From contig VXWX01000112.1 in NCBI GenBank assembly GCA_009835735.1, positions 1,994-65,993 of the forward strand: a DNA stretch of 64,000 bases. The letters are read 5' to 3'. Shown here in pieces: positions 1 through 64,000 of this stretch. The notes beneath the pieces were generated by a model, which saw nothing but the letters and a program-made list of their open reading frames with translations, searched no databases and had not been told where the DNA came from. The stretch's first letter is position 1. Each line of letters starts with the position of its first letter. This DNA comes from Acidimicrobiaceae bacterium (GTDB lineage: Bacteria > Actinomycetota > Acidimicrobiia > Acidimicrobiales > Aldehydirespiratoraceae). A program made the position numbers and the translations under genes.

Positions 1-23
1 CGGCCGGCGGGCCGGTGCCAGTT

Positions 24-70
24 GAATTGGCAGCGGTCGGCCCCCTATAGGGCGCTTTCTGCTGCCAGTT
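24..70. repeat. 47-nt nested-palindrome intergenic repeat, copy A
   Basis: GAATTGGCAGC-N6-CCCCCTATAGGG-N8-GCTGCCAGTT. Near-identical to the copies at 11447-11493 and 11519-11565. The outer 10-nt arms are reverse complements (one G:U position) and the core CCCTATAGGG is a perfect palindrome. Confidence 0.9.
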
Positions 71-129
71 CGCGGTCAGGCCGGGTCTCCCCGGTTGTGC
101 GGCCCGTTGGCTGAGGGCAGGCTGAGGCG

Positions 130-918
130 GTGAGCGAACTCGACTTGGGCCAGGACTTCGCCGGTCGGGCCGGTGCGGCGCTGGTGGTAGGGGGCAGCGG
201 CGGCCTTGGCTCGGTGATCGCGAGGGAATTGTCCGCCCGCGGCAGCGACGTCGCCCTCACGTACCGCAGCAACGCCGATGCGGCCGCAGACGTCGTGGCT
301 GAGGCCGAGCAACTCGGGTGTCGGGGCTGGGCCGCGGCCGTCGATCTCACCGATGACGAGGGGGTAGCCGCGGCCATTGTGGAGTTGGCCGGCGCGGCGG
401 GCGGTCTGCACACCATGGTGTACGCGGCCGGACCGCACGTCCCGCAGATGCACATGAGCCGAACGGCGTCCACGGCGATGAGGGCTCAACTGGACGCCGA
501 TGCGGCCGGGTTCTTCGCCGCGGCGTCGGCCGCGCTGCCTCACCTGCGCGAGTCCAGCGGCAGCATCGTTGCCGTCACGACTGCGGGCACTGGCCGGTTC
601 CCCGTGCGCGATGGTTTGAGCACCGTTCCGAAGGCCGCGGTCGAGGCCGCGGTTCGAGGTCTGGCCGCGGAGGAGGGACGCTTCGGCGTGCGGGCCAACA
701 GCGTCGGCCCTGGGATGCTGAGCGACGGCATGGCCCAGCGCTTGGTGGCCTCAGGTGACCTTGACGAGCGAGCCCTCGGCGCGGCCCGGGCCAACATTCC
801 CATGCGCACCTTCGGCACCGCGGCCGACATCGCCGAGGCGGTGTGTTTCCTGGCCTCGGACCGGGCTCGCTACATCACCGGCCAGCATCTGGCCGTCGAC
901 GGCGGCTACACAGCCTGA
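130..918 (+). CDS. SDR-family oxidoreductase
   Basis: 262-aa ORF. N-terminal glycine-rich Rossmann motif (VVGGSGGLG) and SDR-type C-terminus (ITGQHLAVDGGYT). High GC3. Confidence 0.8.
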   Translation: MSELDLGQDFAGRAGAALVVGGSGGLGSVIARELSARGSDVALTYRSNADAAADVVAEAEQLGCRGWAAAVDLTDDEGVAAAIVELAGAAGGLHTMVYAAGPHVPQMHMSRTASTAMRAQLDADAAGFFAAASAALPHLRESSGSIVAVTTAGTGRFPVRDGLSTVPKAAVEAAVRGLAAEEGRFGVRANSVGPGMLSDGMAQRLVASGDLDERALGAARANIPMRTFGTAADIAEAVCFLASDRARYITGQHLAVDGGYTA

Positions 919-941
919 GCCGTCGCGGTAGCGTCGGGTCG

Positions 942-2495
942 ATGTACCCCGGAGCACACGCCGCCGCAAGTCCCGACAAGCCGGCTGTCATCATGGCCGG
1001 GTCGGGAGAGACGATCACGTACGCCCAACTCGACGCTGAGGCCAACCAGGTGTCACGCCTGTTCCGGGAGGCCGGACTGGCTCCCGGCGACCATGTGGCC
1101 TGGTGCCTGGAGAACCACCGCAACTTCCTGCCGTTGATGTGGGGGGCGCACTACGCGGGGCTGATCTACACGCCCATCAGCAGTCGCCTCACCACCGACG
1201 AGATCGCCTACATCGTCGACAACAGCGGCGCTCGGGTCTTCATCACGTCGAGGTACAAGGCCGCCCAGGCTGCCGAACTGGTCGACCGGATGGACGGGGT
1301 CGAGCTGAGGCTCATGATGGACGATGTCATCGACGGGTACGGCAGCTACGAGCAGGCTCTGGCCGGGGCGTCACCGGAGCCCCTGGAGGGTCGGGTGGCC
1401 GGCACCGACATGCTCTACAGCTCGGGCACCACCGGGCGTCCCAAGGGTGTGCTCAGTGCCTACGAGGCGGTGCCCATCGAGGAGGCGGAGTCGGCGGTGG
1501 CCATGATGTGCGTGCTGCTGCTCGGCATGTCCGACGAGTCTGTCTACCTGTCGCCCGCGCCGATGTACCACGGCGCGCCGCTGCGTTTCACGATGGTCGC
1601 CAACATCATCGGCTGCACCGCGGTGGTCATGGAGCGTTTCGACGCGGAGCAGTTCCTGGCCGCGATCGAGCGCTACTCGGTGACCCACACCCAGGTGGTG
1701 CCGACCATGTTCGTACGGATGCTGAAGCTGCCAGACGAGCAGCGGCTGCGCTACGACCTGTCGTCGCTGACCAGCGTGCTGCACGCCGCCGCGCCCTGCC
1801 CGGTGGAGGCCAAGCACCGGATGATCGAGTGGCTGGGGCCGATCATCAGCGAGTACTACGCGGGCACCGAGGGCAACGGGGCCACCTTCTGCGACAGCGA
1901 GCAGTGGCTGGCCCACGAGGGCACTGTGGGAGTGCCCATCACCGGCGAGGTCCACATCGTGGACGAGGCCACCGGCGAGGAGGTGCCCGCCGGCACCGAG
2001 GGCGTCGTCTACTTCGGTGAGGGGAACACCTTCGAGTACCACCTCGACGATGAGAAGACCCGCAACTCACGGCTAGCCAACGGCTGGTCCACCATCGGCG
2101 ACGTGGGAAAGGTGGACGAAGACGGCTTCCTGTACCTGACCGACCGCAAGGCGTACATGATCATCTCGGGAGGGGTGAACGTGTACCCCCAGGAGGCCGA
2201 GAACCTGCTGACCATGCACCCGGCCGTGCTCGATGTGGCCGTGATCGGCGTGCCCGACGACGACCTGGGCGAGGTGCCCAAGGCCGTGGTCCAGTCCATG
2301 GAGATGCCCGTCGGCGACGAGGCTGCGGCCGCCCTGGAACGTGAGTTGATCGAGTACTGCCGGGCCAGCCTGGCCTCGGTCAAGTGCCCTCGCACGGTCG
2401 ACTTCCGCTCCGAGCTGCCCCGGGACGAGACGGGCAAGCTCTACAAGCGCCTGCTGCGCGACGAGTACTGGCAAGGTCAGGACCGCCGCATCTAG
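942..2495 (+). CDS. Acyl-CoA synthetase / AMP-dependent ligase
   Basis: AMP-binding motif YSSGTTGRPKG and the later GWSTIGDVG...DRKAYMIISGGVNVYP motif. Start moved to the ATG at 942 (MYPGAHAA...) because the upstream part of the track ORF overlaps the SDR gene. Confidence 0.85.
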   Translation: MYPGAHAAASPDKPAVIMAGSGETITYAQLDAEANQVSRLFREAGLAPGDHVAWCLENHRNFLPLMWGAHYAGLIYTPISSRLTTDEIAYIVDNSGARVFITSRYKAAQAAELVDRMDGVELRLMMDDVIDGYGSYEQALAGASPEPLEGRVAGTDMLYSSGTTGRPKGVLSAYEAVPIEEAESAVAMMCVLLLGMSDESVYLSPAPMYHGAPLRFTMVANIIGCTAVVMERFDAEQFLAAIERYSVTHTQVVPTMFVRMLKLPDEQRLRYDLSSLTSVLHAAAPCPVEAKHRMIEWLGPIISEYYAGTEGNGATFCDSEQWLAHEGTVGVPITGEVHIVDEATGEEVPAGTEGVVYFGEGNTFEYHLDDEKTRNSRLANGWSTIGDVGKVDEDGFLYLTDRKAYMIISGGVNVYPQEAENLLTMHPAVLDVAVIGVPDDDLGEVPKAVVQSMEMPVGDEAAAALERELIEYCRASLASVKCPRTVDFRSELPRDETGKLYKRLLRDEYWQGQDRRI

Positions 2496-2531
2496 CGGCT
2501 GCCGGTCCGCTGGCTCAACGGCGGGGAGCCG

Positions 2532-2900
2532 TCAGGCGCTGTCGAGCTGTCGGACGAGGGTGGGCGGGGCGACGCGCCGGTAGCTGTCCTCCAGCCAGTC
2601 GGCGACATCGTCGACATTGGCGTCGGCGAGCCGCACCAGCACCGCGCCGTAGCCGTCGTAGTGGGGCACGGTGAACAGCACGTCGGGATGGTTCTCGAGC
2701 AGGACCGGCTTCATCTCCAGCTCGCAGAACACGACCAGCACGTCGGTGTCGTGCACCCCGTCGCGTCGATGCTCGCGCTCGCCCCACAACCGGCAGAAGC
2801 CCTTCTTGCGGACCTTCAGCCCCGGCGTGCCGTACCACGCCGACTCGGTCACCTCGGGCAGCTGCAGCCCGATCCGACGCACATCGTCGAACGTCACCAC
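2532..2900 (-). CDS. MmcQ/YjbR-family protein (putative DNA-binding)
   Basis: The C-terminal about 120 aa of track ORF 2532..3575 (VVTFDDVRRIGLQLPEV...WYGTPGLKVRKKGF...) resembles the YjbR family. The rest of that ORF overlaps the amidohydrolase gene in another frame. The GTG start at 2900 is inferred. Confidence 0.55.
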   Translation of the reverse strand: MVTFDDVRRIGLQLPEVTESAWYGTPGLKVRKKGFCRLWGEREHRRDGVHDTDVLVVFCELEMKPVLLENHPDVLFTVPHYDGYGAVLVRLADANVDDVADWLEDSYRRVAPPTLVRQLDSA

Positions 2901-2935
2901 GGCCAGAGCCTCACACTGCCGACCCGGCTCGGTCC

Positions 2936-3796
2936 CTAAGTGATCTTCAGGACCCGGGCCGCGTTGTCCCGCAGGAACTTGGGCCAGACCGTGTCGCGAA
3001 AGCCGACGTTGGGCATCTCCGTCATGATCCGCTGCAGCGACAGGCCCATGGGGAAGTAGCCGGCGTACATGACCTTGTCGGCGCCCCGCGTGTTGGCGTA
3101 GTCGATGATGGCCCTTGGGTAGTGCTTGGGGGCGAACGCAGAGGTCGAATAGTGCAGGCCCGGCCACTTCAGCATCAGCTTCACGGCCAGGGCCTCCCAG
3201 GGCTCGCAGCCGTGGCGGGTGACCAGGGTCAAATCCGGGAAGTCGTACATCACGCGGTCGAGGCGCTCCACGTGCTGGCAGTCCATGGGCAGCCGGGGAC
3301 CGGGCACCCCCGCGCACACGAAGATCGGTATGTCGAGCTCGCAGCACGTGGCGTACACCGGGTACCACTTGGCGTCGTCGATGGGGATCTGCGGGAAGCA
3401 CCCGGCCGGGAACGTGCCCACCGCCCGGATGTCGTACTCGTCGTGGTAGCGGCGGATGCGCCGCACCGCGCCCATCACGTCGTTGGCGTCGGCCTGGCAG
3501 GTGGCCACGAACCGGTCGGGGTGGTCGGCCAGAGCCTTGCGGTTCACCTCGCCCTCGCAGCCGATCAGGCCCCATTCGACGCCGTAGGCGTCCATCTCGC
3601 CCAGGGTGAGCGCGATGGGATCGTCCGCGCCGTACTTCTCCTTGGGCACGCCCTTGAACATGTACTCCACCGGGAAGTCGAACTCGGCCGACTCGGTGTC
3701 CTTGAGCTGCTTGCGGATGAACTCGTAGTGCTCGAAGTCCTTGGCGGGAAAACCGATCATCGTGTCGACGATCCCCACATCGGTCGGCATTGTCAT
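2936..3796 (-). CDS. Amidohydrolase-2 (PF04909-like) family protein
   Basis: 286-aa ORF with the TIM-barrel metal-dependent hydrolase pattern typical of ACMSD-like amidohydrolases. Coding-type GC3. Confidence 0.7.
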   Translation of the reverse strand: MTMPTDVGIVDTMIGFPAKDFEHYEFIRKQLKDTESAEFDFPVEYMFKGVPKEKYGADDPIALTLGEMDAYGVEWGLIGCEGEVNRKALADHPDRFVATCQADANDVMGAVRRIRRYHDEYDIRAVGTFPAGCFPQIPIDDAKWYPVYATCCELDIPIFVCAGVPGPRLPMDCQHVERLDRVMYDFPDLTLVTRHGCEPWEALAVKLMLKWPGLHYSTSAFAPKHYPRAIIDYANTRGADKVMYAGYFPMGLSLQRIMTEMPNVGFRDTVWPKFLRDNAARVLKIT

Positions 3797-3829
3797 GGTG
3801 TCGGCTCCGTTCGTTGCGGGGATGCGGCG

Positions 3830-5056
3830 CTAGTTGCGGGGTACGTCGCGCCAGGGGATCTCCTTGTCCACCCTGGGCTCACCGGGCAGGCCCAGCACCT
3901 GCTCGCCGAGGATGTTGCGCATTATCTCGCTCGTGCCACCCTCGATGGAGTTGGCCCGAGCCCGCAGGAAGCCGTGGTGAGCGTCCCCGAACTTGCCGTC
4001 GAGAGAGACTGCGGTGGGCCGGCGGAACCCGTAGTCGTAGTCCACCATGCCGCCGGCGCCCTCCAGGTCGATCACCTTGGATGTGAGGGCCTGGTTGAAC
4101 TCGGCCAGCATCAGCTTGCTCACGGACCCCTCCGGCCCCGGATTGCCGGCCCGAGCGTTCTGGAAGGCCCGGACGTTGGTGAGCCGCAGAGCCTCGCCCT
4201 GCACCCACAGCTGCATCACCTCGTCGCGGTGGGCCTTGGTCCGCACTGCGGGATCCATGCTGCGGTAGGCCTCCAGCAGGTTGCCCAGCGGCCCCTCGCG
4301 TCCGGTGGTGGCGCCGCCCACCGCGCCGCCGATGGCGGTGCGCTCGTTCATCAGCGTGGTGAGCGACACGCGCCAGCCCTCACCGACCGCACCGATCCGG
4401 GCCGAGTCGGGCACCCGCACGTCGGTCATGTACACCTCGTTGAACTCGGCCTCGCCGGTGATCTGGCGCAATGGCCGCACCTCAACGCCGGGGGCCCGCA
4501 TGTCGAGCGCGAAATAGGTCAGACCCTTGTGCTTGGGCAACTCCGGGTTGGAGCGGGCCACCAGCATTCCCAGGTCGGCTACGTGGGCCAGCGTGTTCCA
4601 CACCTTCTGGCCGTTCACCACCCATTCATCGCCGTCGCGTTCGGCCCGGGTGCCCAGCCCCGCGAAGTCCGAGCCCGAGCCGGGCTCGCTGAACAGTTGG
4701 CACCACCGCTCCTCCCCGGTGAACAGAGGCCGCAGGTAGCGCCGCTTCTGCTCGTCGGTGCCGTGGGTGAGGATGGTCGGGCCGATCAGCATCATGAAGA
4801 ACGTGGAGGGATCGGCCGGCTGGGCGCCGGCGGCCCGCAGCCGCCGATCGACCGCTCGCTGGAGCTTGCGTGACAGGCCGAGTCCGCCGAAACCCACGGG
4901 ATGGTGCACCCAGGCCAAGCCCGCGTCGTACTGGTGGCCCCGGAATTCGATGTGACTCTGTTCGGCGGGTTCGTGCTCGGCCAGCAAGGCATCGACGGCC
5001 TCGTCGGCGACGCGGGCCTGGTCAGCGGTATCAGCGGGTGAGTCAGTGACTGTCAT
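3830..5056 (-). CDS. Acyl-CoA dehydrogenase family protein
   Basis: 408-aa ORF with an ACAD-like middle and C-terminus (WVVNGQKVWNT..., ...GGTSEIMRNILGE). Confidence 0.85.
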   Translation of the reverse strand: MTVTDSPADTADQARVADEAVDALLAEHEPAEQSHIEFRGHQYDAGLAWVHHPVGFGGLGLSRKLQRAVDRRLRAAGAQPADPSTFFMMLIGPTILTHGTDEQKRRYLRPLFTGEERWCQLFSEPGSGSDFAGLGTRAERDGDEWVVNGQKVWNTLAHVADLGMLVARSNPELPKHKGLTYFALDMRAPGVEVRPLRQITGEAEFNEVYMTDVRVPDSARIGAVGEGWRVSLTTLMNERTAIGGAVGGATTGREGPLGNLLEAYRSMDPAVRTKAHRDEVMQLWVQGEALRLTNVRAFQNARAGNPGPEGSVSKLMLAEFNQALTSKVIDLEGAGGMVDYDYGFRRPTAVSLDGKFGDAHHGFLRARANSIEGGTSEIMRNILGEQVLGLPGEPRVDKEIPWRDVPRN

Positions 5057-5112
5057 GTGTGATTCTCCGGTGGACGTTGCGGTCGCGGTCCGATCGGCGT
5101 CATGCTTGGACC

Positions 5113-5910
5113 ATGCATTCTTACTCCCGGCAGTCCCTTATCGACACCACTGAGGCCTGTTTCACCGAGATTTCGAACTTGTGCGCCGACCTCTCCGACG
5201 AGGAGTGGACCGTGCAGTCGCTGTGTCCTGACTGGACGGCGCGCCAGGCCATCGGCCATGCCGTGGGCGTGGAGGACGTGATCTCCGGATGGGAGATCAG
5301 CACCGACAACATGCCGCCGTTCGAGAAGATGGTTGCCCTCACCGGCGCCTCCGCAGGCATGTCCTCGACCGAGTTCGGCGCCAGGGTGGGCGAGATCTTC
5401 AACGCTCGCCGTTCGGACCTGGCCGCGCTGAGCGATGACGACATCGGGCGCCAGTCGTGGACACCGGTGGGGGTGCAGAGTTACGGGGGCTTCCTGGCCA
5501 TCCGCATCTTCGATATGTGGGTCCACGTGCGCGACTGCACGATCCCGCTGGGGCGGGCCACCGACGACGGCGGCCCCGCGGCGGAGATCGCCTTCGATCA
5601 GGTGGAGCGCTCGATCGGCTACATCATGGGTAAGCGGGTCGGCCTGCCCGACGGCATGAGCCTGCGGGCCGACATCACCGGGCCCGTGCAGCGCCAGATC
5701 GCGGTGGCGGTGGACGGCCGGGCCAAGGCCGTGGATCCCGGCTCGCTGGAGTCGCCCGACGTAGTGCTCACCGCCGACTCGCTGACCTTCATCATGCTCG
5801 CCTGCGGGCGCATCGACCCCCAGTCCAGGATCGACGACGGCTCGATCTCCTGGAGCGGCGACGCCCAATGGGGCGAGCACGCAGCCCGCAGCCTCCGCTT
5901 CACAATGTGA
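5113..5910 (+). CDS. Mycothiol-dependent maleylpyruvate-isomerase-family (DinB-like, TIGR03083-type) protein
   Basis: N-terminal DinB-like pattern (LSDEEWTVQSLCPDWTARQAIGH). ATG at 5113. The stop overlaps the next gene's start (GTGATGA). Confidence 0.6.
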   Translation: MHSYSRQSLIDTTEACFTEISNLCADLSDEEWTVQSLCPDWTARQAIGHAVGVEDVISGWEISTDNMPPFEKMVALTGASAGMSSTEFGARVGEIFNARRSDLAALSDDDIGRQSWTPVGVQSYGGFLAIRIFDMWVHVRDCTIPLGRATDDGGPAAEIAFDQVERSIGYIMGKRVGLPDGMSLRADITGPVQRQIAVAVDGRAKAVDPGSLESPDVVLTADSLTFIMLACGRIDPQSRIDDGSISWSGDAQWGEHAARSLRFTM

Positions 5911-7751
5911 TGACGCCCGGCGGCGGCCCGCCCGCCGGCGCCGACGACTGGATGGCCCTGGTCGAGCAGACGCTGCGAGGTCGCGACCTAGCCGAGCTCG
6001 CCAGCACCACCCGCGACGGGGTCACGATCCAGCCCCTGTACACCGACGGCCCGGAGCGGCCCGCGGCGGCCGCGGTGACTGCCGACCCGAGGCGGTTGGA
6101 GGCGGGCTGGGACGTTCGCCAGTACCACGGCACGGCCGCGGCGACGGCCGACGCCATCGACAGGCTCCGGGCTGAGATGGAGCAGGACTTGGCGGCAGGG
6201 GTCACGTCGTTGGAGCTCGAAGTCCCCGCAGGCTTCGACGTCGACGGACTCGACGCGCTGCTCGACGGTGTCGACGTTGCAGCGACGCCCGTGGCTCTAG
6301 CGCCTCACGCGGAGCTGGATGTGGCTGAGGCCCTCATGGCGCTGGCGGCCCGTCGGGGCGAGGGTCTCGCGCCCGGCAGCTCGCTCGGCATCGATCCGCT
6401 GGGGGAGTGGGCCCGCTCGGGCCGTCGCCCGGACCGCGCACCGGCCGAGGCCTGGACAGCTTCCCTAGTCGCAGGCCCGGGCGCTTCCCGGCTCGGTCCC
6501 GGGATCAGAGTCTTCGTGGTGGACGCGGTCCGCTACTCCGACGCGGGCGCGACCGAGGCCCAGGCGCTGGGGTGGGCGACGTCGACAGGTGTCGCCTATC
6601 TGCGGGGGCTGGTCGAGGCCGGTGTCCCGGTGGACGCGGCCGCCGGATTGATCGGGTTCCGTCTGGCAGCCACGGCCGACCAGTTCGTGACTATCGCCGC
6701 GCTGCGGGCGGCCAGGGTGATGTGGGCACGGGTGGTGACGGCCAGCGGCGGCTCGCAGCAGACGGCACGCCAGTACCAGCACGCGGTCACGGCGTCGCAC
6801 ATGTACAGCCGGCGCGATCCGTGGGTCAACCTGTTGAGGGGCGCCACGACTGCGCTGGCCGCCGGTGTTGCCGGCGCAGACGCCGTGACCGTGCTGCCCT
6901 TCGATCACGCCTCCGGGGCTGCCGACCCGGACAGGGCCCTGGGCCGCAGACTGGCTCGCAACACTCAGCTGCTGCTGCTGGAGGAGTCGTACCTGGCGCG
7001 GGCAACCGACCCCGCGGGCGGGTCCTTCTACGTGGAGTCAGTAACCGAACAGCTGGCGTCGGCGGGTTGGCGGGTATTTCAGGACATCGAGGCATCCGGC
7101 GGGATTGAAACCATCATCGGCGAAGGCGGCCTGGCCGCTGCGATGGCGGAGAGCTGGCGGTCCCGCCTGGGAGCGCTGAGGACCCGGAGCGAGCGACTGA
7201 CCGGTGTGAGCGAGTTCCCGCTGCTCGACGAGCCGGCCCCGGAAGCACTCGCCGAATCGGAGGCCCCGGACGCCGGAGGCCTTCCGGTCAGGCGCTTGGC
7301 CGAGCCCTTCGAGGACCTGCGCGACGCTGCCGACCGGTACCGGATGGCCAGCGGCGAGCGTCCCGCCGTCTGGGTGGCCGCCCTGGGATCGGTCTCGGAT
7401 CATTCAGCCCGCACTACCTGGGCGCAGAACCTGCTGGCCGCGGGCGGGGTCGAGTCGCGGGGCGCAGCCGGGCTCGACTCGCCCATCGCGGCTGCGGCCG
7501 ACTTCGCTGCGTCGGGCCTGACGGCAGCGGTGATAACGGGCAGCGACGACATTTACCGCCTGCGCGGCTCGGGCACCGCCAACGCTCTGGCCGAGTCGGG
7601 CGCGATCTTCGTGGCACTGGCCTGCGATCCCGGCACTCCCGCCGAACTCCTTGAAGAGTTTCGATCAGCGGGCGTTGACGAGGTCTGGCGCGACGGCATG
7701 GACGCGGTGGCTGCCCTCGAGCGCCTCCACCGCGCCCTCGGCCTCGCGTGA
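5910..7751 (+). CDS. Methylmalonyl-CoA mutase small-subunit-like (MutA-like) protein
   Basis: GVTIQPLYTD and FVTIAALRAARVMWARVV are typical mutase-barrel motifs. The C-terminal Rossmann-like domain lacks a clear DxHxxG. Start at ATG 5910 (alternative GTG 5907), overlapping the upstream stop. Confidence 0.7.
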   Translation: MTPGGGPPAGADDWMALVEQTLRGRDLAELASTTRDGVTIQPLYTDGPERPAAAAVTADPRRLEAGWDVRQYHGTAAATADAIDRLRAEMEQDLAAGVTSLELEVPAGFDVDGLDALLDGVDVAATPVALAPHAELDVAEALMALAARRGEGLAPGSSLGIDPLGEWARSGRRPDRAPAEAWTASLVAGPGASRLGPGIRVFVVDAVRYSDAGATEAQALGWATSTGVAYLRGLVEAGVPVDAAAGLIGFRLAATADQFVTIAALRAARVMWARVVTASGGSQQTARQYQHAVTASHMYSRRDPWVNLLRGATTALAAGVAGADAVTVLPFDHASGAADPDRALGRRLARNTQLLLLEESYLARATDPAGGSFYVESVTEQLASAGWRVFQDIEASGGIETIIGEGGLAAAMAESWRSRLGALRTRSERLTGVSEFPLLDEPAPEALAESEAPDAGGLPVRRLAEPFEDLRDAADRYRMASGERPAVWVAALGSVSDHSARTTWAQNLLAAGGVESRGAAGLDSPIAAAADFAASGLTAAVITGSDDIYRLRGSGTANALAESGAIFVALACDPGTPAELLEEFRSAGVDEVWRDGMDAVAALERLHRALGLA

Positions 7752-7772
7752 GCGGGCCCCGTCGAGGCTCGC

Positions 7773-8588
7773 TCAGTCTTCGAAGACTGGGGGGCGCTTC
7801 TCGGAGCGGGCGAGGACGGCCTCCTCGAAGTTGCGGGTGGTCATGCGGACCAGCAACTGGGCGTTCATCTCCGAGCGCATGTGGGCCGCGTAGCTCGACG
7901 CCTCCAACCCCGCCCACAGCATCCTCTTGGTGAGTTCCGTGCCGGGCCGGCTGAAAGCGGCGATGCGGGCACCGATCTCATAGCAGCGGCTCAGCAGATC
8001 GTCGGGTTCCACCGTCTCGCTGACCAGGCCAATGCGGGCCGCCTCGTCGGCGTCGACGTCCCGGCCGGTCAGCATGATGTCGAACGCCCTCGACGAGCCG
8101 ATCGCCCGGGGCAGCGTGAAGCTCAGGCCCAGCTCAGACGCAGTTAGGCCGTTGTTGATGCCGGCCGCCCGGAAGTAGGCCTCGGTGGACGCTATGCGTA
8201 TGTCGCAGGCCAGGGCCAGACACAGACCCCCGCCGATGGCTGCGCCGTTGATGGCCGCGATCACCGGCTGGTGCAGGTCTCCGACCAGTTCGATCACCTC
8301 GTGGAGCCGGTCGGCGGCCCTGTGGGCGATGGTTGAACGGGTGAGACCCTCGACGTAGGGAACCCGGCCCGCGCTCACCATGTCCGCACCGGAGCAGAAT
8401 CCGTGGCCGGCGCCGGTGATCACCACGGCCCGCACGTCGTTGTCGTTGTTGATCCCGCGCAGTGCATCGGCCAACGGCACCATCACGTCGAAGGCCATGG
8501 CGTTCATGCGCTCGGGCCGATTCAGAGTGACCAGCGCTATCTCCGGTCGGGGATGATCGATCAGTACGAAGTCATCGGATGAGGGCAT
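7773..8588 (-). CDS. Enoyl-CoA hydratase/isomerase (crotonase) family
   Basis: VTLNRPERMNAM, VVITGAGHGFCSGADM and AAINGAAIGGG crotonase signatures. Confidence 0.85.
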   Translation of the reverse strand: MPSSDDFVLIDHPRPEIALVTLNRPERMNAMAFDVMVPLADALRGINNDNDVRAVVITGAGHGFCSGADMVSAGRVPYVEGLTRSTIAHRAADRLHEVIELVGDLHQPVIAAINGAAIGGGLCLALACDIRIASTEAYFRAAGINNGLTASELGLSFTLPRAIGSSRAFDIMLTGRDVDADEAARIGLVSETVEPDDLLSRCYEIGARIAAFSRPGTELTKRMLWAGLEASSYAAHMRSEMNAQLLVRMTTRNFEEAVLARSEKRPPVFED

Positions 8589-8643
8589 GGGGCGACGGTA
8601 TCAGCCCCCGTCCCGATGGCCGGTGCCCGTCCCGGCCGCGGGT

Positions 8644-9423
8644 TCAGTCACCGAGGTCGGGCTTCCACGCCGCACCGTTGATGTGGCCGCCACCGTCCAC
8701 GAACAGTGTGTTGCCGGTCATATACCGGCTGGCGTCCGAGGCCAGGAAGACCGCCACCGGGGCAATGTCGAGGTCTGGGTCGCCGATACGGCCCATCGGG
8801 TTGGAGGCATCGGCCGCGGCCAGCAGTTCAGGATGCTCACCCAGCACCCGGTTGAAGCTGGCCGACTTGGCCGCCGGGCACACGATGTTGGCGGTGATGC
8901 CCCAGCCCGCCCATTCCCGGGCCGCGGTGCGGGTGGCGGCCCGCAGCGCCTCCTTGGCCGAGTTGTACTCGACCGTGCCCATGTGGGCGTTGACCCCGTT
9001 TAGGGAGCACATGTTGATGACCCGGCCCCAGCTGTTGGCCTTCATGATCGGCAGCGCCGCGGCCATGGCCCAGAACGGGCCGTAGAACCCCACCGCCAGG
9101 GCCCGGGTCATCCCGGTGGCGGACTTGTGCTCCAGCCGGCTCACCTCGCCGCCGCCCCAGGCGTTGTTGACCAGGATGTCCACCGACCCCCAGCGCCGGG
9201 ACGCATGAGCGACCATGGCCTCGACCGCGGCCCGGTCGCCCACGTCGGTGGAAAGGAACTCGCTGGCGTCGCCGAACTCGGCGGCGGCGTCCTCGCCTAG
9301 ATCCTCGTCGATCTCGGCTACGAGCACATTGGCTCCCTCGGCCACGAAGGCTCGGGCCACCGACCGCCCGATGCCCTCGCCCGCGCCGGTGACTATCGCA
9401 GTCCTGCCGTCCAACTGCCCCAT
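8644..9423 (-). CDS. SDR-family oxidoreductase
   Basis: Start trimmed to the ATG at 9423 (MGQLDGRTAIVTGAGEGIGR, TGxxxGxG motif). YNSAKEA catalytic motif and C-terminal LFVDGGGH. Confidence 0.85.
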   Translation of the reverse strand: MGQLDGRTAIVTGAGEGIGRSVARAFVAEGANVLVAEIDEDLGEDAAAEFGDASEFLSTDVGDRAAVEAMVAHASRRWGSVDILVNNAWGGGEVSRLEHKSATGMTRALAVGFYGPFWAMAAALPIMKANSWGRVINMCSLNGVNAHMGTVEYNSAKEALRAATRTAAREWAGWGITANIVCPAAKSASFNRVLGEHPELLAAADASNPMGRIGDPDLDIAPVAVFLASDASRYMTGNTLFVDGGGHINGAAWKPDLGD

Positions 9424-9484
9424 CGCCTGCCTCCCGCTGTGAGCCGTTGCATCATTCTTCCCCAGCGGCTGCGCCGGCGCGGGA

Positions 9485-10201
9485 GTGGTAGACAACTGGC
9501 ACGACATCCCCCAGCCGAAGAGGAGTCCGGTGGAGGACCTGCAACAGAGGGCCCAGCGCATCGCGGCCAAACGCAGCTCCATGTGGGTGTACCGCGCGGT
9601 GCGCCGCACCATCATGACGGTGCTGTACCCCTACTTCCGGGTGCAGCGCCGCGGCAGGGAGCACCTCGACATCTCCGGACCGGTGATCGTGGCCCCGGTG
9701 CACCGGTCCAACCTCGACACACCCCTGCTGTCCGGGATGAGTCGCCGCCGCCTGCGGGCGCTGTCCAAGGAGTCCCTGTTCGTCAACCGTTACTTCGGCG
9801 CGTTCCTGGCGGCACTGGGAGCGTTCCCCGTGCGGCGGGGCGTGGCCGACCGGGAGGCCATGCGGGAGGCGATCAAGATGCTGGAGGCGGGCGAGCAGAT
9901 GGTGGTGTTCCCCGAGGGAACCCGCCAAACGGGGACTCGGGTGGGAGAGGTGTTCGACGGCATGAGCTACCTCGCGTCGCGAACCGGCGCGGCCATCGTG
10001 CCGGTCGGGATCTCGGGAACCGAGGCCGCGATGAGCACGGGCACCCGGCTGCCCCGGCCGGTGAGGGTGGCCATGGTGGCCGGACCGCCCATCCGCCCGC
10101 CGGAGAATCGCATGACCCGCCCGCAGATGAGCCGCTTCTCCGAGATGGTGCGCGAGCGCCTCCAAGAGGTCTTCGACGAGGCTCAGGCGCTAGTGGGGTG
10201 A
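9485..10201 (+). CDS. 1-acyl-sn-glycerol-3-phosphate acyltransferase family (PlsC-like)
   Basis: HRSNLD (HX4D) and FPEGTR acyltransferase motifs. Start uncertain: GTG 9485 or ATG 9581. Confidence 0.8.
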   Translation: MVDNWHDIPQPKRSPVEDLQQRAQRIAAKRSSMWVYRAVRRTIMTVLYPYFRVQRRGREHLDISGPVIVAPVHRSNLDTPLLSGMSRRRLRALSKESLFVNRYFGAFLAALGAFPVRRGVADREAMREAIKMLEAGEQMVVFPEGTRQTGTRVGEVFDGMSYLASRTGAAIVPVGISGTEAAMSTGTRLPRPVRVAMVAGPPIRPPENRMTRPQMSRFSEMVRERLQEVFDEAQALVG

Positions 10202-10237
10202 ACGGGCCCAGACGGGCCGCCGGTAGCCTCGGTATAC

Positions 10238-11434
<1,197 letters not shown>

Positions 11435-11446
11435 CGCACTTGTCGG

Positions 11447-11493
11447 GAATTGGCAGCGTCTTGCCCCCTATAGGGCGCGTTCTGCTGCCAGTT
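11447..11493. repeat. 47-nt nested-palindrome intergenic repeat, copy B
   Basis: GAATTGGCAGCGTCTTGCCCCCTATAGGGCGCGTTCTGCTGCCAGTT, located 13 nt after the icd stop. Confidence 0.9.
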
Positions 11494-11518
11494 GGGCCGC
11501 CGGTCGGGCGCCACACGG

Positions 11519-11565
11519 GAATTGGCAGCGTTTTGCCCCCTATAGGGCGCGTTCTGCTGCCAATT
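11519..11565. repeat. 47-nt nested-palindrome intergenic repeat, copy C
   Basis: GAATTGGCAGCGTTTTGCCCCCTATAGGGCGCGTTCTGCTGCCAATT. The outer arms are perfectly complementary here. The copy ends 2 nt before the ATG at 11568. Confidence 0.9.
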
Positions 11566-11567
11566 GA

Positions 11568-13340
11568 ATGACAGATGGGTTCGCAGTGAGCGCTTCCCGC
11601 GACAGCCTGGCCCGCCGGGGCTACCGGCTGATCATGCGGTCGGTGCGGGCCCATCCCGTCCCGCATCTCGTGGCCCTGCTCGGCGCGCTCGGGTTCGTCG
11701 CCGCCACCGTGGGGACCGCCTGGCTGCTGGGCTGGATCACCGACAATGTGATCATCGCGCCGGAGTCCGAGCGGACCGGCCCGGCGGTGGCTGCGGCGAT
11801 GGTGATCGGAGTGTCGGTGGCCAGCGGGATCTCGGTGCTGATGCGCCGGTGGTTCCTGGCGATGGCCGAGTTGCGAACCCAGCGTGACTGGCGGCGAGCC
11901 CTCCTTCACCGCTACATCGACCTGCCCATGGACTTCCACCGCGAGCGCGACCCGGGCGAGTTGCTCGCCCACGCCGACTCCGACGTCAACACGGCCACCA
12001 TGGTGCTCAAGCCCCTGGCGTTCGCGGTCAGCGTGGTGGTCCTCGTGGTGGTCACGATGGCCGCGCTCTTCGCCGCCCATCCGCTGCTGGCGCTGATCGC
12101 GGTGGTCGTGTTCCCGGCGCTGGCGTTGATCAGCCGGATCTACACCCGCATGGTCGAGACGCCCTCGGCCGAAGTCCAGCGGCGGGTCGGCGAGGTGTCG
12201 GAGGTCGCCCACGAGAGCTTTGACGGAGCGGTGGTGGTCAAGACCCTCGGCCGGGAGCCCATCGAAGTGGAGCGGATGAGAGCAGCATCGGAGCGGCTGC
12301 GCGACGAGCGCATCCGGGTGGGTCGGATGCGGGCCAGCTTCGAGCCCTCTATAGACGCCCTGCCCACGATGGGCGCCATCGTCCTGCTGCTGGTCGGAGC
12401 CTGGCTGGTGGGGCGGGGCTCGGCTACGCCCGGTGACCTGGTGCTGGCCGCGACCCTGTTCTCGCTGCTCGCCCTGCCGCTGTTCATCGTCGGGTTCTTC
12501 TTGGAGGAGATGCCCCGTTCGGTAGTGTCGCTGGAGCGAGTGGACCGAGTGCTGGACCGGCCTCTCGAGCCTTCGGCCGAACCCGAAGGCAACGGCCCGG
12601 TACTGCCTCCGGGTCCGCTCGGTCTACAGATTGACGGCCTCGCCGTCCGCTATGGATCGCGGCTCGTCCTCGACGAGTTGTCGCTCGCCGTCAGCCCGGG
12701 CGAGACCGTGGCGCTAGTGGGCGCAACCGGCTCGGGCAAGTCCACGCTGCTCGAGACCGTGGCCGGGCTCAACTTGGTGGCCGGCGGCTCGATACACCTC
12801 TCGGGCGCGGCTCTCCACGACGTTCCGTCCAACGAGTTCCACAGCGCAGTAGCGCTGGTGTTCCAGGAGGCGTTCCTGTTCGCCGATTCGGTCGTCGAGA
12901 ACGTCGGCCTGCAGTGGGGCCGCTCACCGTCCGACGTAACCGCCGCGCTGGACTCGGCGGCTGCGGGCGCCTTCGTGGACGCACTGCCCTACGGCGGCGC
13001 CACCGTGGTGGGGGAACGGGGTGTGACCCTCTCCGGGGGCCAGCGGCAGCGGGTGGCGCTGGCCCGTGCCCTCGTCCGCTCGCCCCGGCTGCTCATGCTC
13101 GACGACGCCACCAGCGCGGTCGACCCCGTCGTGGAAGGTGAGATCCTCGCCAACCTCCGCCGCGATCTCGACACCACGATGCTGGTGGTAGCGCACAGGA
13201 TCTCCACGATCGAGCTAGCCGACCGGGTTGCGTACCTGGCCGGTGGCAGGATCGTTGCCACCGGTACCCACGATGAGTTGCTGGACATCGACGACTACCG
13301 GTCCCTGGTATCGGCCTACGAGCAGGCCGAAGTCCCGTGA
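11568..13340 (+). CDS. ABC exporter, fused permease/ATPase (type I, MdlA-like)
   Basis: N-terminal six-TM-type domain, Walker A GATGSGKST, signature LSGGQRQR, Walker B LLMLDDATSAVD. Start uncertain: ATG 11568 or GTG 11586. Confidence 0.9.
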   Translation: MTDGFAVSASRDSLARRGYRLIMRSVRAHPVPHLVALLGALGFVAATVGTAWLLGWITDNVIIAPESERTGPAVAAAMVIGVSVASGISVLMRRWFLAMAELRTQRDWRRALLHRYIDLPMDFHRERDPGELLAHADSDVNTATMVLKPLAFAVSVVVLVVVTMAALFAAHPLLALIAVVVFPALALISRIYTRMVETPSAEVQRRVGEVSEVAHESFDGAVVVKTLGREPIEVERMRAASERLRDERIRVGRMRASFEPSIDALPTMGAIVLLLVGAWLVGRGSATPGDLVLAATLFSLLALPLFIVGFFLEEMPRSVVSLERVDRVLDRPLEPSAEPEGNGPVLPPGPLGLQIDGLAVRYGSRLVLDELSLAVSPGETVALVGATGSGKSTLLETVAGLNLVAGGSIHLSGAALHDVPSNEFHSAVALVFQEAFLFADSVVENVGLQWGRSPSDVTAALDSAAAGAFVDALPYGGATVVGERGVTLSGGQRQRVALARALVRSPRLLMLDDATSAVDPVVEGEILANLRRDLDTTMLVVAHRISTIELADRVAYLAGGRIVATGTHDELLDIDDYRSLVSAYEQAEVP

Positions 13341-15130
13341 GCGACACCCCGGAACCCGAGGTCCAAGCACTCCGAGTGCTACGTCGCGGCTTCGCCATGA
13401 GCCCTGAGTTGCGTCGAGGACTCCCGGTGATAGCCGCGGTGGGGCTGTTCGCCGCCGTGGGCAGGCTGATCGTGCCGGTCATGGTGCAGCTCGTCCTCGA
13501 CCACGGCGTCATCGGCCCGGACGGCTACCGGCCCGGGGTGGTGTGGGCCCTTTCGGGGGCCGCGCTGGGAGCAGTGGTGGTTGTCGCCGCGGCCAGCCGC
13601 TTCGCCCTGATCCGGCTGGTGCGCATGGCCGAGTCGGTGCTGCTCGGCCTGCGGGTCAGGGCGTTCGAGCACATCCACCGGCTGAGCCTGGCCACCCACA
13701 CCGAGACGCGGCGGGGGGTTCTGGTGGCCCGGGTGACCAGCGACATCGAGGCCATGGCCATCTTCATGCAGTGGGGCGCCATGTCCTGGACCATCAACCC
13801 GGTGCTGATCGTGGCGACGCTGGCAGTGATGCTGTTCTACAGCTGGCCGCTGACCCTGCTGGTGCTGGTTCTGCACCTGCTGCTCATGCCGTTCATGCGC
13901 TGGGTGCAGCGCCGCCAGATCGCGGCCCACTCGCTGGTGCGAGACCGGGTGGCCGACACCATGGGCCACGCCAGCGAGACGGTGTCGGCCGCGGCGGTGA
14001 TACGGGCATACGGGTACCGCGGCGCCGTCCGGACCCGCCTCGACCGCGCCGTGGACCGCCAGTACGAGGCCCAGATGTCCGCCTTCAAGTGGTGGGCGTT
14101 CCTGATGCCGACAGTCGACCTGGCGTCGTCGGTGGCGCTGGCCGCCGCCCTCGTCGTCGGGGTGACGTGGAGCGGAGAGTTGGGCATCGGCGCCGGAGGG
14201 CTGGTGGCGTTCGTGTTCCTTGTGCGGCTCCTGATGAGGCCGATCTCGGAGATCGGCGAGGTGTTCGACACCACCCAGTCGGCGCTGGCGGCCTGGTGGA
14301 AGGTGATGGGGGTCCTCGACACACCGGTCGAAGTGGTCGAGCCGGAGCCCGCTGAGGCAAGGCCGCTGCCCGGAGGCCCGCTTGCCGTCGAGGTGTGGTC
14401 CGTGGACTTCGCCTACCGGACCGGCGGACTGGTGCTGCGGGGTGTCGACGTGTCGATCCCGGCCGATGCGGACGTGGCGGTAGTGGGCGAGACCGGCTCG
14501 GGCAAGACCACCTTCGCCCGCTTGTTGGCCCGGCTGGCGGACCCCACCGCCGGAGAGATCCTGGTCGGCGGGACGGACCTGCGCGAGGTGGCGCCCGACG
14601 CCCGGCGTCGGGGAATTCGCATGGTTCCCCAGGACGGCTTCCTATTCGCGGCCTCCATCGAGGACAACATCCGCTACGGACGGCCCGGTGCTACCGCAGC
14701 CGACGCGGAGGCGGCCATCGACGAACTCGGTCTGCGGGACTGGCTCGACGGCCTGCCGTCGGGCATGCAGACCCCGGTAGGCCAGCGGGGCGGCCGCCTG
14801 TCAGTCGGTGAGCGCCAGCTGGTGGCACTGGCCCGGGCCCAGGTCGCTGATCCGGGCCTGCTGATCCTCGACGAGGCCACATCGGCCGTCGACCCTGAGA
14901 CGGAGGAAGCGCTGGCGATGGCCATGGCGCACCTGGCCCAAGGGCGCACGACGGTGTCGGTGGCTCACCGCCTCAGCACCGCGGAGCGAGCCGATCTGGT
15001 TCTGGTGTTCGACGAAGGCCGCGTCGTGGAGCAGGGTCGGCACATCGAACTGGTCGAGGCAGCAGGTGTGTACGCCCGGCTCCACCAGTCCTGGGTGGGC
15101 AACACCCGCCGACCAGCTCGGCACCACTGA
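13337..15130 (+). CDS. ABC exporter, fused permease/ATPase (MdlB-like partner)
   Basis: Walker [10 protein letters not shown], signature LSVGERQ, Walker [13 protein letters not shown]. The GTG start overlaps the upstream stop (GTGA). Confidence 0.9.
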
Positions 15131-15171
15131 GGGGCACTGCCGCGCCAGCCGGCAGCCGGTACGGTGGCGTC

Positions 15172-16158
15172 ATGAACGATCCTGTACGAGTGGCCGTCAC
15201 CGGAGCGGCCGGGCAGATCGGTTACAGCCTGCTGTTCCGCATCGCCTCGGGCTCGATGCTCGGCCCCGACCAGCCGGTGATCCTCCAGATGCTGGAGATA
15301 CCGCCGGCCATGGACGCCCTGCGGGGCGTGGCCATGGAGCTCGACGACTGCGCCTTCGGGCTGCTGGCCGGCATGGTGCTCAGCGACGACCCCGAAGAGG
15401 CCTTCGACAACGTCCAGATCGCCCTGCTGGTGGGCTCCCGGCCCCGCACCAAGGGCATGGAGCGCAAGGACCTGCTGGAGGCCAACGGCGCGATCTTCAC
15501 CGTTCAGGGCCGTGCTCTGGCCGCCCGTGCCGCTGATGATCTCCGGGTGCTGGTGGTGGGCAACCCGGCCAACACCAACTGCCTGATCGCCATGAACAAC
15601 GCCGCGGGGGTGCCGCGCGAGCGGTTCACAGCCATGACCCGTCTCGACCACAACCGGGCCAAGGCCCAGCTTGCCGCCCGGGTGGGCGCCACCGTGGGCG
15701 ATGTCCGCAGAATGACGATCTGGGGCAACCACTCCGCCACCCAGTACCCCGACCTGTTCCACTGCGAGGTGGACGGCTGCAACGCGGCGGGCCTCGTAGA
15801 CGACCAGGAGTGGCTCGAAGGGACGTTCATACCCACCGTGCAGCAGCGGGGCGCGGCCATTATCGAGGCCCGGGGAGCGTCATCGGCGGCCTCCGCGGCC
15901 AACGCGGCCGTCGACCACGTACGCGACTGGATGCTGGGCACGCCGCCGGGCGACTGGGTCTCGATGGCGGTCCCCTCCGACGGCAGCTACGGCGTGCCCG
16001 AAGGGCTGATCTCGTCGTTCCCATCCACGTGCGCCGGTGGCGAATACCAGATCGTCGGCGGCCTCGAGATCGACGACTTCTCACGGGTCCGCATCGACGC
16101 CTCCGTGGCCGAGCTGGCCGCCGAGCGGGACACGGTGGCCTCACTCGGCCTCATCTAA
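15172..16158 (+). CDS. mdh: Malate dehydrogenase
   Basis: [23 protein letters not shown]-terminus and IWGNHS motif, typical of the LDH-unlike MDH family. Confidence 0.9.
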
Positions 16159-16184
16159 GAGGCCGGCGGGACAGGCAGCGACTC

Positions 16185-17048
16185 GTGCCGGAGCTGCCGG
16201 AGGTCGCAGCCCACGCCGAGCGGCTGTCGGCCGGGTTCTCGGGAACACCGCTGGCCCGGTTCGAGCCGATGCATCCGGCTGTGCTCAAGACCTTCGACCC
16301 CAGGCCCGCCGCGGCCGCGAGCAAGCCGCTCAAGGAGGTCGGCCACCGGGGCAAGTACCTGCTGCTGCACTTCGGTGAGAGTGACGGCGGGCACGAAGCC
16401 TCGGATCTCACGTTCGTGGTCCATCTCATGCAGGCAGGCCGGCTGCGCATCGACACCAAGCAGGACCGCAAGCCCCGCGGCGGCATTGCCCGTTGGACCT
16501 TCGCCGACGCCCCGGCGCTCCTGCTCACCGAGGCCGGCACGGAGCGCCGAGCGGGCGTCTGGCTGCTGGCCGGCGACCCGGCAGCGGTCGAGCCGTTGGC
16601 GCGTCTCGGACCCGATGCCCACACCATCGGCCGCGACGAGCTCGCCCGGCGCCTGACCGCGGCCAGCGAGCGTGTGCACGGCTTCCTGCGAGATCAGTCG
16701 CATCTGGCCGGGATCGGACGCCTGCTCGCCAACGAGATACTCCACTCGGCCCGGATCTCACCCTTCGCCAACACGTCGCGCCTCGACGGCGGCGCCGTCG
16801 ACCGGCTGCATGCCGCTATGGTCGCATCCATCGCCAGAGGTCTGGCCGCGGAGCGGGAGCGCGAAGACATGGGCCGCTCCCAGGATCGGCCCAGCGACGT
16901 CCACCATCGAGTGGGCGAGCCGTGCCCGGCATGCGGCGACACGGTGCGCTCGGTCGAATACCGCCGCTACCGGGTGGCCTATTGCCCGACGTGCCAGACG
17001 GGCGGCAAGGTGCTGGCCGACAACACAACAAGCCGGTTCCTCAAGTAA
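16185..17048 (+). CDS. Fpg/Nei-family DNA glycosylase/AP lyase
   Basis: GTG start followed by PELPEV (catalytic N-terminal Pro after Met removal). C-terminal zinc finger CPACG...CPTCQ. The upstream part of track ORF 15810.. overlaps mdh. Confidence 0.8.
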   Translation: MPELPEVAAHAERLSAGFSGTPLARFEPMHPAVLKTFDPRPAAAASKPLKEVGHRGKYLLLHFGESDGGHEASDLTFVVHLMQAGRLRIDTKQDRKPRGGIARWTFADAPALLLTEAGTERRAGVWLLAGDPAAVEPLARLGPDAHTIGRDELARRLTAASERVHGFLRDQSHLAGIGRLLANEILHSARISPFANTSRLDGGAVDRLHAAMVASIARGLAAEREREDMGRSQDRPSDVHHRVGEPCPACGDTVRSVEYRRYRVAYCPTCQTGGKVLADNTTSRFLK

Positions 17049-17069
17049 GAGGCCGAGCGACGTGCGTCG

Positions 17070-17471
17070 TCAGTCCGCCCCGGCCAGGACGGCGCCGATG
17101 GCCTCCATGGCCGGGCGGGCCGCGAGCAGCAGCCGAGGATCGCCGCTGAAGCGCAGCCGCCCCTCGGCGAAGGCGCGTTGGGCGGATTCGCCCTCGATCG
17201 CGATCGCTTGAGCCGTGTCGCGGTCCGAAGCCAGCGTCAAGACGGGTTGACCGTGCGCCTCGCCGGCGCGCCCGACTGCGGCCGACACCCGACCGGAGGC
17301 GATACGGACGTGCCAGCAGAAGACGGAGCCGTCATCGTCGGAAGCGTGGTACTCCAGCACTAAACCGACCGAGTCGTCGACGCGGCACTCCGACAGGGCG
17401 GCGTCGAGCCAGTCCACCCACTCGTCAGAAGGGAACACGGGCATGTCGGCGGGAGGCCGCGCGGCGGTCAT
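17070..17471 (-). CDS. SCP2-like sterol/lipid-binding domain protein (putative)
   Basis: 133-aa ORF. The C-terminal AFAEGRLRFSGDPRLLLAARP resembles an SCP2 domain. Weak call. Confidence 0.45.
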   Translation of the reverse strand: MTAARPPADMPVFPSDEWVDWLDAALSECRVDDSVGLVLEYHASDDDGSVFCWHVRIASGRVSAAVGRAGEAHGQPVLTLASDRDTAQAIAIEGESAQRAFAEGRLRFSGDPRLLLAARPAMEAIGAVLAGAD

Positions 17472-17508
17472 CGACAGCGCAGACTACCCGTGCTCGTAAC
17501 CTGACTCC

Positions 17509-19005
17509 ATGTCCCGTCCGAGCACCGGTGACCTGATCGCCGGGGTGTCGGTGGCCCTAGTCGCCATCCCGCAGTCGCTGGCCTACGCCGAGTTGGCCGG
17601 GCTCCCGGCGCATTACGGCCTCTACGCGACGGCGCTGCCGTCGCTGCTGGCCGCGTTCTTCGTGTCGTCGAGATACCTGCAGACCGGACCGGTGGCCCTG
17701 ACCGCTCTGCTCACCCTCGGGGCGCTGTCCGGGGTGGCCGAGCCCGGCGGTGCCGGCTACATCCAGAGCGCGGCGCTGCTGGCCCTGCTGGTGGGCATCA
17801 TCCGGGTGCTGCTGGGCGTGGCCCGCATGGGCCGGGTCGCCTACGTGCTGTCGGAGCCGGTCGTCACCGGATTCACCGCCGGAGCCGCGGTCGTGATCAT
17901 CGCCTCGCAGTTGCCCAAGATCTTCGACGTCTACCCCGACGGGCAGGTTCTGGCCGTCGCGGTGCGCGCTCTGGGCCGGCCCGACGAATGGCGCTGGTCG
18001 GCCATCGCCTTCGCCGTGATAACGGTGGTCCTGATGATCGGGGGTCGCCACGTCCACCGCCTGTTCCCCGGTGTGCTGGTGGCGGTCATCGCCGGTGTGG
18101 TAGTGGCCGGCGCCAGCGGTTATGAGGGTTCGAAGGTGGGCGACCTCGACGGCGGGTTCATACCGCTGAGCCTGGACTTCCCGTGGTCGGAGGCGCCGGG
18201 CCTGCTGCTGCCGGCGGCGGTGATCGCCCTGGTCGGGTTCGCCGAGCCGGCATCGATCGCCCGCACCTACGCGGCGGCCGACCGCCTGCCGTGGAACGCC
18301 AACCGCGAGATGGTGAGCCAGGGGGTCGCCAACCTCGCCTCCGCGGTGTCGGGAGCCTTCCCGGTGGGCGGCTCCTTCTCCCGCAGCTCTCTCAACCGGA
18401 TGGCCGGCGCTACCAGCCCATGGTCCGGCGCGATCACCGGAGCCTTCGTGCTGGCCGTGCTGCCGCTCGCCTTCCTGCTGGAGGACCTGCCCACTTCGGT
18501 ACTCGGTGTGATCGTGATCGTCGTCGTGGTGCGGCTGGTCGACATCAAGGAGATAATGCGCTTGCCGTGGGGCTCCTTCCCCCAAGCGCTGGTGGGCGCG
18601 GGAACCACGTTCGCCACCATCGGCTTCGCGCCCCGGGTGGAGCGGGGCGTGCTGGTGGGGATCGGATTGGCCATCGCGGTGCACCTCTACCGCGAGATGC
18701 AGGTCATCACCCCCGCCGAGCGGAACCATGAGACCCTCACCGTGCGGCCCAAGGGCGTGATGTGGTTCGCCACCGTGCCCCAGGTGGAGCGCTCGGTCCG
18801 TGAGGAACTGGCCACCGAGCGCGACCTGACGTCGGTGGTGATCGACCTGTCCGGCGTGGGTCGGCTCGACTACTCCGGAGCGGTGGCGCTGCGACGCATC
18901 ATCGAGCGGATGTCCGTCGGCGGGGTGAGCGTCGTCGTGGCCGGCATCCCGCCCAGCGCATCAGGGGCGGTGCGCGCCGAGCTGGAGGGCTACGAGTCGG
19001 CGTAA
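17509..19005 (+). CDS. SulP-family anion transporter with C-terminal STAS domain
   Basis: Multi-TM N-terminus (IPQSLAYAELAGLP motif) and a STAS-like C-terminus (VVIDLSGVGRLDYSGAVAL). Confidence 0.85.
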   Translation: MSRPSTGDLIAGVSVALVAIPQSLAYAELAGLPAHYGLYATALPSLLAAFFVSSRYLQTGPVALTALLTLGALSGVAEPGGAGYIQSAALLALLVGIIRVLLGVARMGRVAYVLSEPVVTGFTAGAAVVIIASQLPKIFDVYPDGQVLAVAVRALGRPDEWRWSAIAFAVITVVLMIGGRHVHRLFPGVLVAVIAGVVVAGASGYEGSKVGDLDGGFIPLSLDFPWSEAPGLLLPAAVIALVGFAEPASIARTYAAADRLPWNANREMVSQGVANLASAVSGAFPVGGSFSRSSLNRMAGATSPWSGAITGAFVLAVLPLAFLLEDLPTSVLGVIVIVVVVRLVDIKEIMRLPWGSFPQALVGAGTTFATIGFAPRVERGVLVGIGLAIAVHLYREMQVITPAERNHETLTVRPKGVMWFATVPQVERSVREELATERDLTSVVIDLSGVGRLDYSGAVALRRIIERMSVGGVSVVVAGIPPSASGAVRAELEGYESA

Positions 19006-19016
19006 CAGGCCCTAGT

Positions 19017-20033
19017 GTGGGGGCGATGACCGAGGCGCCCGGCTCTCTGTCCCACGACGAGCTGGTGGCCACCATGACCGGGGGTATGGCCCGCTCCGAC
19101 CTGCCCGCCTTCGCGGGCTCGGAGCGGCTGCGGTCCGACGGTCGGCCCCGACCGGAGTTCCGGGCCGAACTGCGCCGGATCCCCAACATCATCAACGCCG
19201 TCACCGTCGTGGCCACACTGGCCGCGGCAGTGACCTTGGTCTGGACGGTGATCGCCGTCGATCACTGGCTGGCCACCGCACTCGCAGTGCCGGTGATGGG
19301 GATCGTGATGCTGCGGATGTTCATCCTGCACCATGAGGCCGCCCACCGGCTGCTGTTCTCCAACCGCCTGGTCAACGACGTCGTGGGCGTGAACCTCCTG
19401 GGGTGGCTGACCTTCGGCACCGGCACTCACCACTACCGGCGGGGCCACGCCAACCATCACCGCGACGAGTTCGGCCCCAAGGAGCCCGACTTCCTGCTGT
19501 ACTCCCTGTACCCGGTGTCGCGAGCGTCGATGCGCCGCAAGCTGCTGCGCGACCTGTTCGGCGTGTCGGCCTACCGCATCGTCAAGCCCCGCTTCACCGG
19601 GCTGGTCCGGCCGCCGTTCCTACTGCTGAGTCTGCGGTTCTTCGCCGGTCAGGCATTCGTGCTCGCCCTGTTCTGGGCTGCCGGGCATCCCTGGCTGTAT
19701 GTGGTGCTGTGGGCCGTGCCGTACTTCACCTACTACCAGGTAGCCAACCGGCTGAGGGTCATCGCCGAGCACGGTGGCATGACTCGCACCCCCGACCGTC
19801 GCAACACCACCCACCATGTGCGCCAGAGCTGGTCCGCCCGGTTGTTCCTCGTTCCTTACAACGTGGGCTATCACCTAGCCCATCATGTCGACTCCGGAAT
19901 CCCGGCGCGCAACCTTCCCCGGCTGCACCGCGCCCTCAAGGAGGACGGATACCTGCCGGCCGACGCGGTATGGCCCGGCTACCGCTCGCTTTGGCGGGCT
20001 CTGGTCCGCTCGCCCGCGAGTGCCGCTCCCTAG
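19017..20033 (+). CDS. Membrane fatty-acid desaturase family protein
   Basis: Histidine boxes HEAAH, HHYRRGHANHH and HLAHH. Start at GTG 19017 or ATG 19026. Confidence 0.8.
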   Translation: MGAMTEAPGSLSHDELVATMTGGMARSDLPAFAGSERLRSDGRPRPEFRAELRRIPNIINAVTVVATLAAAVTLVWTVIAVDHWLATALAVPVMGIVMLRMFILHHEAAHRLLFSNRLVNDVVGVNLLGWLTFGTGTHHYRRGHANHHRDEFGPKEPDFLLYSLYPVSRASMRRKLLRDLFGVSAYRIVKPRFTGLVRPPFLLLSLRFFAGQAFVLALFWAAGHPWLYVVLWAVPYFTYYQVANRLRVIAEHGGMTRTPDRRNTTHHVRQSWSARLFLVPYNVGYHLAHHVDSGIPARNLPRLHRALKEDGYLPADAVWPGYRSLWRALVRSPASAAP

Positions 20034-20035
20034 AA

Positions 20036-20431
20036 CTAGAAGGAGAAGCCGTCCAGGACCTTCTTGAGGTCCTCGGTGTCCTGCGAGCCGAGCACCACCC
20101 TGGAGTTCGTGGCTACGTAGACGATGTCGAGGTTGATGCCGGCGTCAGAAACCATCCGGGCTAGCTCGGCCAGCTCGCCCGGCCGGTCCTTGGCCTGGAC
20201 CACCACCACCTCGCGCTCGCGGGTGACGGTCGGTCCATGCGTGTTGGCCAGTGCCCGGTACACCGGCTCACTGTGGGGCACGAGGATGTGAAGCTCCGCT
20301 GTGTTGCCGTTCCCCATGCACGTCGCGGCCGCGATGTTCACGCCCGCGTCGCTGATCGCAGTTGCCACTTTGGCCAGCGCCCCCGGTTTGTTCTCCAACT
20401 CGATAACCAGGTCGCTGGCCAGAGTAGACAT
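20036..20431 (-). CDS. ACT-domain protein
   Basis: Two ACT-like repeats (ELENKPGALAKVATAISDAGVNI and VQAKDRPGELAELARMVSDAGINL). The ATG at 20431 is preceded by AAGGAGGA. Confidence 0.6.
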   Translation of the reverse strand: MSTLASDLVIELENKPGALAKVATAISDAGVNIAAATCMGNGNTAELHILVPHSEPVYRALANTHGPTVTREREVVVVQAKDRPGELAELARMVSDAGINLDIVYVATNSRVVLGSQDTEDLKKVLDGFSF

Positions 20432-20554
20432 GAGAGCGCGTCCTCCTTGGGTTGTGGGGCCCGGTGCGCGCGCCCGGGCGGATCGGCCGACTGTAGAACA
20501 CAACCGTGCTGCTGTGAAGCCCGAGTCTGCGGCCTTCGGAGCGGTTTGACAAAC

Positions 20555-21382
20555 ATGTACCGTTCGCGGGTGCTAGTCGACGCCCACACCCATGTCGTGG
20601 CGATCGATCAGGACGCGTTTCCCTTGTCTCCGGCCGCGCTGCCGGGCAACTGGTACACCGAGGCGCCGTGCACGGCCGAGCGCCTGCTGGCCGAGATGGA
20701 CGGCGCGGGCGTCGATCTGGCCGTGCTGGTCCAGCCGGTCGGTGCGTACTCCTTCGACAACCGCTACGCGGTGGCCGCGGCTACCGAGCACTCCGACCGG
20801 TTCACGGCCGCCTGCTGCGTCGATCCCTACGGCGGATCGCCCGAGGAGGAACTCCGGCGCTGGCTCGACCACGCAGGCGTCGGCGGCGTGCGGTTCTTTG
20901 CGCTGTCGCGGCAGCGGTCCTGGTTGAGCGACCCGAACACATTCGGACTGTGGGAGCAAGCCGCGGCGTCCGGTGCCCATGTGATAGTGACCGTCTTCGA
21001 GAGCCAGTTCGATGAACTCGCCGGAGTGCTCGGGCGTTTTCGGGATGTGGCGGTGTCGATGGACCACTGCGGGTTCTGCGACGTCGCCCGGCCCGAGCCG
21101 CTGGAGGAGCTGGCCCGGTTCGAGAACCTCCACCTCAAGGTGACCACCAACGTGATCGACGCCGCAGCCGCGGCTGAGGGCACGGCCCGACCCTTCGTGT
21201 TGCGGTTGGCCGGAGCTTTCGGTGCGGAGCGGCTGATGTGGGGCTCCGACTTCTGCCAGACCCACGACCGCCCATATCCGGAGCTGGTGCGGGACGGGAT
21301 CGAGGCCTTCGCGGCCCTTCCGGGCCGGCACCAGGACGCCTGTCTAGGGGGAACCGCGCTACGCCTGTGGCGTCCCGGCTAG
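20555..21382 (+). CDS. Amidohydrolase-2 (PF04909-like) family protein
   Basis: The MYRSRVLVDAHTHVV N-terminal metal-binding motif and the C-terminal WGSDF motif. The upstream part of the track ORF is antisense to the ACT gene. Confidence 0.7.
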   Translation: MYRSRVLVDAHTHVVAIDQDAFPLSPAALPGNWYTEAPCTAERLLAEMDGAGVDLAVLVQPVGAYSFDNRYAVAAATEHSDRFTAACCVDPYGGSPEEELRRWLDHAGVGGVRFFALSRQRSWLSDPNTFGLWEQAAASGAHVIVTVFESQFDELAGVLGRFRDVAVSMDHCGFCDVARPEPLEELARFENLHLKVTTNVIDAAAAAEGTARPFVLRLAGAFGAERLMWGSDFCQTHDRPYPELVRDGIEAFAALPGRHQDACLGGTALRLWRPG

Positions 21383-22408
21383 CGGGTCGATCTCGTTGAG
21401 GAGGGGCTCGCCGGCGACGTAGCGGGCGAGGTTGTCAGCGAAGACTCGGTGGGCCGACTCGAAGAAGCGGGTGGGCTCGGTGGAGCAGTGGGCCGAGATG
21501 TAGATGTTGGGGACGTCCCAGAGGGGCGAGTCCTCCGGCAGGGGCTCGACCGCGGTCACGTCGAGAGCGGCGGCCCGGAGCTTGCCTGAGCGGAGGGCGG
21601 CCACCAGAGCGGGCTCGTCGACCAGCGATCCCCGGCCCACGTTCACGAACATCGAGCCGTCCTGCATCGCCGCGAAGGCCGACGCGTCGAACAGCTCGTG
21701 GGTCTCGGGCGACTCCGGGACGGCCGCGACCACGATGTCACAGCGCCCCAGCATGTCGTGGAGCCCGTCGGGTCCTAGTACCTCGTCGGCAAGATCGCTT
21801 CCGGCTGCGCTGTGACGCACGACGATCACGTCCAGTTCGAAGGAGCGGGCGCGGCGGGCCACCGCCTGATTGATGGGTCCGAAGCCCACCAGCCCGATCG
21901 TGGAGCCCGCGAGGTTGTGGCCGAACACCGGGTGCCATCGCCTCTGTTGCTGGATTGTGTCCAGCCGGCGGGTCCGCTTGAACTCGCCCAGTATGCGGGC
22001 GAACACGAACTCGGCGATCGAGGTGGCGTTGGCCCCGGAGGCGTTGGTCAGGCGAATGCCCGCCTCGCGGAGCCCGGCCGAGGTGAGATGGGCGACACCG
22101 GCGGCCAGGGCCTGCACCCAGCGCAGTCGTGGCGCGACCGCGGCCACGTCGAAGGGCAGGTCGAGCGTGATGCAGCACTCGATGCGAGCGAAGGCGCGCC
22201 GCTGGGCCGCGGTGAGCGAAGGGGCCAGATGGCGCACGGCGTCGTAGGGCGGGACTCCCCGGCTGGAGCGGAGTTCCCTGGACTCCTCGTAGGGCTCCAC
22301 GACAATCTCGATGGGGGGATCGATGGCTGTCAGCTCGGCCAGGTGCCGGTCGAAGTCGAGGTTCCATTCGCTCGGATACAGGACTCCGACGACGAGCGGG
22401 TCGGTCAT
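21359..22408 (-). CDS. D-isomer-specific 2-hydroxyacid dehydrogenase family (NAD-binding)
   Basis: GSTIGLVGFGPINQAVARR (GxGxxG) and the later NVGRG motif. Its ATG shares a base with the stop of the upstream selenoprotein gene (TGATG). Confidence 0.8.
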   Translation of the reverse strand: MTDPLVVGVLYPSEWNLDFDRHLAELTAIDPPIEIVVEPYEESRELRSSRGVPPYDAVRHLAPSLTAAQRRAFARIECCITLDLPFDVAAVAPRLRWVQALAAGVAHLTSAGLREAGIRLTNASGANATSIAEFVFARILGEFKRTRRLDTIQQQRRWHPVFGHNLAGSTIGLVGFGPINQAVARRARSFELDVIVVRHSAAGSDLADEVLGPDGLHDMLGRCDIVVAAVPESPETHELFDASAFAAMQDGSMFVNVGRGSLVDEPALVAALRSGKLRAAALDVTAVEPLPEDSPLWDVPNIYISAHCSTEPTRFFESAHRVFADNLARYVAGEPLLNEIDPLAGTPQA

Positions 22409-22923
22409 CAGGATCCGGTCAGGAGACGCAGTGTCGGCTCCACCGCTTCCTCCGCCCGTTCGATGACTGCAGCCTCGTCGATGCCGCCCAGGGGATGCTC
22501 GACGGCGACGATCCGCAGGTCGGGCAGGTCCAGCGTCTCGGCTACGCCAGCGGCCAGAGACTCGAAACTGGTGGTCGCCACGAGGACCGTCGGAGTGCCC
22601 GCTGACTCAAGGTTGACGGAGTCGTGGACACTCCACGACGTGCAACTTCCTCAATCGGCTGAGCCGGTGAGAACCACCTCGGCCTCGGCCAGCCGGGCCA
22701 GCAGATCGTCGGGCGCGGGCAGGGCTGCGTTCTTGCGCTCGACGAGGCCCACCGTTGCGCCGGTACGGGCCGCGAGGCCCTCGGCCAGTCGTTGCAGCAG
22801 CAGGCCGGCGTTCGGTTTGGAGTTGTCGAGTATCCCGATGCGCTTGCCAGCCAGCGTCGGCCCGGTAACGGCGCGAGAAATGGCGGCCGGTCCTACCGCT
22901 CCCACCGGGGCATAGATCCTCAT
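22408..22923 (-). CDS. UGSC-motif selenoprotein (171 aa with in-frame UGA = Sec at 22653..22651)
   Basis: Track ORF 22651..22923 ends at a TGA, but the same frame stays open for 80 more codons to the TGA at 22410..22408. Sequence context is ...VVLTGSAD-U-GSCTSWSVHD... (UxxC redox motif). A hairpin starts 11 nt after the UGA. The terminal stop is coupled to the next gene's ATG. Confidence 0.8.
22621..22639 (-). promoter_or_regulatory. Candidate bacterial SECIS hairpin
   Basis: The minus-strand RNA GUCGUGGA-GUG-UCCACGAC forms a perfect 8-bp stem, or 7 bp with loop AGUGU containing GU. It begins exactly 11 nt 3' of the in-frame UGA. Confidence 0.65.
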
Positions 22924-22965
22924 CGGTTCCCTCCTTCGGAGATCCCTGTGGGTTCCGTCATGGGC

Positions 22966-24069
22966 TCAGACCTCCACCGGCACGGTGGCGCTCCTGGTCA
23001 TACCCCAACTCGGGATGACCGAGCTGTGCTTTCCCGGTCCTCCCACCACGATGATCTTGATGTTGCCCCGATGTTCGGTGACGGACATCGTCGCGTCGTC
23101 ATCCAGGGCCTCCTGCCACGGCGCCCACGCCCTGAGCGCGAACGCGGCCCGCAGGTCGCCGACCCGCATCTGAGCCCGCTCGTGGAGATAAGAGGCCACC
23201 CGGTCGCGCGTCCACCCGGCGCCGTCACATGCCGCGGCGTGCTCCGGGCACAGCATCACGAAGAACTCACCGGAGCTGACCGGCGCATTGTTGGACCCCA
23301 GTGAGGTCATGGCTGAAGCGGCCTTGTCGAGGATGGCGGCGGGATCCTTCGACTCCATGTCGTGAAAGTTGTGGGGCGCTTCGCCGCAGTGGACGGTGAC
23401 CGCGGAGGCCGCAGCGACTCCGACGCTGGCTGCGTATCCGCCCCACGGCGACTCGGCCAGGTTCTCGGCCACGCAGTAGGTGTACTTGGCCGGTCCGCCC
23501 TGGGTGGAGGCGTCGCCCGCACCGGGGATCGCCCCGGCGACGTGGAGCAGAATGAGCCTCAGCGCCCGTCCTGTGGCCGCGTTGGCCACGTTGCCGGGGC
23601 CGAAGGCGCCCAGCCCCGCGTTGTAGCCCGCGGTCTGGGCGATCTCGCCGTGCACGACGAGCAGCGGCGCCACCGGATGGGTGGTGGCGTTCACGCCTCG
23701 CAGGTTGATCTCGGGATGGGCCAGCGCCCGCACCGCCGCGACAAGCACAGGCAGGTGCTCGGGGCGGCAGCCGGCCAGCACCGCGTTGACAGCGATCACC
23801 CGGCGGGTAGCCACACCGGACCGGGGCGGCAGGACGGTGACGGGCTCGTCGGGATCCGCGTTGCAGTTGGCGAGCATCGCGTCTACCCGCTCGGGCGTGG
23901 GGGCCACCAGCGGCAGCCCGTCGCCCCAGCCCCGCTCGGCGTAGCACTCCCGGACCGCTTCGGGGTCGTCCGAGGCGATGTCGAGCATCTCCAGCGGGTC
24001 TGCCACGCCCCCCAGTCTGCTGCCTGCTGGACGCTCCTGCTCCAAGACGAGCGTGAACTGATATTTCAC
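22966..24069 (-). CDS. Conserved hypothetical protein (367 aa), first gene of the selenoprotein operon
   Basis: Long ORF with coding-type GC3. It contains ERGWGDGLPLVAPT and several Cys. I do not recognise the family. The GTG start at 24069 is uncertain. Confidence 0.6.
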   Translation of the reverse strand: MKYQFTLVLEQERPAGSRLGGVADPLEMLDIASDDPEAVRECYAERGWGDGLPLVAPTPERVDAMLANCNADPDEPVTVLPPRSGVATRRVIAVNAVLAGCRPEHLPVLVAAVRALAHPEINLRGVNATTHPVAPLLVVHGEIAQTAGYNAGLGAFGPGNVANAATGRALRLILLHVAGAIPGAGDASTQGGPAKYTYCVAENLAESPWGGYAASVGVAAASAVTVHCGEAPHNFHDMESKDPAAILDKAASAMTSLGSNNAPVSSGEFFVMLCPEHAAACDGAGWTRDRVASYLHERAQMRVGDLRAAFALRAWAPWQEALDDDATMSVTEHRGNIKIIVVGGPGKHSSVIPSWGMTRSATVPVEV

Positions 24070-24145
24070 TACATGAAAGGCAATGATAGAGATACAGGTG
24101 GCGCATCAGCGCGAAGGGTGATCGACGTTGCACTAGCCTGCGGAG

Positions 24146-25681
24146 ATGAGCGCTGAGCGTCGAAGGCGGCGGCCGCGCCAGGCCGCGGTCCCCGAGCCGA
24201 GCGGGCCTGTCCAGCCGCCGTGGCGGCTGCATGAACGTCGGTTCGAGCCGACGTCGATCGTGAGCGAGGACGAGCTCGAGGCCATCCACGCCGCCTCGCT
24301 TACGGTGCTGCGCGACACCGGCATGGAATTCCTGCATCCGACGGCCCGGACAATGTGGGCCGAGGCCGGCGCCAAGGTCGACGGTGATCGGGTGCGCTTC
24401 GACCCTGAGATGATCACCGAACTGGTGGCCACCGCCCCTGGTGAGTTCGTACTGCACGCTCCCGACCCGACGCGCCATTTGCCGATGGGTGGGCGCAATG
24501 TGGCCTTTGCCTCGGTGGCCAGCCCTCCGAACGCGGCCGACCGGGCCGGCGGCCGGCGCACCGGCAACCGGGAGGACTTCCGGCGGCTGGTCATGCTCGG
24601 GGAGGTGCTCAACTCCGTCGCCTTCCAGGGCGGCTATCCGGTCGAGCCGGTGGACGTGCACGCATCGGTGCGTCACCTAGTGGCCACCCGCGACCTGCTC
24701 ACTCTGACAGGCAAGGCCCTCCACGCCTACTCGCTGGGAGCGCAACGCAACCGCGACTGCTTGGAGATGGTGCGCATCGTGCGCGGCGTCACCGACGACG
24801 ACCTTGAGACGCAGCCGTCGATCTTCACCGTGGTCAACTGCAACTCGCCGCTGCGACTCGATACACCCATGCTGGAGGGGATCCTCCAGTACTCGTCTCG
24901 CAACCAGGTGGTGGCGGTTACCCCGTTCACGCTGGCCGGGGCGATGGCGCCGGTCACGGTGGCTGGCGCGGTGGTGCAGCAGAACGCTGAGGCCCTGGCC
25001 GGCATGGCCTTCTGCCAGTTGGTGAGGCCGGGTTCGCCGGTGATCTATGGAGGATTCACCTCCAATGTCGACATGCAGTCGGGCGCCCCCGCCTTCGGCA
25101 CCCCCGAGTACATGCAGGCGGTTCTGCTCGGGGGACAGCTCGCTCGCCGGTACGGCGTCCCCTACCGGTCCTCCAACGTCTGCGCGGCCAACGCGGTCGA
25201 CGCTCAAGCCGCCTACGAGAGCGTGTTCTCGCTGTGGGCCGTGGTGACGGGTGGTGCCCACATGGTGATGCACGGGGCGGGGTGGATGGAGGGCGGGCTG
25301 CAGGCCTGCTACGAGAAGATGGTCATCGACGCCGACATGATCGGCATGGTGGGGGAGTTCCTGCAGCCCCTCGCGACCGACGCCGACTCGCTCGCGGTCG
25401 AAGCCATCGACGAGGTCGGCCCGGGCGGGCACTTCTTCGGCACGGCCCACACGCTGGCCCGCTTCCGCGACGCGTTCTTCAAGCCGATGGTGTCGGACTG
25501 GCGCAACTACGAGTCCTGGGTCGAGGCCGGCTCGCCCACCGCTCTAGACCACGCCGAGCGCCTCGTGGGTGAGCTCCTGGGCGCCTACGAGCCGCCTCCG
25601 CTGGCCGACGACGTCCGAGCCGAACTGGACGACTTCACCGACCGGCGCATAGCCGAGGGCGGAGTCGACACCGACTTCTAG
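24146..25681 (+). CDS. MttB-superfamily (trimethylamine methyltransferase family) protein, non-pyrrolysine
   Basis: 511 aa with an Arg-rich N-terminus and a TIM-barrel MttB-like sequence (paralogue at 40401..41933). There is no in-frame TAG. Confidence 0.8.
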   Translation: MSAERRRRRPRQAAVPEPSGPVQPPWRLHERRFEPTSIVSEDELEAIHAASLTVLRDTGMEFLHPTARTMWAEAGAKVDGDRVRFDPEMITELVATAPGEFVLHAPDPTRHLPMGGRNVAFASVASPPNAADRAGGRRTGNREDFRRLVMLGEVLNSVAFQGGYPVEPVDVHASVRHLVATRDLLTLTGKALHAYSLGAQRNRDCLEMVRIVRGVTDDDLETQPSIFTVVNCNSPLRLDTPMLEGILQYSSRNQVVAVTPFTLAGAMAPVTVAGAVVQQNAEALAGMAFCQLVRPGSPVIYGGFTSNVDMQSGAPAFGTPEYMQAVLLGGQLARRYGVPYRSSNVCAANAVDAQAAYESVFSLWAVVTGGAHMVMHGAGWMEGGLQACYEKMVIDADMIGMVGEFLQPLATDADSLAVEAIDEVGPGGHFFGTAHTLARFRDAFFKPMVSDWRNYESWVEAGSPTALDHAERLVGELLGAYEPPPLADDVRAELDDFTDRRIAEGGVDTDF

Positions 25682-25713
25682 TAGAGCTGAGGGACCGTGA
25701 GCGTTGCGCACTG

Positions 25714-27015
25714 ATGCGTGGTCGTGGTGTACTTCGCGCGGTGACAACGCTCCAGGGCAGCGCCCGCTACGTAGACGAGGGGTTCTGGGCGGCGACCCGC
25801 CGACCGCTGGATCAGGCGACAGGTCTGCCGCCGGTCGCCTACACGGGTGACGACTTCTTCGAGGTCGAGCAGCGCAGGCTGTTCGCCCGGGCCTGGGTTG
25901 CGGTGGCGTCCGCGTCGGAAGTGGCCGAGCCGGGCCGTCTGCTGGTGCGTTCTGTCGGCGGTACGTCGGTGCTCATCACCCGGGACCGCGACGGTGTGCT
26001 TAGGGCTTTCATCAACTCGTGCCGTCACCGGGGCACCGAGCTGGCCTCCGAGGACTGCACCGTGTCGCGGATGATCCGGTGCCCGTATCACCGCTGGGGA
26101 TACGCCCTAGATGGTTCCCTGGTGGCGTCCCCGCTGTTCGACGAGGTGCCCAGGGCGGACTTCGACCCGGCTGAGCTGTCGCTGTTGCCGGTGCGGGTGG
26201 AGGCCTGGGGCTTGGATGTGTTCGTCTGCCTGGACGAGGCCACACCGCCGCTGGCCGAGTGGCTGGGCGACCTGCCCGAGCGGATGGCCGGCTACGGCTT
26301 CGACGGCTGGGTCGTCCACGAGAAGTGCACCTTCGACGTGGCCGCCAACTGGAAGCTGATCACCGAGAACTTCCAGGAGTACTACCACCTGGCGTGGGTC
26401 CATCCCGAGCTGGCCAAGGTGTCCCGGGTGCGTGACCACTACCGCTACCAGGGGCCGGGGCTGTACTGCGGCCAGACCACCACCCCGGTGTCGAGCGACG
26501 AGCGCGACGACTGGCTGGTGCTTCCGAACGCTCCCGGTCTGGACTCCTCCGACAGCGTCAGCGGGCGGTTCGTGGCCGTGTTCCCCAACCTGACGCTGGC
26601 AGTGCTGCCCGGCCACGCCTTCGTGATCCGCCTCGAACCGCTGTCGTCGGGCGCCACCCGGGAGCACTGCACTCTGCTGCTGCCGTCGTCCACACCGGCC
26701 GAGCAGTACGGCGACGCCGCGGCCGAGACGCTCAAGTTCTGGATCGAGGTCAACAACGAGGACATCGACATCTGCCAGCGGTCCCACCGGGGGCTGGCGC
26801 TCGGCGGGGCGCCGCCCGGGCCGCTGTCACCCCGCTTCGAGGAGCCCCTGCACCGCTTCCAGAACATGGTGGCCGACTGTCTCACTGCCGACTCGCTCGC
26901 CGACGGGCTGAGGATCCCGCCCGGCGACGGCCCGGACGACGGGCCCCGTTACGGCTGCGGGCCGAACCCCGCGCTGCCCGCCATCGACGCCCACCGTTGG
27001 TCGACTACGGGCTGA
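25714..27015 (+). CDS. Rieske [2Fe-2S] non-heme-iron oxygenase alpha subunit (GbcA/Stc2-like N-demethylase candidate)
   Basis: Rieske motif CRHRG...CPYHRWGY and mononuclear-iron motif EYYHLAWVHPE. Confidence 0.8.
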   Translation: MRGRGVLRAVTTLQGSARYVDEGFWAATRRPLDQATGLPPVAYTGDDFFEVEQRRLFARAWVAVASASEVAEPGRLLVRSVGGTSVLITRDRDGVLRAFINSCRHRGTELASEDCTVSRMIRCPYHRWGYALDGSLVASPLFDEVPRADFDPAELSLLPVRVEAWGLDVFVCLDEATPPLAEWLGDLPERMAGYGFDGWVVHEKCTFDVAANWKLITENFQEYYHLAWVHPELAKVSRVRDHYRYQGPGLYCGQTTTPVSSDERDDWLVLPNAPGLDSSDSVSGRFVAVFPNLTLAVLPGHAFVIRLEPLSSGATREHCTLLLPSSTPAEQYGDAAAETLKFWIEVNNEDIDICQRSHRGLALGGAPPGPLSPRFEEPLHRFQNMVADCLTADSLADGLRIPPGDGPDDGPRYGCGPNPALPAIDAHRWSTTG

Positions 27016-27046
27016 TCAGCGCGAGCTGGCTGGTGGGAGGGTCGAG

Positions 27047-29599
27047 TTGAAGTCCGGCGCGCAGGTTGTGGTGGTCGGCGGGGGAGTGGTGGGCGCGAGC
27101 GTGCTCTACCACCTCACCAAGGCGGGCTGGACCGATGTGGTGCTGGTCGAGCGCACCGAGCTCACCGCCGGCTCCACCTGGCATGCCGCCGGTGGCATGC
27201 ACACCATCAACGGTGATCCCAACGTGGCCAAGCTGCAGCGCTACACCACCGAGCTGTACGCCGAGATCGAGCGCATCTCGGGTCAGGACTGCGGCATTCA
27301 CACGCCCGGCGGTGTGCTGCTGGCCGACACGCCCGAGCGGCTCGACTGGCTGAGGATGACGCACGCCCGGGGCCGCTACCTGGGCCTGGACACCGAGATG
27401 ATCTCGGTGTCCGAGGCCGCCGAGCTGGTCCCGCTGTTCGACCCCGAGCATTTCGTGGGGGCGATGCTGGAAGCCCACGAGGGCCACGTCGACCCGGCGG
27501 GCGTGACCCATGCCTTCGCCAAGGCCGCCCGGATGGCGGGGGCGGAGGTGTACCGGGGCACCTGGGCCCGCGCGATGTCCAGGCGCGCCGACGGGTGCTG
27601 GCGTGTGGAGCTGTACGACACTGCCAGCGGCGACGACCGGGGCGAGATCGTCTGCGAGCATGTGGTCAACTGCGGGGGCCTGTGGGCCCGCGAGGTGGGG
27701 CGCATGGTGGGGCTCGAGCTGCCGGTGCTGGCCATGGAGCACACCTACATCGTCACCGAGGCGCTGGATGTGGTGATGGAGCACAACCAGCGGACCGATG
27801 CCCGGATGATGAACGTCATCGACTTCGGCGGCGAGATCTACATGCGCCAGGAGGGCAACGGCATGCTGCTGGGCACCTACGAGCAGGCCTGTCTGCCGTG
27901 GTCGCCCCGGCAGACGCCGTGGGACTTCGCTATGAGGCTGCTGCCGGAGGACCTCGACCGCATCTCCGACGCGCTGGAGGTCGCCTTCGCTCACTTCCCG
28001 GTGCTGGGCACCGCTGGGATCCAGCGGGTGGTGAATGGACCGTTTACCTTCGCCCCCGACGGGAACCCCCTGATCGGCCCGATCAGAGGCCTGCCGGGGT
28101 ACTGGACGGCCTGTGCGGTGATGGCCGGGTTCTCGCAGGGCGGAGGTGTGGGTCTGGCCGTGGCCAACTGGATCACCGCGGGTGACCCCGGCTTCGACGT
28201 GTGGGCTATGGACGTGGCCCGCTTCGGCGACTACGCCACGGTCGCCTACACCGACGCCAAGGTGCGCGAGAACTACTCGCGCCGGTTCCGGATCACGTTC
28301 CCCAACGAGTTCCTGCCCGAGGGACGGGGCGTTCAGACATCGCCGATCTATGACCGGCTGGCCGACGCCAACGCGGTGTGGGGCGACGCTTTCGGTCTGG
28401 AGTCGGCGCTGTGGTTCCAGGAGGAGGGTCTGGAGCCGGTCGAGGAGGTGACCTTCGGACGTTCCAACGCCTGGGACCGGGTGCGGGCCGAAACGCTGGC
28501 CGTGCGGGCCGCCGTCGGCATGATGGAGATCACCGGCTTCGCCAAGTTCCTGGTGTCGGGTCCGGGGGCTCGAGCGTGGCTCGACCGGCTGCTGGCGGGT
28601 CGGATACCGATCCCGGGCCGGATGGCGCTCACGCCGATGACCAACCCGGCCGGCAACCTGGTCGGGGATCTGACGGTGGCCTGCCTGCCGGCCGCGCCCG
28701 GCCGGGCCGAGGGACCGGCCGGAACGATGGTGGGCGGGGTGACCGGCAACGTGCGGGATGGCGAGCGGTTCGCGGTGTTCGGCTCCGGCATCGCCGAGCG
28801 CTACTACGAGCGGTGGTTCGACGAGCGGCTGCCGGCCGACGGCTCGGTGAGCTACCAGACGCTCGGAGCTGAGATGTGCGGCTTGGCCATCGCCGGGCCG
28901 GCGGCGCGGACGCTGCTGGCCGAGGTCACCGACGCCGATGTGTCGGCTCACGGCATGCGGTTCATGGCCTTCGGCGAGATGGAGGTGGGGTTGGCACCGG
29001 TCTGGTGTGGGCGGATCAGCTTCACCGGCGATCTGGGCTATGAGTTGTGGATGCCGGCCCGCTACCAGCGGTACGTGTTCGACCTGCTGCGGTCGGCGGG
29101 GGAGGCGCATGGCCTGGAGCTGTTCGGACTGCACGCCCTGAACTCTCTCCGCCTTGAGAAGGGGTTCGGATCGTGGCTGCGGGAGTACCGGCCCGACTAC
29201 GACCCCTTCGAGGCCGGCTTGGGCCGCTTCGTGCGCATGGAGAAGGAGTTCATAGGCCGGGACGCGTTGATCGCCAAGTACGGCGAGAGCGGCCCGCCCG
29301 GCAGGGTGGCTCCGACAGGTCTGCGCCTGTGCACCTGGACGGTTGATGTCGGCGCGGGCCCGGATGCCTGCGACGTGATCGGCGACGAGCCGGTGTGGCA
29401 CGACGGCGAGGTCGTGGGCTGGGTCACCTCCGGCGGCTACGCCCACCACAGCGAGGCGTCGGTGGCCATGGGCTACGTCCCTGCCGAACTGGCTGGCTCG
29501 TCGGGCCAGTTCGAGATAGAGATAGTCGGCATCCGCCGCCCCGCCAAGCCGGTCGAGAGCTGCTTATGGGACCCCGAAGGCTCGCGCATGAGAGCCTGA
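27047..29599 (+). CDS. Dimethylglycine/sarcosine dehydrogenase family (FAD domain fused to GcvT-type folate-binding domain)
   Basis: VVVVGGGVVGASVLYHL dinucleotide fold and STWHAAGG (covalent-FAD His context). C-terminal aminomethyltransferase-like domain. TTG start preceded by GGGAGGG. Confidence 0.85.
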   Translation: MKSGAQVVVVGGGVVGASVLYHLTKAGWTDVVLVERTELTAGSTWHAAGGMHTINGDPNVAKLQRYTTELYAEIERISGQDCGIHTPGGVLLADTPERLDWLRMTHARGRYLGLDTEMISVSEAAELVPLFDPEHFVGAMLEAHEGHVDPAGVTHAFAKAARMAGAEVYRGTWARAMSRRADGCWRVELYDTASGDDRGEIVCEHVVNCGGLWAREVGRMVGLELPVLAMEHTYIVTEALDVVMEHNQRTDARMMNVIDFGGEIYMRQEGNGMLLGTYEQACLPWSPRQTPWDFAMRLLPEDLDRISDALEVAFAHFPVLGTAGIQRVVNGPFTFAPDGNPLIGPIRGLPGYWTACAVMAGFSQGGGVGLAVANWITAGDPGFDVWAMDVARFGDYATVAYTDAKVRENYSRRFRITFPNEFLPEGRGVQTSPIYDRLADANAVWGDAFGLESALWFQEEGLEPVEEVTFGRSNAWDRVRAETLAVRAAVGMMEITGFAKFLVSGPGARAWLDRLLAGRIPIPGRMALTPMTNPAGNLVGDLTVACLPAAPGRAEGPAGTMVGGVTGNVRDGERFAVFGSGIAERYYERWFDERLPADGSVSYQTLGAEMCGLAIAGPAARTLLAEVTDADVSAHGMRFMAFGEMEVGLAPVWCGRISFTGDLGYELWMPARYQRYVFDLLRSAGEAHGLELFGLHALNSLRLEKGFGSWLREYRPDYDPFEAGLGRFVRMEKEFIGRDALIAKYGESGPPGRVAPTGLRLCTWTVDVGAGPDACDVIGDEPVWHDGEVVGWVTSGGYAHHSEASVAMGYVPAELAGSSGQFEIEIVGIRRPAKPVESCLWDPEGSRMRA

Positions 29600-29604
29600 G
29601 TCCA

Positions 29605-29610
29605 TATAAT
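29605..29610 (+). promoter_or_regulatory. Candidate -10 hexamer (TATAAT) in an AT-rich spacer
   Basis: Perfect TATAAT about 50 nt upstream of the GTG at 29660, inside the only visibly AT-rich stretch of this region. No convincing -35. Confidence 0.25.
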
Positions 29611-29659
29611 TTCATGTAATTGCGTTGCTATCTAGAACTGCACGAGCTACGGTCGTGTC

Positions 29660-29890
29660 GTGGACATCAACACGGTCTCGCAGATTGTGACAGTCGTGCT
29701 GGCCGTCCTCGCCATCATCTGGCACCAGCAGCGCACCACCGACAAGCTGCGTGAACGTCTCGACCACATGGAACAACGGCTAGCCCGCATCGAGGGCTTC
29801 CTTGGTATCGGCATGCCTGCCGCCGCAGCCGCGAAGGCTCCCGGAGCGGACCTGGCCCGCCAGCCTCCAGAAGACTCCGAAGAGGACTGA
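29660..29890 (+). CDS. Small hypothetical membrane protein (one TM plus coiled-coil-like and acidic tail)
   Basis: 76-aa ORF with a hydrophobic N-terminus (IVTVVLAVLAIIW) and coding-like third-position bias. Confidence 0.45.
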   Translation: MDINTVSQIVTVVLAVLAIIWHQQRTTDKLRERLDHMEQRLARIEGFLGIGMPAAAAAKAPGADLARQPPEDSEED

Positions 29891-29909
29891 CTGCCGGCAG
29901 CTTCCGCTG

Positions 29910-30365
29910 CTACTCCCAGTCCCAGGCCCAAACCCGGTCGCAGGCCTCCACGCCTGGGTCGAGCGTGTGGTAGTCGGCGGCGTCGGTGGTGAACAGGGCC
30001 CCCTCGGTGGTCAAGCCGGTGGGGAGGTCTAGGGTGCCGGCGCAGATGGCGATGTGGTTGGTCTGGTCGGGACGACCCTCCGCGACCTTCCAGAACAGCG
30101 ATCCACCGCACTCCCGGCAGAAGCCGTAGGCCACGTTGGGATCGTCAGCCGGGTGGTGCCAGGCCAGAGTGGCGTCGGACACGAACCTTAGGTCGGAGCG
30201 CTTGCAAGCCGATCCAGCCATGAAGTGGCCGGTCCAGCGGCGGCAGCGCCAGCAGTGACAGTTCCAAACTGAGCGGATCGGCCCGTGCACCTCGTAGCTG
30301 ACCGCGCCGCACAGGCAATGGCCCGAGGGCGGCGACTCCGGCTGGGGCTGAGCGTTCTCATTCAT
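29910..30365 (-). CDS. GFA-family (glutathione-dependent formaldehyde-activating / CENP-V-like) protein
   Basis: Zn-binding Cys pattern CLCGAVSY...[11 protein letters not shown]...CRECGG. ATG at 30365. Confidence 0.8.
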
Positions 30366-30463
30366 GGCAGTCCCTTCGTAGTTGGAGGCGGGCAGCGGTA
30401 GGGTCGCGATTGTTGCACGGCACGGGGCCAACCGGCGTCCCGGTGCGAGCTCATGAGGTGACT

Positions 30464-32158
30464 ATGGCAGACCGAGACCGCCGCTACGACTACGTGATCG
30501 TGGGCGGGGGCTCGGCTGGCTGCGCGCTGGCCAACCGGCTCAGCACTGATCCGGGCACCTCGGTGCTGGTGCTGGAGGCGGGCCGGCGGGACTGGCGCTT
30601 CGACGTTTACATACACATGCCCGCAGCCCTGTCGTTCCCCATCGGCAACCGCTTCTACGACTGGCAGTACACTTCCGAGCCCGAGCCCCACATGGGCGGC
30701 CGGCGCGTCTACCACGCCCGGGGCAAGGTGCTGGGCGGGTCCTCCAGCATCAACGGCATGATCTTCCAGCGGGGCAACCCCCTCGACTACGAGCGCTGGG
30801 CCGCCGACCCGGGCATGGGCAGCTGGGACTACGCCCACTGCCTGCCCTACTTCAAGCGCATGGAGCGCTGCCTGGCCGGCGACGACCACAGCGGTCCCGA
30901 CGGGACCCGGGGCAGGGGCGCCTACCGGGGCGACCGGGGCCCGCTGGTGCTGGAGCGGGGCCCGGCCACCAACCCCCTGTTCGAGGCGTTCCTGGAAGCC
31001 ACCGAGCAGGCCGGCCACCCCCGGACCGCCGACGTCAACGGCTACCGCCAGGAGGGTTTTGCCGCCTTCGACCGCAACGTCCACCGGGGCCGGCGCCTCA
31101 GCGCCTCCCGGGCCTACCTGCACCCGGTGCTCAGCCGGCCCAACCTCCATCTCGTCACCCGGGCCCTCACCACCAAGGTCCTCTTCGACGGCGACCGGGC
31201 CACCGGCGTCACCTACACCAAGGGCGGCCGCAGCCGAACCGTGAACACCGGCGAGGTGATCTGCTGCGGCGGGGCCATCAACTCGCCGCAGCTCCTGCAA
31301 CTCTCCGGCGTTGGTCCGGCCGATCTGCTGCAGAGCCACGGCATCGACGTGGTGGCCGACGTTCCCGCGGTGGGCGCCAACATGCAGGACCACTTGGAGG
31401 TGTACGTGCAGTACGCCTGCAAGCAGCCGGTGTCGATGCAGCCGCACCTGGCCAAGTGGCGCCGCCCCCTGATCGGACTGCAGTGGCTGGCTCGCCGTGG
31501 CCCGGCCGCGACCAACCACTTCGAGGCGGGCGGGTTCATCCGCAGCAACGACGACGTTGCCTATCCCAACCTCATGTTCCATTTCCTGCCCATCGCCATC
31601 CGCTACGACGGCTCGGTGCCCGAGGGCGGACACGGCTACCAGGTGCACGTGGGGCCGATGTACAGCAACTCCCGGGGGACCGTGGCCATCGTCTCGACCG
31701 ACCCCCGGATCAAGCCGGCGCTGCGCTTCAACTACCTGTCCACCGACGAGGACCGCCGCGAGTGGGCGGAGGCCGTGCGCCACGCCCGGCACATCCTCAA
31801 CCAGCCGGCCATGGACCCGTTCAACGGCGGGGAGGTGTCGCCCGGCCCGGATGTGAGCACCGACGAGGAGATCCTCGACTGGGTGCGCAGCGACGCCGAG
31901 ACCGCCCTGCACCCCTCTTGCACCGCCCGCATGGGCCTGGGCGACGACTCGGCGCTGCACCCGGACTCGCTCGAGGTTCACGGCACGAGGGGCCTGCGGG
32001 TGGTGGACGCCTCGTCGATGCCGTACGTGACCAACGGCAACATCTACGCCCCGGTGATGATGTTGGCCGAGAAGGCCGCCGACCTGATCCTGGGCAACAC
32101 CCCGCTGGCTGCCGAACCGGTGGACTTCTACCGGGCGGACTCAACGGGTGTGACCTAA
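30464..32158 (+). CDS. betA: Choline dehydrogenase-like GMC oxidoreductase
   Basis: [21 protein letters not shown]-terminus, [13 protein letters not shown] and a GMC C-terminal active-site region (HPSCTARMG). ATG at 30464. Confidence 0.8.
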
Positions 32159-32262
32159 ATCACACCCCCTCTGACCTCCAATTCGTTGCAATTCGGCGCA
32201 TACCGCGAAACACTCTGAAGACAGCCGACGATGTGGCGTACACAGGCAAAGGAGGAGCGAGG

Positions 32263-32412
32263 ATGAGCCCCATTCCGTTCAGCAACAGCAAGGTCAACGC
32301 CAACACTGTGTGGCGAGACGCCTTAGGGCCCGGCTATGCCGTAGGCGTGGTCGAGAGCCTGCTGCAGGTGACCGGCGAGGCCGCCGGCCGCCCCTACCGG
32401 GTCCGCCGCTAG
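32263..32412 (+). CDS. Candidate small protein (49 aa), unknown function
   Basis: ATG preceded by AAAGGAGGAG at optimal spacing. Mostly G/C third positions. It sits in a 420-nt intergenic gap. Confidence 0.35.
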   Translation: MSPIPFSNSKVNANTVWRDALGPGYAVGVVESLLQVTGEAAGRPYRVRR

Positions 32413-32580
32413 TGGACCACTGATCAGCACGACGATTCCCTCCCGAGGGGCGTAAGCCCCTCATCCCAACTCGAGGCCCCCGCCGAGATCGGTCACCCCC
32501 CAGCCGATACGGCGAGGGCCTCGACGCGTTCGGCCTAGGCCCGTTCGGTCTCGGCGTGTTCGGCCTCTAGGCTCGCCGGT

Positions 32581-33873
32581 GTGGTAGAGCCAGACTTCCT
32601 GCGTTTCGACACTCTCAGCCTTCACGCCGGCCAGCACAGTGATCCGACGACAGGCGCCAGGGCCGTCCCCATCTACTTCACCACCTCGTACTCCTTCGAG
32701 GACACCGACCACGCGGCCGGGTTGTTCAACCTCGAGATCCCGGGCCACATCTACTCCCGGATCTCCAACCCGACCGTGGCCGTGTTCGAGGAACGGGTGG
32801 CTGCACTGGAAGGCGGCGTGGGCGCGGTGGCCACCGCCAGCGGCCAGGCCGCCTTCTTCCTGGCCGTGGCCACCCTGATGGACACCGGCGGCCACATCGT
32901 GGCCAGCCGCAACATCTACGGCGGCACCCACAACATGCTCAACCTGACCCTGCCGCGCTTCGGCATCACCACGACGTTCGTGGACCCCCGCCGACCCGAC
33001 GAGTTCGCGGCGGCCATCGGCTCCGACACCCGGCTCGTCTTCGCGGAAACGCTCGGCAATCCGGGCATAGAGGTGCTCGACATCGGCGCAGTGGCCGAAG
33101 TGGCTCACGCCCGCGGGCTGCCACTCATGGTGGACGCCACGTTCTCGACCCCTTACCTCATCCGCCCCATCGAGCACGGCGCCGACATCGTGATGCACTC
33201 GGCCACCAAGTTCCTGGGCGGCCACGGCATCGCCCTCGGAGGCGTGCTCGTCGACGGCGGCCACTTCGACTGGGACGCCTCGGGCCTGTTTCCCACCATC
33301 ACCGAGCCCTACGCCGGCTACCACGGCATCAGCTTCAGCGACGAGTTCGGTCCCAGTGCCTTCATCAGCCGGGCCCGGGCGGAGGGGCTGCGGGACTTCG
33401 GAGCCTGCATGAGCCCGGCCAACGCCTTCCAGATCCTGTCGGGCGTCGAGACGCTGCCGCTGCGGATGCAGCGCCATGTGGCCAACACCGAGGCCGTGGC
33501 CGAGGCGCTGGCCGCCAACGACGCGGTCACCTGGGTCAAGTACCCGTCCCTGTCCAGCCATCCCGACCACGACCTGGCCCGCCGGCTCTACCCGAGAGGC
33601 ACCGGGGCCATCCTGAGCTTCGGCATCGCCGGAGGGCGCGACGCCGGGGCCAAGTTCATCGCCGCGGTCCGCCTGGCCTCCCATCTGGCCAATGTGGGCG
33701 ACGCCAAGACGCTGGTGATCCACCCGGCCAGCACCACCCACCAGCAGATGTCGGCCGAAGACCTGGCCGCGTCGGGTGTGGGGGAGGACCTCGTACGGAT
33801 CTCGGTCGGCCTGGAAGACCCCCGCGACATCATCGAGGACCTGGAGCGGGCCCTCAAGGCCTCACAACGCTGA
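32581..33873 (+). CDS. metY: O-acetylhomoserine aminocarboxypropyltransferase (sulfhydrylase), PLP-dependent
   Basis: [18 protein letters not shown] and [10 protein letters not shown] (PLP Lys) motifs. GTG start. Confidence 0.85.
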
Positions 33874-33886
33874 GAGCCGAGCCGAC

Positions 33887-34684
33887 GTGGAAGCGCTGAT
33901 CGACGGGCGGGTGGTGCGCTGCGCCACCGGGGGACGCAGTATCGACGGCGACGAGCCTGCGGTAGTGCTGGTGCACGGAGCGGGCGGCGACCGCACCGTG
34001 TGGCAGCTCCAGACCCGCTGGATCGCGCACCACGGCTACCGGGCCGCGGCGGTGGACCTGCCCGGACACGGCGGCAGCCGGGGCCCCGCTCTAGCCAGCA
34101 TCGAGGAGATGGGGGCGTGGCTGGCGAGCACCACCGAGGCCCTGGGCTTGGCGCCTGCCCACCTAGTAGGGCATTCGATGGGCACGTTCGTGGCGCTGGA
34201 GGCGGCCGCCCAGCGGCCTGAGGTGGCCCGATCGCTGGTACTGCTGGGCACCGCGGGGGCGATGCCGGTGCATCCCGCACTGCAATCGGCAGCCGATGCC
34301 GACGACCCCGTGGCCGGGCGGCTCATCACCTCCTGGGGCATAGGCAGTCGAGCGCACACAGGCGGGCACGCCTCACCGGGCATGTGGCTCATCGGGGGCA
34401 ACACCTCCCTGCTGGACCGGGCGCGCCCCGGAGTGCTGGCCAATGATCTGGCCGCCTGCGACGCCTACGACGGCGCCGAGCAAGCTGCGGCCCGGGTGCA
34501 GTGCCCCGTGACGCTGGTGCTGGGCCGTGAGGACAAGATGACCCCGAACAAGCGGGCGGCACCGATGATCGACGCCTTCGGGGACGTGCGCAGCGTCTAC
34601 CTCGATCGGGTCGGCCACTTCCTGCAGATCGAGAGCCCCATCCCGGTGCGCAAGGCCATCGCCGAGGCTCTGGCCCGAGCCTGA
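33887..34684 (+). CDS. Alpha/beta-hydrolase fold protein
   Basis: VLVHGAGGD oxyanion region and GHSMG nucleophile elbow. The GTG at 33887 lies 13 nt after the metY stop. Confidence 0.7.
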   Translation: MEALIDGRVVRCATGGRSIDGDEPAVVLVHGAGGDRTVWQLQTRWIAHHGYRAAAVDLPGHGGSRGPALASIEEMGAWLASTTEALGLAPAHLVGHSMGTFVALEAAAQRPEVARSLVLLGTAGAMPVHPALQSAADADDPVAGRLITSWGIGSRAHTGGHASPGMWLIGGNTSLLDRARPGVLANDLAACDAYDGAEQAAARVQCPVTLVLGREDKMTPNKRAAPMIDAFGDVRSVYLDRVGHFLQIESPIPVRKAIAEALARA

Positions 34685-34734
34685 CGCAACCCGCCCCGAG
34701 CCGGCCGCGGCGGTCAGGCTGGTCGGTCCCCCTT

Positions 34735-36096
34735 GTGACGAAAGTCACGAGCCAGCTGCGGCTTGCCGCAGGGCCGCGTCACTACGATCCGGTCGTGGCC
34801 TCAGGCGCTGTGGTGCGGCCCGAGCCTGGCGACGAAGGGCTGTCGGGTGGACCGCTGATCGCGCCGCGCGGCGACAGTTTCGGCGCGGTCAGGTCGTTGC
34901 TCGCGGGCGTGGCGCTGGTCATGAGCTGCAATGGGCTGCTGCGCGTCGCCCTGGGAGTGCGGGCCGAGCTGGAGGACTTCGGGCTGGCCGTGACCGGCGT
35001 TGTGATGGCCGGCTACTTCCTGGGCTTCCTGTTCGGGACCAAGGCAGCCGAGCACTTCATCGCCTCCGTCGGCCACATCCGGGTGTTCGCCGCCCTGTCC
35101 TCGGTTGGCTCGGCCGCCGCCATCCTGCATGTGGTCTGGATCCATCCGGCGTCCTGGACGCTGCTGAGGTTCGCCTACGGGCTGTGCTTGGCCGGGATCC
35201 TGGTGACGGTGGAATCGTGGCTCAACGACATGGCCACCAACGCCACCCGGGGCCGGATGCTGTCGCGCTACATGATCGTGACCATGGGCGGGATGGGTGT
35301 GGGCCAGTTGATGCTCAACCTCGCCGATCCCGGCGGGTTCAAGCTGTTCGTGGTGTCCTCAGCGCTGATCTCGTTCGCGCTGGTGCCGGTGGCGCTGTCG
35401 GCGTCCACCGCGCCGCCGCTGGTGGTGCCCGAGCCGGTCTCGCTGCGGGAACTGGTCAAGGTTGTGCCGCTGGGGCTGCTAACCGCGTTCTGGGTCGGGG
35501 TCTCGCAGGGCTGCCTGATGGGACTCGGTGCGTTCTACGCCGCCTCCGAGGGCCTGTCCAACACCCGGATCTCGCTGTTCGTGGTCTCGTCGATGGTGGG
35601 GTCGGTGGCGTTCCAGTGGCTCGTCGGCAGCTCCTCCGATCGAGTGCCGCGCCGCTACGTGATCCTGGTCGTGGCCATCATCGCTGCCGGATCCGCGGGG
35701 CTGCACCTGCTGGTGCCGGTGGGATCGGCTCTGTCGCTGCTGCTGATGTTCGTCCACGGCGGCTCGACGTTCCCGCTGTACTCGCTGGCCGTGGCCACCA
35801 CCGCCGACAGCGTCACTCCGGCGCAACTGACCGGAGCCAGCGCTTCGCTGGTGCGGGTCAGCGGGGTCGGCGCGGTGATCGGGCCGACGCTGGGCGGGTT
35901 CCTGATGGCGGCCATCGCGCCGTGGGCCTATTTCGGGGTCCTGATCGTGTGCCACGCCGTCATCGCCCTGTACGTCGTGTACCGCATGTTCACACAACCT
36001 GCCCCGCCTGTCGCCGAGCAGGGCACGTTCGATCCGTGGCCGCTGCGGGCCTCGGCCGTGGCTGCCAACCTCCTGCGCCGGCCCCGCTTCCGCTGA
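34735..36096 (+). CDS. MFS transporter
   Basis: About 12 predicted hydrophobic segments across 453 aa. Start uncertain. Confidence 0.7.
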   Translation: MTKVTSQLRLAAGPRHYDPVVASGAVVRPEPGDEGLSGGPLIAPRGDSFGAVRSLLAGVALVMSCNGLLRVALGVRAELEDFGLAVTGVVMAGYFLGFLFGTKAAEHFIASVGHIRVFAALSSVGSAAAILHVVWIHPASWTLLRFAYGLCLAGILVTVESWLNDMATNATRGRMLSRYMIVTMGGMGVGQLMLNLADPGGFKLFVVSSALISFALVPVALSASTAPPLVVPEPVSLRELVKVVPLGLLTAFWVGVSQGCLMGLGAFYAASEGLSNTRISLFVVSSMVGSVAFQWLVGSSSDRVPRRYVILVVAIIAAGSAGLHLLVPVGSALSLLLMFVHGGSTFPLYSLAVATTADSVTPAQLTGASASLVRVSGVGAVIGPTLGGFLMAAIAPWAYFGVLIVCHAVIALYVVYRMFTQPAPPVAEQGTFDPWPLRASAVAANLLRRPRFR

Positions 36097-36156
36097 GCGG
36101 CCTAACTCTTGGAGCCGCCCGGTTCGTAGCCGCGGTGACGGCTAGTCTGAAACTCC

Positions 36157-37947
36157 GTGAGAACGCGTCTGGCGAAGCCATGGCGTTGTGCCGGGTACTT
36201 GCGGGGTCTGCTGGTGGTGGCGGCGCTGATCGCGGCGGCCGCATGCGGCGGGTCGACCGACGGCGAGACGGCGGGCAGCGAAGGCGCAACCGATCCCGCC
36301 GCCACGACCACCGGCTCCGCCGACACGGCTCCGGAGACGGGTGATCCCGCCGCGGACCGTCCCGGCGGCGAGATCGTGTTGGCCGTGGAGCAGTGGCCCG
36401 AGTGCCTCAACCCGATTACCTCCTGCAACAACGCGACGTGGCTCAGTTGGTCGGTGCTAGTGCATATCGTGCCCCGCCTCATGGAGTTCGATGTCAACCA
36501 CAACATCGGTGCCTCGCCGGTTCTGATGGAGGCGCCGACGGTGGACAACGGCGGGGCAGTGCTCAACGACGACGGCACGCTCACGATCACATACCGGCTC
36601 AATCCTGAGGCGCGCTGGAGTGACGGCACGCCCATCACCAGCACCGACGTGTGGTTCACCTGGAGGGCCATCATCGACACCGAGGGCACTCTCAACACCA
36701 TCGGGTATGACCTCATCACCGACGTGGGCCACGACGATCCTCAGACGGCGATCGTCACGCTTTCGGAGCGCTACGCGCCCTGGCGTGAACTCTTCGGCGG
36801 GCTCGACGGCATCCTGCCGGCCCACGCCTTCAACGGCGAGACCGACATCTCCGGGCATTGGAACGACGCGATCCCGGTCTCGGGCGGCCCCTGGCTCCAG
36901 GAGTCGTGGAGCCAGCAACAGCACATCCTCGTCCCCAACGAGAACTACTGGGTCCCCGAGCGCATACCTCTGGTCGACCGGGTGGTGATGGTCCCCCGCG
37001 AGGACACCGACACCGAGGTCGTGGCCCTGCAGACCGGTGAGGCCATGGCCGCCTTCCCCCAGCCGTTCCCCGGCGCCAAGGAGCGCCTGGCCCCGCCGCT
37101 GACGTTCGTCTCGGGGGCGGGAACGTTCATCGAGGGCCTGTGGATCAACCAGATCGCGCCGGACCGGTACTTCGAGATCACCAGGAACGTGCGCCAGGCC
37201 CTGGCCTACGCCCTCGACCGGGAAGAGATCGCCGATGTGGCCCTCGGCCCCATCATCGACGATCCGGTGGTGCTCCAGTGCGCGGGCTGGAACCCGGCCT
37301 TCGGGGACTGGTGCGCCGACGACTTCGCCCACTACCGCCAGGACATGGCGACCGTCGACCGGCTGCTCACCGAAGACGGCTGGACCCGCCCCGACCCCGA
37401 GGGCCTGTGGGTCAACGAAGAGGGCGTCGAGCTGGTGCTCCAGTGGAACACCGTGGCCGGCAACAAGCGCCGCGAGGACGTCCAGGCCCTGGTGACCGAG
37501 ATGACCAGACCCTTCGGGATCGGCTGGGAGATCATCAACTACGACCCGGGCGAGCTGTTCCAGAACCGGCTCCCGGCCATGAACTTCGGTCCGGTGGCCC
37601 TGTACGCCAACAGCACCACCCCCGATCCGACCGTGACCTCCTACTACGACATCGACGGCATCCCCAGCGAGGCCAACGGTTTCAGCGGCCAGAACTTCAC
37701 CGCCTACGCCAGCCGGCAGGCCAGCGACTTGGCCTTCGCCATCGACGCCGAGGTCGACGAGGCCGCCCGCCTCGAGCTCGTGCGCGAGCTCGGCACACTG
37801 CTGGCTTCCGACGTTCCCTGGATCCCGCTGTACGTGCTTCCCAACCTGCTGGCCTGGAACCCCGAGGTCCTGGAGGGGCCCGGAGGCTGGGTGTCGAGCG
37901 TCTACGGGGGCTTCTACGACCTCTACGACTGGACCGTGATCGGGTGA
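36157..37947 (+). CDS. ABC transporter substrate-binding lipoprotein (family 5, peptide/nickel type)
   Basis: Signal peptide with lipobox (LIAAAACGGS). Size and sequence resemble DppA/OppA-type SBPs. Confidence 0.8.
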   Translation: MRTRLAKPWRCAGYLRGLLVVAALIAAAACGGSTDGETAGSEGATDPAATTTGSADTAPETGDPAADRPGGEIVLAVEQWPECLNPITSCNNATWLSWSVLVHIVPRLMEFDVNHNIGASPVLMEAPTVDNGGAVLNDDGTLTITYRLNPEARWSDGTPITSTDVWFTWRAIIDTEGTLNTIGYDLITDVGHDDPQTAIVTLSERYAPWRELFGGLDGILPAHAFNGETDISGHWNDAIPVSGGPWLQESWSQQQHILVPNENYWVPERIPLVDRVVMVPREDTDTEVVALQTGEAMAAFPQPFPGAKERLAPPLTFVSGAGTFIEGLWINQIAPDRYFEITRNVRQALAYALDREEIADVALGPIIDDPVVLQCAGWNPAFGDWCADDFAHYRQDMATVDRLLTEDGWTRPDPEGLWVNEEGVELVLQWNTVAGNKRREDVQALVTEMTRPFGIGWEIINYDPGELFQNRLPAMNFGPVALYANSTTPDPTVTSYYDIDGIPSEANGFSGQNFTAYASRQASDLAFAIDAEVDEAARLELVRELGTLLASDVPWIPLYVLPNLLAWNPEVLEGPGGWVSSVYGGFYDLYDWTVIG

Positions 37948-37993
37948 GCGACAGCGTGATCCGTCGGGCGGGGCCGGCGGGCACACTTCGGAG

Positions 37994-38974
37994 GTGATCC
38001 GCTACGCGGCGGGACGTCTCGCGGTCACGGTTCCCATACTCCTGACGATCTCGTTCGCAACGTTCTGGGCGGCGGGCGAGATCTCCAGTCCGGCCGCCCA
38101 ACTCACTCTCAACCCCCGCATAAGCCCCGAGGCCAGGAGGGCCTACATCGAGTCCCTCGGCCTCGACGAGCCCTTCTTCGGTCGCTATCTCACCTGGCTC
38201 GGAAACTTCGTCACCGGCGACCTGGGAACGTCGCTGGTTCGCAACGGTCAGGACGTCTGGCCGCTGGTTAGAAGCGCCATGGCCAACACGCTGCTGCTGA
38301 TCGCGGTGGCGATGGCTTTCTCGCTGGCGATCGGGTTGGCCGTGGGCACCCTGTCGGCGCTACGGCCGGGTTCCGTCATCGACCGGGCCTCGACCACCGT
38401 GTCGTTCCTGGGCATCTCGATTCCCGTGTTCTGGCTGGGCCTGATGTTGCAGTTGATGTTCGGCCTGTACCTGGCCGAGTGGCTCCGGCTCGGCGCGCCG
38501 CTGCTGCCCACGGCCGGTATCTATTCGCCCGGCCAGCAGGGCTTCGACCTGCTGGACAGGGCGAGGCATCTCGCGCTGCCGGTGATGGCGCTCTCGCTGC
38601 AGCTGATCGCGGCCTACAGCCGCTACATGAGGTCCTCCATGCTCGACGTGATGGGCATGGACTTCATCTCCACCGCCCGGGCCAAGGGCCTGCCCGAGCG
38701 CCGGGTGGTCGTGCGCCACGGCGTGCGTAACGCGCTGATCCCGGTGACGACGCTGGCCGCGGTGGATCTCGGTCTGCTGGTGGGCGGCTTGATCGTGACG
38801 GAGCGGGTCTTCCAGTACCCGGGCATGGGCCTCCTGTTCCTTGATGCGCTCCACGGCGGCGACTATCCCGTGCTGCTGGCCACGGTGATGATCGTGTCGG
38901 CCGCGGTGTTCTTGATGAACCTGCTGGCCGACCTGCTCTACGCGGTGCTCGACCCGAGGATCCGCTATGGCTGA
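37994..38974 (+). CDS. ABC transporter permease (DppB-like)
   Basis: MIRYAAGRL N-terminus and an EAA-loop-type region (FISTARAKGLPERRV). Confidence 0.85.
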   Translation: MIRYAAGRLAVTVPILLTISFATFWAAGEISSPAAQLTLNPRISPEARRAYIESLGLDEPFFGRYLTWLGNFVTGDLGTSLVRNGQDVWPLVRSAMANTLLLIAVAMAFSLAIGLAVGTLSALRPGSVIDRASTTVSFLGISIPVFWLGLMLQLMFGLYLAEWLRLGAPLLPTAGIYSPGQQGFDLLDRARHLALPVMALSLQLIAAYSRYMRSSMLDVMGMDFISTARAKGLPERRVVVRHGVRNALIPVTTLAAVDLGLLVGGLIVTERVFQYPGMGLLFLDALHGGDYPVLLATVMIVSAAVFLMNLLADLLYAVLDPRIRYG

Positions 38975-39917
38975 GCAATTGCCGTCGCGGCCGGGCTACC
39001 AGCACCGGGGTGCACGCAGGCTCGCCGACAGGCGGTCGATGGCGGGACAGCCGCTCGAGACACCCGGCGACGAGATCGCGCCGCACTGGCGGACCGTGTG
39101 GCGACGGTTCCGCAGGCACCGTCTGGCCGTCGGCTCGCTGGCCGTGTTCACCTTGATCGCGCTGTGCGCCGTACTTGCCGACTGGGTCGCTCCCTACGGC
39201 GCCACCGAGCAGAATCTGGACAGGATCCTGGCCCCGCCAGGCCGCGACTTCCTGCTGGGGACGGACACCCTCGGGCGCGACACTCTGAGCCGGATCCTCT
39301 ACGGAGGCCGGATCTCCCTGCTGGTCGGGGTGTCGGTGGCGTTGATCAGCGGCGTCGTGGGAACGGCGGTGGGGCTGGTGGCTGGCTACTGCCGGGGTTG
39401 GGTGGACTCGGTGCTGATGCGCTTCACCGACACCATGCTGGCGCTCCCGAGCCTGATGGTGGTGATCATGGCGGCTCGAATGCTGGGCGACAGCGTGCTC
39501 GACGTGGTGATCGTCCTGGCCGCAGTCAGCTGGATGGTCCCGGCCCGGATAGTGCGGGCCAAGGTGCTGTCATTGTGCGAGAACCAGTTCGTCGAGGCAG
39601 CCGTCTCGCTCGGTGTGCCCGGCCGTCGCATCATGGTGCGCGATCTGCTGCCCAACCTGGTCGGCGAGATCGTCGTGGCGGTGTCGTTGACCGTGGCCGG
39701 TGCCATCCTCGCGGAGTCGACGCTGAGCTTCCTCGGCCTGGGTGTCAGCGCGGCCCATACCGCGACCTGGGGAAACATGCTCGGGGGCAACGAGGGCTTC
39801 ATGATCACCGCGCCCTGGCTGGTGTGGGCTCCGGGCCTGGCCATCGTGGCCACGGTGCTGTGCATCAACTTCATCGGCGACGGCCTGCGCGACGCCCTCG
39901 ATCCTCCCCGCCGGTAG
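38967..39917 (+). CDS. ABC transporter permease (DppC-like)
   Basis: Overlaps the previous gene by 8 nt. EAA-type region (FVEAAVSLGVPGRRIM). Confidence 0.85.
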   Translation: MAEQLPSRPGYQHRGARRLADRRSMAGQPLETPGDEIAPHWRTVWRRFRRHRLAVGSLAVFTLIALCAVLADWVAPYGATEQNLDRILAPPGRDFLLGTDTLGRDTLSRILYGGRISLLVGVSVALISGVVGTAVGLVAGYCRGWVDSVLMRFTDTMLALPSLMVVIMAARMLGDSVLDVVIVLAAVSWMVPARIVRAKVLSLCENQFVEAAVSLGVPGRRIMVRDLLPNLVGEIVVAVSLTVAGAILAESTLSFLGLGVSAAHTATWGNMLGGNEGFMITAPWLVWAPGLAIVATVLCINFIGDGLRDALDPPRR

Positions 39918-40021
39918 CTGTCTGTTGTCCCGAGTGACCCGCCCCGCCGCGACGAAGCATGCCGGCGGCCCACTAGCCTCCGATGCGAGACTTCGAAGGG
40001 CCTGCCGAAAGGAGCACACCG

Positions 40022-40387
40022 ATGGCGGCTAGAGGTTCAACAGCTTGGCACTCCTGGGTCGAGGCGGTCTTCGACGACTCGGTGAACCGGTCCCGGCCCC
40101 GAGCGCTGAGGGCGCTCGCTGAGTGGGCGGCAGCCTCGGTGGGAGTGAACGGCGATGTCTACGCGGGCATCTCCGCGGGTTATGCGGCCGTGTCGCGCGC
40201 CGCCGAGTCTCCGGAGGCGACGATCCGGGCTGCTCGCTACGCCATCTGGCACGCAGTGACGTCGCTGCGTGAGAGCAGCCCCGACGACGTCGACGTATGG
40301 CACTTCGAGCTGCACGCTGCGGGCGAGCTCATAGGTCTGCGCCTTCCTGACCGTCCCCACCTGGAGAACGTCTCGATCGCCAGCTGA
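40022..40387 (+). CDS. Hypothetical protein
   Basis: The ATG at 40022 is preceded by GAAAGGAG at 7-nt spacing. No recognisable motif. Confidence 0.4.
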   Translation: MAARGSTAWHSWVEAVFDDSVNRSRPRALRALAEWAAASVGVNGDVYAGISAGYAAVSRAAESPEATIRAARYAIWHAVTSLRESSPDDVDVWHFELHAAGELIGLRLPDRPHLENVSIAS

Positions 40388-40400
40388 GAGGCCGAGCCTG

Positions 40401-41933
40401 TCAGCCGATCTCGTCGGGCATCCCGGCCTTGCGTCGGGCCACGTAGTCGCGCAGCTCGGCGTCCACCGCGTCGTCGATGGGGGGCGGCTCGTAGTCGGCC
40501 AGGAGCTGCTTCCAGCGGGCGTTGGCCCGCTGTCCGGCTGAGAGCGAGCCCTCCTCGGACCACTGCTCGTAGCTGGCCGCGTCGGAGATGTCCGACCGCC
40601 AGAAGGCGGTCTCGAAGTTGACCAGAGTGTGCTGGTTGCCCAGGAAGTGGTCGCCGTGGGCGTTGGTGCGGAACGCCTCCATGGCCTGGCCGTTGTCGCT
40701 GATGTCGACTCCCCGGGCCCAGACCTCCATGGCGCCCAACTGGTCGGCGTCGAGGATCAGCTTCTCGTAGCCCAGCGCCAGCCCTCCTTCCTGCCAGCCC
40801 GCGGCGTGCAGCACGAAGTTCACCCCCGCCTGCATCGTGGGCAGCAGGGTGTGGGCCGACTCGTAGGCGGCCTGCGCGTCGGGCAGCTTTGAGGACGTGA
40901 ATTGGCCGCCTGAACGGAACGGCACACCGACCCGGCGGGCCAGCGACGCCATCACGTGGATGGCTTGGCCGGCCTCGGGCGTGCCGAAGGTGGGCGCTCC
41001 GGTGGCCATCGACATCGAGGAGGCGAACGTGCCGAACACGACGGGCGCGCCGGGCCGCACCAGTTGCAGGTAGGCCATGCCCGAGAGGGCTTCGGCCAGA
41101 GCCTGGGCGGCCAGGCCGGCCACCGTCACCGGCGACATGGCCCCGGCCAGGATGAACGGGCTGACGATGCAGGCCTGGTTGGCCCGGGCGTAGGCGGTGG
41201 CCGCGCCCAGCATGGTGGCGTCCCAGCGCATCGGCGACGAGGCGTTGATCAGCGAGGTCATCACCGTGCGGTCGGCGAGGTCTCCGCCGAAGGCGATGCG
41301 GGCCATCTCGACGGAGTCGGCGGCCCGTTCGGCCGCGGTCACCGAGCCCATGAAGGGCTTGTCGCTGTAGCGCAGGTGGGCGTAAACCATGTCGAGGTGG
41401 CGCTTGTTGACCGGCACGTCCACCGGCTCGCACACCGTGCCCCCGCTGTGGTGCAGCTGGGGCAGGGCATAGGCGAGCTTCACCACGTTGCAGAAGTCCT
41501 CCAGCGTGGCGTAGCGGCGACCCCGGTCGAGATCCATGACGAACGGCGAGCCGTAGTTGGGGGCGAAGACGGTGGCGTCGCCCCCGACCATGACGCTGCG
41601 GGCCGGGTTGCGGGCGTGCTGGGTGTAGACGGCAGGGGCGTTGTCCTGCACGATCTGGCGGCACAGGCCGGGAGGGAACTTCACGAGCTCGCCGTCGATG
41701 GCGGCCCCGGCGGCCCGCCACAGCTCCAGCGCCTCCGGGAATTCCTGGAAGGCGATGCCGACCTCGGACAGGATCGTCTCGGCGTTGCGTTCGATCTGCT
41801 CCAGACCCTCGTCATCGACTATGTCCACCGGCGGCAGCCGACGGACCAGGTACGGGGCCGCTTCGGCCGTTGAGGCCCTCGCTGCCCGCCGACCGGCCCG
41901 GCCTCCGCCTCTGCGCCCTCGTGCCTCGCTCAT
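40401..41933 (-). CDS. MttB-superfamily methyltransferase, non-pyrrolysine (last gene of the corrinoid operon)
   Basis: 510 aa, paralogous to 24146..25681 (shared blocks such as AYESxxxL and GWxEGGL). No in-frame TAG. Confidence 0.8.
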   Translation of the reverse strand: MSEARGRRGGGRAGRRAARASTAEAAPYLVRRLPPVDIVDDEGLEQIERNAETILSEVGIAFQEFPEALELWRAAGAAIDGELVKFPPGLCRQIVQDNAPAVYTQHARNPARSVMVGGDATVFAPNYGSPFVMDLDRGRRYATLEDFCNVVKLAYALPQLHHSGGTVCEPVDVPVNKRHLDMVYAHLRYSDKPFMGSVTAAERAADSVEMARIAFGGDLADRTVMTSLINASSPMRWDATMLGAATAYARANQACIVSPFILAGAMSPVTVAGLAAQALAEALSGMAYLQLVRPGAPVVFGTFASSMSMATGAPTFGTPEAGQAIHVMASLARRVGVPFRSGGQFTSSKLPDAQAAYESAHTLLPTMQAGVNFVLHAAGWQEGGLALGYEKLILDADQLGAMEVWARGVDISDNGQAMEAFRTNAHGDHFLGNQHTLVNFETAFWRSDISDAASYEQWSEEGSLSAGQRANARWKQLLADYEPPPIDDAVDAELRDYVARRKAGMPDEIG

Positions 41934-41994
41934 GTTGGCTCGTTCATGGTCTAGTTGTCTCCGGATCGTGAATTCGGCGATTGTCGAGCGATGT

Positions 41995-43971
41995 TCAGGC
42001 CGCGGGGCGGGGTCTGCGGCGCCGGCGGGAACCCTGTTCGTGACCAGCAGCGGCCGCCTCGGGAAGATCGATCACCGCGGCAAGATGCGGGGTGGGATCG
42101 GTGTCGTGGGGGAAGGCCATCGCCGCGACGAATAGCTCCTGGAAGCGGGACTCGGTGGCCGTCTCGATCTTGATCACCGACCGCACCACCCCCTCGATCT
42201 CCAGGCGCTGCTCACCCGAGAGCAGCATGCGGACGGCGCCCACTCCCGAAGCGTTGCCGGCGGCCCGCACACCGCCTGCGGGTGTGTCGGGGACGAGGCC
42301 CAGCACCATCGCCCGAACCGGGTCTATGTGGGCTCCGAAGGCTCCGGCCAGCCGGATGTCGGGCACCTCGACGATCCCCGCGTGCTCGCGCAGCAAGTCG
42401 ATGCCGGCCCGCAGAGCGGCTTTGGCCAGCTGGACGGCACGGACGTCGTTCTGGGTGATCGACAGCAGGATCGGCTCGGTCTGAAGCACATAACTGAAGG
42501 TGCGGCCGTCGGCCACGATGCGGGGCGACCGGTGCACCTCCGACGAGATCACGCCGTGGCGATCGGTGATTCCGGACAGGAACATCTCCGCGATCACCTC
42601 GATGATGCCCGAGCCGCACAAGCCCGAGACCTGGAGCCCGGCGCGGTCCAACTCCTCGGCAAACCCGGGCTCGTCGGACCAGAGCTCGCAGCCGATGACC
42701 TTCAATCGGGGCTCCCAGGTCTCCCCGTCGATCCGGATCCGCTCCACCGCGCCGGGAGTGGCCCTCTGCCCGCAGCTGATCTGTGCTCCCTCGAACGCCG
42801 GACCGGTCGGGCTGGATGCGGCCAGGACCCGGTGCCCGTCGCCCAGCACGATCTCGGCGTTGGTGCCCACGTCCACCACCAGCATCGGTTCCGTCGTCCG
42901 GTGAGGTCCCTCGGCCAGGGTGGCCGCGGCCGCGTCGGCCCCGACATGCCCGGCGATGCACGGACCGATGTACAGAGCGGCGTTCGGTAGCCCGATCCCG
43001 ATGTCGGTGGCGCGACCCCGCACGGCCGCGGCGGTGGTGAGCGTGAACGGCGCCGCGCCCAGCGGTGTGGGGTCCAGGCCCAGCACCAGGTGGTGCATGA
43101 TCGGGTTCCCCACCACCACAAGGTCGTGCACCCTGCTGTGGTCGGCGCCGGCCAGCCCGCACAACTCGCCCACCAGTTCGTCGATGGCGGTTCGCACCGC
43201 GGCGGTGAGCTCGGTCTCGCCGCCGGGGTTCATCATCACGTAGGAGACCCGGCTCATGAGGTCCTCGCCGAAGCGGATCTGCGGGTTCATCCGGCCCGAG
43301 GCCGCGACCACCTCGCCCGACGACAGCTCGAGCAGGTACCCGGCGATGGTCGTCGATCCCACATCGACGGCCACCCCCCAGGCCTCGTCGGAGTAGCCGG
43401 GCCGCACGTCGAGAACGGTGTGGCGGTTGTGCACCACCACCGTGACCGACCGGTCTCCGGCCGCTATGGCCGGGGAGAGCCCGGCCAGGACCGGCACCGG
43501 GAACTCCACCTCGGTCAGGCCCCAGTCGGTGGCCAGGGCCTCGGCGACCAGGTCGACCTCCGCGGCCTCGAAACCGAGGACAACCTCGGGAAGCTCCACG
43601 TAGTGGAGGGTGACCACCGGGTGGATGACCACCTCGGCGAGGTCGATCGACTTGCGCACCACCGGCCGGTGGACCTGGCTCTCCGGCGGGACGTCGACGA
43701 CGGCGTTGGCCAGCACCACGGCCTGGCAGCCCAGACGGAAGCCCTCGGCGATCGGGCGACGCCCCCGGTAGCGCAACTCGGTGGGGCCGGGATCCGAAAG
43801 GACGCCGACATCAGTGGCCGAGACCTGGCAGCGGCCGCACAAGCCCCGGCCGCCGCACACCGAGTCGAGGTCCACACCGCCGGCCCGGGCCGCGTCGAGG
43901 ACGGTGGCCCCGGCAGCCACCGAGGCGCGTATGCCCGAGGGGTTGAACACGACGCTGTGCGTGTCGTGCAT
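41995..43971 (-). CDS. Corrinoid reductive-activation protein (RACo/RamA-like): N-terminal 2Fe-2S ferredoxin plus ASKHA (DUF4445) ATPase domain
   Basis: CGGRGLCGRCQV ferredoxin motif followed by a long ASKHA-like domain (AVDVGSTT, VDVGTNAEIV). Confidence 0.75.
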   Translation of the reverse strand: MHDTHSVVFNPSGIRASVAAGATVLDAARAGGVDLDSVCGGRGLCGRCQVSATDVGVLSDPGPTELRYRGRRPIAEGFRLGCQAVVLANAVVDVPPESQVHRPVVRKSIDLAEVVIHPVVTLHYVELPEVVLGFEAAEVDLVAEALATDWGLTEVEFPVPVLAGLSPAIAAGDRSVTVVVHNRHTVLDVRPGYSDEAWGVAVDVGSTTIAGYLLELSSGEVVAASGRMNPQIRFGEDLMSRVSYVMMNPGGETELTAAVRTAIDELVGELCGLAGADHSRVHDLVVVGNPIMHHLVLGLDPTPLGAAPFTLTTAAAVRGRATDIGIGLPNAALYIGPCIAGHVGADAAAATLAEGPHRTTEPMLVVDVGTNAEIVLGDGHRVLAASSPTGPAFEGAQISCGQRATPGAVERIRIDGETWEPRLKVIGCELWSDEPGFAEELDRAGLQVSGLCGSGIIEVIAEMFLSGITDRHGVISSEVHRSPRIVADGRTFSYVLQTEPILLSITQNDVRAVQLAKAALRAGIDLLREHAGIVEVPDIRLAGAFGAHIDPVRAMVLGLVPDTPAGGVRAAGNASGVGAVRMLLSGEQRLEIEGVVRSVIKIETATESRFQELFVAAMAFPHDTDPTPHLAAVIDLPEAAAAGHEQGSRRRRRPRPAA

Positions 43972-43972
43972 G

Positions 43973-44863
43973 TCAGGCGCTTCGGCGACGCCCGCCCCGC
44001 CGTCTCAGGCCGACCGTGTCGGGGTCCCGGTGCTCGGCGATCCACGCAGCGCAGTCCCGGTCGTTCCCGGCCAGGACATCGGCGGCCATCACCGCGTTCT
44101 TCACCTCGGGGTGCATGGGGTTCATGATCGCGGAGGTGAGCCCGGTGCCTATGGCCATCGACAGGAACGTCCCGGTGATCATGTGGCGGGCCGGGAGGCC
44201 GAAGCTGACATTGCTGGCACCGCAGGTGGTGTTAACCCCCAACTCGGTGCGCAGCCGCCGGACCAGCTGGAACACCTGCCGTCCAGCGGTGCCCATGGCG
44301 CCGATCGGCATCACCAGCGGGTCAACCACCACATCGGAGGCCGGGATGCCGTGGTCGGCGGCCCGGTTGACGATCTTGCGAGCGACCTCGAAGCGCACGT
44401 CGGGATCCTCGCTGATGCCCGTCTCGTCGTTGGAGATGGCCACCACCGCGGCGCTGTGGCGGGCCACCAGAGGCAGCACCCGCTCCAGGACCTCCTCCTC
44501 CCCGGTGACGGAGTTGATGAGGGGCTTGCCCTCGTACACCGCAATTCCGGCCTCCAGGGCTTCGATGATCGAGGAATCGATGGAGAGGGGCACGTCGGTG
44601 ACGCTCTGAACGAGCTTGATGGCTTGGGCCAGAAGGGCGGGCTCGTCGGCGAGGGGGATCCCCGCATTGACGTCGAGCATGTGGGCTCCAGCCGCGGTCT
44701 GCGCCAGTGCATCGGCCTCGACCCGGCTGAAGTCCCCCTTGCGCATCTCCTCGGCCAGCAGCCGCCGGCCGGTGGGGTTGATGCGCTCGCCGATCATCAC
44801 GAACGGACGGTCGAACCCGATGACCACCTCTTTGGTGGCCGAGCTGACGACGGTGTCGGTCAC
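43973..44863 (-). CDS. Methyltetrahydrofolate:corrinoid methyltransferase (pterin-binding domain, MtgA/AcsE/MetH-like)
   Basis: FVMIGERINPTG, LDVNAG, INSVTGE and CGASNVSFGLP pterin-binding barrel motifs. The GTG at 44863 overlaps the upstream stop. The upstream part of the track ORF is not used. Confidence 0.8.
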   Translation of the reverse strand: MTDTVVSSATKEVVIGFDRPFVMIGERINPTGRRLLAEEMRKGDFSRVEADALAQTAAGAHMLDVNAGIPLADEPALLAQAIKLVQSVTDVPLSIDSSIIEALEAGIAVYEGKPLINSVTGEEEVLERVLPLVARHSAAVVAISNDETGISEDPDVRFEVARKIVNRAADHGIPASDVVVDPLVMPIGAMGTAGRQVFQLVRRLRTELGVNTTCGASNVSFGLPARHMITGTFLSMAIGTGLTSAIMNPMHPEVKNAVMAADVLAGNDRDCAAWIAEHRDPDTVGLRRRGGRRRSA

Positions 44864-45237
44864 TGGGGGTCTCCTTCGGAGTCGATGCTGCGATCGGGAT
44901 CCCAGCCGCCGGTCTTGACGAACTCGTCGAGCCGCTCCCGGGGGAACGCCTCCTCCAGGGAGGCTGCGGCCGCCATGGCGGCCTCCTCGGGGTCGGCGGC
45001 GCCCGAGGGGATCACGGACCGGCGCCACTCGCCGACGTACTGCGAGGCCTGGGTCTTGCCCGCCACCATGGCGGCCCGGTCGATGGCTCTCTGGAACCGG
45101 CGGGGGAGGATGCGCTGGACCCGGTCGGCGCCGGAGCCGCCGTTGACCTGGGCGGGTATGTCGCGCCAACTGATCAGCACCAGGCTCCCGTCGTCGTTGC
45201 GGCGCCTGCGCCCGCCTCGCCCCGCTGGAGGACTCAT
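44860..45237 (-). CDS. Small 'virulence factor'-family (PF13769-like) protein of unknown function
   Basis: The 125-aa ORF contains ISWRDIPAQV...RFQRAIDRAAM...EWRR, recalled as the signature of this family. ATGA overlap with the upstream gene and GTGA overlap with the downstream gene. Confidence 0.6.
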   Translation of the reverse strand: MSPPAGRGGRRRRNDDGSLVLISWRDIPAQVNGGSGADRVQRILPRRFQRAIDRAAMVAGKTQASQYVGEWRRSVIPSGAADPEEAAMAAAASLEEAFPRERLDEFVKTGGWDPDRSIDSEGDPQ

Positions 45238-45866
45238 GCCGCCTCTGAGGTGTCCGCGCCGGCCAGCTCCACGATCCGGCCCTCGAGTCCGCCGATGCCG
45301 GTGACGATCCTCTCGCAGCGAAGGCCGAGACGGGCGGCGGCCTGCTCCGCGGCGCGGGCCAGGCGGTCGTCGTCGGCCTGCGCGAGGTGGACGACACGGG
45401 TGTAGTTGCCGAAGTACGCCTCGAGGAGTTCCGGATGCTGGGAGATGCCCAGCCCCTCCATGATCAAGCGATTGAAATGCCGCACCAGGTAGTCGGTGAG
45501 GTAGAAGGTGCCCGGCTCGGCCTCCTGCAGGCCGGCGAAGGCGTCGGTGCCGGCGTAGAGCTCGTAGCAGTGGGCGCCGGGCAGCCGCTCGACCCCCTCC
45601 TCGGAGCACACCCGGTCGAGCAGCCCGCCCGTGCCGCAGTCCATGTAGCCCACGATGATCGTGGAGTAGGCGCCGCGCTCCTTGGCGACCCGGACCCGCC
45701 GGCGGACGGCGTCGGGGATCCGCTCGGGGCGGTTGTGCATGATCGCGGGCAGGCACTCCACCTCAAGGTGCTTGCTGCCGTTGAGGGCTGCTACCTCGCG
45801 CAGCTCGCGAACCAGCGCGCCACAGCCGATGACTAGAACCTTCGAAGGGTGCGGCGGGGCCGTCAT
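45234..45866 (-). CDS. DUF1638-domain protein
   Basis: 210 aa: VLVIGCGALVRE..., YMDCGTGG..., FYLTDYL. This pattern is recalled from DUF1638 proteins found next to corrinoid proteins. Confidence 0.6.
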   Translation of the reverse strand: MTAPPHPSKVLVIGCGALVRELREVAALNGSKHLEVECLPAIMHNRPERIPDAVRRRVRVAKERGAYSTIIVGYMDCGTGGLLDRVCSEEGVERLPGAHCYELYAGTDAFAGLQEAEPGTFYLTDYLVRHFNRLIMEGLGISQHPELLEAYFGNYTRVVHLAQADDDRLARAAEQAAARLGLRCERIVTGIGGLEGRIVELAGADTSEAA

Positions 45867-46579
45867 CCGGCCCGGCGGGCCGTCACGAGGGTCTTGGCCG
45901 TCTCAGAGGCGATGGCAGCGTCGCGGCAGTACGCGTCGGCGCCGATGGCCGATCCGAACTCCTCGTTGAGGGGAGCCCCGCCGACGAGGATGATGAAGTC
46001 GTCGCGTATGCCCTTCTCGATGAGGGTGTCGATCACCACCTTCATGTAGGGCATGGTGGTGGTGAGCAGGGCCGACATGCCCAGGATGTCGGGCTTGTGC
46101 TCGTCGAGGGCGGCCAGGAACTCCTCGGCGTCGGTGTTGATGCCGAGGTCGAACACCTCGAAGCCGGCTCCCTCCAGCATCATCGCCACCAGGTTCTTGC
46201 CGATGTCGTGGATGTCGCCCTTGACTGTTCCGATAACGACGCTGCCGATGGGCTCGGCGCCCGTCTCGGCCAGCAGCGGCCGCAGGATGGACATGCCGGC
46301 CTTCATCGCGTTGGCGGCCAGCAGGACCTCGGGCACGAACAGGATCCCGTCGCGGAAGTCGATGCCCACGATGCGCATGCCCTCGACCAGGGCGTCGTTC
46401 AGGACCTTGTCGGCCGACCATCCGCGGCCCAGCAGGATGTTGGTGCCCTCGGCGATCTCGTCGGCCAGACCGTCATAGAGATCGTCGTGCATCTGGGTCG
46501 TGAGCTCCTCGTCGTCGAGGCTCGCGAGATCAATGTCGTCGTCGACCATGTCGGGTCCGGGAGCAGGGGTGTCGGTCAT
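45863..46579 (-). CDS. Corrinoid (cobalamin-binding) protein
   Basis: B12-binding motifs GDIHDIGKN (DxHxxG), SALLTTT and VGGAP, preceded by a helical cap domain. ATG at 46579. Confidence 0.85.
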   Translation of the reverse strand: MTDTPAPGPDMVDDDIDLASLDDEELTTQMHDDLYDGLADEIAEGTNILLGRGWSADKVLNDALVEGMRIVGIDFRDGILFVPEVLLAANAMKAGMSILRPLLAETGAEPIGSVVIGTVKGDIHDIGKNLVAMMLEGAGFEVFDLGINTDAEEFLAALDEHKPDILGMSALLTTTMPYMKVVIDTLIEKGIRDDFIILVGGAPLNEEFGSAIGADAYCRDAAIASETAKTLVTARRAG

Positions 46580-46639
46580 CCGGCTAAGCCCTCCGCATGT
46601 CGGTTTGGGCCCACTTCCACGGATTACAGCCACTCGCTG

Positions 46640-46674
46640 GTTCCGTACTGTGGACCAGTCCCACGATACGGAAC
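46640..46674. promoter_or_regulatory. Interrupted inverted repeat / hairpin in a divergent intergenic region
   Basis: GTTCCGTA (46640-46647) pairs with TACGGAAC (46667-46674). The inner pair is GTGG (46650-53) with CCAC (46661-64). It lies between the corrinoid operon and leuS. Confidence 0.3.
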
Positions 46675-46761
46675 GGATCGTAGCACGGTCCGGTACCGAC
46701 ACAAGCAACCCGCGCGCCAGATTTCCATCAGCGACGCGGCGGCCCCGTAGCCTTGGCCGTC

Positions 46762-49620
46762 ATGCCCGCGCCGGACGCCGACACACCCCCGCACCGTTAC
46801 GACGCGACCCTCGCGGCCGACATCGAGAGTCGCTGGCAGGACCATTGGGAAGCGAGCGGCGCCTATGAGACACCCAACCCGGCCGGGGCGCTCTCGACGG
46901 GCCGTGGCTCGTCCGGCCCAAAGCTGTTCGTCATGGACATGTTCCCGTACCCGTCGGGATCGGGACTGCACGTCGGCCATCCGCTGGGCTACATCGCCAC
47001 CGACGTGTACGTCCGCTTCAAGCGGATGGCCGGATTCAACGTGCTGTACACGATGGGCTTCGACGCCTTCGGGCTGCCGGCGGAGGAGCATGCCCGCCAG
47101 ACCGGCCAGCACCCCCGCATCAACACCGAGGCCAACATCGACAACATGCGGCGCCAACTCGACCGGCTCGGTCTGGGCCACGACAAGCGACGCGGCGTCG
47201 CCACCACCGACATCGACTACTACCGCTGGACCCAGTGGATCTTCCTGCAGATCTTCAACTCATGGTTCGATCCCGGCGAGAGTCGGGCCCGGCCCATCGC
47301 CGAGCTGGTCGACGAGTTCTCCTCCGGCCGGAAGCCGGTGCCCGACGGCCGAGCCTGGGACGAGCTCAGCGAGGCCGAACAGCGAGAGGCGGTGGACTCC
47401 CATCGCCTGGCCTACGTGGCCGACGCCCCGGTCAACTGGTGCCCGGCGCTGGGCACGGTGCTGGCCAACGAGGAAGTCACCAACGAGGGCCGCTCCGAGC
47501 GGGGCAACCATGAGGTGTTCAAGCGCCCGCTGAAGCAGTGGATGATGCGCATAACCGCCTACGCCGACCGCCTGCTGGAGGACCTCGACCGGCTGGACTG
47601 GCCTGAGTCGGTCAAGACCATGCAGCGCAACTGGATCGGCCGCTCCGAGGGCGCCCTGATCTCGTTCCCGGCCGCCTATCGGGGTCCCTTCCCGTTAGCA
47701 GAGAAGTTTCGCCTCGAGGGTTCGGACATCCCGGCGATCGAGGTGTTCACTACCCGGCCCGACACGCTCTTCGGTACCACCTACATGGTGCTGGCCCCGG
47801 AGCATCCGCTCGTTGACGACCTGACTGCCTGGCAGTGGCCTGATGGCACTCCCGAGTTGTGGACCGGCGGTGCGGACACACCTGGCCAGGCCGTTGACGA
47901 GTACCGAGCCCGCGGCGCTGAGTTGAGCGACGCCGACCGCAGCGACTCCAAGACCGGGGTCTACCTGGGCTACGACGCCGTCGTGCCGTTCACCGACACC
48001 CGGGTGCCGGTGTTCATCGCCGACTACGTGCTTATGGGATACGGCACGGGCGCGGTGATGGGGGTGCCCGGCGAGGACCAGCGCGACCGCGAGTTCGCCG
48101 AGGCCTACGGCCTGCCCGTCATCCGCACCGTGCAGCCCCCGCCGGAGCATCCCGATGAGCTGGCGTACACGGGTGACGGCCCGTCGATCAACTCCCACTT
48201 CCTCGACGGCCTTGACGTGGCGGCGTCGAAGGCCCTGATTGTCGAGCGCCTCGTCGAGTCGGGATTCGGCCGTCCCACCGTCAACTACCGGATGCGGGAC
48301 TGGCTGTTCAGCCGGCAGCGCTACTGGGGGGAGCCGATACCGATCGTGTTCGACGATCTTGGACCGGTGGCCCTGCCCGAGGACATGCTGCCTCTGGAGC
48401 TGCCCGAGCTGACCGACTGGGCGCCCCGGGCCCTGGCCCGGGACTCCGAGCCGGAGCCGCCGCTGGGCCGGGTGACGGATTGGACCAGCATCGAGCTGGA
48501 TCTTGGCGACGGATCGTGCCACTACCGGCGGGAGTTGAACACGATGCCCCAGTGGGCCGGATCGTGCTGGTACTACCTGCGTTACCTCGATCCGCGCAAC
48601 GACGAGACCCTCGTCGATCCCGAGGTCGAGCGGTACTGGATGGCCGACCCGGAGACCGGCGGCGTGGGCGGCGTGGACCTCTATGTCGGCGGGGTCGAGC
48701 ATGCCGTGCTGCACCTGCTGTACGCCCGCTTTTGGCACAAAGTGCTCTACGACCTAGGCCATGTGAGCGGACCTGAGCCGTTCAAGCGCCTCATCAACCA
48801 GGGTTACATCCAGGCATACGCCTTCAAGGACTCCCGAGGGGTGTACGTGCCCGCCGAAGAGGTGGAGGGCTCCTTGGAGAAGGGCTTTTCCCATTCCGGC
48901 GAGCTCGTCAGCCGGGAACTCGGCAAGATGGGCAAGTCCCTCAAGAACTCGGTCACCCCCGACGACATGTACGCCTCCTACGGGGCCGACACCCTGCGCC
49001 TCTACGAGATGTTCATGGGGCCCATCGACCAGGACCGGCCCTGGGAGACACGATCCGTTGTGGGCTCCCAGCGGGTGCTGCAACGGGTGTGGCGCAACGT
49101 GGTCGACGAGGAGACCGGAGAGTTGCGGGTCAGCGACGAACTGCCGGACGACGATCTGCTCCGGCTGCTGCACCGCACCATCGACGGCGTCCGTTCCGAC
49201 ATGGAGGGCATGCGGTTCAATACCGCCATCGCCAAGCTGACCGAGCTCAACAACGAGCTCACCCGCCGGGGCACGGGCGCACCCCGCGAGGTGGCCGCGG
49301 TGATGGTGCGGATGCTGGCGCCGCTGGTTCCGCACTTTGCGGAGGAGCTGTGGCACCGCCTGCACGGCGAGGGCGCCGACTCCGTGATGCGAGCCGAGTT
49401 CCCCGCAGCCGACCCGGCCCTCTTGGTGGAGGACATCATCGAAGTGCCTGTGCAGGTCAACGGAAAGGTGCGGGGCCGGGTCCGGATCGGGGCCGATGCC
49501 GATGAGGAGACCGCGGTGGCCGCGGCCCTAGCCGAGCCGAACGTGGCTGCCCATGTAGGCGGCCGCGAGCTGCGCAAGCAGCTCTATGTACCCGGCCGCA
49601 TGATCACGCTGGTCGTGTGA
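46762..49620 (+). CDS. leuS: Leucyl-tRNA synthetase
   Basis: HVGHPLGY (HIGH) and KMGKSLKN (KMSKS) motifs, a CP1 editing-domain-sized insert and about 950 aa. ATG 46762 (alternative TTG 46753). Confidence 0.95.
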
Positions 49621-50810
49621 ACCGGCGCGAGCTATCGATCTCGCAGGCCCGACGGATAGCGCTCGCGGCTCAGGGCTTCACCGACCCGGTGCCGGCGGGG
49701 CGGGTGGACCGCCGCCATATGCGCCGGGTGATGGGCCGGGTCAAGCTGCTGCAGCTCGACTCGGTGCCGGTGGTCATCCGGACGCAGTACCTCCCGCCGT
49801 TCTCCCGGATGGGCTGCTACGAGCCGTCCCTGCTCGACCGGGTCGCCTACCGCGACGACGAGTGGTTCGAGGCATGGGCCCACGAGGCGTCGCTGCTGCC
49901 GGTGGAGGACGAGCCGCTGCTGCGCTGGCAAAAGCGACGGGCCGAGCAGGGCGAGACCTGGAGCAATCTGGTGGAGCTGGCCCGGAGCGAGTCCGGCTAC
50001 GTGGCCGAGGTGCTGGCTCAGGTGGAGGAGCGCCCCCTGACCGCGGGCGAGTTGGCCGATCCGCGCCGCCGCGACGGCGAATGGTGGGGGAGCCGGTCGC
50101 TCGGGTCCATAGCACTGGACTGGCTGTTCCGGATCGGCGCGGTCGGGATCCGGCGCCGGGGCAACTTCACCAAGGAGTTCGACCTGCTGGAGCGGATCGT
50201 GCCCGCCGAGGTGCTGGCCCAGCCGACGCCCACCGCCGAGGAGGCCCAGCGTGAGCTGCTGGTCCGCTCCGGCGCAGCCCTAGGCGTAGGTACGGCCACC
50301 GATCTCATCGACTACTACCGGCTCGCCGTGCGCGAGGGAAGGGCTCGGCTCCGAGAGGTAGTCGAGTCGGGACTTCTCGCCGAAGTCGCGGTCGAGGCCT
50401 GGTCCGAACCCGCCTACGTGCACCCGTCGGCGAGGCTTCCACGGTCGGTGGACGTGTTGACGGTGCTGTCGCCGTTCGACCCGATCGTATGGAACCGCGA
50501 TCGAGCGACCCGGCTGTGGAACTTCGACTACCGGATCGAGATCTACGTCCCGGCGTCCAAGCGGGTCTACGGCTACTACGTGCTACCAGTGCTGGACGGC
50601 GAGCGGCTGGTGGCTCGCCTCGACCTCAAGACCGACCGCACCGAAGGCGGGCTGCGAGTGCTGGGCGCATTCGCAGAGCCGGGCGTGGACCATGGCGAGC
50701 TGGCCGAGCGGCTCCGGCCGCACCTGATCGAGTTGGCGCGCTTCGTCGGCGTCGACGAGGTCCGCTACGGCGACCGCGGCGACCTCATGGCCGCACTGGA
50801 TCCCGGCTAG
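49617..50810 (+). CDS. YcaQ/AlkZ-like winged-helix protein (putative interstrand-crosslink DNA glycosylase family)
   Basis: N-terminal [14 protein letters not shown] pattern and about 400 aa, typical of DUF1006/YcaQ. The GTG overlaps the leuS stop. Confidence 0.6.
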
Positions 50811-50821
50811 CGTTTCTAGCG

Positions 50822-51157
50822 GTGAGCTTTGCCGTTGAGCCTCCGGATCTGGCTTCGGTTGCGGCCGAGCACGGGCCGACGGCCTTCGTGCTGACCGTGG
50901 GTGACGACGGGCGGACCCGGATCATCCATGTGAAGGTCGAAGTCGACGAGCAGGGCGTGATCAAAGCGGTGGTCGGCCACGGTGCGGCGGCCAACGCAGT
51001 CGCCAGACCCGATGTGGTCGTGCTCTGGTCGCCGGCCGCCGACGGGTTCAGCCTCATCGCCGACGGGGTTGCCTCGGTGGACGGCGAGCCGAGGCCCGAC
51101 ACGCCGATCACGATCGAGGTCTTCTCCGCGGTCAGGCACCGTCCCGCCCCCGTCTGA
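50822..51157 (+). CDS. Small hypothetical protein (possibly PNPOx-like split-barrel)
   Basis: 111-aa ORF from a GTG, with coding-type GC3. The family assignment is weak. Confidence 0.4.
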   Translation: MSFAVEPPDLASVAAEHGPTAFVLTVGDDGRTRIIHVKVEVDEQGVIKAVVGHGAAANAVARPDVVVLWSPAADGFSLIADGVASVDGEPRPDTPITIEVFSAVRHRPAPV

Positions 51158-51168
51158 GAGCGGAGTTC

Positions 51169-51669
51169 GTGTCGTTCCTGATCCGGCGTCCGGCGGCCCG
51201 CTGCGTACTGCTCGACGGTGCCGGGCGGGTGTTCCTGATCCGATCGGAAGATCCGATCGACCCTCACAAGCCGGAGTGGCTCGAGATACCCGGCGGAGGT
51301 GTCGGCTACGGCGAGGACTCGGCTGCGGCCTGCCGGCGCGAGCTGCACGAGGAGACCGGCATCACCGACGTGGAGATGGGGCCGTGCGTATGGACCCAGT
51401 ACGTGGAGTACACGTTCTGCGGGATGCGTTTCGAGTCGCACGAGCGTATCCACGTGGCTTGGTGTGACGGAGGTGAATTCCGCCCCCGCGGTCTCGAAGC
51501 GCTCGAAGCGGCGGCCTTCATCGAAGCGGGCTGGTGGACGCTCGATGAGCTGCTGACCAACAACGAGCCCACGGTTCCCGCTCGCCTGAGGGAGTTCCTC
51601 CCTGCGGTAGTGGCCGGCGACCTGCTCGATCCGCCGATCGACATCTCGCCCGATCCGCCGGCGAGCTAG
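51169..51669 (+). CDS. NUDIX hydrolase
   Basis: Nudix box GGGVGYGEDSAAACRRELHEETGI. Confidence 0.85.
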   Translation: MSFLIRRPAARCVLLDGAGRVFLIRSEDPIDPHKPEWLEIPGGGVGYGEDSAAACRRELHEETGITDVEMGPCVWTQYVEYTFCGMRFESHERIHVAWCDGGEFRPRGLEALEAAAFIEAGWWTLDELLTNNEPTVPARLREFLPAVVAGDLLDPPIDISPDPPAS

Positions 51670-51684
51670 GCGCCGCGCCGGCGG

Positions 51685-51945
51685 CTACCAGTCGTCGTCG
51701 CGGTCGGCCCGATCGGCTGCGTTGACGCCGTAGCCGATGATTATCGACGGCAACAGCAGCAGGGACCCGGCCACCAAAGTGACTGCGGCGATCGTGGCCG
51801 GCGTGGTGGTGAAGCCGGTTACGAAGCCGGCCACGAACGCGGCCAGAGACATGCCGTACAACGAGTAGCCCAATCGCCGTCCCGTCCGGGCCAGGCGGGC
51901 CAGGCGCAGTCTCCGCTCGAGGACCGGGTCGTCGGATCCCGTCAT
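51685..51945 (-). CDS. Small membrane protein (two TM segments)
   Basis: 86-aa ORF. The ATG at 51945 overlaps the stop of the upstream lipoprotein gene. Two hydrophobic segments. Confidence 0.5.
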   Translation of the reverse strand: MTGSDDPVLERRLRLARLARTGRRLGYSLYGMSLAAFVAGFVTGFTTTPATIAAVTLVAGSLLLLPSIIIGYGVNAADRADRDDDW

Positions 51946-52610
51946 CGGGCCGTACCCCTGGCCGTTCCCGACACCGATTCGTCGTTGGGGTCGTACAGCC
52001 AGCAATGGACGCCGCGGTAGCGGGCTACTTCGTGCTCGAAGTTCGTGCGATTGGGCGTGAACACCCCGATGTCGTACACGGACAACTCGTAGATCTCCCC
52101 GACGAAGGCTTCGAACTGCTCGTAGCACACCCTCAGGGCGAAGCCACGCACCGCATCGTCGCCCGGGTAGATGGCAGGATCGGGAGCGTCCAGATCGAAG
52201 GTGTGGTACACCTCGCCCCAGTGGGGCTCGTCGCAGCCGATCCGGGCTGTGATCGCCAGCCGCCGACCCGCCTGCAGGCCCTCGAACCGGTTGAAGCAGT
52301 CACCCTCGACGAGGCTGTACTCGTTGATGATCTCTCCGGGGATGTCCAGAGGATCGAGCGGTCCCAGTTCGCCGGGACCGCCAGAGCCGCCGCCGGCGTC
52401 AGCAGCGGTGTCCGGCCTGGCCCCGCTTCCCCCCTCGAGAGCCGCCACGACATCGGCGGTGTTCGTGGGACCCGATGCAGCCACCGCCGCGGCCGGGTCG
52501 GTCACGCCCTCGTTCCCGTCCTGGGGCCCCCCGCTGCACCCTGCCAACAGCACCGCCACCACCACGGCGCCCAGAGGGGAACCGATAGACAGACGCGAAG
52601 CCAATCCCAT
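51942..52610 (-). CDS. Septum-formation-domain-like secreted lipoprotein
   Basis: Lipobox VLLAGCSG and a Cys-containing C-terminal domain (GDCF...IGCDEPHWGEVY...VCY...HCW). Start uncertain: 52610 or 52664. Confidence 0.55.
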   Translation of the reverse strand: MGLASRLSIGSPLGAVVVAVLLAGCSGGPQDGNEGVTDPAAAVAASGPTNTADVVAALEGGSGARPDTAADAGGGSGGPGELGPLDPLDIPGEIINEYSLVEGDCFNRFEGLQAGRRLAITARIGCDEPHWGEVYHTFDLDAPDPAIYPGDDAVRGFALRVCYEQFEAFVGEIYELSVYDIGVFTPNRTNFEHEVARYRGVHCWLYDPNDESVSGTARGTAR

Positions 52611-52692
52611 CGAGCCGAAGACTAGGAGCTTCCCTAGAGTGTGCGCCCGCTCGTAGAGTGACATCTCGAACCGCAGACCGTGGAGGCGTCCG

Positions 52693-53874
52693 ATGACAGA
52701 TCTGGGCTTCACCGCATTCGACGCCGACAACCACTACTACGAGGCCACCGACGCCTTCATTCGCCACGTCGACCCCAAGATGCACAAGCGCTGTATGCAG
52801 TGGGCCACGGTGGACGGGCGCGAGCGGCTGCTGGTGGCCGGTCGGATCAACCGCTTCATCCCCAACCCCACCTTCGATCCCGTGGCGAGGCCGGGCTGCC
52901 TCGACGACTACTTCAGGGGAAAGATCCCGGCCTCCGACATGCGGGCGGCCTTCGGCGAACTCAAGCCCATCTCGGCGGCCTACCGCGACCGCGACGCCCG
53001 CATCGATCTGCTGGATTCGCAAGGCCTGCAGGCGTGCTTCCTGTTCCCAACTCTGGGCGTGGGCATGGAGGCCGCCCTCGAGCACGACCCCGCCGCATTG
53101 ACGGCGGCGTTCGGAGGGTTCAACCGGTGGCTGGCCGACGACTGGGGGTTCGCCTACCGCGACCGCCTGTTCGCGGCCGGGTACCTGACGCTGGCCGACC
53201 CCGACTGGGCATTCGACGAGCTCGCCTGGCTGATCGCCAACGACGTGCGGGTGGTGAACATGCGACCCTCGTCGGTGCCCGACGGCGCCGGCGGCCGGCG
53301 CTCGCTGGGCCACCCCGCCCACGACAAGGTGTGGCAGCGGCTGGACGATCACGGCATCACGGTGGCCATGCACTCGGGCGACTCCGGCTACGGGTTCCTG
53401 CTGGAGCACTGGGGGGTGGACAGCGAGTTCGAGTCGTTCCGCTACAACGCCCTCAAGAGCATGCTCACCTACTCGCCGATTTCCGACGCGCTGGCCTCGC
53501 TGCTGGCCGAGGGCGTGCTGAGCCGGCACCGGAACCTGCGTGTCGCCACCATCGAGACCGGCTCGGAATGGGTATGGCCTTTCGTGAAGAAGCTCACCAA
53601 GACCTACCGCCAGCAACAGCACGCCTTCGAGGAGGATCCGCTGGAGGTGTTCCGGCGCCAGGTATGGATCTCTCCCTACTACGAGGACGACCTGCTCGCT
53701 CTGCGGGACCTCATCGGCGCCGACCACATGCTGTTCGGGTCGGACTTCCCCCACGCCGAGGGACTGGCCGATCCCGTGTCGTTCGTGCACGACCTCGCCG
53801 GGTTCTCCGACGACGAGATCGAGCAGGTGATGCGCACCAACGGGCTGTCGCTCACCCGAAGGGTCGCAGCCTGA
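52693..53874 (+). CDS. Amidohydrolase-2 (PF04909-like) family protein
   Basis: FDADNHYYE N-terminus and C-terminal FGSDFPHAEG motif. Confidence 0.7.
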   Translation: MTDLGFTAFDADNHYYEATDAFIRHVDPKMHKRCMQWATVDGRERLLVAGRINRFIPNPTFDPVARPGCLDDYFRGKIPASDMRAAFGELKPISAAYRDRDARIDLLDSQGLQACFLFPTLGVGMEAALEHDPAALTAAFGGFNRWLADDWGFAYRDRLFAAGYLTLADPDWAFDELAWLIANDVRVVNMRPSSVPDGAGGRRSLGHPAHDKVWQRLDDHGITVAMHSGDSGYGFLLEHWGVDSEFESFRYNALKSMLTYSPISDALASLLAEGVLSRHRNLRVATIETGSEWVWPFVKKLTKTYRQQQHAFEEDPLEVFRRQVWISPYYEDDLLALRDLIGADHMLFGSDFPHAEGLADPVSFVHDLAGFSDDEIEQVMRTNGLSLTRRVAA

Positions 53875-53899
53875 TCACCGACCGCGTCCCGGCCAACCG

Positions 53900-54520
53900 G
53901 TGAGCGCAGCTGCCCGGGTCGGCGGTGACGGACGGGTTCGGTGCTGGTGGCCGGGTGACGACGAGGGCTACATCGCCTATCACGACCGCGAATGGGGCCG
54001 CCCGGTAACCGACGACGACCGGCTGTTCGAGAAGCTCTGCCTCGAAGGCTTCCAGGCCGGACTGTCCTGGCTGACAATCCTGCGCAAGCGCAGCAACTTC
54101 CGGGCCGCATTCAGGGGCTTCGACATATCGGCCGTGGCCGCCTTCGAGCCAGGAGACGTCGAACGGCTGCTGGGTGATGCCGGCATCGTGCGCCACCGGG
54201 GCAAGATCGCCTCAGCCGTCAACAACGCCGGCAGAGCTCTGGAGGTGATCGAGGACTTCGGCTCGCTGGCGGCCTACATCTGGGGCTGGGAGCCGGCCCC
54301 GGGCGCCGCACCGCCGACCAGCAAGGAAGCGCTGCCGGCGTCCACCCCGGAGTCCGAAGCCCTGGCCAAGGACCTGAAGCGACGGGGATGGACCTTCGTC
54401 GGTCCCACCACCGTCTACGCCTTCATGCAGTCGATGGGCCTGGTCAACGATCACATCGAGGGCTGCTTCGCCCGCGGTGACTGCGAAGCAGAGCGGGCCG
54501 CCCTGGCTCGCCCCCAGTAG
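53900..54520 (+). CDS. tag: DNA-3-methyladenine glycosylase I
   Basis: RCWW...YHDREWGRP...LFEKLCLEGFQAGLSW, characteristic of Tag. Confidence 0.85.
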   Translation: MSAAARVGGDGRVRCWWPGDDEGYIAYHDREWGRPVTDDDRLFEKLCLEGFQAGLSWLTILRKRSNFRAAFRGFDISAVAAFEPGDVERLLGDAGIVRHRGKIASAVNNAGRALEVIEDFGSLAAYIWGWEPAPGAAPPTSKEALPASTPESEALAKDLKRRGWTFVGPTTVYAFMQSMGLVNDHIEGCFARGDCEAERAALARPQ

Positions 54521-54533
54521 CGGAGGGCCCTAA

Positions 54534-55916
54534 CTAGCCGGCCACCATTGGGATGGCGGGCATGCCCTCCCGGCGTCTCAGCAGGTCCACGGTCCGCTCG
54601 TGGATCTCGGTCAGCGCCTCCGACTCGTCCACACCGCAGATCTCGCCGCCGGAGACGCAGGCCCGACCCTGAACCCAGACGTCCCGCACGTCGCTGGAAC
54701 GGCCGGCGAACACGAGGTTCCACAGGATCGGGTCATGTCCCTCCGAGAGGGCCACGGGCAGCAGGTGAGGCTGCCACAGATCGACGGTGATCACATCGGC
54801 CTGCTTGCCGACCTCTATCGAGCCGACGGCCTCGCCAATACCGAGCAGCCGAGCGCCGTCGATGGTGGCCATCCGCAGCGCTTCGTCGGCACTCACCGCG
54901 GTGGCGTCCAGGCGGGCCACCTTCTGAAGCAGCGACCCGATCTTCATGCACTCCCACATGCTCACCGAGTTGTTGGAGATCCCGCCGTCGGTGCCGAGCC
55001 CGACCACAATCCCCTGGTCCCAGAATCTCTCCAGCGGTGCGGTTCCGCCAGCCAGCTTCATGTTGCTCACCGGGCAGTGGGCCACGCCCGTGCCGGTCTC
55101 GGCCAGCACCGCGATCTCGGCGTCGTCGACGTACACGCAATGGGCCAGCACCGAGCCCGGCCGCAGGATCCCGCGCTCGCTGAAGACGTGAACGGGCCGG
55201 TCGCCAAAAAGTTCGACCACCACGTCCACCTCCTCGCTCTGCTCGCTGGTGTGGGTGTGGATGCTCACCCCGTAGGTGTCGGCCAGCTCGCCCACCCGCC
55301 GGAACATCTGCTCCGAGCAGTAGGTGATGTGCTCCAGGCCCAGCCACACCCTGATCCGCCCGTCTTGGGAGTCGTGGCAGTCGCGGATCAGCTGCTCGCT
55401 CGTCTCAAGCGTCTCGAAGAAGTGCTTGGTCGGATGGTCGGCCGCGTAGGGCACCAGGTTCGCCCGCATGCCAAGCGCGGCCGCGGCCTCAGCGCCCTTG
55501 TGTGGGTACCGGTACATGTCCATGACGGTGGTGGTGCCGCCCTTGAGCGCCTCCATGTAGCTGACCAGGTACCCGTAGTAGGCATCATCGGGCGTGAGCA
55601 CCTGGTGCTCCCGCTGGTACTCGGGCAGCCAGTCCATCAACTGGGCGTTCTCGGAGTAGCCCTTGAGCAGGCTGGAGTGGCTGTGGGCGTCGATCAGCCC
55701 GGGCAGCACCGCCAGCCGGCCACCGGCGTCGATCACAGTTGCCGAGTCGGGTATCTCGACGCTGCCGGTCGGCCCTACGGCGGTTATCACGCCGTCGGAG
55801 AAGGCCACCGAGCCGGGGTTGAAGCTCCTGGAACCGTCGTCACAGCAGTAAACGACGGCGTTGACGATGACCGTCGCGGCCTGGGTGTCCGTCTGGGCGT
55901 CCATGGATCCTTCCAC
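54534..55916 (-). CDS. Amidohydrolase-superfamily deaminase-like protein (MtaD/SsnA/guanine-deaminase-like)
   Basis: LPGLIDAHSH metal-binding motif, later HTSE and HCV motifs, and GTDG near the C-terminal third. Confidence 0.7.
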   Translation of the reverse strand: MEGSMDAQTDTQAATVIVNAVVYCCDDGSRSFNPGSVAFSDGVITAVGPTGSVEIPDSATVIDAGGRLAVLPGLIDAHSHSSLLKGYSENAQLMDWLPEYQREHQVLTPDDAYYGYLVSYMEALKGGTTTVMDMYRYPHKGAEAAAALGMRANLVPYAADHPTKHFFETLETSEQLIRDCHDSQDGRIRVWLGLEHITYCSEQMFRRVGELADTYGVSIHTHTSEQSEEVDVVVELFGDRPVHVFSERGILRPGSVLAHCVYVDDAEIAVLAETGTGVAHCPVSNMKLAGGTAPLERFWDQGIVVGLGTDGGISNNSVSMWECMKIGSLLQKVARLDATAVSADEALRMATIDGARLLGIGEAVGSIEVGKQADVITVDLWQPHLLPVALSEGHDPILWNLVFAGRSSDVRDVWVQGRACVSGGEICGVDESEALTEIHERTVDLLRRREGMPAIPMVAG

Positions 55917-55987
55917 GGCCGAAGGTAGCCGGTTGCAGGTCCGGTGTCCGCGTGCGCGAGACTGCGGCGGAATTGAGGAGGCAGCCG

Positions 55988-58579
55988 ATGGAGACAGTTC
56001 TCGGAGCTCGGTCGGGCACCGCCTACGGCGACGGATGGGTCCGCAGCGCCTGCACCATCTGCATGAACAGATGCGGGATCCTGGCCCACGTCAATGATGA
56101 CGGTGTGGTCGACAAGATCCTCGGAGACCCCGACAATCCCCACAACGGCGGCCGCACCTGCGCCAAGGGCGATGCCGGTTTCGAGGGTCTCACCGACAGC
56201 GACCGCATCACCACGCCGCTGCGGCGCACCAACCCGACCAAGGGCGTAGGCGTCGATCCGGGATGGGTGCCCATTAGCTGGGACGAAGCGCTCGACGAGA
56301 TCGCCGGCCATCTGCGCGACACCATCGCCGATGACCCCGAGAAGATCCTCTACACCAGCTTCGACATCTTCCATCTGAGGGGCGCGCTGGCGGCGTCGTG
56401 GGTGACCGGTCTAGGAATGCCGGGCTACTCCACGTGGTCGGCCGCCATCTTCTGCGGCAACAACGTGCACGGCATCGCCTACATGAATCAGAACGCATTC
56501 GAGGGCACGCCCGACCCCACCTACAGCCGCTACATCCTCAACTTCGGGGCCCAGTTCGGCTCGGTCGTGCACTACGACACCATGCATGCCACCCACGAGC
56601 TGTCGGTGCGCCGCTCCGACGTGAAGCTGGTGTCGATCGACCCGGTCTGCTCGTCGGCAGCCGCCGTCGCCGATGAGTGGGTGCCGATCCGTCCCGGAAC
56701 CGATGCGGCGCTGATCCTCGGGATGGTCGATCAGCTCCTGAACGAACTGGGCATCTACGACCGCGAGTTCCTGAAGAACTTCACGAACGCCGCCTACCTA
56801 GTCGGCCCCGACGGCCGCTATGTCCGCGACCGTCACAGTGGCAAGCCCGTGGTGTGGGACGAGCACAATGGCGCCCAGCCCTTCGACGCGGGAACGGGCA
56901 ACGCCGCACTAAGGGGCACCTACGCCGTGGACGGCGTCGAGGCCCGACCCGGACTCCAGGTGCTGGCGGACCATGTGCGCGCCTACACGCCCGAATACGT
57001 CGAGTCGGTCACCACCGTGCCGGCCTCCACGGTGCGCCGCCTGGCCCGGGAGTTCGGCGAGGCGGCCTGCATTGGACACACGATCGAGATCGACGGCGTG
57101 GAACTGCCTTACCGGCCCGCCACCGCTATCTGGTACCGGGGTCTGTCGGCCCACAAGCACTCGATGCTCAACGGCCTGTCCATCATCCTGCTGCCCACGC
57201 TGGTGGGCGCCATCGACGTGCCCGGAGGCCTGCTGGGCGAGCCCTGGGGGCTGCTGGGCAAGGTCAAGGACCGCACCTACACCTCGACGGCCAGCGATGA
57301 CGGGCTGATCTCGCAGGGATTTATCGGCGGTGGTCGGGTGGGGGGCCTGTACCCGCCGCGGCCGACCAGTGCGCCCCGCACTACCGAGATGTGGGAACTG
57401 CTGCCGTGTGCCCCTTACGGGACCGTCTTCTCGCTGCTCAACTCGGAGCAGCCAGAGCTGTTCGGATCGCCGCCGTTCCCGTCGATGCTGCTCACCTACC
57501 AGTCCAACATGATGAAGACCTCGGGTCCGCCCGACATCGTCGAGCGGTTCATCCAGCGGATCCCCTTCGTGGCGTCGATCGCCAGGCGCTTCGAGGAGAC
57601 CACGATGATGGCCGACATCGTGCTGCCCGACCTCCACTACCTGGAGCGGCTCACACCGTTCGCCTACCAGCACCTCTCCTCGGGCGACGGCCTCCACTCG
57701 GTGTACGGGGCCAAGCCGGTGGTGGCTTCGACGATCCAGGGCCCGATCCCGGGTGAGCCCTATGTGGACGCCATGCAGATCTACCTGGAACTGCTGCGTC
57801 GTGCCGGCCGGCTGTCGCACTTCAACGAGGCCTTCAACAACATCGCCAAGATGCGAGAGCCCTACCGGCTCGACCCCGATACCAGCTATTCCTACTTCGA
57901 GATCTGCGACCGCTGGCTGCGCAACACCCTGGGAGACGGCAAGGGGCTCGACTGGCACCTCAGCGACGGTCTCTGGACCGACGACAAGACCGTGCAGGAG
58001 AAGTATCCGCGGCCGTTCTTCGAGGCGAGGGCCCAGGTGTACTTCGAGTTCATGCTGAAGGCCAAGGATGACTTGGAGCGCACGGTGCAGGAGCTCGGCA
58101 TCCCGTGGGAGACCGACGACTACCAGCCGCTGCCGGACTGGAAGCCGGGCCCGGCCTACGAGCGCAGCGCCCCCTACGACCTGTTCGTCACCAACATGAA
58201 GGTCCCTAACCACGCGCTGTCCCACACCCACAAGAACTCGATCCTGAACACGCTGTCGAACCGGCACAACGACCTGAAGTCGGTGTGGATCAACCCCAGG
58301 ACGGCAGCCGCCCGGGGCATTACCCACGGCGACCTGGTCGAAATCGAGACGACCCAGGGGCGGCGCCAGACGGCCACCGCCCGGGTCACCCAGCTCGTAC
58401 ATCCCGAGGTGCTGGCCACGCAGGGCTGCGGGGGCGGCTGGACCAAGGGCAGCGGCGGCGCTGAAGTGAACTTCAACGCTCTGCTCAACATCGATGTCGA
58501 GCACATCGACTTCGTGTCGGGCGCGCTCGACTCGGCCATCGCGGCCGACGTGCGCCCGGTGTCAGGTGGCCGACGGTGA
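55988..58579 (+). CDS. Molybdopterin (Mo/W-bisPGD) oxidoreductase catalytic subunit, no Tat signal (SoeA-like candidate)
   Basis: N-terminal FeS motif C-TIC-MNRC...C. Size and domain order are those of the DMSO-reductase family. The ATG at 55988 is preceded by GAGGAGG at 8-nt spacing (the track start at 55952 is less likely). Confidence 0.8.
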   Translation: METVLGARSGTAYGDGWVRSACTICMNRCGILAHVNDDGVVDKILGDPDNPHNGGRTCAKGDAGFEGLTDSDRITTPLRRTNPTKGVGVDPGWVPISWDEALDEIAGHLRDTIADDPEKILYTSFDIFHLRGALAASWVTGLGMPGYSTWSAAIFCGNNVHGIAYMNQNAFEGTPDPTYSRYILNFGAQFGSVVHYDTMHATHELSVRRSDVKLVSIDPVCSSAAAVADEWVPIRPGTDAALILGMVDQLLNELGIYDREFLKNFTNAAYLVGPDGRYVRDRHSGKPVVWDEHNGAQPFDAGTGNAALRGTYAVDGVEARPGLQVLADHVRAYTPEYVESVTTVPASTVRRLAREFGEAACIGHTIEIDGVELPYRPATAIWYRGLSAHKHSMLNGLSIILLPTLVGAIDVPGGLLGEPWGLLGKVKDRTYTSTASDDGLISQGFIGGGRVGGLYPPRPTSAPRTTEMWELLPCAPYGTVFSLLNSEQPELFGSPPFPSMLLTYQSNMMKTSGPPDIVERFIQRIPFVASIARRFEETTMMADIVLPDLHYLERLTPFAYQHLSSGDGLHSVYGAKPVVASTIQGPIPGEPYVDAMQIYLELLRRAGRLSHFNEAFNNIAKMREPYRLDPDTSYSYFEICDRWLRNTLGDGKGLDWHLSDGLWTDDKTVQEKYPRPFFEARAQVYFEFMLKAKDDLERTVQELGIPWETDDYQPLPDWKPGPAYERSAPYDLFVTNMKVPNHALSHTHKNSILNTLSNRHNDLKSVWINPRTAAARGITHGDLVEIETTQGRRQTATARVTQLVHPEVLATQGCGGGWTKGSGGAEVNFNALLNIDVEHIDFVSGALDSAIAADVRPVSGGRR

Positions 58580-59241
58580 CCCGCTGGGGGATGGTCATCG
58601 ACGCAGCCCGCTGCGTCGGCTGCCAAGCCTGCACCGTGGCCTGCAAGACCGAGAACCAGTCACCTCTCGACGCCTGGTACGCACCCGTCATCGAGTGGGA
58701 GTCCGGCGAGTTCCCCGACGCCACCCTCAATTACCTGCCGGTGCTGTGCAACCACTGCGAGGACGCCCCGTGCGTGACCGCCTGCCCGTCGGGAGCGCTC
58801 ACGCGCCGCGACGACGGCATCGTGATGGCCGACGAGGACGTGTGCATCGGCTCTCGGGCTTGCATGACAGCCTGCCCCTACGGTGCACTGCACTTCTTCG
58901 AGGACCGCGGCACGGTGGCCGTGGAGGGCGCCCCCGCCGAGGCCGTGCCCAGCGTGCCGGAACGCTACGCGCACCAACGCCACGTGCGGGGCGCGGTGTC
59001 GAAGTGCACCTACTGCGCCCACAAGATCGACTTCGGCCTCGAGAACGGCCTCGAGGTCGGGGTGCATCCCCTGGCCACGCCCGCCTGCGTGGTCACCTGC
59101 CCGGCCGAGTGCCGGATCTTCGGCGACCTCGACGACCCCGACAGCAACGTGAGCCAGTACCTGGCCGAGCACAGCGGCGGCGAAGTGCTCAGACCGGACG
59201 CGAAGACGCTGCCGAGCACCCAGTATGTGGGGCTCCCATGA
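58576..59241 (+). CDS. 4Fe-4S ferredoxin-type subunit (DmsB/PsrB/SoeB-like)
   Basis: Multiple CxxCxxCxxxCP clusters (CVGCQACTVAC, CNHCEDAPCVTACP, CIGSRACMTACP, CTYC...CVVTCP). GTGA overlap with the upstream gene. Confidence 0.85.
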   Translation: MTRWGMVIDAARCVGCQACTVACKTENQSPLDAWYAPVIEWESGEFPDATLNYLPVLCNHCEDAPCVTACPSGALTRRDDGIVMADEDVCIGSRACMTACPYGALHFFEDRGTVAVEGAPAEAVPSVPERYAHQRHVRGAVSKCTYCAHKIDFGLENGLEVGVHPLATPACVVTCPAECRIFGDLDDPDSNVSQYLAEHSGGEVLRPDAKTLPSTQYVGLP

Positions 59242-60251
59242 CTGCGGTCAGTCCGACGGCTGGGGGAGGTGCCGGCCCCCAGAACGTGTTCATGGACCAG
59301 TTCAACCTGGAGGCCCGCACCCAGAGGGTGTGGGACATCAACCACGCCATCTGGTTCACGCTGATGGGAGTCGGCGGGGGAGTGTTCCTGGTCGGGCGGA
59401 TCCTGAACCTCACCGAGGGTCTCGGCTACCTGCTCGGGATCCCCACCGTCGATGTGGTCAGCTTCCTGGCGATCGCGGTCGGCGGGGCGATCCTGGTCGC
59501 CGATCTGGGCCGGCCCCTCCAGGCCTGGAGGGCCTTCGTCAATGTGCGCACGAGTTGGATTTCCTGGGGGGCGTGGTCCGATCTGATCTTCCTAGTCGTG
59601 GCCGGTTTGCTGGTACTCCCCGCGTTGAGCCTGGGCGGATCAGAGCCGTTCTCCGGGTTGGGATGGGATCCCCACGGCGGCGACGGTGGCGGCCTCGCGC
59701 TGGAGATCATCGCCGGCGTGGCCGCAGTGGTGGTGATGACCTACGCGGGGGCGGTCCTGGCCCGGCCCCGTGCCATCCCGTACTGGAACTCGCCGGCGGT
59801 GCCGCTTCAGTTCCTGCTGTCGTCGGCCGCGATGTCGGTGGCGGTGGTGATGCTGATCGAGGTGATCGCGGGCGAGCCGGTGAGCTCGGGTCAGATGGTG
59901 TTGCTGGGCTTGCTCGCGGCGGGCCTGACGGTGACGGTGGTCGGGCACTTGCTGGCCCGGACCGATGCTCCCGGCAAGAAGGAGAGTCTGGATCGGCTGT
60001 TGCGGGGCCGGTACCGCTCGATGTTCGTGTGGGGGGTCTTCGCGGGCGGGACGGTCGCTCCGGCGATTCTCGCCTTCGTGGGCGCCGGCGCGTCCGGCGC
60101 CCGTGGCGCGCTAGCCCTCATCTGCTGTGTGCTTCTCGTGCCGGGCGGCTTCTGGCTACGGCTGCTCACCCTCCGGGTGGGGATCTTCCCACCGGTGCAC
60201 ATTCCTGGCGTCGGCGGGCCGCGGTCTGTCGCCACGCCTGCTGGAGGCTGA
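59238..60251 (+). CDS. NrfD/PsrC-family membrane anchor subunit (SoeC-like)
   Basis: About 8 hydrophobic helices. ATGA overlap with the FeS-subunit stop. Confidence 0.75.
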   Translation: MTAVSPTAGGGAGPQNVFMDQFNLEARTQRVWDINHAIWFTLMGVGGGVFLVGRILNLTEGLGYLLGIPTVDVVSFLAIAVGGAILVADLGRPLQAWRAFVNVRTSWISWGAWSDLIFLVVAGLLVLPALSLGGSEPFSGLGWDPHGGDGGGLALEIIAGVAAVVVMTYAGAVLARPRAIPYWNSPAVPLQFLLSSAAMSVAVVMLIEVIAGEPVSSGQMVLLGLLAAGLTVTVVGHLLARTDAPGKKESLDRLLRGRYRSMFVWGVFAGGTVAPAILAFVGAGASGARGALALICCVLLVPGGFWLRLLTLRVGIFPPVHIPGVGGPRSVATPAGG

Positions 60252-60261
60252 CACTGTGGCC

Positions 60262-60768
60262 ATGACCGCGGCCGCGCTCGACGCGGCCCACGACGGCCTG
60301 CGGGCCGCGGGAATCGACTTCGTGTCGGGCCTGCCCGACGGCTGGCAGCGGCCCCTGCATGAGCGGGTCGAGATAGACCCCGAGATCCGCTATGTGCCGG
60401 TGTGCAACGAGGGCGTCGGGTTCTCGATCTGCGCCGGGGCCTGGCTGGGGGGTAAGAAGCCCGCGCTGATAATGGAGAACAGCGGGATCAGGGTGGCCTC
60501 GGAGTACATCGCCCGTATCTCGCTCGGGACCGGCGTGCCGGTCACGCTGCTGTGCTCGTACCGGGGCGACGTGGGCGAGACGGAGCACTGGGGGATCCCT
60601 CACGGCATCGTGGCCGAGCCGCTGCTGCAGGCCCTGAGGGTCAAGTACTTGGTCGTGCGCCACGTCGAGGATCTGGCTAAGTCGATCGTGCGGGCCAAGC
60701 GCATAGCTGAGGCCCAGCTCCATCCCGCGGCCGTGCTGGTGTCGGGCGACTGCGTGTGGGAGGACTGA
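60262..60768 (+). CDS. TPP-dependent decarboxylase alpha subunit (sulfopyruvate/phosphonopyruvate decarboxylase ComD-like)
   Basis: 168 aa corresponding to a TPP-enzyme N-terminal pyrimidine-binding domain (VPVCNEGVGFSICAGAWLGG). It starts 10 nt after the NrfD-like stop. Confidence 0.65.
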   Translation: MTAAALDAAHDGLRAAGIDFVSGLPDGWQRPLHERVEIDPEIRYVPVCNEGVGFSICAGAWLGGKKPALIMENSGIRVASEYIARISLGTGVPVTLLCSYRGDVGETEHWGIPHGIVAEPLLQALRVKYLVVRHVEDLAKSIVRAKRIAEAQLHPAAVLVSGDCVWED

Positions 60769-60771
60769 GGG

Positions 60772-61425
60772 GTGGCCCTGGACCGCTACGAGTGGCTGGG
60801 CCGGCTGGCCAACCGGCTGCCGGAGGACTGCCTGGTGATGTCCACCTACATCGGGGCGGTGTCGTTCGAGTGGGGCCACCACACCGAGGAGCACCATCGC
60901 ACCGCCCACCTGGGCCAGATGGGCGACGTGATCGGCCTGGCCCTGGGCCTGGCGCTGGCTCTGCCGCACCGCAAGGTCGTGTGCCTCGACGGTGACGGGT
61001 CGGTGCTCATGGAGCTGGGCCAGCTGGTGGCTATGGGTGAGCAGCAGCCCGGCAACCTGGTGGTATTCGTGGTGGACAACGGTGTTTACGAGTCGATCGG
61101 CTGGAGCGGCCAGGGCCGGCGGCCCACGGCGACGGCCGGCCATGTGGATCTCGCCGCCATCGCGGCGGGATGTGGGGTGCCCTACACCGTGGACGTCACC
61201 GCCGAGGACGAACTCGACGCCGAGATCGAGTTGGCCTTCTCCCGCAGCGTGTGCAGCTTCATCAACGTGCGCACCCGGCCCGGCCACTCCCACGTGCGAC
61301 CCCGCCGCACCGACGGCATAGAGGACAAGTACCGCTTCGTGCGCTACGTCGAGCGCCTAGAAGGCATATGGATCACCGGAGTCCCACCCCAGGACATAGC
61401 CCTCATGAAGGGCAAGGAGCACTAG
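60772..61425 (+). CDS. TPP-dependent decarboxylase beta subunit (ComE-like)
   Basis: TPP-binding motif LDGDGSVLMELGQLV...VVDNGVYES. It starts 3 nt after the alpha-subunit stop. Confidence 0.65.
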   Translation: MALDRYEWLGRLANRLPEDCLVMSTYIGAVSFEWGHHTEEHHRTAHLGQMGDVIGLALGLALALPHRKVVCLDGDGSVLMELGQLVAMGEQQPGNLVVFVVDNGVYESIGWSGQGRRPTATAGHVDLAAIAAGCGVPYTVDVTAEDELDAEIELAFSRSVCSFINVRTRPGHSHVRPRRTDGIEDKYRFVRYVERLEGIWITGVPPQDIALMKGKEH

Positions 61426-61483
61426 CTCCTAGCCGCGAAGCGAGGCGCTGCACCAGGACTGACGGGGCAGTGGTCAGAGGCGC

Positions 61484-61837
61484 TCACGCCGTGGCTACGG
61501 AAGGAACGAGCTTTCTCCTATAGGGGTCGACTGCGAGGCGCAGGCCCTCCAGTGTGTAGGCGCCGAGCAGGGGAGGGCCGTCGTCCTCACCGAAGAAGAC
61601 CCACGTCGGAGTGGTGCGACCATCGATGGTGGCGTGAGCCTGCCCGAGGTCGTACGTGACCTGCCTGCCGTCGGCGAGGGTCACGTGGTGCCGGTCGGTC
61701 GGCTCCACCCCCAATTGCCGCAGGATGGCAGACGGCACGATGCTGTAGCTCGCGCCAGTGTCGACGAGCGTTTCGATCTCGACGCTGCGCTCGCCGTCCA
61801 AACTGTCAAATCGAACCATGCAGTTGAATGTTCCCAT
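61484..61837 (-). CDS. Retropepsin-like (clan AA) aspartyl protease domain protein
   Basis: LVDTGAS active-site motif and about 117 aa. ATG at 61837. Confidence 0.6.
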   Translation of the reverse strand: MGTFNCMVRFDSLDGERSVEIETLVDTGASYSIVPSAILRQLGVEPTDRHHVTLADGRQVTYDLGQAHATIDGRTTPTWVFFGEDDGPPLLGAYTLEGLRLAVDPYRRKLVPSVATA

Positions 61838-61872
61838 TCGTGCCCCCGCCGTGCGTCCCACCGGTGTAACCT

Positions 61873-61901
61873 AATTTACATGCTGTTTACTGTTATTCCA
61901 A
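61873..61901 (-). promoter_or_regulatory. Candidate promoter for the aspartyl-protease gene
   Basis: The minus strand reads TTGGAA, a 17-nt spacer, then TAAATT. It lies within a visibly AT-richer intergenic segment. Confidence 0.3.
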
Positions 61902-61979
61902 CCAGGATGGCTTGATGGTCGCACCGTGACAACCCCTGATCGCTCAACCCGGGACCCCCAGGCCGACCGCCCGGTTCTC

Positions 61980-63113
61980 CTAGCTGGCCTCCGGGTCGGA
62001 CAGGCGGAGGTCGGCGAACTCGTGGGGGTTGCGGTCACCGACCAGCACGTGCTGGCTGCCGGCGTGCATGTCGCGGAAGCAGCGCTGCAGCGGGCCGTCC
62101 CGCAGCGCCTCGGTGCCGCACCACTCGTAGAGGCTGCGGATCAGGGCCAAGCCCTCCTGGGTGAGCAGCGTGGCCGACTGCTTGACGTTGGTGGCCAGCA
62201 CCGGGTCGCGGCCCGAGCCGGCCTCGGCCGCCTGCTCGGCCGTGCGGAACGCCTGCCGGCACCAGGTCTCGGCCGCTTCGAAGCGCGACACCGCCATGGC
62301 GAACTCGTAACGGAAGCGGGGATCCTCGGCGATGACCGACGGCGCGGCCATACGGGCCCGGACCTTGGCGATGGCCACTGCCTCGTCGATGGCTCGCCGG
62401 ATCACCCCGATCGTCCAGCCCATGTGGCCGATCTCGGTGAGGATGATCACGCCGAGGTCATACATGGGGCCGCCCCTGTACCGGGTGGGGGAGAAGAACT
62501 CGAAGGTGGCGTGGGCGGGTACGTCGGTGTCGATGCTGTAGTCGTAGGACGACGTGGCCCGCAGCCCCAGCACGTCCCAGTTGCCGAGCAACTCCACTTC
62601 GGAGCGGGGCATCATCATCAGGCGGAACTCGGCTTGCTCGCCCTCGGGCGGGGCGGTGAAGGCGCCCCCGCCAACCCAGTCGGCATGGGCAACACCCGAC
62701 CCGAAGCTGTACTTGCCGGTGAGCCGGTACGTGTCGCCGTTGGGCACAGCGGTGCCGTTGGGCGCGAACTGGCCTGCCACGACCGGAACGACACCTCCGG
62801 CGAACATCTCGTCGGTGAAGCTGTCACCGCAGTAGGCGCCGAAGAAGCAGGCGGCGGTGGCTCCGGCCATGAGGGACCACCCCACGGAGCCGTCGCCGTA
62901 GGCCACCTCGGCGAAGACGTCCAGGCAGTCGTCGATGGGCAGTTCGGCACCGCCCACCGCACGCGGCGACAAGGTGCCGTACAGGCCTGCCTCGAAGCAG
63001 GCGCTCACCAACTCCTGCGGCAGAGCGGTCGCACCGCTCTCCGCGGCCGCCGCGCCGGCGGCATCGACCGTCGAGCGCAACTCGCGGGCCCGCTCCAGCA
63101 GTTCGGATCCCAT
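61980..63113 (-). CDS. Acyl-CoA-dehydrogenase-fold flavoprotein (possibly SfnB/DszC-like monooxygenase type)
   Basis: 377 aa with an ACAD-like N-terminal and middle domain (DGSVGWSL..., GKYSFGSG). It lacks the typical ACAD C-terminal signature I would expect. Confidence 0.6.
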   Translation of the reverse strand: MGSELLERARELRSTVDAAGAAAAESGATALPQELVSACFEAGLYGTLSPRAVGGAELPIDDCLDVFAEVAYGDGSVGWSLMAGATAACFFGAYCGDSFTDEMFAGGVVPVVAGQFAPNGTAVPNGDTYRLTGKYSFGSGVAHADWVGGGAFTAPPEGEQAEFRLMMMPRSEVELLGNWDVLGLRATSSYDYSIDTDVPAHATFEFFSPTRYRGGPMYDLGVIILTEIGHMGWTIGVIRRAIDEAVAIAKVRARMAAPSVIAEDPRFRYEFAMAVSRFEAAETWCRQAFRTAEQAAEAGSGRDPVLATNVKQSATLLTQEGLALIRSLYEWCGTEALRDGPLQRCFRDMHAGSQHVLVGDRNPHEFADLRLSDPEAS

Positions 63114-63123
63114 CCGCTCGGCC

Positions 63124-64000
63124 CTAGGCGACGGTCCGAAGCGACTCGGCCATGGTGTCGATGATCCGGCCGATCTCGTCGTCGGTGATCACCAGCGGCG
63201 GGCACAGCGCCAGCACGTCGTTTATGGGCCGCACGATCACACCGCGCCGCAGCATGTCGTTGCGGACGTCCATCGACTGGCGGTTCAGCACCGCGGCCTG
63301 GACCGCGCCCTCGCCGCGGTGCGACGCGATAAGCCCGTCGGCGGCCAGCGCCGCGAGCCCCTCGGTGAGCTTGGCCCCCACATGGTTGGCCCGGTCCACG
63401 AGACCCTCGTCGGTGATGATCTCCAGGTTCTTGACCGCGGCGGCGGCCACGGTGGGGTGGCCCGAGTAGGTGTAGCCGGTGCGCAGCAGGAAGCCGGGCT
63501 CCTCGAGGTTCTCGCACACCCGGCGGCTCACGATCACGCCGCTGAGGGGCAGGTAGCCGGAGGTCACGCCCTTGGCGAAGGTCATCATGTCGGGGGTCAC
63601 GCCGAACGTCTGGGCTCCGAACCACTCGCCGGTGCGGCCGAATCCGCAGATCACCTCGTCGAGGATCAGCAGGGCGCCGTGCTGGTCGCACAGCCGCCGG
63701 ACCCCGGCGAGGTAGCCCTCCGGCGGTGGGAACACCCCGCCCGCGCCCTGCACCGGCTCGGTGATGACCGCAGCCACCCGCTCGCCGTGCTCGGCGAACG
63801 CGGTGGCCATCACCTCGATGTCGTCGTTGGGGACCTCGATGAAGTGGGGGACCAGATCGCCCCATCCCTCGCGGTTGGGTTCGATGCCCTGGGCCGAGGT
63901 GCCCCCGAAGTTGGTGCCGTGGTAGCCGTTGGTGCGCCGTATCACCACCTGGCGCTCGGCTTCGCTGGTCCGCTGGGCGTAGAGGCGGGCGAGCTTGAGT
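63124..64000 (-). CDS. Class-III (omega) aminotransferase, 5' end outside the window
   Basis: ITEPVQGAGGV, LILDEVICGFGRTG and TFAKGVTSGY (PLP Lys) motifs. The reading frame continues to the window edge. Confidence 0.85.
   Translation of the reverse strand, partial: LKLARLYAQRTSEAERQVVIRRTNGYHGTNFGGTSAQGIEPNREGWGDLVPHFIEVPNDDIEVMATAFAEHGERVAAVITEPVQGAGGVFPPPEGYLAGVRRLCDQHGALLILDEVICGFGRTGEWFGAQTFGVTPDMMTFAKGVTSGYLPLSGVIVSRRVCENLEEPGFLLRTGYTYSGHPTVAAAAVKNLEIITDEGLVDRANHVGAKLTEGLAALAADGLIASHRGEGAVQAAVLNRQSMDVRNDMLRRGVIVRPINDVLALCPPLVITDDEIGRIIDTMAESLRTVA

Follow-up and report, generated by a model that had tools for sequence, protein, structure and literature searches.

UGSC selenoproteins are common in aquatic microbes, and to our knowledge the function of this family has not been known for about 20 years. 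Its members carry a UxxC motif, where U is selenocysteine (Sec), and have been published as thioredoxin-fold-like redox proteins (PMC2398784, PMC13188914); a fusion of UGSC to a domain named "Unknown_1" has also been described (PMC2398784). The selenoprotein B subunits of the Grd and Prd reductases of Stickland-fermenting anaerobes likewise hold Sec in a UxxC motif, at residue 350 of 436 in GrdB (PMC3091704, Table 2) and at residue 152 of 242 in PrdB (PMC3091704). We compared with these systems a UGSC locus lying in a window of 64,000 nucleotides (the whole stretch of Acidimicrobiaceae DNA that was analysed).

The locus consists of three tightly coupled genes on the minus strand, divergent from an MttB-family methyltransferase gene, and all of the features listed for it in an earlier note are present in the sequence, with small corrections. 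The first gene was read mechanically as a 367-aa ORF (22966-24069, minus strand) carrying the ERGWGDGLPLVAPT motif. However, about 120 homologues start where a GTG at 24006 aligns (MADPLEML...), so the real product is probably 346 aa long (22966-24006; hereafter A346). The gap to the UGSC gene (22408-22923, minus strand) is 42 nt rather than the 43 nt given before, and includes a strong Shine-Dalgarno sequence (AGGAGGG) 6 nt before the UGSC ATG. The 171-aa UGSC protein has its Sec at residue 91, in D-U-G-S-C-T-S-W. Its stop overlaps by 1 nt (TGATGA), as had been noted, with the start of an NAD-dependent D-isomer-specific 2-hydroxyacid dehydrogenase gene (21359-22408, minus strand), and the overlap couples translation initiation of the dehydrogenase to termination of UGSC. 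An Amidohydro_2 gene (20555-21382, plus strand; TIM-barrel metal hydrolase or lactonase type, PF04909 E 5.5e-30) is convergent with the dehydrogenase gene and overlaps it by 24 nt; its true start is probably M107 of an ORF beginning at 20237. On the other side, the MttB-family gene (24146-25681, plus strand) lies 76 nt from the start of the mechanical ORF, the spacing given in the earlier note, and 139 nt from the probable A346 start. The spacer is relatively AT-rich, as claimed there (GC 54-57% vs 69% for the window). The intergenic region 24007-24145 (57% GC) presumably contains the promoters of both A346 and MttB, and neither a sigma-70 consensus site nor an Rfam element was found in it.

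The UGSC protein was matched by PF24696 with 152.6 bits (cut-off 25; E 1.4e-44) and by NF041046 with 131.5 bits (cut-off 125), and on these profile scores it is a full member of the UGSC family, with no difference as a member. The PF24696 match (residues 3-169) spans the in-frame TGA (22651-22653, minus strand) and thus covers both halves. Among 74 orthologues the codon at the Sec position is TGA (n = 58), TGC (n = 14), or TGT (n = 2), and protein conservation persists on both sides of it. A SECIS-type hairpin (22621-22639, minus strand; stem GUCGUGGA / UCCACGAC, loop GUG), which no Rfam model matches, sets in 11 nt after the UGA. An 8-bp hairpin with this onset and a GUN loop is present in all 121 unique Sec forms (8/8 pairs in 107, 7/8 in 14; loop GUN in all), and one of the stem pairs is G-C in 111, G-U in 6 and A-U in 4, with no mismatches. 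The Cys forms are mostly without it, 19 of 25 retaining five or fewer of the eight pairs. The Ser codon is AGU in 118/118 Sec forms vs AGC in 7/7 Cys forms with the same peptide, and synonymous codons are frozen in the Sec forms only; the MFE is -17.7 vs -13.2 kcal/mol (p = 6e-5). Taken as comparative evidence, these patterns show that the UGA is decoded as Sec via a conserved SECIS hairpin. The exchange of TGA for Cys codons and the conserved hairpin bear out the earlier view that this is a real selenoprotein gene. Were the UGA a plain stop codon, the locus would instead comprise either a pseudogene or a pair of short ORFs (90 aa and 57 aa) with no relation to each other. Neither selA, selB, selD nor tRNA-Sec was found within the window, where a tRNA search returned none, and a deletion truncates the UGSC and dehydrogenase genes in one relative (L002). 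Against this stand the single Pfam model over both halves, the Cys codons that replace the UGA in 16 orthologues and the compensatory changes in the hairpin, and we regard the ordinary-stop reading, to which we give almost no credence, as effectively refuted by the comparative data.

A UGSC gene adjoins A346 in 80/80 A346-anchored genome loci spanning Acidimicrobiia, Myxococcota and Dactylosporangium, directly downstream on the same strand in 77 of them. Conversely, A346 adjoins UGSC in 70 of 80 UGSC-anchored metagenome loci, that is, in all 70 informative ones, as the contigs of the other 10 end next to UGSC. The gene order repeats in every related locus examined and, judged by this recurrence, is not due to chance. 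Where UGSC has additional paralogues (L044, L069, and L072), each is paired with an A346 paralogue of its own, and several genomes carry two paralogous pairs (L044, L069, L072, and L081). The two proteins also occur as natural fusions, in the order UGSC-A346 (P0126, P0139, P0147, and P0268) and in the reverse order (P0129, an A346-UGSC protein that extends as far as the Sec codon), and post-Sec fragments are joined to A346 in P0128 and P0131. AF2 modelled one natural fusion with a pLDDT of 90 and a pTM of 0.91, from which a defined packing of the two domains is predicted. The "Unknown_1" domain of PMC2398784 is probably A346. By gene order and fusion, A346 and UGSC are obligately linked in both directions and across phyla, with fusions in both orders, which upholds the functional tie between them that had been proposed. 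Of the proposed three-gene operon, the two-gene A346-UGSC core is conserved, but the dehydrogenase gene is directly downstream in only 7/80 genome loci. The literature searched gave no functional study of the A346-UGSC module, in agreement with the earlier suggestion that it could be undescribed. Because A346 accompanies UGSC in every informative genome checked, the two proteins are probably one redox enzyme.

A346 had been reported as unassignable to any family, and so it proved: neither the window protein alone nor 65 diverse members gave a Pfam, NCBIfam or PDB-sequence match, and the AF2 model (pLDDT 79, pTM 0.81) had no Foldseek match with E<1e-3. At E<=1e-3 the family comprises 5,855 clusters (50% identity), and by sequence search it is a large family without a detectable relative. 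Among 130 sequences counted, the conserved residues are D29, C80 (NAVxAGC motif), T109, R147, C178, E181, and H256; the Asp, Thr, Arg, and Glu are invariant and the two Cys nearly so.

The thioredoxin fold suggested for UGSC (PMC2398784) was not recovered; instead, when the UGSC part of the modelled fusion (pLDDT 90) was compared with the PDB, it was most similar to lumazine synthase, to flavorubredoxin in its flavodoxin domain, and to CheY. Because these flavodoxin-like alpha/beta matches are weak (probabilities about 0.98, E about 4e-3, TMt 0.45-0.5), the model only suggests a flavodoxin-like rather than a thioredoxin-like fold. The UxxC motif is also compatible with metal binding, which counts against a reading as a redox enzyme.

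When 26 UGSC proteins were compared with other families, the region around Sec matched GrdB (n = 18; best E 3e-6), GrdF (n = 14), TIGR01918 (n = 9), GrdH (n = 9) and PrdB (n = 7), and no other family recurred. Residues 53-152 of the window protein match positions 311-402 of the GrdB model, which by coordinate arithmetic places Sec91 at about position 349, next to the GrdB Sec. The window protein, with 17.5 bits vs a cut-off of 602, falls far short of the Grd/Prd selenoprotein B family models (TIGR01917, TIGR01918, NF040794, NF040795, and TIGR04483). On these matches, UGSC is remotely homologous to the C-terminal part of GrdB/GrdF/GrdH/PrdB that carries Sec, Sec on Sec, and the earlier statement that nothing here resembles GrdA/B/H does not, at the remote level, survive the GrdB and GrdH matches. 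A346 and 65 diverse relatives matched none of the Grd/Prd models at E<=1, and at HMMER sensitivity A346 does not resemble GrdE, PrdA, GrdI or the GrdB N-terminal part. Likewise, GrdA (the CxxU carrier), GrdC/D, GrdE, PrdA, and PrdC had no match among the 26 window proteins scanned. The UGSC family itself is known; what appears undescribed in the literature searched is its obligate pairing with A346, its homology to Grd/Prd and its predicted flavodoxin-like fold.

The third gene product matched PF02826 with 168.4 bits (cut-off 25.1; E 1.3e-49) and PF00389 with 28.1 bits (cut-off 24.6), and passed no NCBIfam equivalog cut-off (best 191 bits vs 400). In the 80 genome loci, a 2-hydroxyacid dehydrogenase gene is within 6 kb of UGSC in 18; elsewhere the directly downstream position is taken by an SDR (n = 15), a large Amidohydro_2 protein (n = 7) or another gene. 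Amidohydro_2 genes accompany the pair in 20 of these loci, in shuffled positions, and of the 12 distant loci with a dehydrogenase gene, 9 have Amidohydro_2 as well. Amidohydro_2 thus probably goes with this subfamily of A346/UGSC modules. The functional set in the window is probably A346, UGSC, the dehydrogenase, and the convergent hydrolase. Distant A346/UGSC members are found in unrelated clusters, for instance with Mo-hydroxylase/PrpF/ICL, a B12 mutase or an aromatic hydroxylase. Catabolic enzymes and transporters, rather than stress genes, make up the overwhelming majority of the neighbours. Since the module is found in a wide range of catabolic clusters, its substrate likely differs by lineage.

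We propose that A346 and UGSC are two subunits of a Sec/Cys-dependent oxidoreductase, most likely a reductase, acting on a small, probably carboxylate-bearing catabolic intermediate, a proposal in which our confidence and our doubt are about evenly balanced. A346 would bind the substrate, with Arg147 possibly holding the carboxylate, and the UGSC selenolate would attack the substrate or an A346-bound intermediate. The UxxC Cys, or Cys80/Cys178 of A346, could then resolve the adduct to give a selenenyl-sulfide, which a thioredoxin-type thiol-disulfide system would re-reduce. Two cases hint at such a reductant: in P0130, A346 is joined to a domain that resembles thioredoxin reductase and carries a CAVC motif, and in L085 an FeThRed_B gene is immediately downstream of the pair. 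It counts against the proposal that thioredoxin-system genes are almost never neighbours of the pair, with one fusion and one neighbour in about 170 loci.

The MttB-family ORF (511 aa) is uninterrupted and therefore without a pyrrolysine codon; it matches PF06253 over its full length (626 bits) and TIGR02369 with 299 bits vs a cut-off of 525, and we therefore class it as a non-pyrrolysine member, with no TMA-specific assignment, for which an in-frame UAG and a TIGR02369 score above the cut-off would be expected. Downstream of it are a Rieske oxygenase, a DAO-GCV_T protein of the dimethylglycine-dehydrogenase (DMGDH) type, and a GMC oxidoreductase, followed further along the island by a second MttB, a RACo activase and a pterin-binding methyltransferase. 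Sharpening the first interpretation of this locus, a Grd/Prd-type reductase could, in an aerobe, reductively cleave the C-alpha-N bond of a methylated amine or amino acid that comes from the island, such as betaine, sarcosine, N-methylproline, or proline. The remote homology of UGSC to GrdB/GrdF/GrdH/PrdB, the divergence from MttB beside betaine/DMG/choline genes, the preservation of this arrangement in 10 related genomes, and a choline-dehydrogenase-like GMC orthologue (66-70% identical) near the pair in five distant loci (L031, L042, L050, L061, and L119) all speak for it. However, MttB, Rieske and DMGDH-type neighbours are confined to 10 close relatives, whose A346 is 80-97% identical, and are absent from the other 70 genome loci and from 87 further loci, so that MttB is beside the pair in 10/167 loci (L001-L009 and L023). 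Even among these relatives the adjacency is loose, with 1-2.8 kb of inserted genes in L007-L009 and no dehydrogenase in L003 and L008. The unrelated clusters of distant members and the lack of GrdA, GrdC/D, GrdE or PrdA relatives among the scanned window proteins also count against it, and we consider this reading quite improbable. The neighbourhood comparison called for in the earlier note thus confirms the co-occurrence of the UGSC and A346 families but not a general link to methylamine catabolism, and from the distribution of loci the MttB/betaine island appears to be a lineage-specific juxtaposition, a local accident of gene order.

Two other functions can be set against a catabolic reductase. 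A role of the pair in general thiol/selenol redox chemistry or antioxidant defence, for example as a peroxidase or as a disulfide reductase acting on damaged proteins, would suit the published description of UGSC as thioredoxin-fold-like with UxxC, the peroxidase activity of GrdB named in the title of a paper cited in PMC3091704, and the fact that bacterial selenoproteins are mostly thiol oxidoreductases. We doubt it strongly, since the strong conservation of A346, with its invariant residues, suggests a specific small-molecule site, the neighbours are catabolic, the predicted UGSC fold is flavodoxin-like, and the two paralogous pairs of L044, L069, L072, and L081 fit substrate diversification. 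Alternatively, A346 could be a non-redox enzyme (an isomerase/racemase, a hydro-lyase or a cyclic-amide hydrolase with a Cys nucleophile) that UGSC serves in activation, metal/Fe-S delivery or protection of an active-site Cys. The top Foldseek matches of A346, though weak, come from class I (Fe-S) fumarate hydratases (E 3e-3) and from cyclic amide hydrolases of the Toblerone fold, some UGSC proteins have a NifU-like C-terminal domain, and the pair is flanked by amidohydrolase and dehydrogenase genes, as is seen in lactam or heterocycle pathways. Yet for those fold matches the TM-score is about 0.2 and the probability at most 0.35, Sec is seldom used outside redox or nucleophilic catalysis while 58/74 orthologues pay its cost, and no sequences other than the catalytic Sec regions of reductases are consistently related to UGSC, which makes a non-redox A346 unlikely.

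The proposed Sec/Cys-dependent reductase can be placed beside three described groups. With the UGSC family of Zhang and Gladyshev (PF24696, NF041046), the window protein shares D-U-G-S-C-T-S-W, the alternation of Sec and Cys, and the SECIS hairpin. With the D-isomer-specific 2-hydroxyacid dehydrogenases (GhrA/B, PGDH, and the Haloferax D-2-hydroxyacid dehydrogenase), the third gene product shares the NAD-binding and catalytic domains, although it falls below every equivalog cut-off and is swapped for an SDR or another enzyme in other lineages. As in the protein B of Grd/Prd, the Sec of UGSC (residue 91 of 171) belongs to a UxxC motif that is followed by about 80-90 residues up to the C-terminus, and as in GrdB/E, GrdF/G, GrdH/I and PrdB/PrdA, the Sec subunit is encoded alongside a larger subunit, here the putative substrate-binder A346; a thioredoxin-type reductant is plausible here too (P0130, L085). 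Unlike GrdB, UGSC is without the N-terminal part of about 260 residues, and whereas Grd/Prd belong to Stickland fermenters, A346/UGSC is hosted by aerobe-type Acidimicrobiia, Myxococcota and actinomycetes, in oxidative catabolic clusters. A bolder version, which we hold to be fairly unlikely, is that A346 and UGSC represent a new class of selenium-dependent reductase, an aerobic counterpart of Stickland Grd/Prd, in which UGSC would be a minimal "selenoprotein B" and A346 a substrate-binding subunit of new fold, with its conserved Gly79-Cys80 either a self-processing site yielding a pyruvoyl group (as in GrdE/PrdA) or a resolving thiol. Such enzymes would reductively cleave C-alpha-N (or C-O or C-S) bonds of carboxylate-bearing catabolites, with paralogues specialised for different substrates, and if so, the substrate in this lineage could be fed by the adjoining quaternary-amine island.

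The locus consists of three head-to-tail genes on the minus strand. The first (22966-24069), hereafter A346, is mechanically an open reading frame of 367 aa. In an alignment, approximately 120 homologues, most of them 340-355 aa, have starts matching the GTG at 24006 (MADPLEML...), and the product is therefore taken to be 346 aa. Across a gap of 42 nt, which contains an AGGAGGG ribosome-binding site, it is followed by the gene of the UGSC selenoprotein family (22408-22923, in-frame TGA at 22651-22653) and then by a D-2-hydroxyacid dehydrogenase gene (21359-22408), the ATG of which shares one base with the UGSC stop codon. An Amidohydro_2 gene on the plus strand is convergent with the dehydrogenase gene and overlaps its 3' end by 24 nt. 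Its mechanical reading frame (20237-21382) encodes 381 aa, the domain match begins at residue 114 and homologues have about 270 aa; the true start is probably the ATG at 20555, giving a gene at 20555-21382. Upstream of A346, a non-pyrrolysine MttB gene is divergently encoded across a spacer of 76 nt from the reading frame start, or 139 nt from the probable start, with a GC content of 54-57% (vs 69% for the window). Gene order, overlaps and spacer were confirmed in the sequence, so the three-gene arrangement divergent from MttB was correctly described in the earlier note, save for the choice of start codon and a one-base difference in spacing. An Rfam scan of 21000-24400 gave no match to SECIS or any riboswitch, and a promoter scan at the locus gave no match. 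Two terminator-like sites at the locus were rejected, as both are inside genes.

Beyond MttB are genes for a Rieske oxygenase, a DAO-GCV_T dehydrogenase and a GMC oxidoreductase. Farther away (40401-45397, minus strand), genes for a RACo corrinoid activase and a pterin-binding methyltransferase come after a second MttB-family gene (PF06253, 724 bits). If a corrinoid protein is encoded as well, the three products could carry out corrinoid-dependent demethylation with transfer to tetrahydrofolate, in what seems to be the genome of an aerobe. The operon has, 2.4 kb away (17509-19005, plus strand), a gene for a STAS-domain anion permease of the SulP family. Sulfate-like oxyanions are the cargo of some SulP-family members, and a role of this permease in selenium uptake would be pure speculation. 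The proteins of a closely related contig (L001; VYCM01000146.1, Acidimicrobiaceae MAG SB0675_bin_16) are 95-97% identical to those of the window, gene for gene, and other close relatives carry the label Candidatus Aldehydirespirator.

A single Pfam model (PF24696) spans the TGA, covering residues 3-169 of the window UGSC protein, and the NCBIfam model NF041046 matches above its cut-off. No Sec-insertion genes were detected in the 64-kb window, so the case for Sec decoding is a comparative one. Among 74 full-length orthologues the codon at the Sec position is TGA in 58 and TGC or TGT in 16. A SECIS-type hairpin (22621-22639, minus strand) begins 11 nt after the UGA and has an 8-bp stem, GUCGUGGA-GUG-UCCACGAC. 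In 121 unique Sec-type sequences from 135 loci, all eight pairs form in 107 and seven in 14, and the loop is GUN in every sequence; one stem pair is G-C in 111, G-U in 6 and A-U in 4, with no mismatch. Synonymous sites are fixed in the Sec forms only, with the Ser codon AGU in 118/118 and Val always GUC, whereas Cys forms with the identical TSWSVHD peptide (n = 7) use AGC in all seven and GUG in five. The Sec forms are also predicted to fold more stably than the Cys forms (-17.7 vs -13.2 kcal/mol, p = 6e-5). The alternation of TGA and Cys codons across orthologues and the conserved hairpin bear out the reading of UGSC as a real selenoprotein gene, and on these comparative grounds the UGA in the window is a selenocysteine codon.

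The earlier note had proposed asking whether homologues of UGSC and of the 367-aa protein co-occur, and they do so from either starting point. In the best 80 A346 loci (belonging to Acidimicrobiia, Myxococcota or "Deltaproteobacteria", Dactylosporangium and other groups) a UGSC gene was found beside A346 in 80/80: in 77 it immediately follows A346 and shares its strand, in two it lies at a distance of 1.3-2.7 kb, and in one the neighbouring UGSC gene is encoded on the other strand. Organisms in culture that carry the pair include Hyphomonas neptunium and Dactylosporangium sp. CA-092794 (L063), the latter with a Cys form. Three loci contained additional UGSC copies, each with its own A346 paralogue. 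A metagenome scan starting from a divergent UGSC paralogue retrieved 583 relatives, and among the best 80 of these A346 was adjacent in 70; the remaining ten all end next to UGSC, at a contig end. Both orders of the two genes were seen in this set. The conserved unit is thus the A346-UGSC pair. As for the proposed three-gene operon, the pair is constant, but the dehydrogenase is directly downstream in only 7 of the 80 genome loci.

Natural fusions of the two proteins occur in both orders, i.e., UGSC-A346 (about 540 aa), one of which carries the NCBI annotation "UGSC family (seleno)protein", and A346-UGSC ending at the Sec codon. An AF2 model of a natural fusion reached a pLDDT of 90 and a pTM of 0.91, which predicts a single, defined packing of its two domains. 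A "UGSC/Unknown_1" fusion was reported in 2008 (PMC2398784), and the Unknown_1 named there is probably A346. The 549-aa homologue P0076 was rejected as a fusion, its additional N-terminus being a mis-called start. Many database entries end at, or start just past, the Sec codon, including many for A346 that start immediately past it, and the A346 gene can serve annotation as a reliable marker of a missed selenoprotein gene alongside. In one locus (L085:7647-9583) a UGSC-A346 fusion that contains Sec was broken up by gene callers into two proteins of 94 and 413 aa. At L002:7063-7674, next to an A346 gene 89% identical to that of the window, UGSC breaks off after residue 79, short of the Sec codon, and is joined to the dehydrogenase's C-terminal third; both genes were apparently ruined by a deletion that left A346 intact. 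Some UGSC proteins are extended at the C-terminus by a segment of about 100 aa that contains a CxxC motif (approximately L040:2854-3700, L060:7100-7930 and L077:7058-7900), which scored 24.4 bits against the NifU-like PF01106, slightly below the cut-off of 27.

The wider gene context is variable. Across the 80 genome loci, the gene immediately downstream of UGSC encodes an SDR in 15, a 2-hydroxyacid dehydrogenase in 7, a 409-aa Amidohydro_2 protein in 7 and a Zn-ADH-like protein, judged by motif only, in 2, the remaining loci having assorted genes, or no called gene, in that position. On the upstream side, the neighbours include MttB (n = 7), an Amidohydro_3 protein (n = 8) and an enoyl-CoA hydratase (n = 6). 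Within 6 kb of the pair, a 2-hydroxyacid dehydrogenase was found in 18 genome loci and a 270-aa Amidohydro_2 protein in 20. In distant lineages these two genes occur together in 9/12 cases, with shuffled positions, and this co-travelling suggests that A346, UGSC, the dehydrogenase and Amidohydro_2 form a four-gene functional set in the window's subfamily. Distant members of the pair are in unrelated catabolic clusters, adjoining SoxBDA-like oxidase genes and an ABC transporter in L086 and an FAD aromatic hydroxylase in L083, and lying downstream of a B12 mutase, a radical SAM gene and a B12-binding gene in L085. In L087 (3217-9375) a CoxMLS-type molybdenum hydroxylase operon carries UGSC and A346 between its genes for the large and small subunits, with PrpF-family, cupin, OsmC and ICL/PEP-mutase genes close by, a set reminiscent of the Eubacterium barkeri nicotinate fermentation pathway.

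These contexts bear on the rival reading of the pair as a methylamine-specific Grd-like reductase. A link to methylamine catabolism had been proposed from gene position, and it did not hold beyond close relatives: MttB, the Rieske protein and the DMGDH-type protein are beside the pair only in ten loci (L001-L009 and L023; A346 identity 80-97%) and are absent from the 70 other genome loci and 87 further loci. A choline-dehydrogenase-like GMC gene recurs near the pair in five more distant marine loci, a weak hint of a residual quaternary-amine link. The methylamine setting of the window is not informative for the function of the module, which is very widespread and of which the window is one ordinary instance. 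In one of the ten close relatives (L009:3299-5920) an 873-aa protein that combines a poly-Thr linker with numerous RCC1-like repeats (TCWG...NxxGQ) is encoded between MttB and A346.

The earlier description of the 367-aa protein as unassignable to any family stands. Pfam, NCBIfam and PDB sequence profiles gave no match to the window A346, and no recurrent family was found at E<=1 when 65 diverse members (35-61% identity) were compared with Pfam and NCBIfam. Structure prediction, as the earlier note had proposed, gave a fairly confident AF2 model (pLDDT 79, pTM 0.81), for which Foldseek found no match in PDB and BFVD at E<1e-3; the best PDB match, a class I fumarate hydratase (E 3e-3, TM 0.21), was rejected. 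A profile search of 1.84 billion representative proteins retrieved 5,855 clusters (50% identity) at E<=1e-3 and 1,373 at E<=1e-30, and the family is present in at least 580 species in a scan of one genome per GTDB species. Over 130 sequences D29, T109, R147 and E181 are invariant, and C80 (in an NAVxAGC motif; 127/130), C178 (128/130) and H256 (124/130) nearly so. Close relatives share five invariant Cys and many His, but only C80 and C178 are kept family-wide, with H110, H119, H155, H212 and H215 varying, so a metal or Fe-S site built from these extra residues is unlikely. In four homologues of 713-741 aa (P0140, P0201, P0237 and P0242), none with a Pfam match, the A346 domain occurs twice in tandem; this arrangement hints that A346 may work as a dimer.

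The earlier note saw nothing resembling Grd at the locus, a view that the family-wide comparison overturns. Of 26 UGSC proteins, 18 matched GrdB (best E 3e-6), 14 GrdF, 9 TIGR01918, 9 GrdH and 7 PrdB, and apart from Grd/Prd no recurrent family was matched. At the level of remote homology, the Sec subunit shares ancestry with the selenoproteins that act as catalysts in the glycine, betaine and proline reductases.

On the model of the Prd/Grd mechanism (PMC3091704), A346 would bind the substrate, the UGSC selenolate would attack it, a Cys would resolve the adduct to give an Se-S bond, and a thiol-disulfide system would re-reduce this bond. It is speculation that A346 might cleave itself at the invariant Gly79-Cys80 to form a pyruvoyl group, as GrdE and PrdA do. 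A thioredoxin-reductase-like Pyr_redox_2 domain with a CAVC motif is fused to the A346 C-terminus in P0130 (695 aa), the only such fusion among the 150 representatives listed, and a FeThRed_B gene (ferredoxin:thioredoxin-reductase catalytic subunit, PF02943) is directly downstream of the pair in L085. A thioredoxin-system gene as a regular neighbour was rejected, since tblastn searches of about 170 loci with the TrxR domain, FeThRed_B and Trx matched the source loci only, and the link to a reductant therefore comes from these two isolated cases. Less probably, the pair could be a general antioxidant, or a non-redox enzyme with an accessory selenoprotein. The pairing, the fusions in many organisms and the Grd/Prd ancestry recast a small redox protein as a testable two-subunit enzyme.

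The UGSC family has been known since 2007-2008 (PMC1976440, PMC2398784). It was reported as the fifth of 51 families in GOS data, with 255 selenoprotein sequences, and the commonest in several non-marine samples (PMC2398784), and as late as 2026 a review (PMC13188914) counted it as uncharacterised. The passages mentioning the family in this literature state no obligate partner gene, Grd/Prd homology or function, and what appears to be new here is the obligate A346 partner and that homology. The interest is solid because an old question about UGSC becomes testable, and because A346 is itself a large family (about 5,900 clusters at 50% identity) without a Pfam model or solved structure. If the pair is a Grd/Prd-like reductase in aerobes, selenium-dependent reductive bond cleavage would reach beyond strict anaerobes, and this would partially explain why Sec machinery is retained in aerobic aquatic bacteria.

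Compared with the known reductases, the window UGSC protein is not a member of the selenoprotein B family (17.5 bits, with the cut-off at 602), and at HMMER sensitivity A346 is unrelated to GrdE, PrdA and GrdI. The fold predicted for the UGSC domain is like that of flavodoxin and unlike that of thioredoxin. Residues 53-152 of the window UGSC protein align to positions 311-402 of the GrdB model, which by coordinate arithmetic places Sec91 at about position 349; the Sec is residue 350 of 436 in GrdB, 352 of 440 in GrdH and 152 of 242 in PrdB (PMC3091704). Given this match to the C-terminal Sec region of GrdB, UGSC resembles the Sec-carrying C-terminal module of selenoprotein B reduced to a minimum.

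Follow-up and report, generated by a model that had tools for sequence, protein, structure and literature searches.

Organization of the locus

The window, which is the whole 64-kb stretch of DNA analysed here, carries a three-gene operon on the minus strand. In this operon, a gene of the UGSC family lies between the gene of a 346-residue protein, hereafter the partner, and a dehydrogenase gene. The coordinates of the features are given in Table 1. A longer call of the partner, with 367 residues from 24069, was probably an over-extension. The operon is adjoined by a divergently oriented quaternary-amine/choline catabolic cluster.

Table 1. Features of the UGSC locus and the basis of their assignment (positions in the window).
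Feature	Position	Strand	Basis and remarks
Partner gene, 346 aa	22966..24006	minus	GTG at 24006 as probable start; no family in Pfam or NCBIfam
Shine-Dalgarno-like GAAGGAGGG	22928..22936	minus	5' of the ATG at 22923; direct sequence reading
UGSC-family selenoprotein gene (almost certain)	22408..22923	minus	171 codons with putative Sec at codon 91, and stop TGA 22410..22408; translation
In-frame UGA, putative U91 of the U-G-S-C motif	22651..22653	minus	Aligned with the invariant Cys of the Cys forms
Putative SECIS hairpin GUCGUGGA-GUG-UCCACGAC	22621..22639	minus	8-bp stem, apical GU; within codons T95-D101
D-isomer-specific 2-hydroxyacid dehydrogenase gene, 349 aa	21359..22408	minus	PF02826, 168 bits; ATG overlaps the UGSC stop
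Divergent intergenic region	24007..24259		Separates the partner-UGSC-dehydrogenase operon (minus) from the MttB-family/Rieske/DMGDH-like/BetA cluster (plus); gene map

Direct reading of the minus strand gave an open reading frame of 90 codons (22923..22654) ended by a TGA, past which the same frame was free of stops for 80 codons up to the next TGA at 22410..22408. The residues flanking the in-frame TGA were ...LTGSAD-*-GSCTSWSVHD. The reading was in agreement with the original prediction, which had described a short frame followed by 80 open codons and the residues SAD-U-GSC-TSW around the TGA. The same prediction held that the overlap of the UGSC stop with the dehydrogenase start only makes sense if the UGA is read through. 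The overlap was indeed present, with the final A of the stop being the A of the ATG (TGATG), but that wording was too strong and the overlap is only suggestive.

Taken by themselves, the open frame, the UxxC residues, the hairpin and the TGATG overlap were weak evidence, because open stretches of at least 80 codons made up 20% of the inter-stop intervals in this window of 69% G+C, a 71-nt region was barely better folded than its shuffles (z = -1.5), and in the UGA plus 60 nt an alternative fold of -24.2 kcal/mol beat the SECIS hairpin in silico. This rival fold was counted against the selenocysteine reading, as was the GC3 of the UGSC frame (0.76-0.79), which was below that of the neighbours (about 0.88). 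The weight for the selenocysteine reading comes from the comparative sequence data presented below.

TGA was the usual stop codon in the window and ended 25 of 42 genes, indicating that UGA is not reassigned. Other in-frame TGAs flanked on either side by coding signal (10199, 14803, 22968 and 60766) proved to be gene junctions or shadow frames and not selenoproteins.

Family membership and distribution of the TGA

For the HMM searches, the U of the 171-residue read-through product was replaced by C. The product scored 131.5 bits with NCBIfam NF041046, 'UGSC family (seleno)protein' (cut-off 125; positions 2-146 of 147), and 152.6 bits with Pfam PF24696 (cut-off 25; positions 2-171 of 172). By these profiles, the window protein is a further member of the already known UGSC family, whose members have a length of about 171-180 residues; a 'UGSC-containing' selenoprotein family had been named in the original prediction, and both cut-offs bore this out. 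Hyphomonas neptunium ABI76733.1 is an example of the family, and the window protein has the motif at the same column. The window gene differs in nothing essential from the rest of the family.

In the alignment with 32 Cys-form homologues, the column of the UGSC TGA was an invariant Cys, and SAD-U-GSC-TSWSVHD aligned with the invariant TG[SA]AD-C-GSCT of these proteins. The C-terminal invariants T117, T118, F120, R137, H143, P144 and G146 were all retained in the window protein. The original prediction had proposed to look at whether homologues end at the TGA, whether the following 80 codons are conserved, and whether a Cys or Sec is aligned in relatives. Homologues continued past the TGA, the downstream part was conserved at the protein level and under purifying selection (see below), and the Cys at the U91 column was invariant.

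A DNA scan of genomes for the TGA-containing motif yielded 123 pattern matches. Among them, 120 were UGSC homologues across the TGA, representing 115 distinct Sec-form proteins, and full-length homology across the TGA was found in all 115 checked. The motif was carried by more than 100 species, with hosts in Acidimicrobiia, Methylomirabilota/Rokubacteria, Myxococcota, Bacillus/Neobacillus, Spirochaetes and Gammaproteobacteria.

SECIS hairpin and identity of the inserted residue

The SECIS element of Escherichia coli fdhF has 11 nt before the minimal stem, a G-U in the apical loop and a bulged U in the upper stem. In the window, the UGA is followed by the 11-nt spacer GGAAGUUGCAC (22650..22640) and by a hairpin composed of GUCGUGGA (22639..22632), GUG (22631..22629) and UCCACGAC (22628..22621), for which -11.1 kcal/mol was calculated in isolation. 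The likeness to fdhF claimed in the original prediction held for the location inside the coding sequence just 3' of the UGA, the 11-nt spacing and the apical G-U. However, the bulged U was absent, the stem being a perfect 8 bp closed by a 3-nt loop (GUN). The two elements also differ in that a conserved peptide and fixed synonymous positions together determine the UGSC hairpin sequence.

The hairpin, which had first been pointed out in this one gene, turned out to be shared throughout the family, with synonymous-site conservation confined to the members that contain the TGA, and its structure and spacing matched those of the 114 other Sec forms examined. The synonymous sites fixed in the Sec forms, ACG UCG UGG AGU NUC CAC GAC, give the 8-bp hairpin with GUN loop 11 nt after the UGA, and the window sequence was identical to the Sec-form consensus ACG UCG UGG AGU GUC CAC GAC. 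These sites were not fixed in the Cys forms. All eight stem pairs were formed in 109/115 Sec forms compared with 5/105 Cys forms, and the hairpin was present in the minimum free energy fold of 105/113 Sec forms and 7/103 Cys forms. Moreover, Ser+7 was encoded by AGU in every Sec form (115/115) and in no Cys form (0/105), while Ser+5 was UCG and codon +8 was NUC in 115/115 Sec forms each. The difference persisted among the 22 Cys forms with the same T-S-W-S peptide, in which Ser+7 was always AGC (22/22; Fisher p = 7e-26) and codon +8 ended in G in 15. In addition, the outer stem pair covaried in the Sec forms (G-C 102, A-U 6, G-U 1). Rfam searches, both with the gathering threshold and with E <= 10, returned nothing relevant. 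The codon comparison showed an RNA-level constraint specific to the TGA-containing members of the family.

The UGA might be recoded to a residue other than selenocysteine, namely Cys by means of a tRNA-Sec-like tRNA and SelB, or Trp by near-cognate read-through, the hairpin being a general recoding signal. Selenocysteine is the residue predicted here from sequence, and SelB-dependent insertion of Cys would need a hairpin too. Such SelB-dependent UGA-to-Cys systems reportedly occur in some bacteria, according to work on allo-tRNAs and selC-like tRNACys. However, surveys of aquatic metagenomes placed UGSC among the predicted selenoprotein families of highest abundance, and a SelD-like ORF, detected with a SelD probe, adjoined UGSC in one Sec-form locus only (L048, a Litorivivens MAG). 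Further, UGA-encoded Cys would have no obvious gain over TGC, which many relatives use. Recoding to another amino acid was judged very unlikely.

Conservation downstream of the UGA

Alternatively, the gene could be a pseudogene in which a Cys codon mutated to TGA, the product is at most a 90-residue N-terminal fragment, and the 240 nt after the TGA are degenerating. TGC and TGT are one base away from TGA, public records contain a 90-aa 'hypothetical protein', in some cases with a separate 57-aa ORF, and tRNA-Sec, selA, selB and selD were all absent from the 64-kb window; tRNA-Sec was not found in the other UGSC loci examined either. The evolution of the region, however, contradicts decay. The TGA was kept in relatives 80-93% identical in DNA, and the region 3' of it had neither frameshifts nor extra stops. 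Over these 80 codons, dN/dS against relatives was 0.04-0.30, equal to or below the value upstream, and the differences from relative L110 fell on the three codon positions as 4/3/40. The substitution pattern indicates that the 80 codons are translated and under purifying selection. The recurrence of the same TGA in the 115 distinct homologues over several phyla, and the fixation of SECIS-forming synonymous codons in TGA-containing genes only, also argue against decay. The pseudogene reading is already contradicted and was considered extremely improbable.

Two small genes, of 90 aa and of 57 aa from an internal start, have been annotated in ENA assemblies. Gene callers give exactly these two, as hypothetical proteins, so the expected mis-annotation of the locus did occur, and both parts match PF24696. 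However, both are consecutive parts of one Pfam and one NCBIfam domain, every Cys-form homologue is one undivided polypeptide of about 175 aa, and GSCTSWSVHD, the best-conserved motif, falls within the 23 codons that separate the TGA from the alleged internal start. Moreover, the predicted fold is one unbroken five-stranded sheet. Two separate genes have next to no likelihood. A sequencing or assembly error is hardly credible, since metagenome assemblies do contain errors but the locus was identical, TGA included, in four independent assemblies (L001-L004) from at least two BioSamples, and the exact 90-aa fragment was on record from 10 contigs.

These comparisons make it almost certain that the in-frame TGA encodes selenocysteine in a UGSC-family protein of 171 residues. 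It is very probable that 22923..22408 (minus) is one UGSC selenoprotein gene, in which a SECIS hairpin beginning 11 nt after the UGA signals selenocysteine at codon 91. The sequence that forms this hairpin also encodes the conserved peptide T-S-W-S-V-H-D. By analogy with E. coli fdhF, we infer that SelB-GTP-Sec-tRNASec would bind the hairpin and bring selenocysteine to the ribosome.

Predicted fold and relation to other selenoproteins

The AlphaFold2 model of homologue P0001, which is 59% identical to the window protein, had a pLDDT of 89.9 and contained five consecutive beta-alpha units in a flavodoxin-like arrangement. In the Foldseek search with this model, the best PDB neighbours were flavodoxin-like domains with TM of about 0.45-0.5, and no thioredoxin was among the 50 PDB matches listed. 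No meaningful match of UGSC to solved structures was obtained by sequence. The fold is predicted from the homologue model to be flavodoxin-like rather than thioredoxin, and the product would be a five-stranded flavodoxin-like alpha/beta domain. U91 is predicted to come immediately before a helix, the first turn of which would contain C94, a placement that would permit redox cycling between selenol/thiol and selenenylsulfide. Thioredoxin-fold UxxC selenoproteins (Trx-like, Prx-like and DsbA-like) also have the UxxC at the N-terminus of a helix; unlike them, the P0001 model lacks the beta-alpha-beta-alpha-beta-beta-alpha fold.

The selenoprotein B family (GrdB/GrdF/GrdH/PrdB; PF07355, TIGR01917 and TIGR01918) shares with UGSC a UxxC redox motif and a weak but recurrent sequence similarity. 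TIGR01917 was matched weakly by 27/33 UGSC members (best E 1.2e-5), over positions 311-402 of the GrdB model, which hold the Sec of GrdB. The window protein, matching these positions, reached 17.5 bits against a cut-off of 602, and no match to PF07355 was reported for it even at E <= 10. A further likeness is that selenoprotein B is a subunit beside a second, substrate-binding protein, as UGSC may be, judging from its gene linkage. On the other hand, selenoprotein B has about 430 aa compared with 171 aa in UGSC, and UGSC is far under the family cut-offs. No GrdA, GrdE/PrdA or GrdC/GrdD was found near UGSC in the neighbourhood maps, and the partner, which had no match in Pfam, did not match PF09338 either. 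The hosts also differ, being mainly Acidimicrobiia, Rokubacteria and Myxococcota, which are not amino-acid fermenters, rather than amino-acid-fermenting clostridia. By sequence profile, UGSC appears remotely similar to selenoprotein B and is not a member of that family by HMM cut-off.

The partner protein, neighbouring genes and possible function

A search for homologues of the partner gave 1726 proteins, the best of which were 72-88% identical and about 346 aa long, and 5805 representative clusters were obtained at 50% identity. Comparison of the partner with solved structures by sequence gave no meaningful match. Class I fumarate hydratase and Toblerone-fold hydrolases were the best hits of its model in Foldseek against the PDB, but with a best E of 3e-3 and a TM of 0.24 they were too weak to use. 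Five Cys residues invariant in close relatives had prompted the idea of an Fe-S protein, which was rejected, as none of them was conserved at >= 97% over 164 diverse partners. The residues conserved over this set were D28, T36, T66, N73, N100, T107, T108, R146, E180, D215, N238 and a C-terminal GGxG.

The linkage of UGSC with the 346-aa partner was shown by gene pairs and by fusions. The partner adjoined UGSC in 98/115 Sec loci and 77/105 Cys loci, and the two were fused in frame in some loci, in both orders. A UGSC/Unknown_1 fusion, in which Unknown_1 might be this partner, appears in Figure S1A of the GOS study. One partner homologue was fused to a pyridine nucleotide-disulfide oxidoreductase domain.

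The gene downstream of UGSC was more variable. A 2-hydroxyacid dehydrogenase gene similar to that of the window was found within the examined stretch of 20/219 other UGSC loci, while an SDR dehydrogenase, commoner elsewhere, occupied the same downstream position in 41/153 loci. In the window, the NAD-dependent dehydrogenase downstream would be translationally coupled to UGSC. The MttB, Rieske and DMGDH-like neighbours occurred in 2-5 of 114 Sec loci and in 0/105 Cys loci. The betaine/choline neighbours are not evidence for the function of the family, because this context recurs only in close relatives.

Most likely, judging from gene linkage, UGSC is the redox-active subunit of a two-subunit enzyme whose other subunit is the 346-aa protein; the physical complex of the two, the redox cycle and the substrate are all inferred. 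A broader reading, though unlikely, is that UGSC and its obligate partner form a widespread two-subunit selenoenzyme, a distant cousin of protein B of glycine, betaine and proline reductases that would use a Sec-Cys couple. It was suggested by the fusions in either order, the one thioredoxin-reductase-like fusion and the NAD(P)-dependent dehydrogenase gene that usually comes after the pair. The Sec-Cys couple of such an enzyme might reductively cleave, or isomerise, a small organic acid or amine, and its substrate here could be tied to the adjacent betaine/choline demethylation genes.

Implications for the UGSC family

The UGSC family has been known since 2007/2008 and was described in PMC1976440 (2007), PMC2398784 (2008) and PMC13188914 (2026). 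The GOS data contained 255 Sec forms and 21 Cys forms (PMC2398784), and as late as 2026 the function was given as unknown (PMC13188914). In the published accounts, these proteins are computationally predicted selenoproteins, and experimental Se incorporation is not reported for any UGSC member in these papers.

Identical copies of the gene in GenBank (e.g., MXW99177.1 and MYB87103.1) are entered as a 90-aa hypothetical protein, whereas the real product is almost certainly a 171-aa selenoprotein. The same annotation error recurs across many metagenome-assembled genomes. Moreover, the contrast in the codons of the SECIS peptide, Ser AGU in all Sec forms and in none of the Cys forms, provides a natural and clean control where an RNA signal lies within a coding sequence. 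The predicted flavodoxin-like fold contradicts the published 'Trx-like' guess for UGSC. Cultured carriers open to experiment are Neobacillus bataviensis LMG 21833 and Bacillus sp. 1P10SD. The partner without a described family (>5800 clusters at 50% identity), the fusions in both orders and the link to selenoprotein B provide handles on the function of UGSC.

Reading frame and public annotation of the UGSC gene

The UGSC gene opened with an ATG at 22923 on the minus strand, with GAAGGAGGG ahead of it, and ran for 90 codons to a TGA, beyond which 80 sense codons followed in frame. This first TGA was flanked by the peptides LTGSAD and GSCTSWSVHD, and GUCGUGGA-GUG-UCCACGAC lay 11 nt past it. The last A of the final TGA also began the start codon (ATG) of the gene for a D-2-hydroxyacid dehydrogenase of 349 aa (PF02826). 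On re-reading and translation, the statements of the original prediction on the open frame, the motif, the spacing, the hairpin and the stop/start overlap were all correct. Taken without comparative data, these features were not compelling, because 20% of the inter-stop intervals in the 69% G+C window reached at least 80 codons, the region folded only marginally better than its shuffles (z = −1.5), and a more stable alternative fold was predicted (−24.2 kcal/mol for the UGA plus 60 nt of the window mRNA, compared with −11.1 kcal/mol for the hairpin on its own).

Mis-annotation by standard gene callers had also been predicted and was found in the databases. ENA assemblies annotate two genes here (90 aa and 57 aa), and NCBI MAG records annotate the 90-aa piece alone, labelled in GenBank as 'hypothetical protein [Acidimicrobiaceae bacterium]' (MXW99177.1 and others). 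An assembly error as the source of the TGA was ruled out by its presence in four independent assemblies (L001–L004) and by the exact 90-aa fragment recorded on 10 contigs. A general reassignment of UGA was likewise ruled out, since 25 of the 42 window genes use TGA as their ordinary stop. The source is apparently an Acidimicrobiaceae MAG, and its sample labels may point to a marine-sponge metagenome project.

Positions of the features discussed (window coordinates unless another contig is named)
Feature	Position	Strand	Content
UGSC gene	22923..22408	minus	171 residues
First TGA	22653..22651	minus	U91, with C94 in U-G-S-C
Hairpin	22639..22621	minus	
Alternative fold	22590-22653	minus	SECIS 3' arm can pair about 25 nt further downstream (the −24.2 kcal/mol fold)
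Final TGA	22410..22408	minus	
Partner gene	24006..22966	minus	346 aa from a probable GTG start, directly upstream of UGSC
Divergent cluster	24260-32158; 29910-30365	plus; minus	MttB-family methyltransferase, GbcA-like Rieske oxygenase, DAO-FAO_M-GCV_T protein, GFA protein, BetA; divergent from UGSC operon
Corrinoid cluster	40401-46759	minus	Second MttB-family gene (PF06253, 723 bits), RACo-type corrinoid reductive activase, DUF1638, B12-binding corrinoid protein
Oxidoreductase genes	55871-59241	plus	Molybdopterin oxidoreductase (PhsA/DMSO-reductase-like, uninterrupted ORF), then 4Fe-4S dicluster protein
Two adjacent ORFs	60115-61425	plus	217/218 aa, same frame, one TGA between
L005 (3.5-Mb genome contig)	6236-6799; 8001-8543	minus; plus	Two partner and UGSC pairs (Cys forms), divergent neighbours
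L048 (Litorivivens sp. MAG, JBFKDP010000212.1)	about 3854-6077	minus	~740-aa SelD-like ORF, few kb from Sec-form UGSC

Family membership and translation beyond the UGA

For the HMM searches, U was changed to C in the 171-aa product. It scored 131.5 bits (cut-off 125) with NCBIfam NF041046, 'UGSC family (seleno)protein', and 152.6 bits with Pfam PF24696, 'UGSC', over model positions 2–171 of 172, so the 'UGSC-containing' family named in the original prediction does exist. [quoted passage not shown] The protein search gave 237 homologues of about 175–180 aa, mostly from Acidimicrobiia MAGs, some of which carry the NCBI family name.

The homologues and the conserved tail that the prediction had called for were both found. 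In the alignment of 32 homologues, the TGA column was an invariant Cys within TG[SA]AD-C-GSCT, and the residues invariant in the C-terminal half (T117, T118, F120, R137, H143, P144 and G146) were all kept by the window sequence. Compared with the relatives L075, L110, L056, L021 and L088 (DNA 80–93% identical) and L028, dN/dS was 0.04–0.30 over the 80 codons after the TGA, equal to or below that of the 90 codons before it; the changes between the window and L110 by codon position were 4/3/40. These substitution patterns therefore showed the predicted tail to be translated. At the sequence level, the locus was shown to be one gene, with the UGA on the invariant Cys.

Sec and Cys forms in other genomes

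One genome per species was scanned with the degenerate DNA pattern T-G-x-A-D-TGA-G-S-C-T, and at least 119 stretches matched. Among the matches listed, 120 of 123 were UGSC homologues across the TGA, most of them full-length, with at least 115 distinct proteins having TGA at the motif column (Sec forms). The hosts among these matches included Acidimicrobiia, Methylomirabilota/Rokubacteria, Myxococcota, Spirochaetes, Gammaproteobacteria and two cultured Bacillaceae, Neobacillus bataviensis LMG 21833 and Bacillus sp. 1P10SD. As a control, metagenome contigs were scanned with a version of the pattern in which TGY replaced TGA, and 105 distinct Cys forms were obtained.

Codons after the motif column in Sec and Cys forms
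Position	Sec forms (n = 115)	Cys forms (n = 105)
Ser+5	UCG 115	mostly Ala; Ser in 22, UCG in 20 of those
Ser+7	AGU 115	AGC 79, UCG 15, UCC 10, UCA 1, AGU 0
Codon +8	NUC 115	GUG 55, GUC 44, CUG 4, other 2

Among the 22 Cys forms with the same T-S-W-S peptide, codon +8 ended in G in 15 and Ser+7 was AGC in all (Fisher p = 7 × 10−26), a p-value that overstates independence, the sequences being related, although the Sec forms came from several phyla. The bases fixed in the Sec forms were exactly those forming the 8-bp stem and the apical G-U. The complete stem (8/8 pairs) was present in 109/115 Sec forms against 5/105 Cys forms, and the hairpin lay within the minimum-energy fold of the UGA plus 60 nt in 105/113 against 7/103. 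Moreover, the outer pair covaried in the Sec forms (G-C 102, A-U 6, G-U 1), and the window hairpin was identical to the Sec-form consensus. The predicted SECIS was thereby shown to be specific to Sec forms.

The 64-kb window contained no tRNA genes, no SelA, SelB or SelD among its genes in the Pfam survey, and no match to an approximate SelD probe. Sec decoding in the host organism is an inference from three observations: the TGA is retained, the SECIS is present and the tail is under constraint. The SelD-like ORF of L048 was strongly similar to the SelD probe (E = 1e-38) and may be an Ndh-SelD fusion, a kind mentioned in PMC2398784.

Partner gene and neighbouring clusters

The partner had no Pfam or NCBIfam family, with Pfam searched even at E ≤ 10. 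It was highly conserved all the same, with 1726 homologues matched, the top ones 72–88% identical, and 5805 clusters found when HMMER was run over all 1.8 billion representatives. In 98/115 Sec loci and 77/105 Cys loci, the partner was the same-strand neighbour of UGSC, and most of the other loci were cut by contig ends; gene order showed an obligate linkage. In Rokubacteria, Bacillaceae and some Gammaproteobacteria, the partner was fused in frame to the UGSC C-terminus. The representative proteins P0246 and P0387 had the UGSC-partner order, and P0249 and P0274 the partner-UGSC order, cut off at the Sec codon. Independent fusions in both orders speak for UGSC and partner forming a physical complex. 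In P0250 (695 aa), the partner was followed at the C-terminus by a pyridine nucleotide-disulfide oxidoreductase domain (Pyr_redox_2, residues 387–677), and P0259 (717 aa) and P0370 (741 aa) appeared to be tandem duplications of the partner domain. The two pairs on the L005 contig indicate that the module can be duplicated within a genome.

In the window, the downstream slot was held by the 2-hydroxyacid dehydrogenase, a homologue of which was present within the fetched stretch in 20/219 other loci. An SDR dehydrogenase started straight after UGSC in 41 of the 153 loci with enough sequence, and Amidohydro_2 genes occurred nearby in 32/219.

The divergent cluster looks like a choline/betaine demethylation cluster. 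Its MttB-family methyltransferase had no in-frame stop codon, the DAO-FAO_M-GCV_T protein was dimethylglycine/sarcosine dehydrogenase-like, and the choline dehydrogenase BetA (799.5 bits) exceeded its cut-off. The back-to-back arrangement is suggestive, and it says little about the family because it is common to close relatives only. By its gene content, the corrinoid cluster is a complete corrinoid-dependent methyltransferase system. The molybdopterin oxidoreductase was not a Sec-containing formate dehydrogenase, since its ORF has no in-frame TGA. The two adjacent ORFs matched sulfopyruvate/phosphonopyruvate decarboxylase alpha and beta subunits, below cut-offs, and were read as an ordinary two-subunit gene junction rather than as a case of UGA recoding.

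Fold, distant relatives and proposed function

The AlphaFold2 alignment was headed by P0001, a 59%-identical homologue, in place of the window protein. The model (pLDDT 89.9) had five beta-alpha units, with the C/U-G-S-C motif placed in the loop that follows strand 3 and in the opening turn of helix 3. Among the 50 Foldseek matches listed from the PDB, the best were flavodoxin-like domains (flavodiiron flavodoxin domains, azoreductases and flavodoxin; TM about 0.45–0.5), and none was a thioredoxin. The partner model (pLDDT 79, pTM 0.81) had no PDB neighbour in Foldseek.

The GrdB model TIGR01917 was weakly matched by 27/33 UGSC family members (best E 1.2e-5), and TIGR01918 by 20 of 33; the window protein aligned to positions 311–402 of 431 in TIGR01917. 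GrdB and PrdB are UxxC selenoproteins, and their Sec presumably lies within this region. Judged from these profile matches, the relation to GrdB is remote similarity, not membership. The Cys forms P0091 and P0104 (about 270–280 aa) carried an extra C-terminal domain of ~90 aa with CxxC (alignment columns 200–284), and NifU (TIGR02000, E 0.015) was weakly matched by one protein among the 33 in the alignment.

In the proposed mechanism, SelB would insert Sec at the UGA, and U91 and C94 would run a selenenylsulfide redox cycle at the helix N-terminus. UGSC would be the redox subunit of an enzyme and the partner its substrate-binding subunit, with NAD(P)-dependent enzymes serving re-reduction or substrate conversion.

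The finding is real and the original interpretation is right: the window gene adds a mis-annotated new member to a selenoprotein family that has been known since 2007/2008, and for that reason it holds little surprise for a specialist. The added value lies in the contrast between Sec and Cys codons, in the evidence on the partner and its fusions, and in the leads to function from the fold and GrdB.

Follow-up and report, generated by a model that had tools for sequence, protein, structure and literature searches.

A six-gene operon in a sponge-associated actinobacterium likely encodes an aerobic-type cobalamin-dependent quaternary-amine:tetrahydrofolate methyltransferase system

The 64-kb stretch of DNA analyzed here (referred to as the window) derives from a sponge-associated Acidimicrobiales bacterium (Actinomycetota) and carries a string of six genes on the minus strand between positions 40401 and 46579. 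All six open reading frames and the five junctions between them were read directly on the sequence, and the gene content, order and junctions given in the initial annotation (ATGA, ATGA, GTGA, 1 nt and 61 nt) were all recovered on this strand. In the order of the minus strand, and together with a short open reading frame ahead of the last gene and a paralog located elsewhere in the window, the features are:

45863..46579, minus strand: mtgC, small corrinoid (B12-binding) protein (PF02607 and PF02310)
45234..45866, minus strand: DUF1638 protein (PF07796, E 6e-24)
44860..45237, minus strand: PF13769 ('virulence factor' family) protein of 125 amino acids (PF13769, E 8e-17)
43973..44863, minus strand: mtgD, methyl-tetrahydrofolate (methyl-THF):corrinoid methyltransferase, GTG start (PF00809 and PRK07535)
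41995..43971, minus strand: RACo/RamA-like ATP-dependent reductive activator of corrinoid proteins (Fer2, RACo_linker, Raco_middle and RACo_C_ter)
41930..41947, minus strand: mini-ORF MNEPT, five codons (read on the sequence)
40401..41933, minus strand: MttB1 (mtgB-like), non-pyrrolysine substrate:corrinoid methyltransferase of the MttB superfamily (PF06253, E 9e-218)
24146..25681, plus strand: MttB2, second non-pyrrolysine MttB paralog (PF06253, E 3e-188)

The end of the corrinoid protein gene (45863) and the start of the DUF1638 gene (45866) lie in a common ATGA, as do the end of the DUF1638 gene (45234) and the start of the PF13769 gene (45237), and the end of the latter (44860) meets the GTG start of mtgD (44863) in a common GTGA. 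A gap of 1 nt separates the mtgD stop codon (43973) from the ATG of the activator gene (43971), whose own stop codon (41995) is followed after 61 nt by the ATG of MttB1 (41933). The TGA of the mini-ORF overlaps this ATG. Around 22 close relatives carry a mini-ORF of equal length made up of other codons, and in more distant relatives an AGGAG Shine-Dalgarno sequence takes its place. The mini-ORF is a candidate device that would possibly couple translation of MttB1 to the operon: the first four genes are tied by overlapping stop and start codons, the fifth follows after 1 nt, and MttB1 may be linked via the mini-ORF. An Rfam scan of the whole window returned no match, and hence neither a cobalamin nor a SAM riboswitch ahead of the operon, and scans of positions 39900-46900 for sigma-70 promoters and intrinsic terminators, a weak test for an actinobacterium of 70% GC, returned none.

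To place the operon among its relatives, we fetched 80 species-level Acidimicrobiia loci. Each other operon gene detected in these loci lies upstream of MttB in the order found in the window, and the gene arrangement is therefore not due to chance. All five other genes are present in about 65 of the 80 loci; the remainder are mostly contigs that break off upstream of MttB, with five longer loci lacking a detectable DUF1638 or methyltransferase match. Metagenome contigs also keep the gene order of the operon.

The MttB1 reading frame is uninterrupted over 510 amino acids and contains no in-frame stop codon; the protein is therefore without pyrrolysine, as had been claimed. It reaches 255 bits against the TIGR02369 model, below the cut-off of 525. 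Among solved structures, MttB1 matches 4YYC with 649 bits, MtgB of Desulfitobacterium hafniense (2QNE/9YCE) with 400 bits and 7XCL with only 98 bits. The closest of these, 4YYC, is a structural-genomics entry named 'putative trimethylamine methyltransferase' that aligns over nearly the full length and shares the Y/R/H and AGWxEGGL signature; with neither a substrate nor a function published for it, the entry is uninformative on specificity. Its aligned stretches are apparently the same sequence as the MttB of the Sinorhizobium meliloti cluster, to which MttB1 is 59% identical. In MtgB, glycine betaine is bound by Y97, R312, H348 and F356 (Picking 2026, PMC13080624). Three of these four residues are kept in MttB1, where Y97, R312 and H348 align with Y127, R340 and H376, and F356 aligns with Gly384. 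A conserved tryptophan, Trp380, is found four residues before this glycine, and our guess from the alignment is that it may help to bind the substrate. The signature Y127/R340/H376/W380/G384 is invariant in all 80 orthologs. MttB1 probably acts on a carboxylated quaternary amine, which we infer to be most likely glycine betaine.

The second paralog annotated at 24146 is real, its reading frame being free of internal stop codons and its product 41% identical to MttB1. MttB2 has Ala125 at the position equivalent to Tyr97 and keeps the Arg, His and Trp. Its gene is the first of an operon that also encodes a Rieske oxygenase and a DAO+GCV_T protein, the latter resembling dimethylglycine or sarcosine dehydrogenase and fitting a glycine betaine route. 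Marine bacteria carry up to seven MttB paralogs alongside mtgC and mtgD (Mausz 2025, PMC12478193), and MttB2 plausibly draws on the MtgC, MtgD and RACo that would serve MttB1. The nearby ABC system in the window is Opp/Dpp-like, and no glycine betaine transporter is found adjacent to the operon in the window.

The corrinoid protein MtgC features a cap domain and a Rossmann domain, with the His-on DxHxxG motif (DIHDIG) at residue 122 followed by SxL...GG. Its closest match in the PDB is 1Y80, it is 74-77% identical to the proteins of the S. meliloti and Azoarcus clusters, and against the two NCBIfam MtgC models it stays below cut-off (207 versus 370 bits and 166 versus 310 bits). MtgD contains the PF00809 domain, exceeds the cut-off of NCBIfam PRK07535 (355 versus 259 bits), keeps the catalytic Asn in SNVS and is 63-70% identical to proteobacterial MtgD (S. 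meliloti, Azoarcus). [quoted passage not shown] The activator was annotated as RACo-type with a 2Fe-2S cluster and an ASKHA domain, which is borne out by its Pfam domains (Fer2 followed by the RACo linker, middle and ASKHA domains), by Cys39/45/48/82 in the pattern of a 2Fe-2S site and by DVGST and DVGTN as the ASKHA phosphate motifs. It is 50-54% identical to the ASKHA proteins of S. meliloti and Azoarcus.

The closest known system is the aerobic MtgBCD(E) system of Proteobacteria with its RamA-like and DUF1638 proteins, which has five component families in common with the window: MttB (PF06253), the small B12-binding protein, the pterin methyltransferase of the MeTr type, the Fer2+ASKHA activator and DUF1638. 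Between the window proteins and their counterparts in S. meliloti and Azoarcus sp. KH32C, identity is 46-77%, with PF13769 at 37%. S. meliloti is listed with co-located mtgBCDE and reactivation genes (Mausz 2025, PMC12478193). In S. meliloti, the PF13769 gene neighbors metV and metF. Azoarcus shares the local order MtgC-DUF1638-PF13769-...-MtgD-RACo, with genes for a glycine betaine ABC transporter flanking the cluster. In Ruegeria pomeroyi, genetics showed that growth on glycine betaine needs MtgC and MtgD (Mausz 2025, PMC12478193); the likeness of the window operon to that system rests on the S. meliloti and Azoarcus homologs. There are also differences. The operon in the window is compact and includes MttB, whereas the components are dispersed in R. 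pomeroyi and Phaeobacter inhibens; it lacks a MetV/MetF pair between PF13769 and MtgD, these methylene-THF reductase genes being part of many proteobacterial versions; and its host is an Acidimicrobiia sponge symbiont rather than a proteobacterium, with no MtgE found nearby. Actinomycetota account for 5% of ocean mtgC reads (Mausz 2025, PMC12478193).

The three-component logic of substrate methyltransferase, corrinoid protein and THF methyltransferase, complemented by an ATP-dependent activator, equals that of D. hafniense MtgABC (Ticak 2014; Picking 2026, PMC13080624; Badmann & Groll 2019, PMC7154762) and of MtpB, MtcB, MtyB and MthB in Eubacterium limosum. With D. hafniense MtgB, MttB1 shares the residues described above except for F356, replaced by Gly. 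However, the THF methyltransferase of the window is not MtgA-type, the corrinoid protein falls below the MtgC models, and neither DUF1638 nor PF13769 is among the components that these papers describe for the D. hafniense and E. limosum systems. The MtgABC-type architecture originally proposed does not hold up: the THF methyltransferase is of the MeTr/MetH-pterin type, and the set resembles the S. meliloti and Azoarcus clusters. The initial annotation had also set such a strict-anaerobe pathway against O2-dependent neighbors. The neighbors are there by Pfam (Rieske oxygenase, 25714-27015; GMC oxidoreductase, 30410-32158; membrane desaturase, 19017-20033), and the D. hafniense-type host is a strict anaerobe while the window host is not, but the contrast itself falls away, as aerobic Roseobacters run this system (Price 2018, PMC5764234; Mausz 2025, PMC12478193). 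Oxygen use is common to the window organism and the aerobic Proteobacteria, and because the closest system is theirs, an oxygen-using host is no longer a paradox.

Taken together, we consider it likely that the operon encodes an aerobic-type cobalamin-dependent quaternary-amine:tetrahydrofolate methyltransferase system (MtgB-MtgC-MtgD) equipped with its own repair module. MttB1 would bind a quaternary amine that has a carboxylate group, most likely glycine betaine, with Arg340 and His376 contacting the carboxylate and Tyr127 and probably Trp380 the cation, and would offer one of its N-methyl groups to Co(I) in MtgC. From methyl-Co(III)-MtgC, MtgD would then move this group to THF, yielding methyl-THF; this direction of methyl flow is the one we infer. 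The chemistry first proposed, in which a corrinoid carries the methyl group of a methylated amine to THF, fits. Oxidation of Co(I) to inactive Co(II) is expected to be frequent in an O2-exposed cell, and the RACo-type activator would return the cobalt to Co(I) using its 2Fe-2S cluster and ASKHA ATPase domain, helped by DUF1638 and perhaps by the PF13769 protein. Calling the operon complete goes too far, MetF and MetV being absent from both operon and window: among the Pfam-scanned ORFs of the window there is no MetF for oxidizing methyl-THF, nor is there a MetV, MetH, MtgE or cob gene. The only other B12 enzyme among these ORFs is a methylmalonyl-CoA mutase (5868-7751).

Two further proteins are assigned to the proposed repair module. 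In the DUF1638 protein, which is 46-55% identical to those of S. meliloti and Azoarcus, seven residues (C15, H44, N45, D76, C77, H99 and C100) do not vary across phyla. Searching the PDB by sequence turned up no relative, and a Foldseek comparison of its structural model (pLDDT 78) with the PDB gave no significant match, the best (E 0.018) being among generic Rossmann-like folds. The split MetH of P. inhibens needs DUF1638 (Price 2018, PMC5764234); by analogy, the protein would act here as a genetically implicated helper in B12 reactivation. For PF13769, the AlphaFold model (pLDDT 89.5) likewise had no significant Foldseek match in the PDB (best E 0.45), and neither model gives a mechanistic clue. 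No papers on PF13769 turned up in a literature search, and the term 'virulence factor' is absent from the supplements of Mausz 2025. Terrarubrum and P0232 encode PF13769 fused with RACo, P0151 encodes it fused with DUF1638, and in most metagenome loci it is located between DUF1638 and MtgD, MetV or RACo. The basis for a role in reactivation is entirely genomic, consisting of these fusions, the fixed place between DUF1638 and folate genes across phyla and the small size of the family (555 clusters at 50% identity). We put the chances at about even that PF13769 is a dedicated, so far unrecognized third component of corrinoid reductive reactivation, working alongside RACo and DUF1638 in bacteria whose B12 methyltransferases operate under oxygen. 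Its task may be to dock RACo onto the corrinoid protein or to supply it with electrons, and its link to reactivation may be a new point.

Two other readings of the operon were weighed. The core of MtgC, MtgD, RACo and DUF1638 could mainly or equally constitute a split cobalamin-dependent methionine synthase, in which MtgD would run from methyl-THF to cobalt, an unlinked homocysteine-binding MtgE (PF02574) would complete the enzyme and MttB would be a catabolic add-on. Orthologous MtgC, MtgD, RamA-like and DUF1638 proteins are needed for methionine prototrophy in P. inhibens and R. pomeroyi (PMC5764234, PMC12478193), classical MetH is missing from about 70% of marine MtgBCD genomes (Mausz 2025, PMC12478193), and the window holds a PLP enzyme of Cys/Met metabolism (32581-33873). 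On the other hand, neither a PF02574 nor a MetH gene was found when the 64-kb window and the 8-kb flanks of related loci were examined, and in related Acidimicrobiia loci MttB and the core together form one conserved string of genes, which indicates a primary role in demethylation. We regard a mainly or equally biosynthetic core as a minority prospect, one that overlaps with the demethylation system rather than excluding it; the initial annotation had left split methionine synthesis as a possible second role unconsidered. It is similarly possible, though rather unlikely, that the mechanism is the same and MttB1 acts on another quaternary amine, e.g. proline betaine, carnitine, gamma-butyrobetaine or a sponge-derived betaine. 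Consistent with this, F356 of MtgB is not kept, MttB1 having Gly384 in its place, and the aromatic pair varies among MtcB, MtpB, MtyB and MthB, with R312 common to all (Picking 2026, PMC13080624); moreover, carnitine is present in sponge tissue (PMC9999580), and the window has no betaine transporter adjacent to the operon. Glycine betaine is favored by the Y/R/H/W signature that MttB1 shares, along with its overall identity, with the S. meliloti MttB from the cluster described as co-located mtgBCDE (Mausz 2025), and by the window gene resembling dimethylglycine or sarcosine dehydrogenase.

A methanogen-type trimethylamine system (pyrrolysine MttB with MttC) or a Wood-Ljungdahl methyl branch (AcsE, RACo and CFeSP) is highly improbable. 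Such readings are suggested by the Pfam family name 'trimethylamine methyltransferase' and by the best PDB and NCBIfam matches of MtgD and RACo, which are the acetogen MeTr and AcsV. But MttB1 has no in-frame amber codon and stays below the TIGR02369 cut-off, the activator reaches 333 bits against an AcsV cut-off of 800, genes for CFeSP, CODH/ACS, Mtr or Mcr are not found in the window, and the corrinoid protein, being small and of the His-on B12 type, is no CFeSP. On these sequence features (amber codon, TIGR02369, AcsV), both readings were rejected.

A quaternary-amine demethylation system of the proteobacterial type would mean that aerobic B12-dependent betaine demethylation reaches beyond marine Proteobacteria into the Acidimicrobiia symbionts of sponges. 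The kind of system is already known from aerobic marine bacteria (2025); here it is kept throughout the roughly 80 retrieved species-level genomes, implying that host-derived or algal quaternary amines and a supply of cobalamin would matter to this symbiont guild. MttB homologs in sponge metatranscriptomes should accordingly be taken to indicate betaine demethylation that supplies folate C1 metabolism rather than trimethylamine use or methanogenesis. With its six genes in a compact unit, the operon lends itself to heterologous reconstitution, and the link between PF13769, RACo and DUF1638 provides a testable lead on how Co(I) may be kept alive in oxygen-exposed cells, a question that also concerns the split methionine synthase.

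The boundaries of the six operon ORFs, read directly on the sequence (window GC approximately 69%), place the following genes within 46579-40401 of the minus strand:

46579-45863, minus strand: corrinoid protein (MtgC), 238 aa
45866-45234, minus strand: DUF1638 protein, 210 aa
45237-44860, minus strand: PF13769 ("virulence factor" family) protein, 125 aa
44863-43973, minus strand: pterin-binding methyltransferase (MtgD), GTG start, 296 aa
43971-41995, minus strand: RACo-type activator, 658 aa
41933-40401, minus strand: MttB (MttB1), 510 aa

Reading the sequence reproduced exactly the junctions listed in the initial annotation (ATGA, ATGA, GTGA, then gaps of 1 nt and 61 nt), and all six of its domain identities are backed by Pfam and NCBIfam. 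The corrinoid protein carries DIHDIG followed by SxL...GG, MtgD the SNVS catalytic asparagine of MeTr-type enzymes, and the activator a four-cysteine pattern typical of a 2Fe-2S site (C39, C45, C48 and C82) together with both ASKHA phosphate motifs (DVGST and DVGTN). A pyrrolysine-type MttB was rejected for MttB1, whose reading frame is uninterrupted by stop codons and whose score in the pyrrolysine MttB equivalog model is 255 bits, far below the cut-off of 525. Just upstream, a mini-ORF of five codons (MNEPT, 41930-41947, minus strand) overlaps the MttB1 ATG with its TGA. Mini-ORFs of the same length and other codons (e.g. MSEHR, MRVAS, VDEAQ) occur in approximately 22 close relatives (loci L001-L021, L046 and L050), while an AGGAG Shine-Dalgarno sequence takes its place in more distant relatives. 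The mini-ORF possibly ties translation of MttB1 to that of the genes before it, or it may do no more than overlap the ribosome-binding site (GAGG).

The closest known systems come from aerobic bacteria. In Phaeobacter inhibens, methionine is made by a split B12 enzyme that depends on two further proteins, one RamA-like (ferredoxin/DUF4445) and one of the DUF1638 family (Price et al., 2018, PMC5764234). In the aerobic Ruegeria pomeroyi, MtgC (B12-binding) and MtgD (pterin-binding) are essential both for methionine synthesis and for growth on glycine betaine, and two PF06253 proteins (MtgB1, MtgB2), RamA and DUF1638 are induced on N-osmolytes; homologous genes are co-located in Sinorhizobium meliloti and many marine Alpha-, Gamma- and Deltaproteobacteria, and of the mtgC reads from the ocean 5% belong to Actinomycetota (Mausz et al., 2025, PMC12478193). 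The annotated record of plasmid pAZKH from Azoarcus sp. KH32C lists, in order, genes for a corrinoid protein, DUF1638, "virulence factor", MetV-like, MetF, pterin methyltransferase and ASKHA protein, with glycine betaine ABC transporter genes on both sides; that of S. meliloti holds the same set plus MttB and bmt. The window proteins are 74-77% (MtgC), 63-70% (MtgD), 50-54% (RACo) and 46-55% (DUF1638) identical to those of S. meliloti and Azoarcus, with 59% for MttB1 against S. meliloti only and 37% for PF13769 against Azoarcus only.

The initial annotation had read the operon as an MtgABC-type pathway of anaerobes in an oxygen-using genome. The observation was accurate and the function broadly right, but the system is of another kind. 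Although the operon would work like MtgABC of Desulfitobacterium hafniense, its methyltransferase is not MtgA-like: the PDB sequence matches do not include MtgA (6SJ8, 6SK4, 6SJS, 6SJO), the best being MeTr (2YCK/2YCI) and MetH folate domains, and the corrinoid protein scores under the cut-offs of both NCBIfam MtgC models. Together with the identities to the S. meliloti and Azoarcus clusters, this places the operon, judged by sequence, within the aerobic MtgBCD, RamA-like and DUF1638 kind. The literature on the P. inhibens and R. pomeroyi systems also changes the framing, since the main point of interest raised initially, an "anaerobe" pathway in an aerobe, had already been explained in 2018 and 2025 (PMC5764234, PMC12478193). 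The system itself is known, and the operon adds to it a fully clustered, sponge-associated member from Acidimicrobiia.

Querying species-representative genomes with MttB1 retrieved 80 loci (best identity 97%), all from uncultured Acidimicrobiales or Acidimicrobiia and many carrying the name "Candidatus Aldehydirespirator" or "Ca. Poriferisocius". Judging by their wording alone, several of the isolate names resemble those of sponge metagenome bins, and the genus name appears in a paper on sponge-associated Actinobacteriota. In tblastn searches with the six window proteins, the other five genes, where detected, always precede MttB in the order seen in the window. All five are seen in approximately 65 of the 80 loci; the remainder are mostly contigs ending too soon upstream of MttB, and in five longer loci a DUF1638 or methyltransferase match was not detectable by tblastn. 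Among related loci the catalytic proteins are best conserved (MtgC 81-99%, MtgD 82-98%, MttB 75-97%), with lower values for the repair proteins (RACo 54-95%, DUF1638 43-94%, PF13769 40-98%).

Mutagenesis and a ligand-bound structure have defined how MtgB of D. hafniense binds glycine betaine: Y97 and F356 make cation-pi contacts, and R312 and H348 hold the carboxylate (Picking et al., 2026, PMC13080624). Mapped through a HMMER alignment to 2QNE (numbering offset 16), MttB1 keeps three of these four residues, Tyr127, Arg340 and His376 at the Y97, R312 and H348 positions, but has Gly384 at that of F356; four positions before this glycine stands a tryptophan (W380, motif AGWxEGGL). This signature also occurs in PDB 4YYC and the S. 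meliloti cluster MttB, is invariant in the Acidimicrobiia orthologues (80/80) and is present in 17 of 21 cluster-linked MttBs on metagenome contigs. The conserved arginine and histidine argue for an acidic quaternary amine as the substrate, and homology and the Azoarcus context would make glycine betaine the best guess. Further MttB-family paralogues, less than 50% identical to MttB1, lie in the flanks of 12 Acidimicrobiia loci; they have G-G-E-M-L at the five signature positions, and the missing carboxylate-binding Arg and His suggest non-acidic substrates.

The second non-pyrrolysine paralogue of the window, MttB2, is 41% identical to MttB1 and has alanine at the tyrosine position, so its substrate is probably different. 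It is first in a three-gene string (24146-29599, plus strand; spacings 32 nt, then 31 nt) with the alpha subunit of a Rieske oxygenase, of weak GbcA similarity (143 bits, cut-off 670), and an 850-aa DAO+GCV_T protein similar to dimethylglycine or sarcosine dehydrogenase. On a Mesorhizobium plasmid (L084, 8004-12638), a 51%-identical MttB lies with a Rieske alpha subunit, a 2OG oxygenase and an Ldh-family oxidoreductase. From these two arrangements, B12-dependent and oxygenase-dependent N-demethylation appear to be joined in one pathway. Divergent from MttB2, a 367-aa ORF (22966-24069, minus strand) has a coding-like GC3 profile and no Pfam or NCBIfam match.

Pfam confirms the oxygen-dependent neighbours named initially (Rieske oxygenase, GMC oxidoreductase, membrane desaturase). 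A methylmalonyl-CoA mutase (5868-7751) represents another use of B12; no MetF, MetV, MetH, PF02574 or cobalamin biosynthesis genes were found among the window ORFs scanned. The desaturase gene of the window (19017-20033, plus strand), of the membrane fatty-acid-desaturase family, is near MttB or MtgC genes; a gene of this family also adjoins B12-binding, DUF1638 and PF13769-RACo genes on a Terrarubrum plasmid, and a Phaeobacter plasmid carries one approximately 7.5 kb away from an MttB (plasmid loci compared: L082, 7580-8536; L085, 1-419). This recurrence could be coincidence, or betaine metabolism could involve a di-iron enzyme that has gone unrecognised. An Opp/Dpp-type ABC system (36157-39917, plus strand; SBP_bac_5 binding protein and two permeases, with no ATPase gene after them) ends convergently with the operon, and the Terrarubrum cluster has similar peptide-type transporter genes nearby. 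Also convergent with MttB1 is a 134-aa ORF (39983-40387, plus strand) with coding-like features and no Pfam match, which tblastn places beside the operon in the nearest relatives (63-97% identity). A molybdopterin oxidoreductase gene followed by that of an NrfD-like membrane subunit (55952-60251, plus strand) suggests a redox complex of respiratory or anaerobic type, in keeping with a facultative life in sponge tissue, where oxygen levels may vary.

PF13769 is not mentioned by Price et al. (2018) or Mausz et al. (2025), and its accession was unmatched in a full-text literature search. Searched exhaustively, 1.84 billion representative proteins yielded only 555 clusters at E<=1e-3, mostly stand-alone proteins of 100-150 aa. 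One long member and a 760-aa Terrarubrum flagellatum plasmid protein are PF13769-RACo fusions, and another longer member is a DUF1638-PF13769 fusion. In 80 metagenome loci retrieved with the PF13769 profile, DUF1638 lies directly upstream in 48 of the 62 having at least 700 nt upstream, and MtgD (26), MetV (14) or RACo (4) directly downstream in 44 of the 54 having at least 1 kb downstream. Two layouts recur, MtgC-DUF1638-PF13769-MtgD-RACo-MttB, as in the window, and MtgC-DUF1638-PF13769-MetV-MetF-MtgD-RACo. The AlphaFold model of PF13769 is confident (pLDDT 89.5; invariant residues W24, P28 and F48) and found no Foldseek match in the PDB; a PDB fold search with the DUF1638 model gave no meaningful match either. 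Cys15, Cys77, Cys100, His44 and His99 of DUF1638 are invariant across phyla and could form a metal site. Judged by the fusions to RACo and DUF1638 and by the gene neighbourhood, PF13769 probably belongs to the reactivation module, and its association with RACo and DUF1638 is the most useful new lead to come from the operon.
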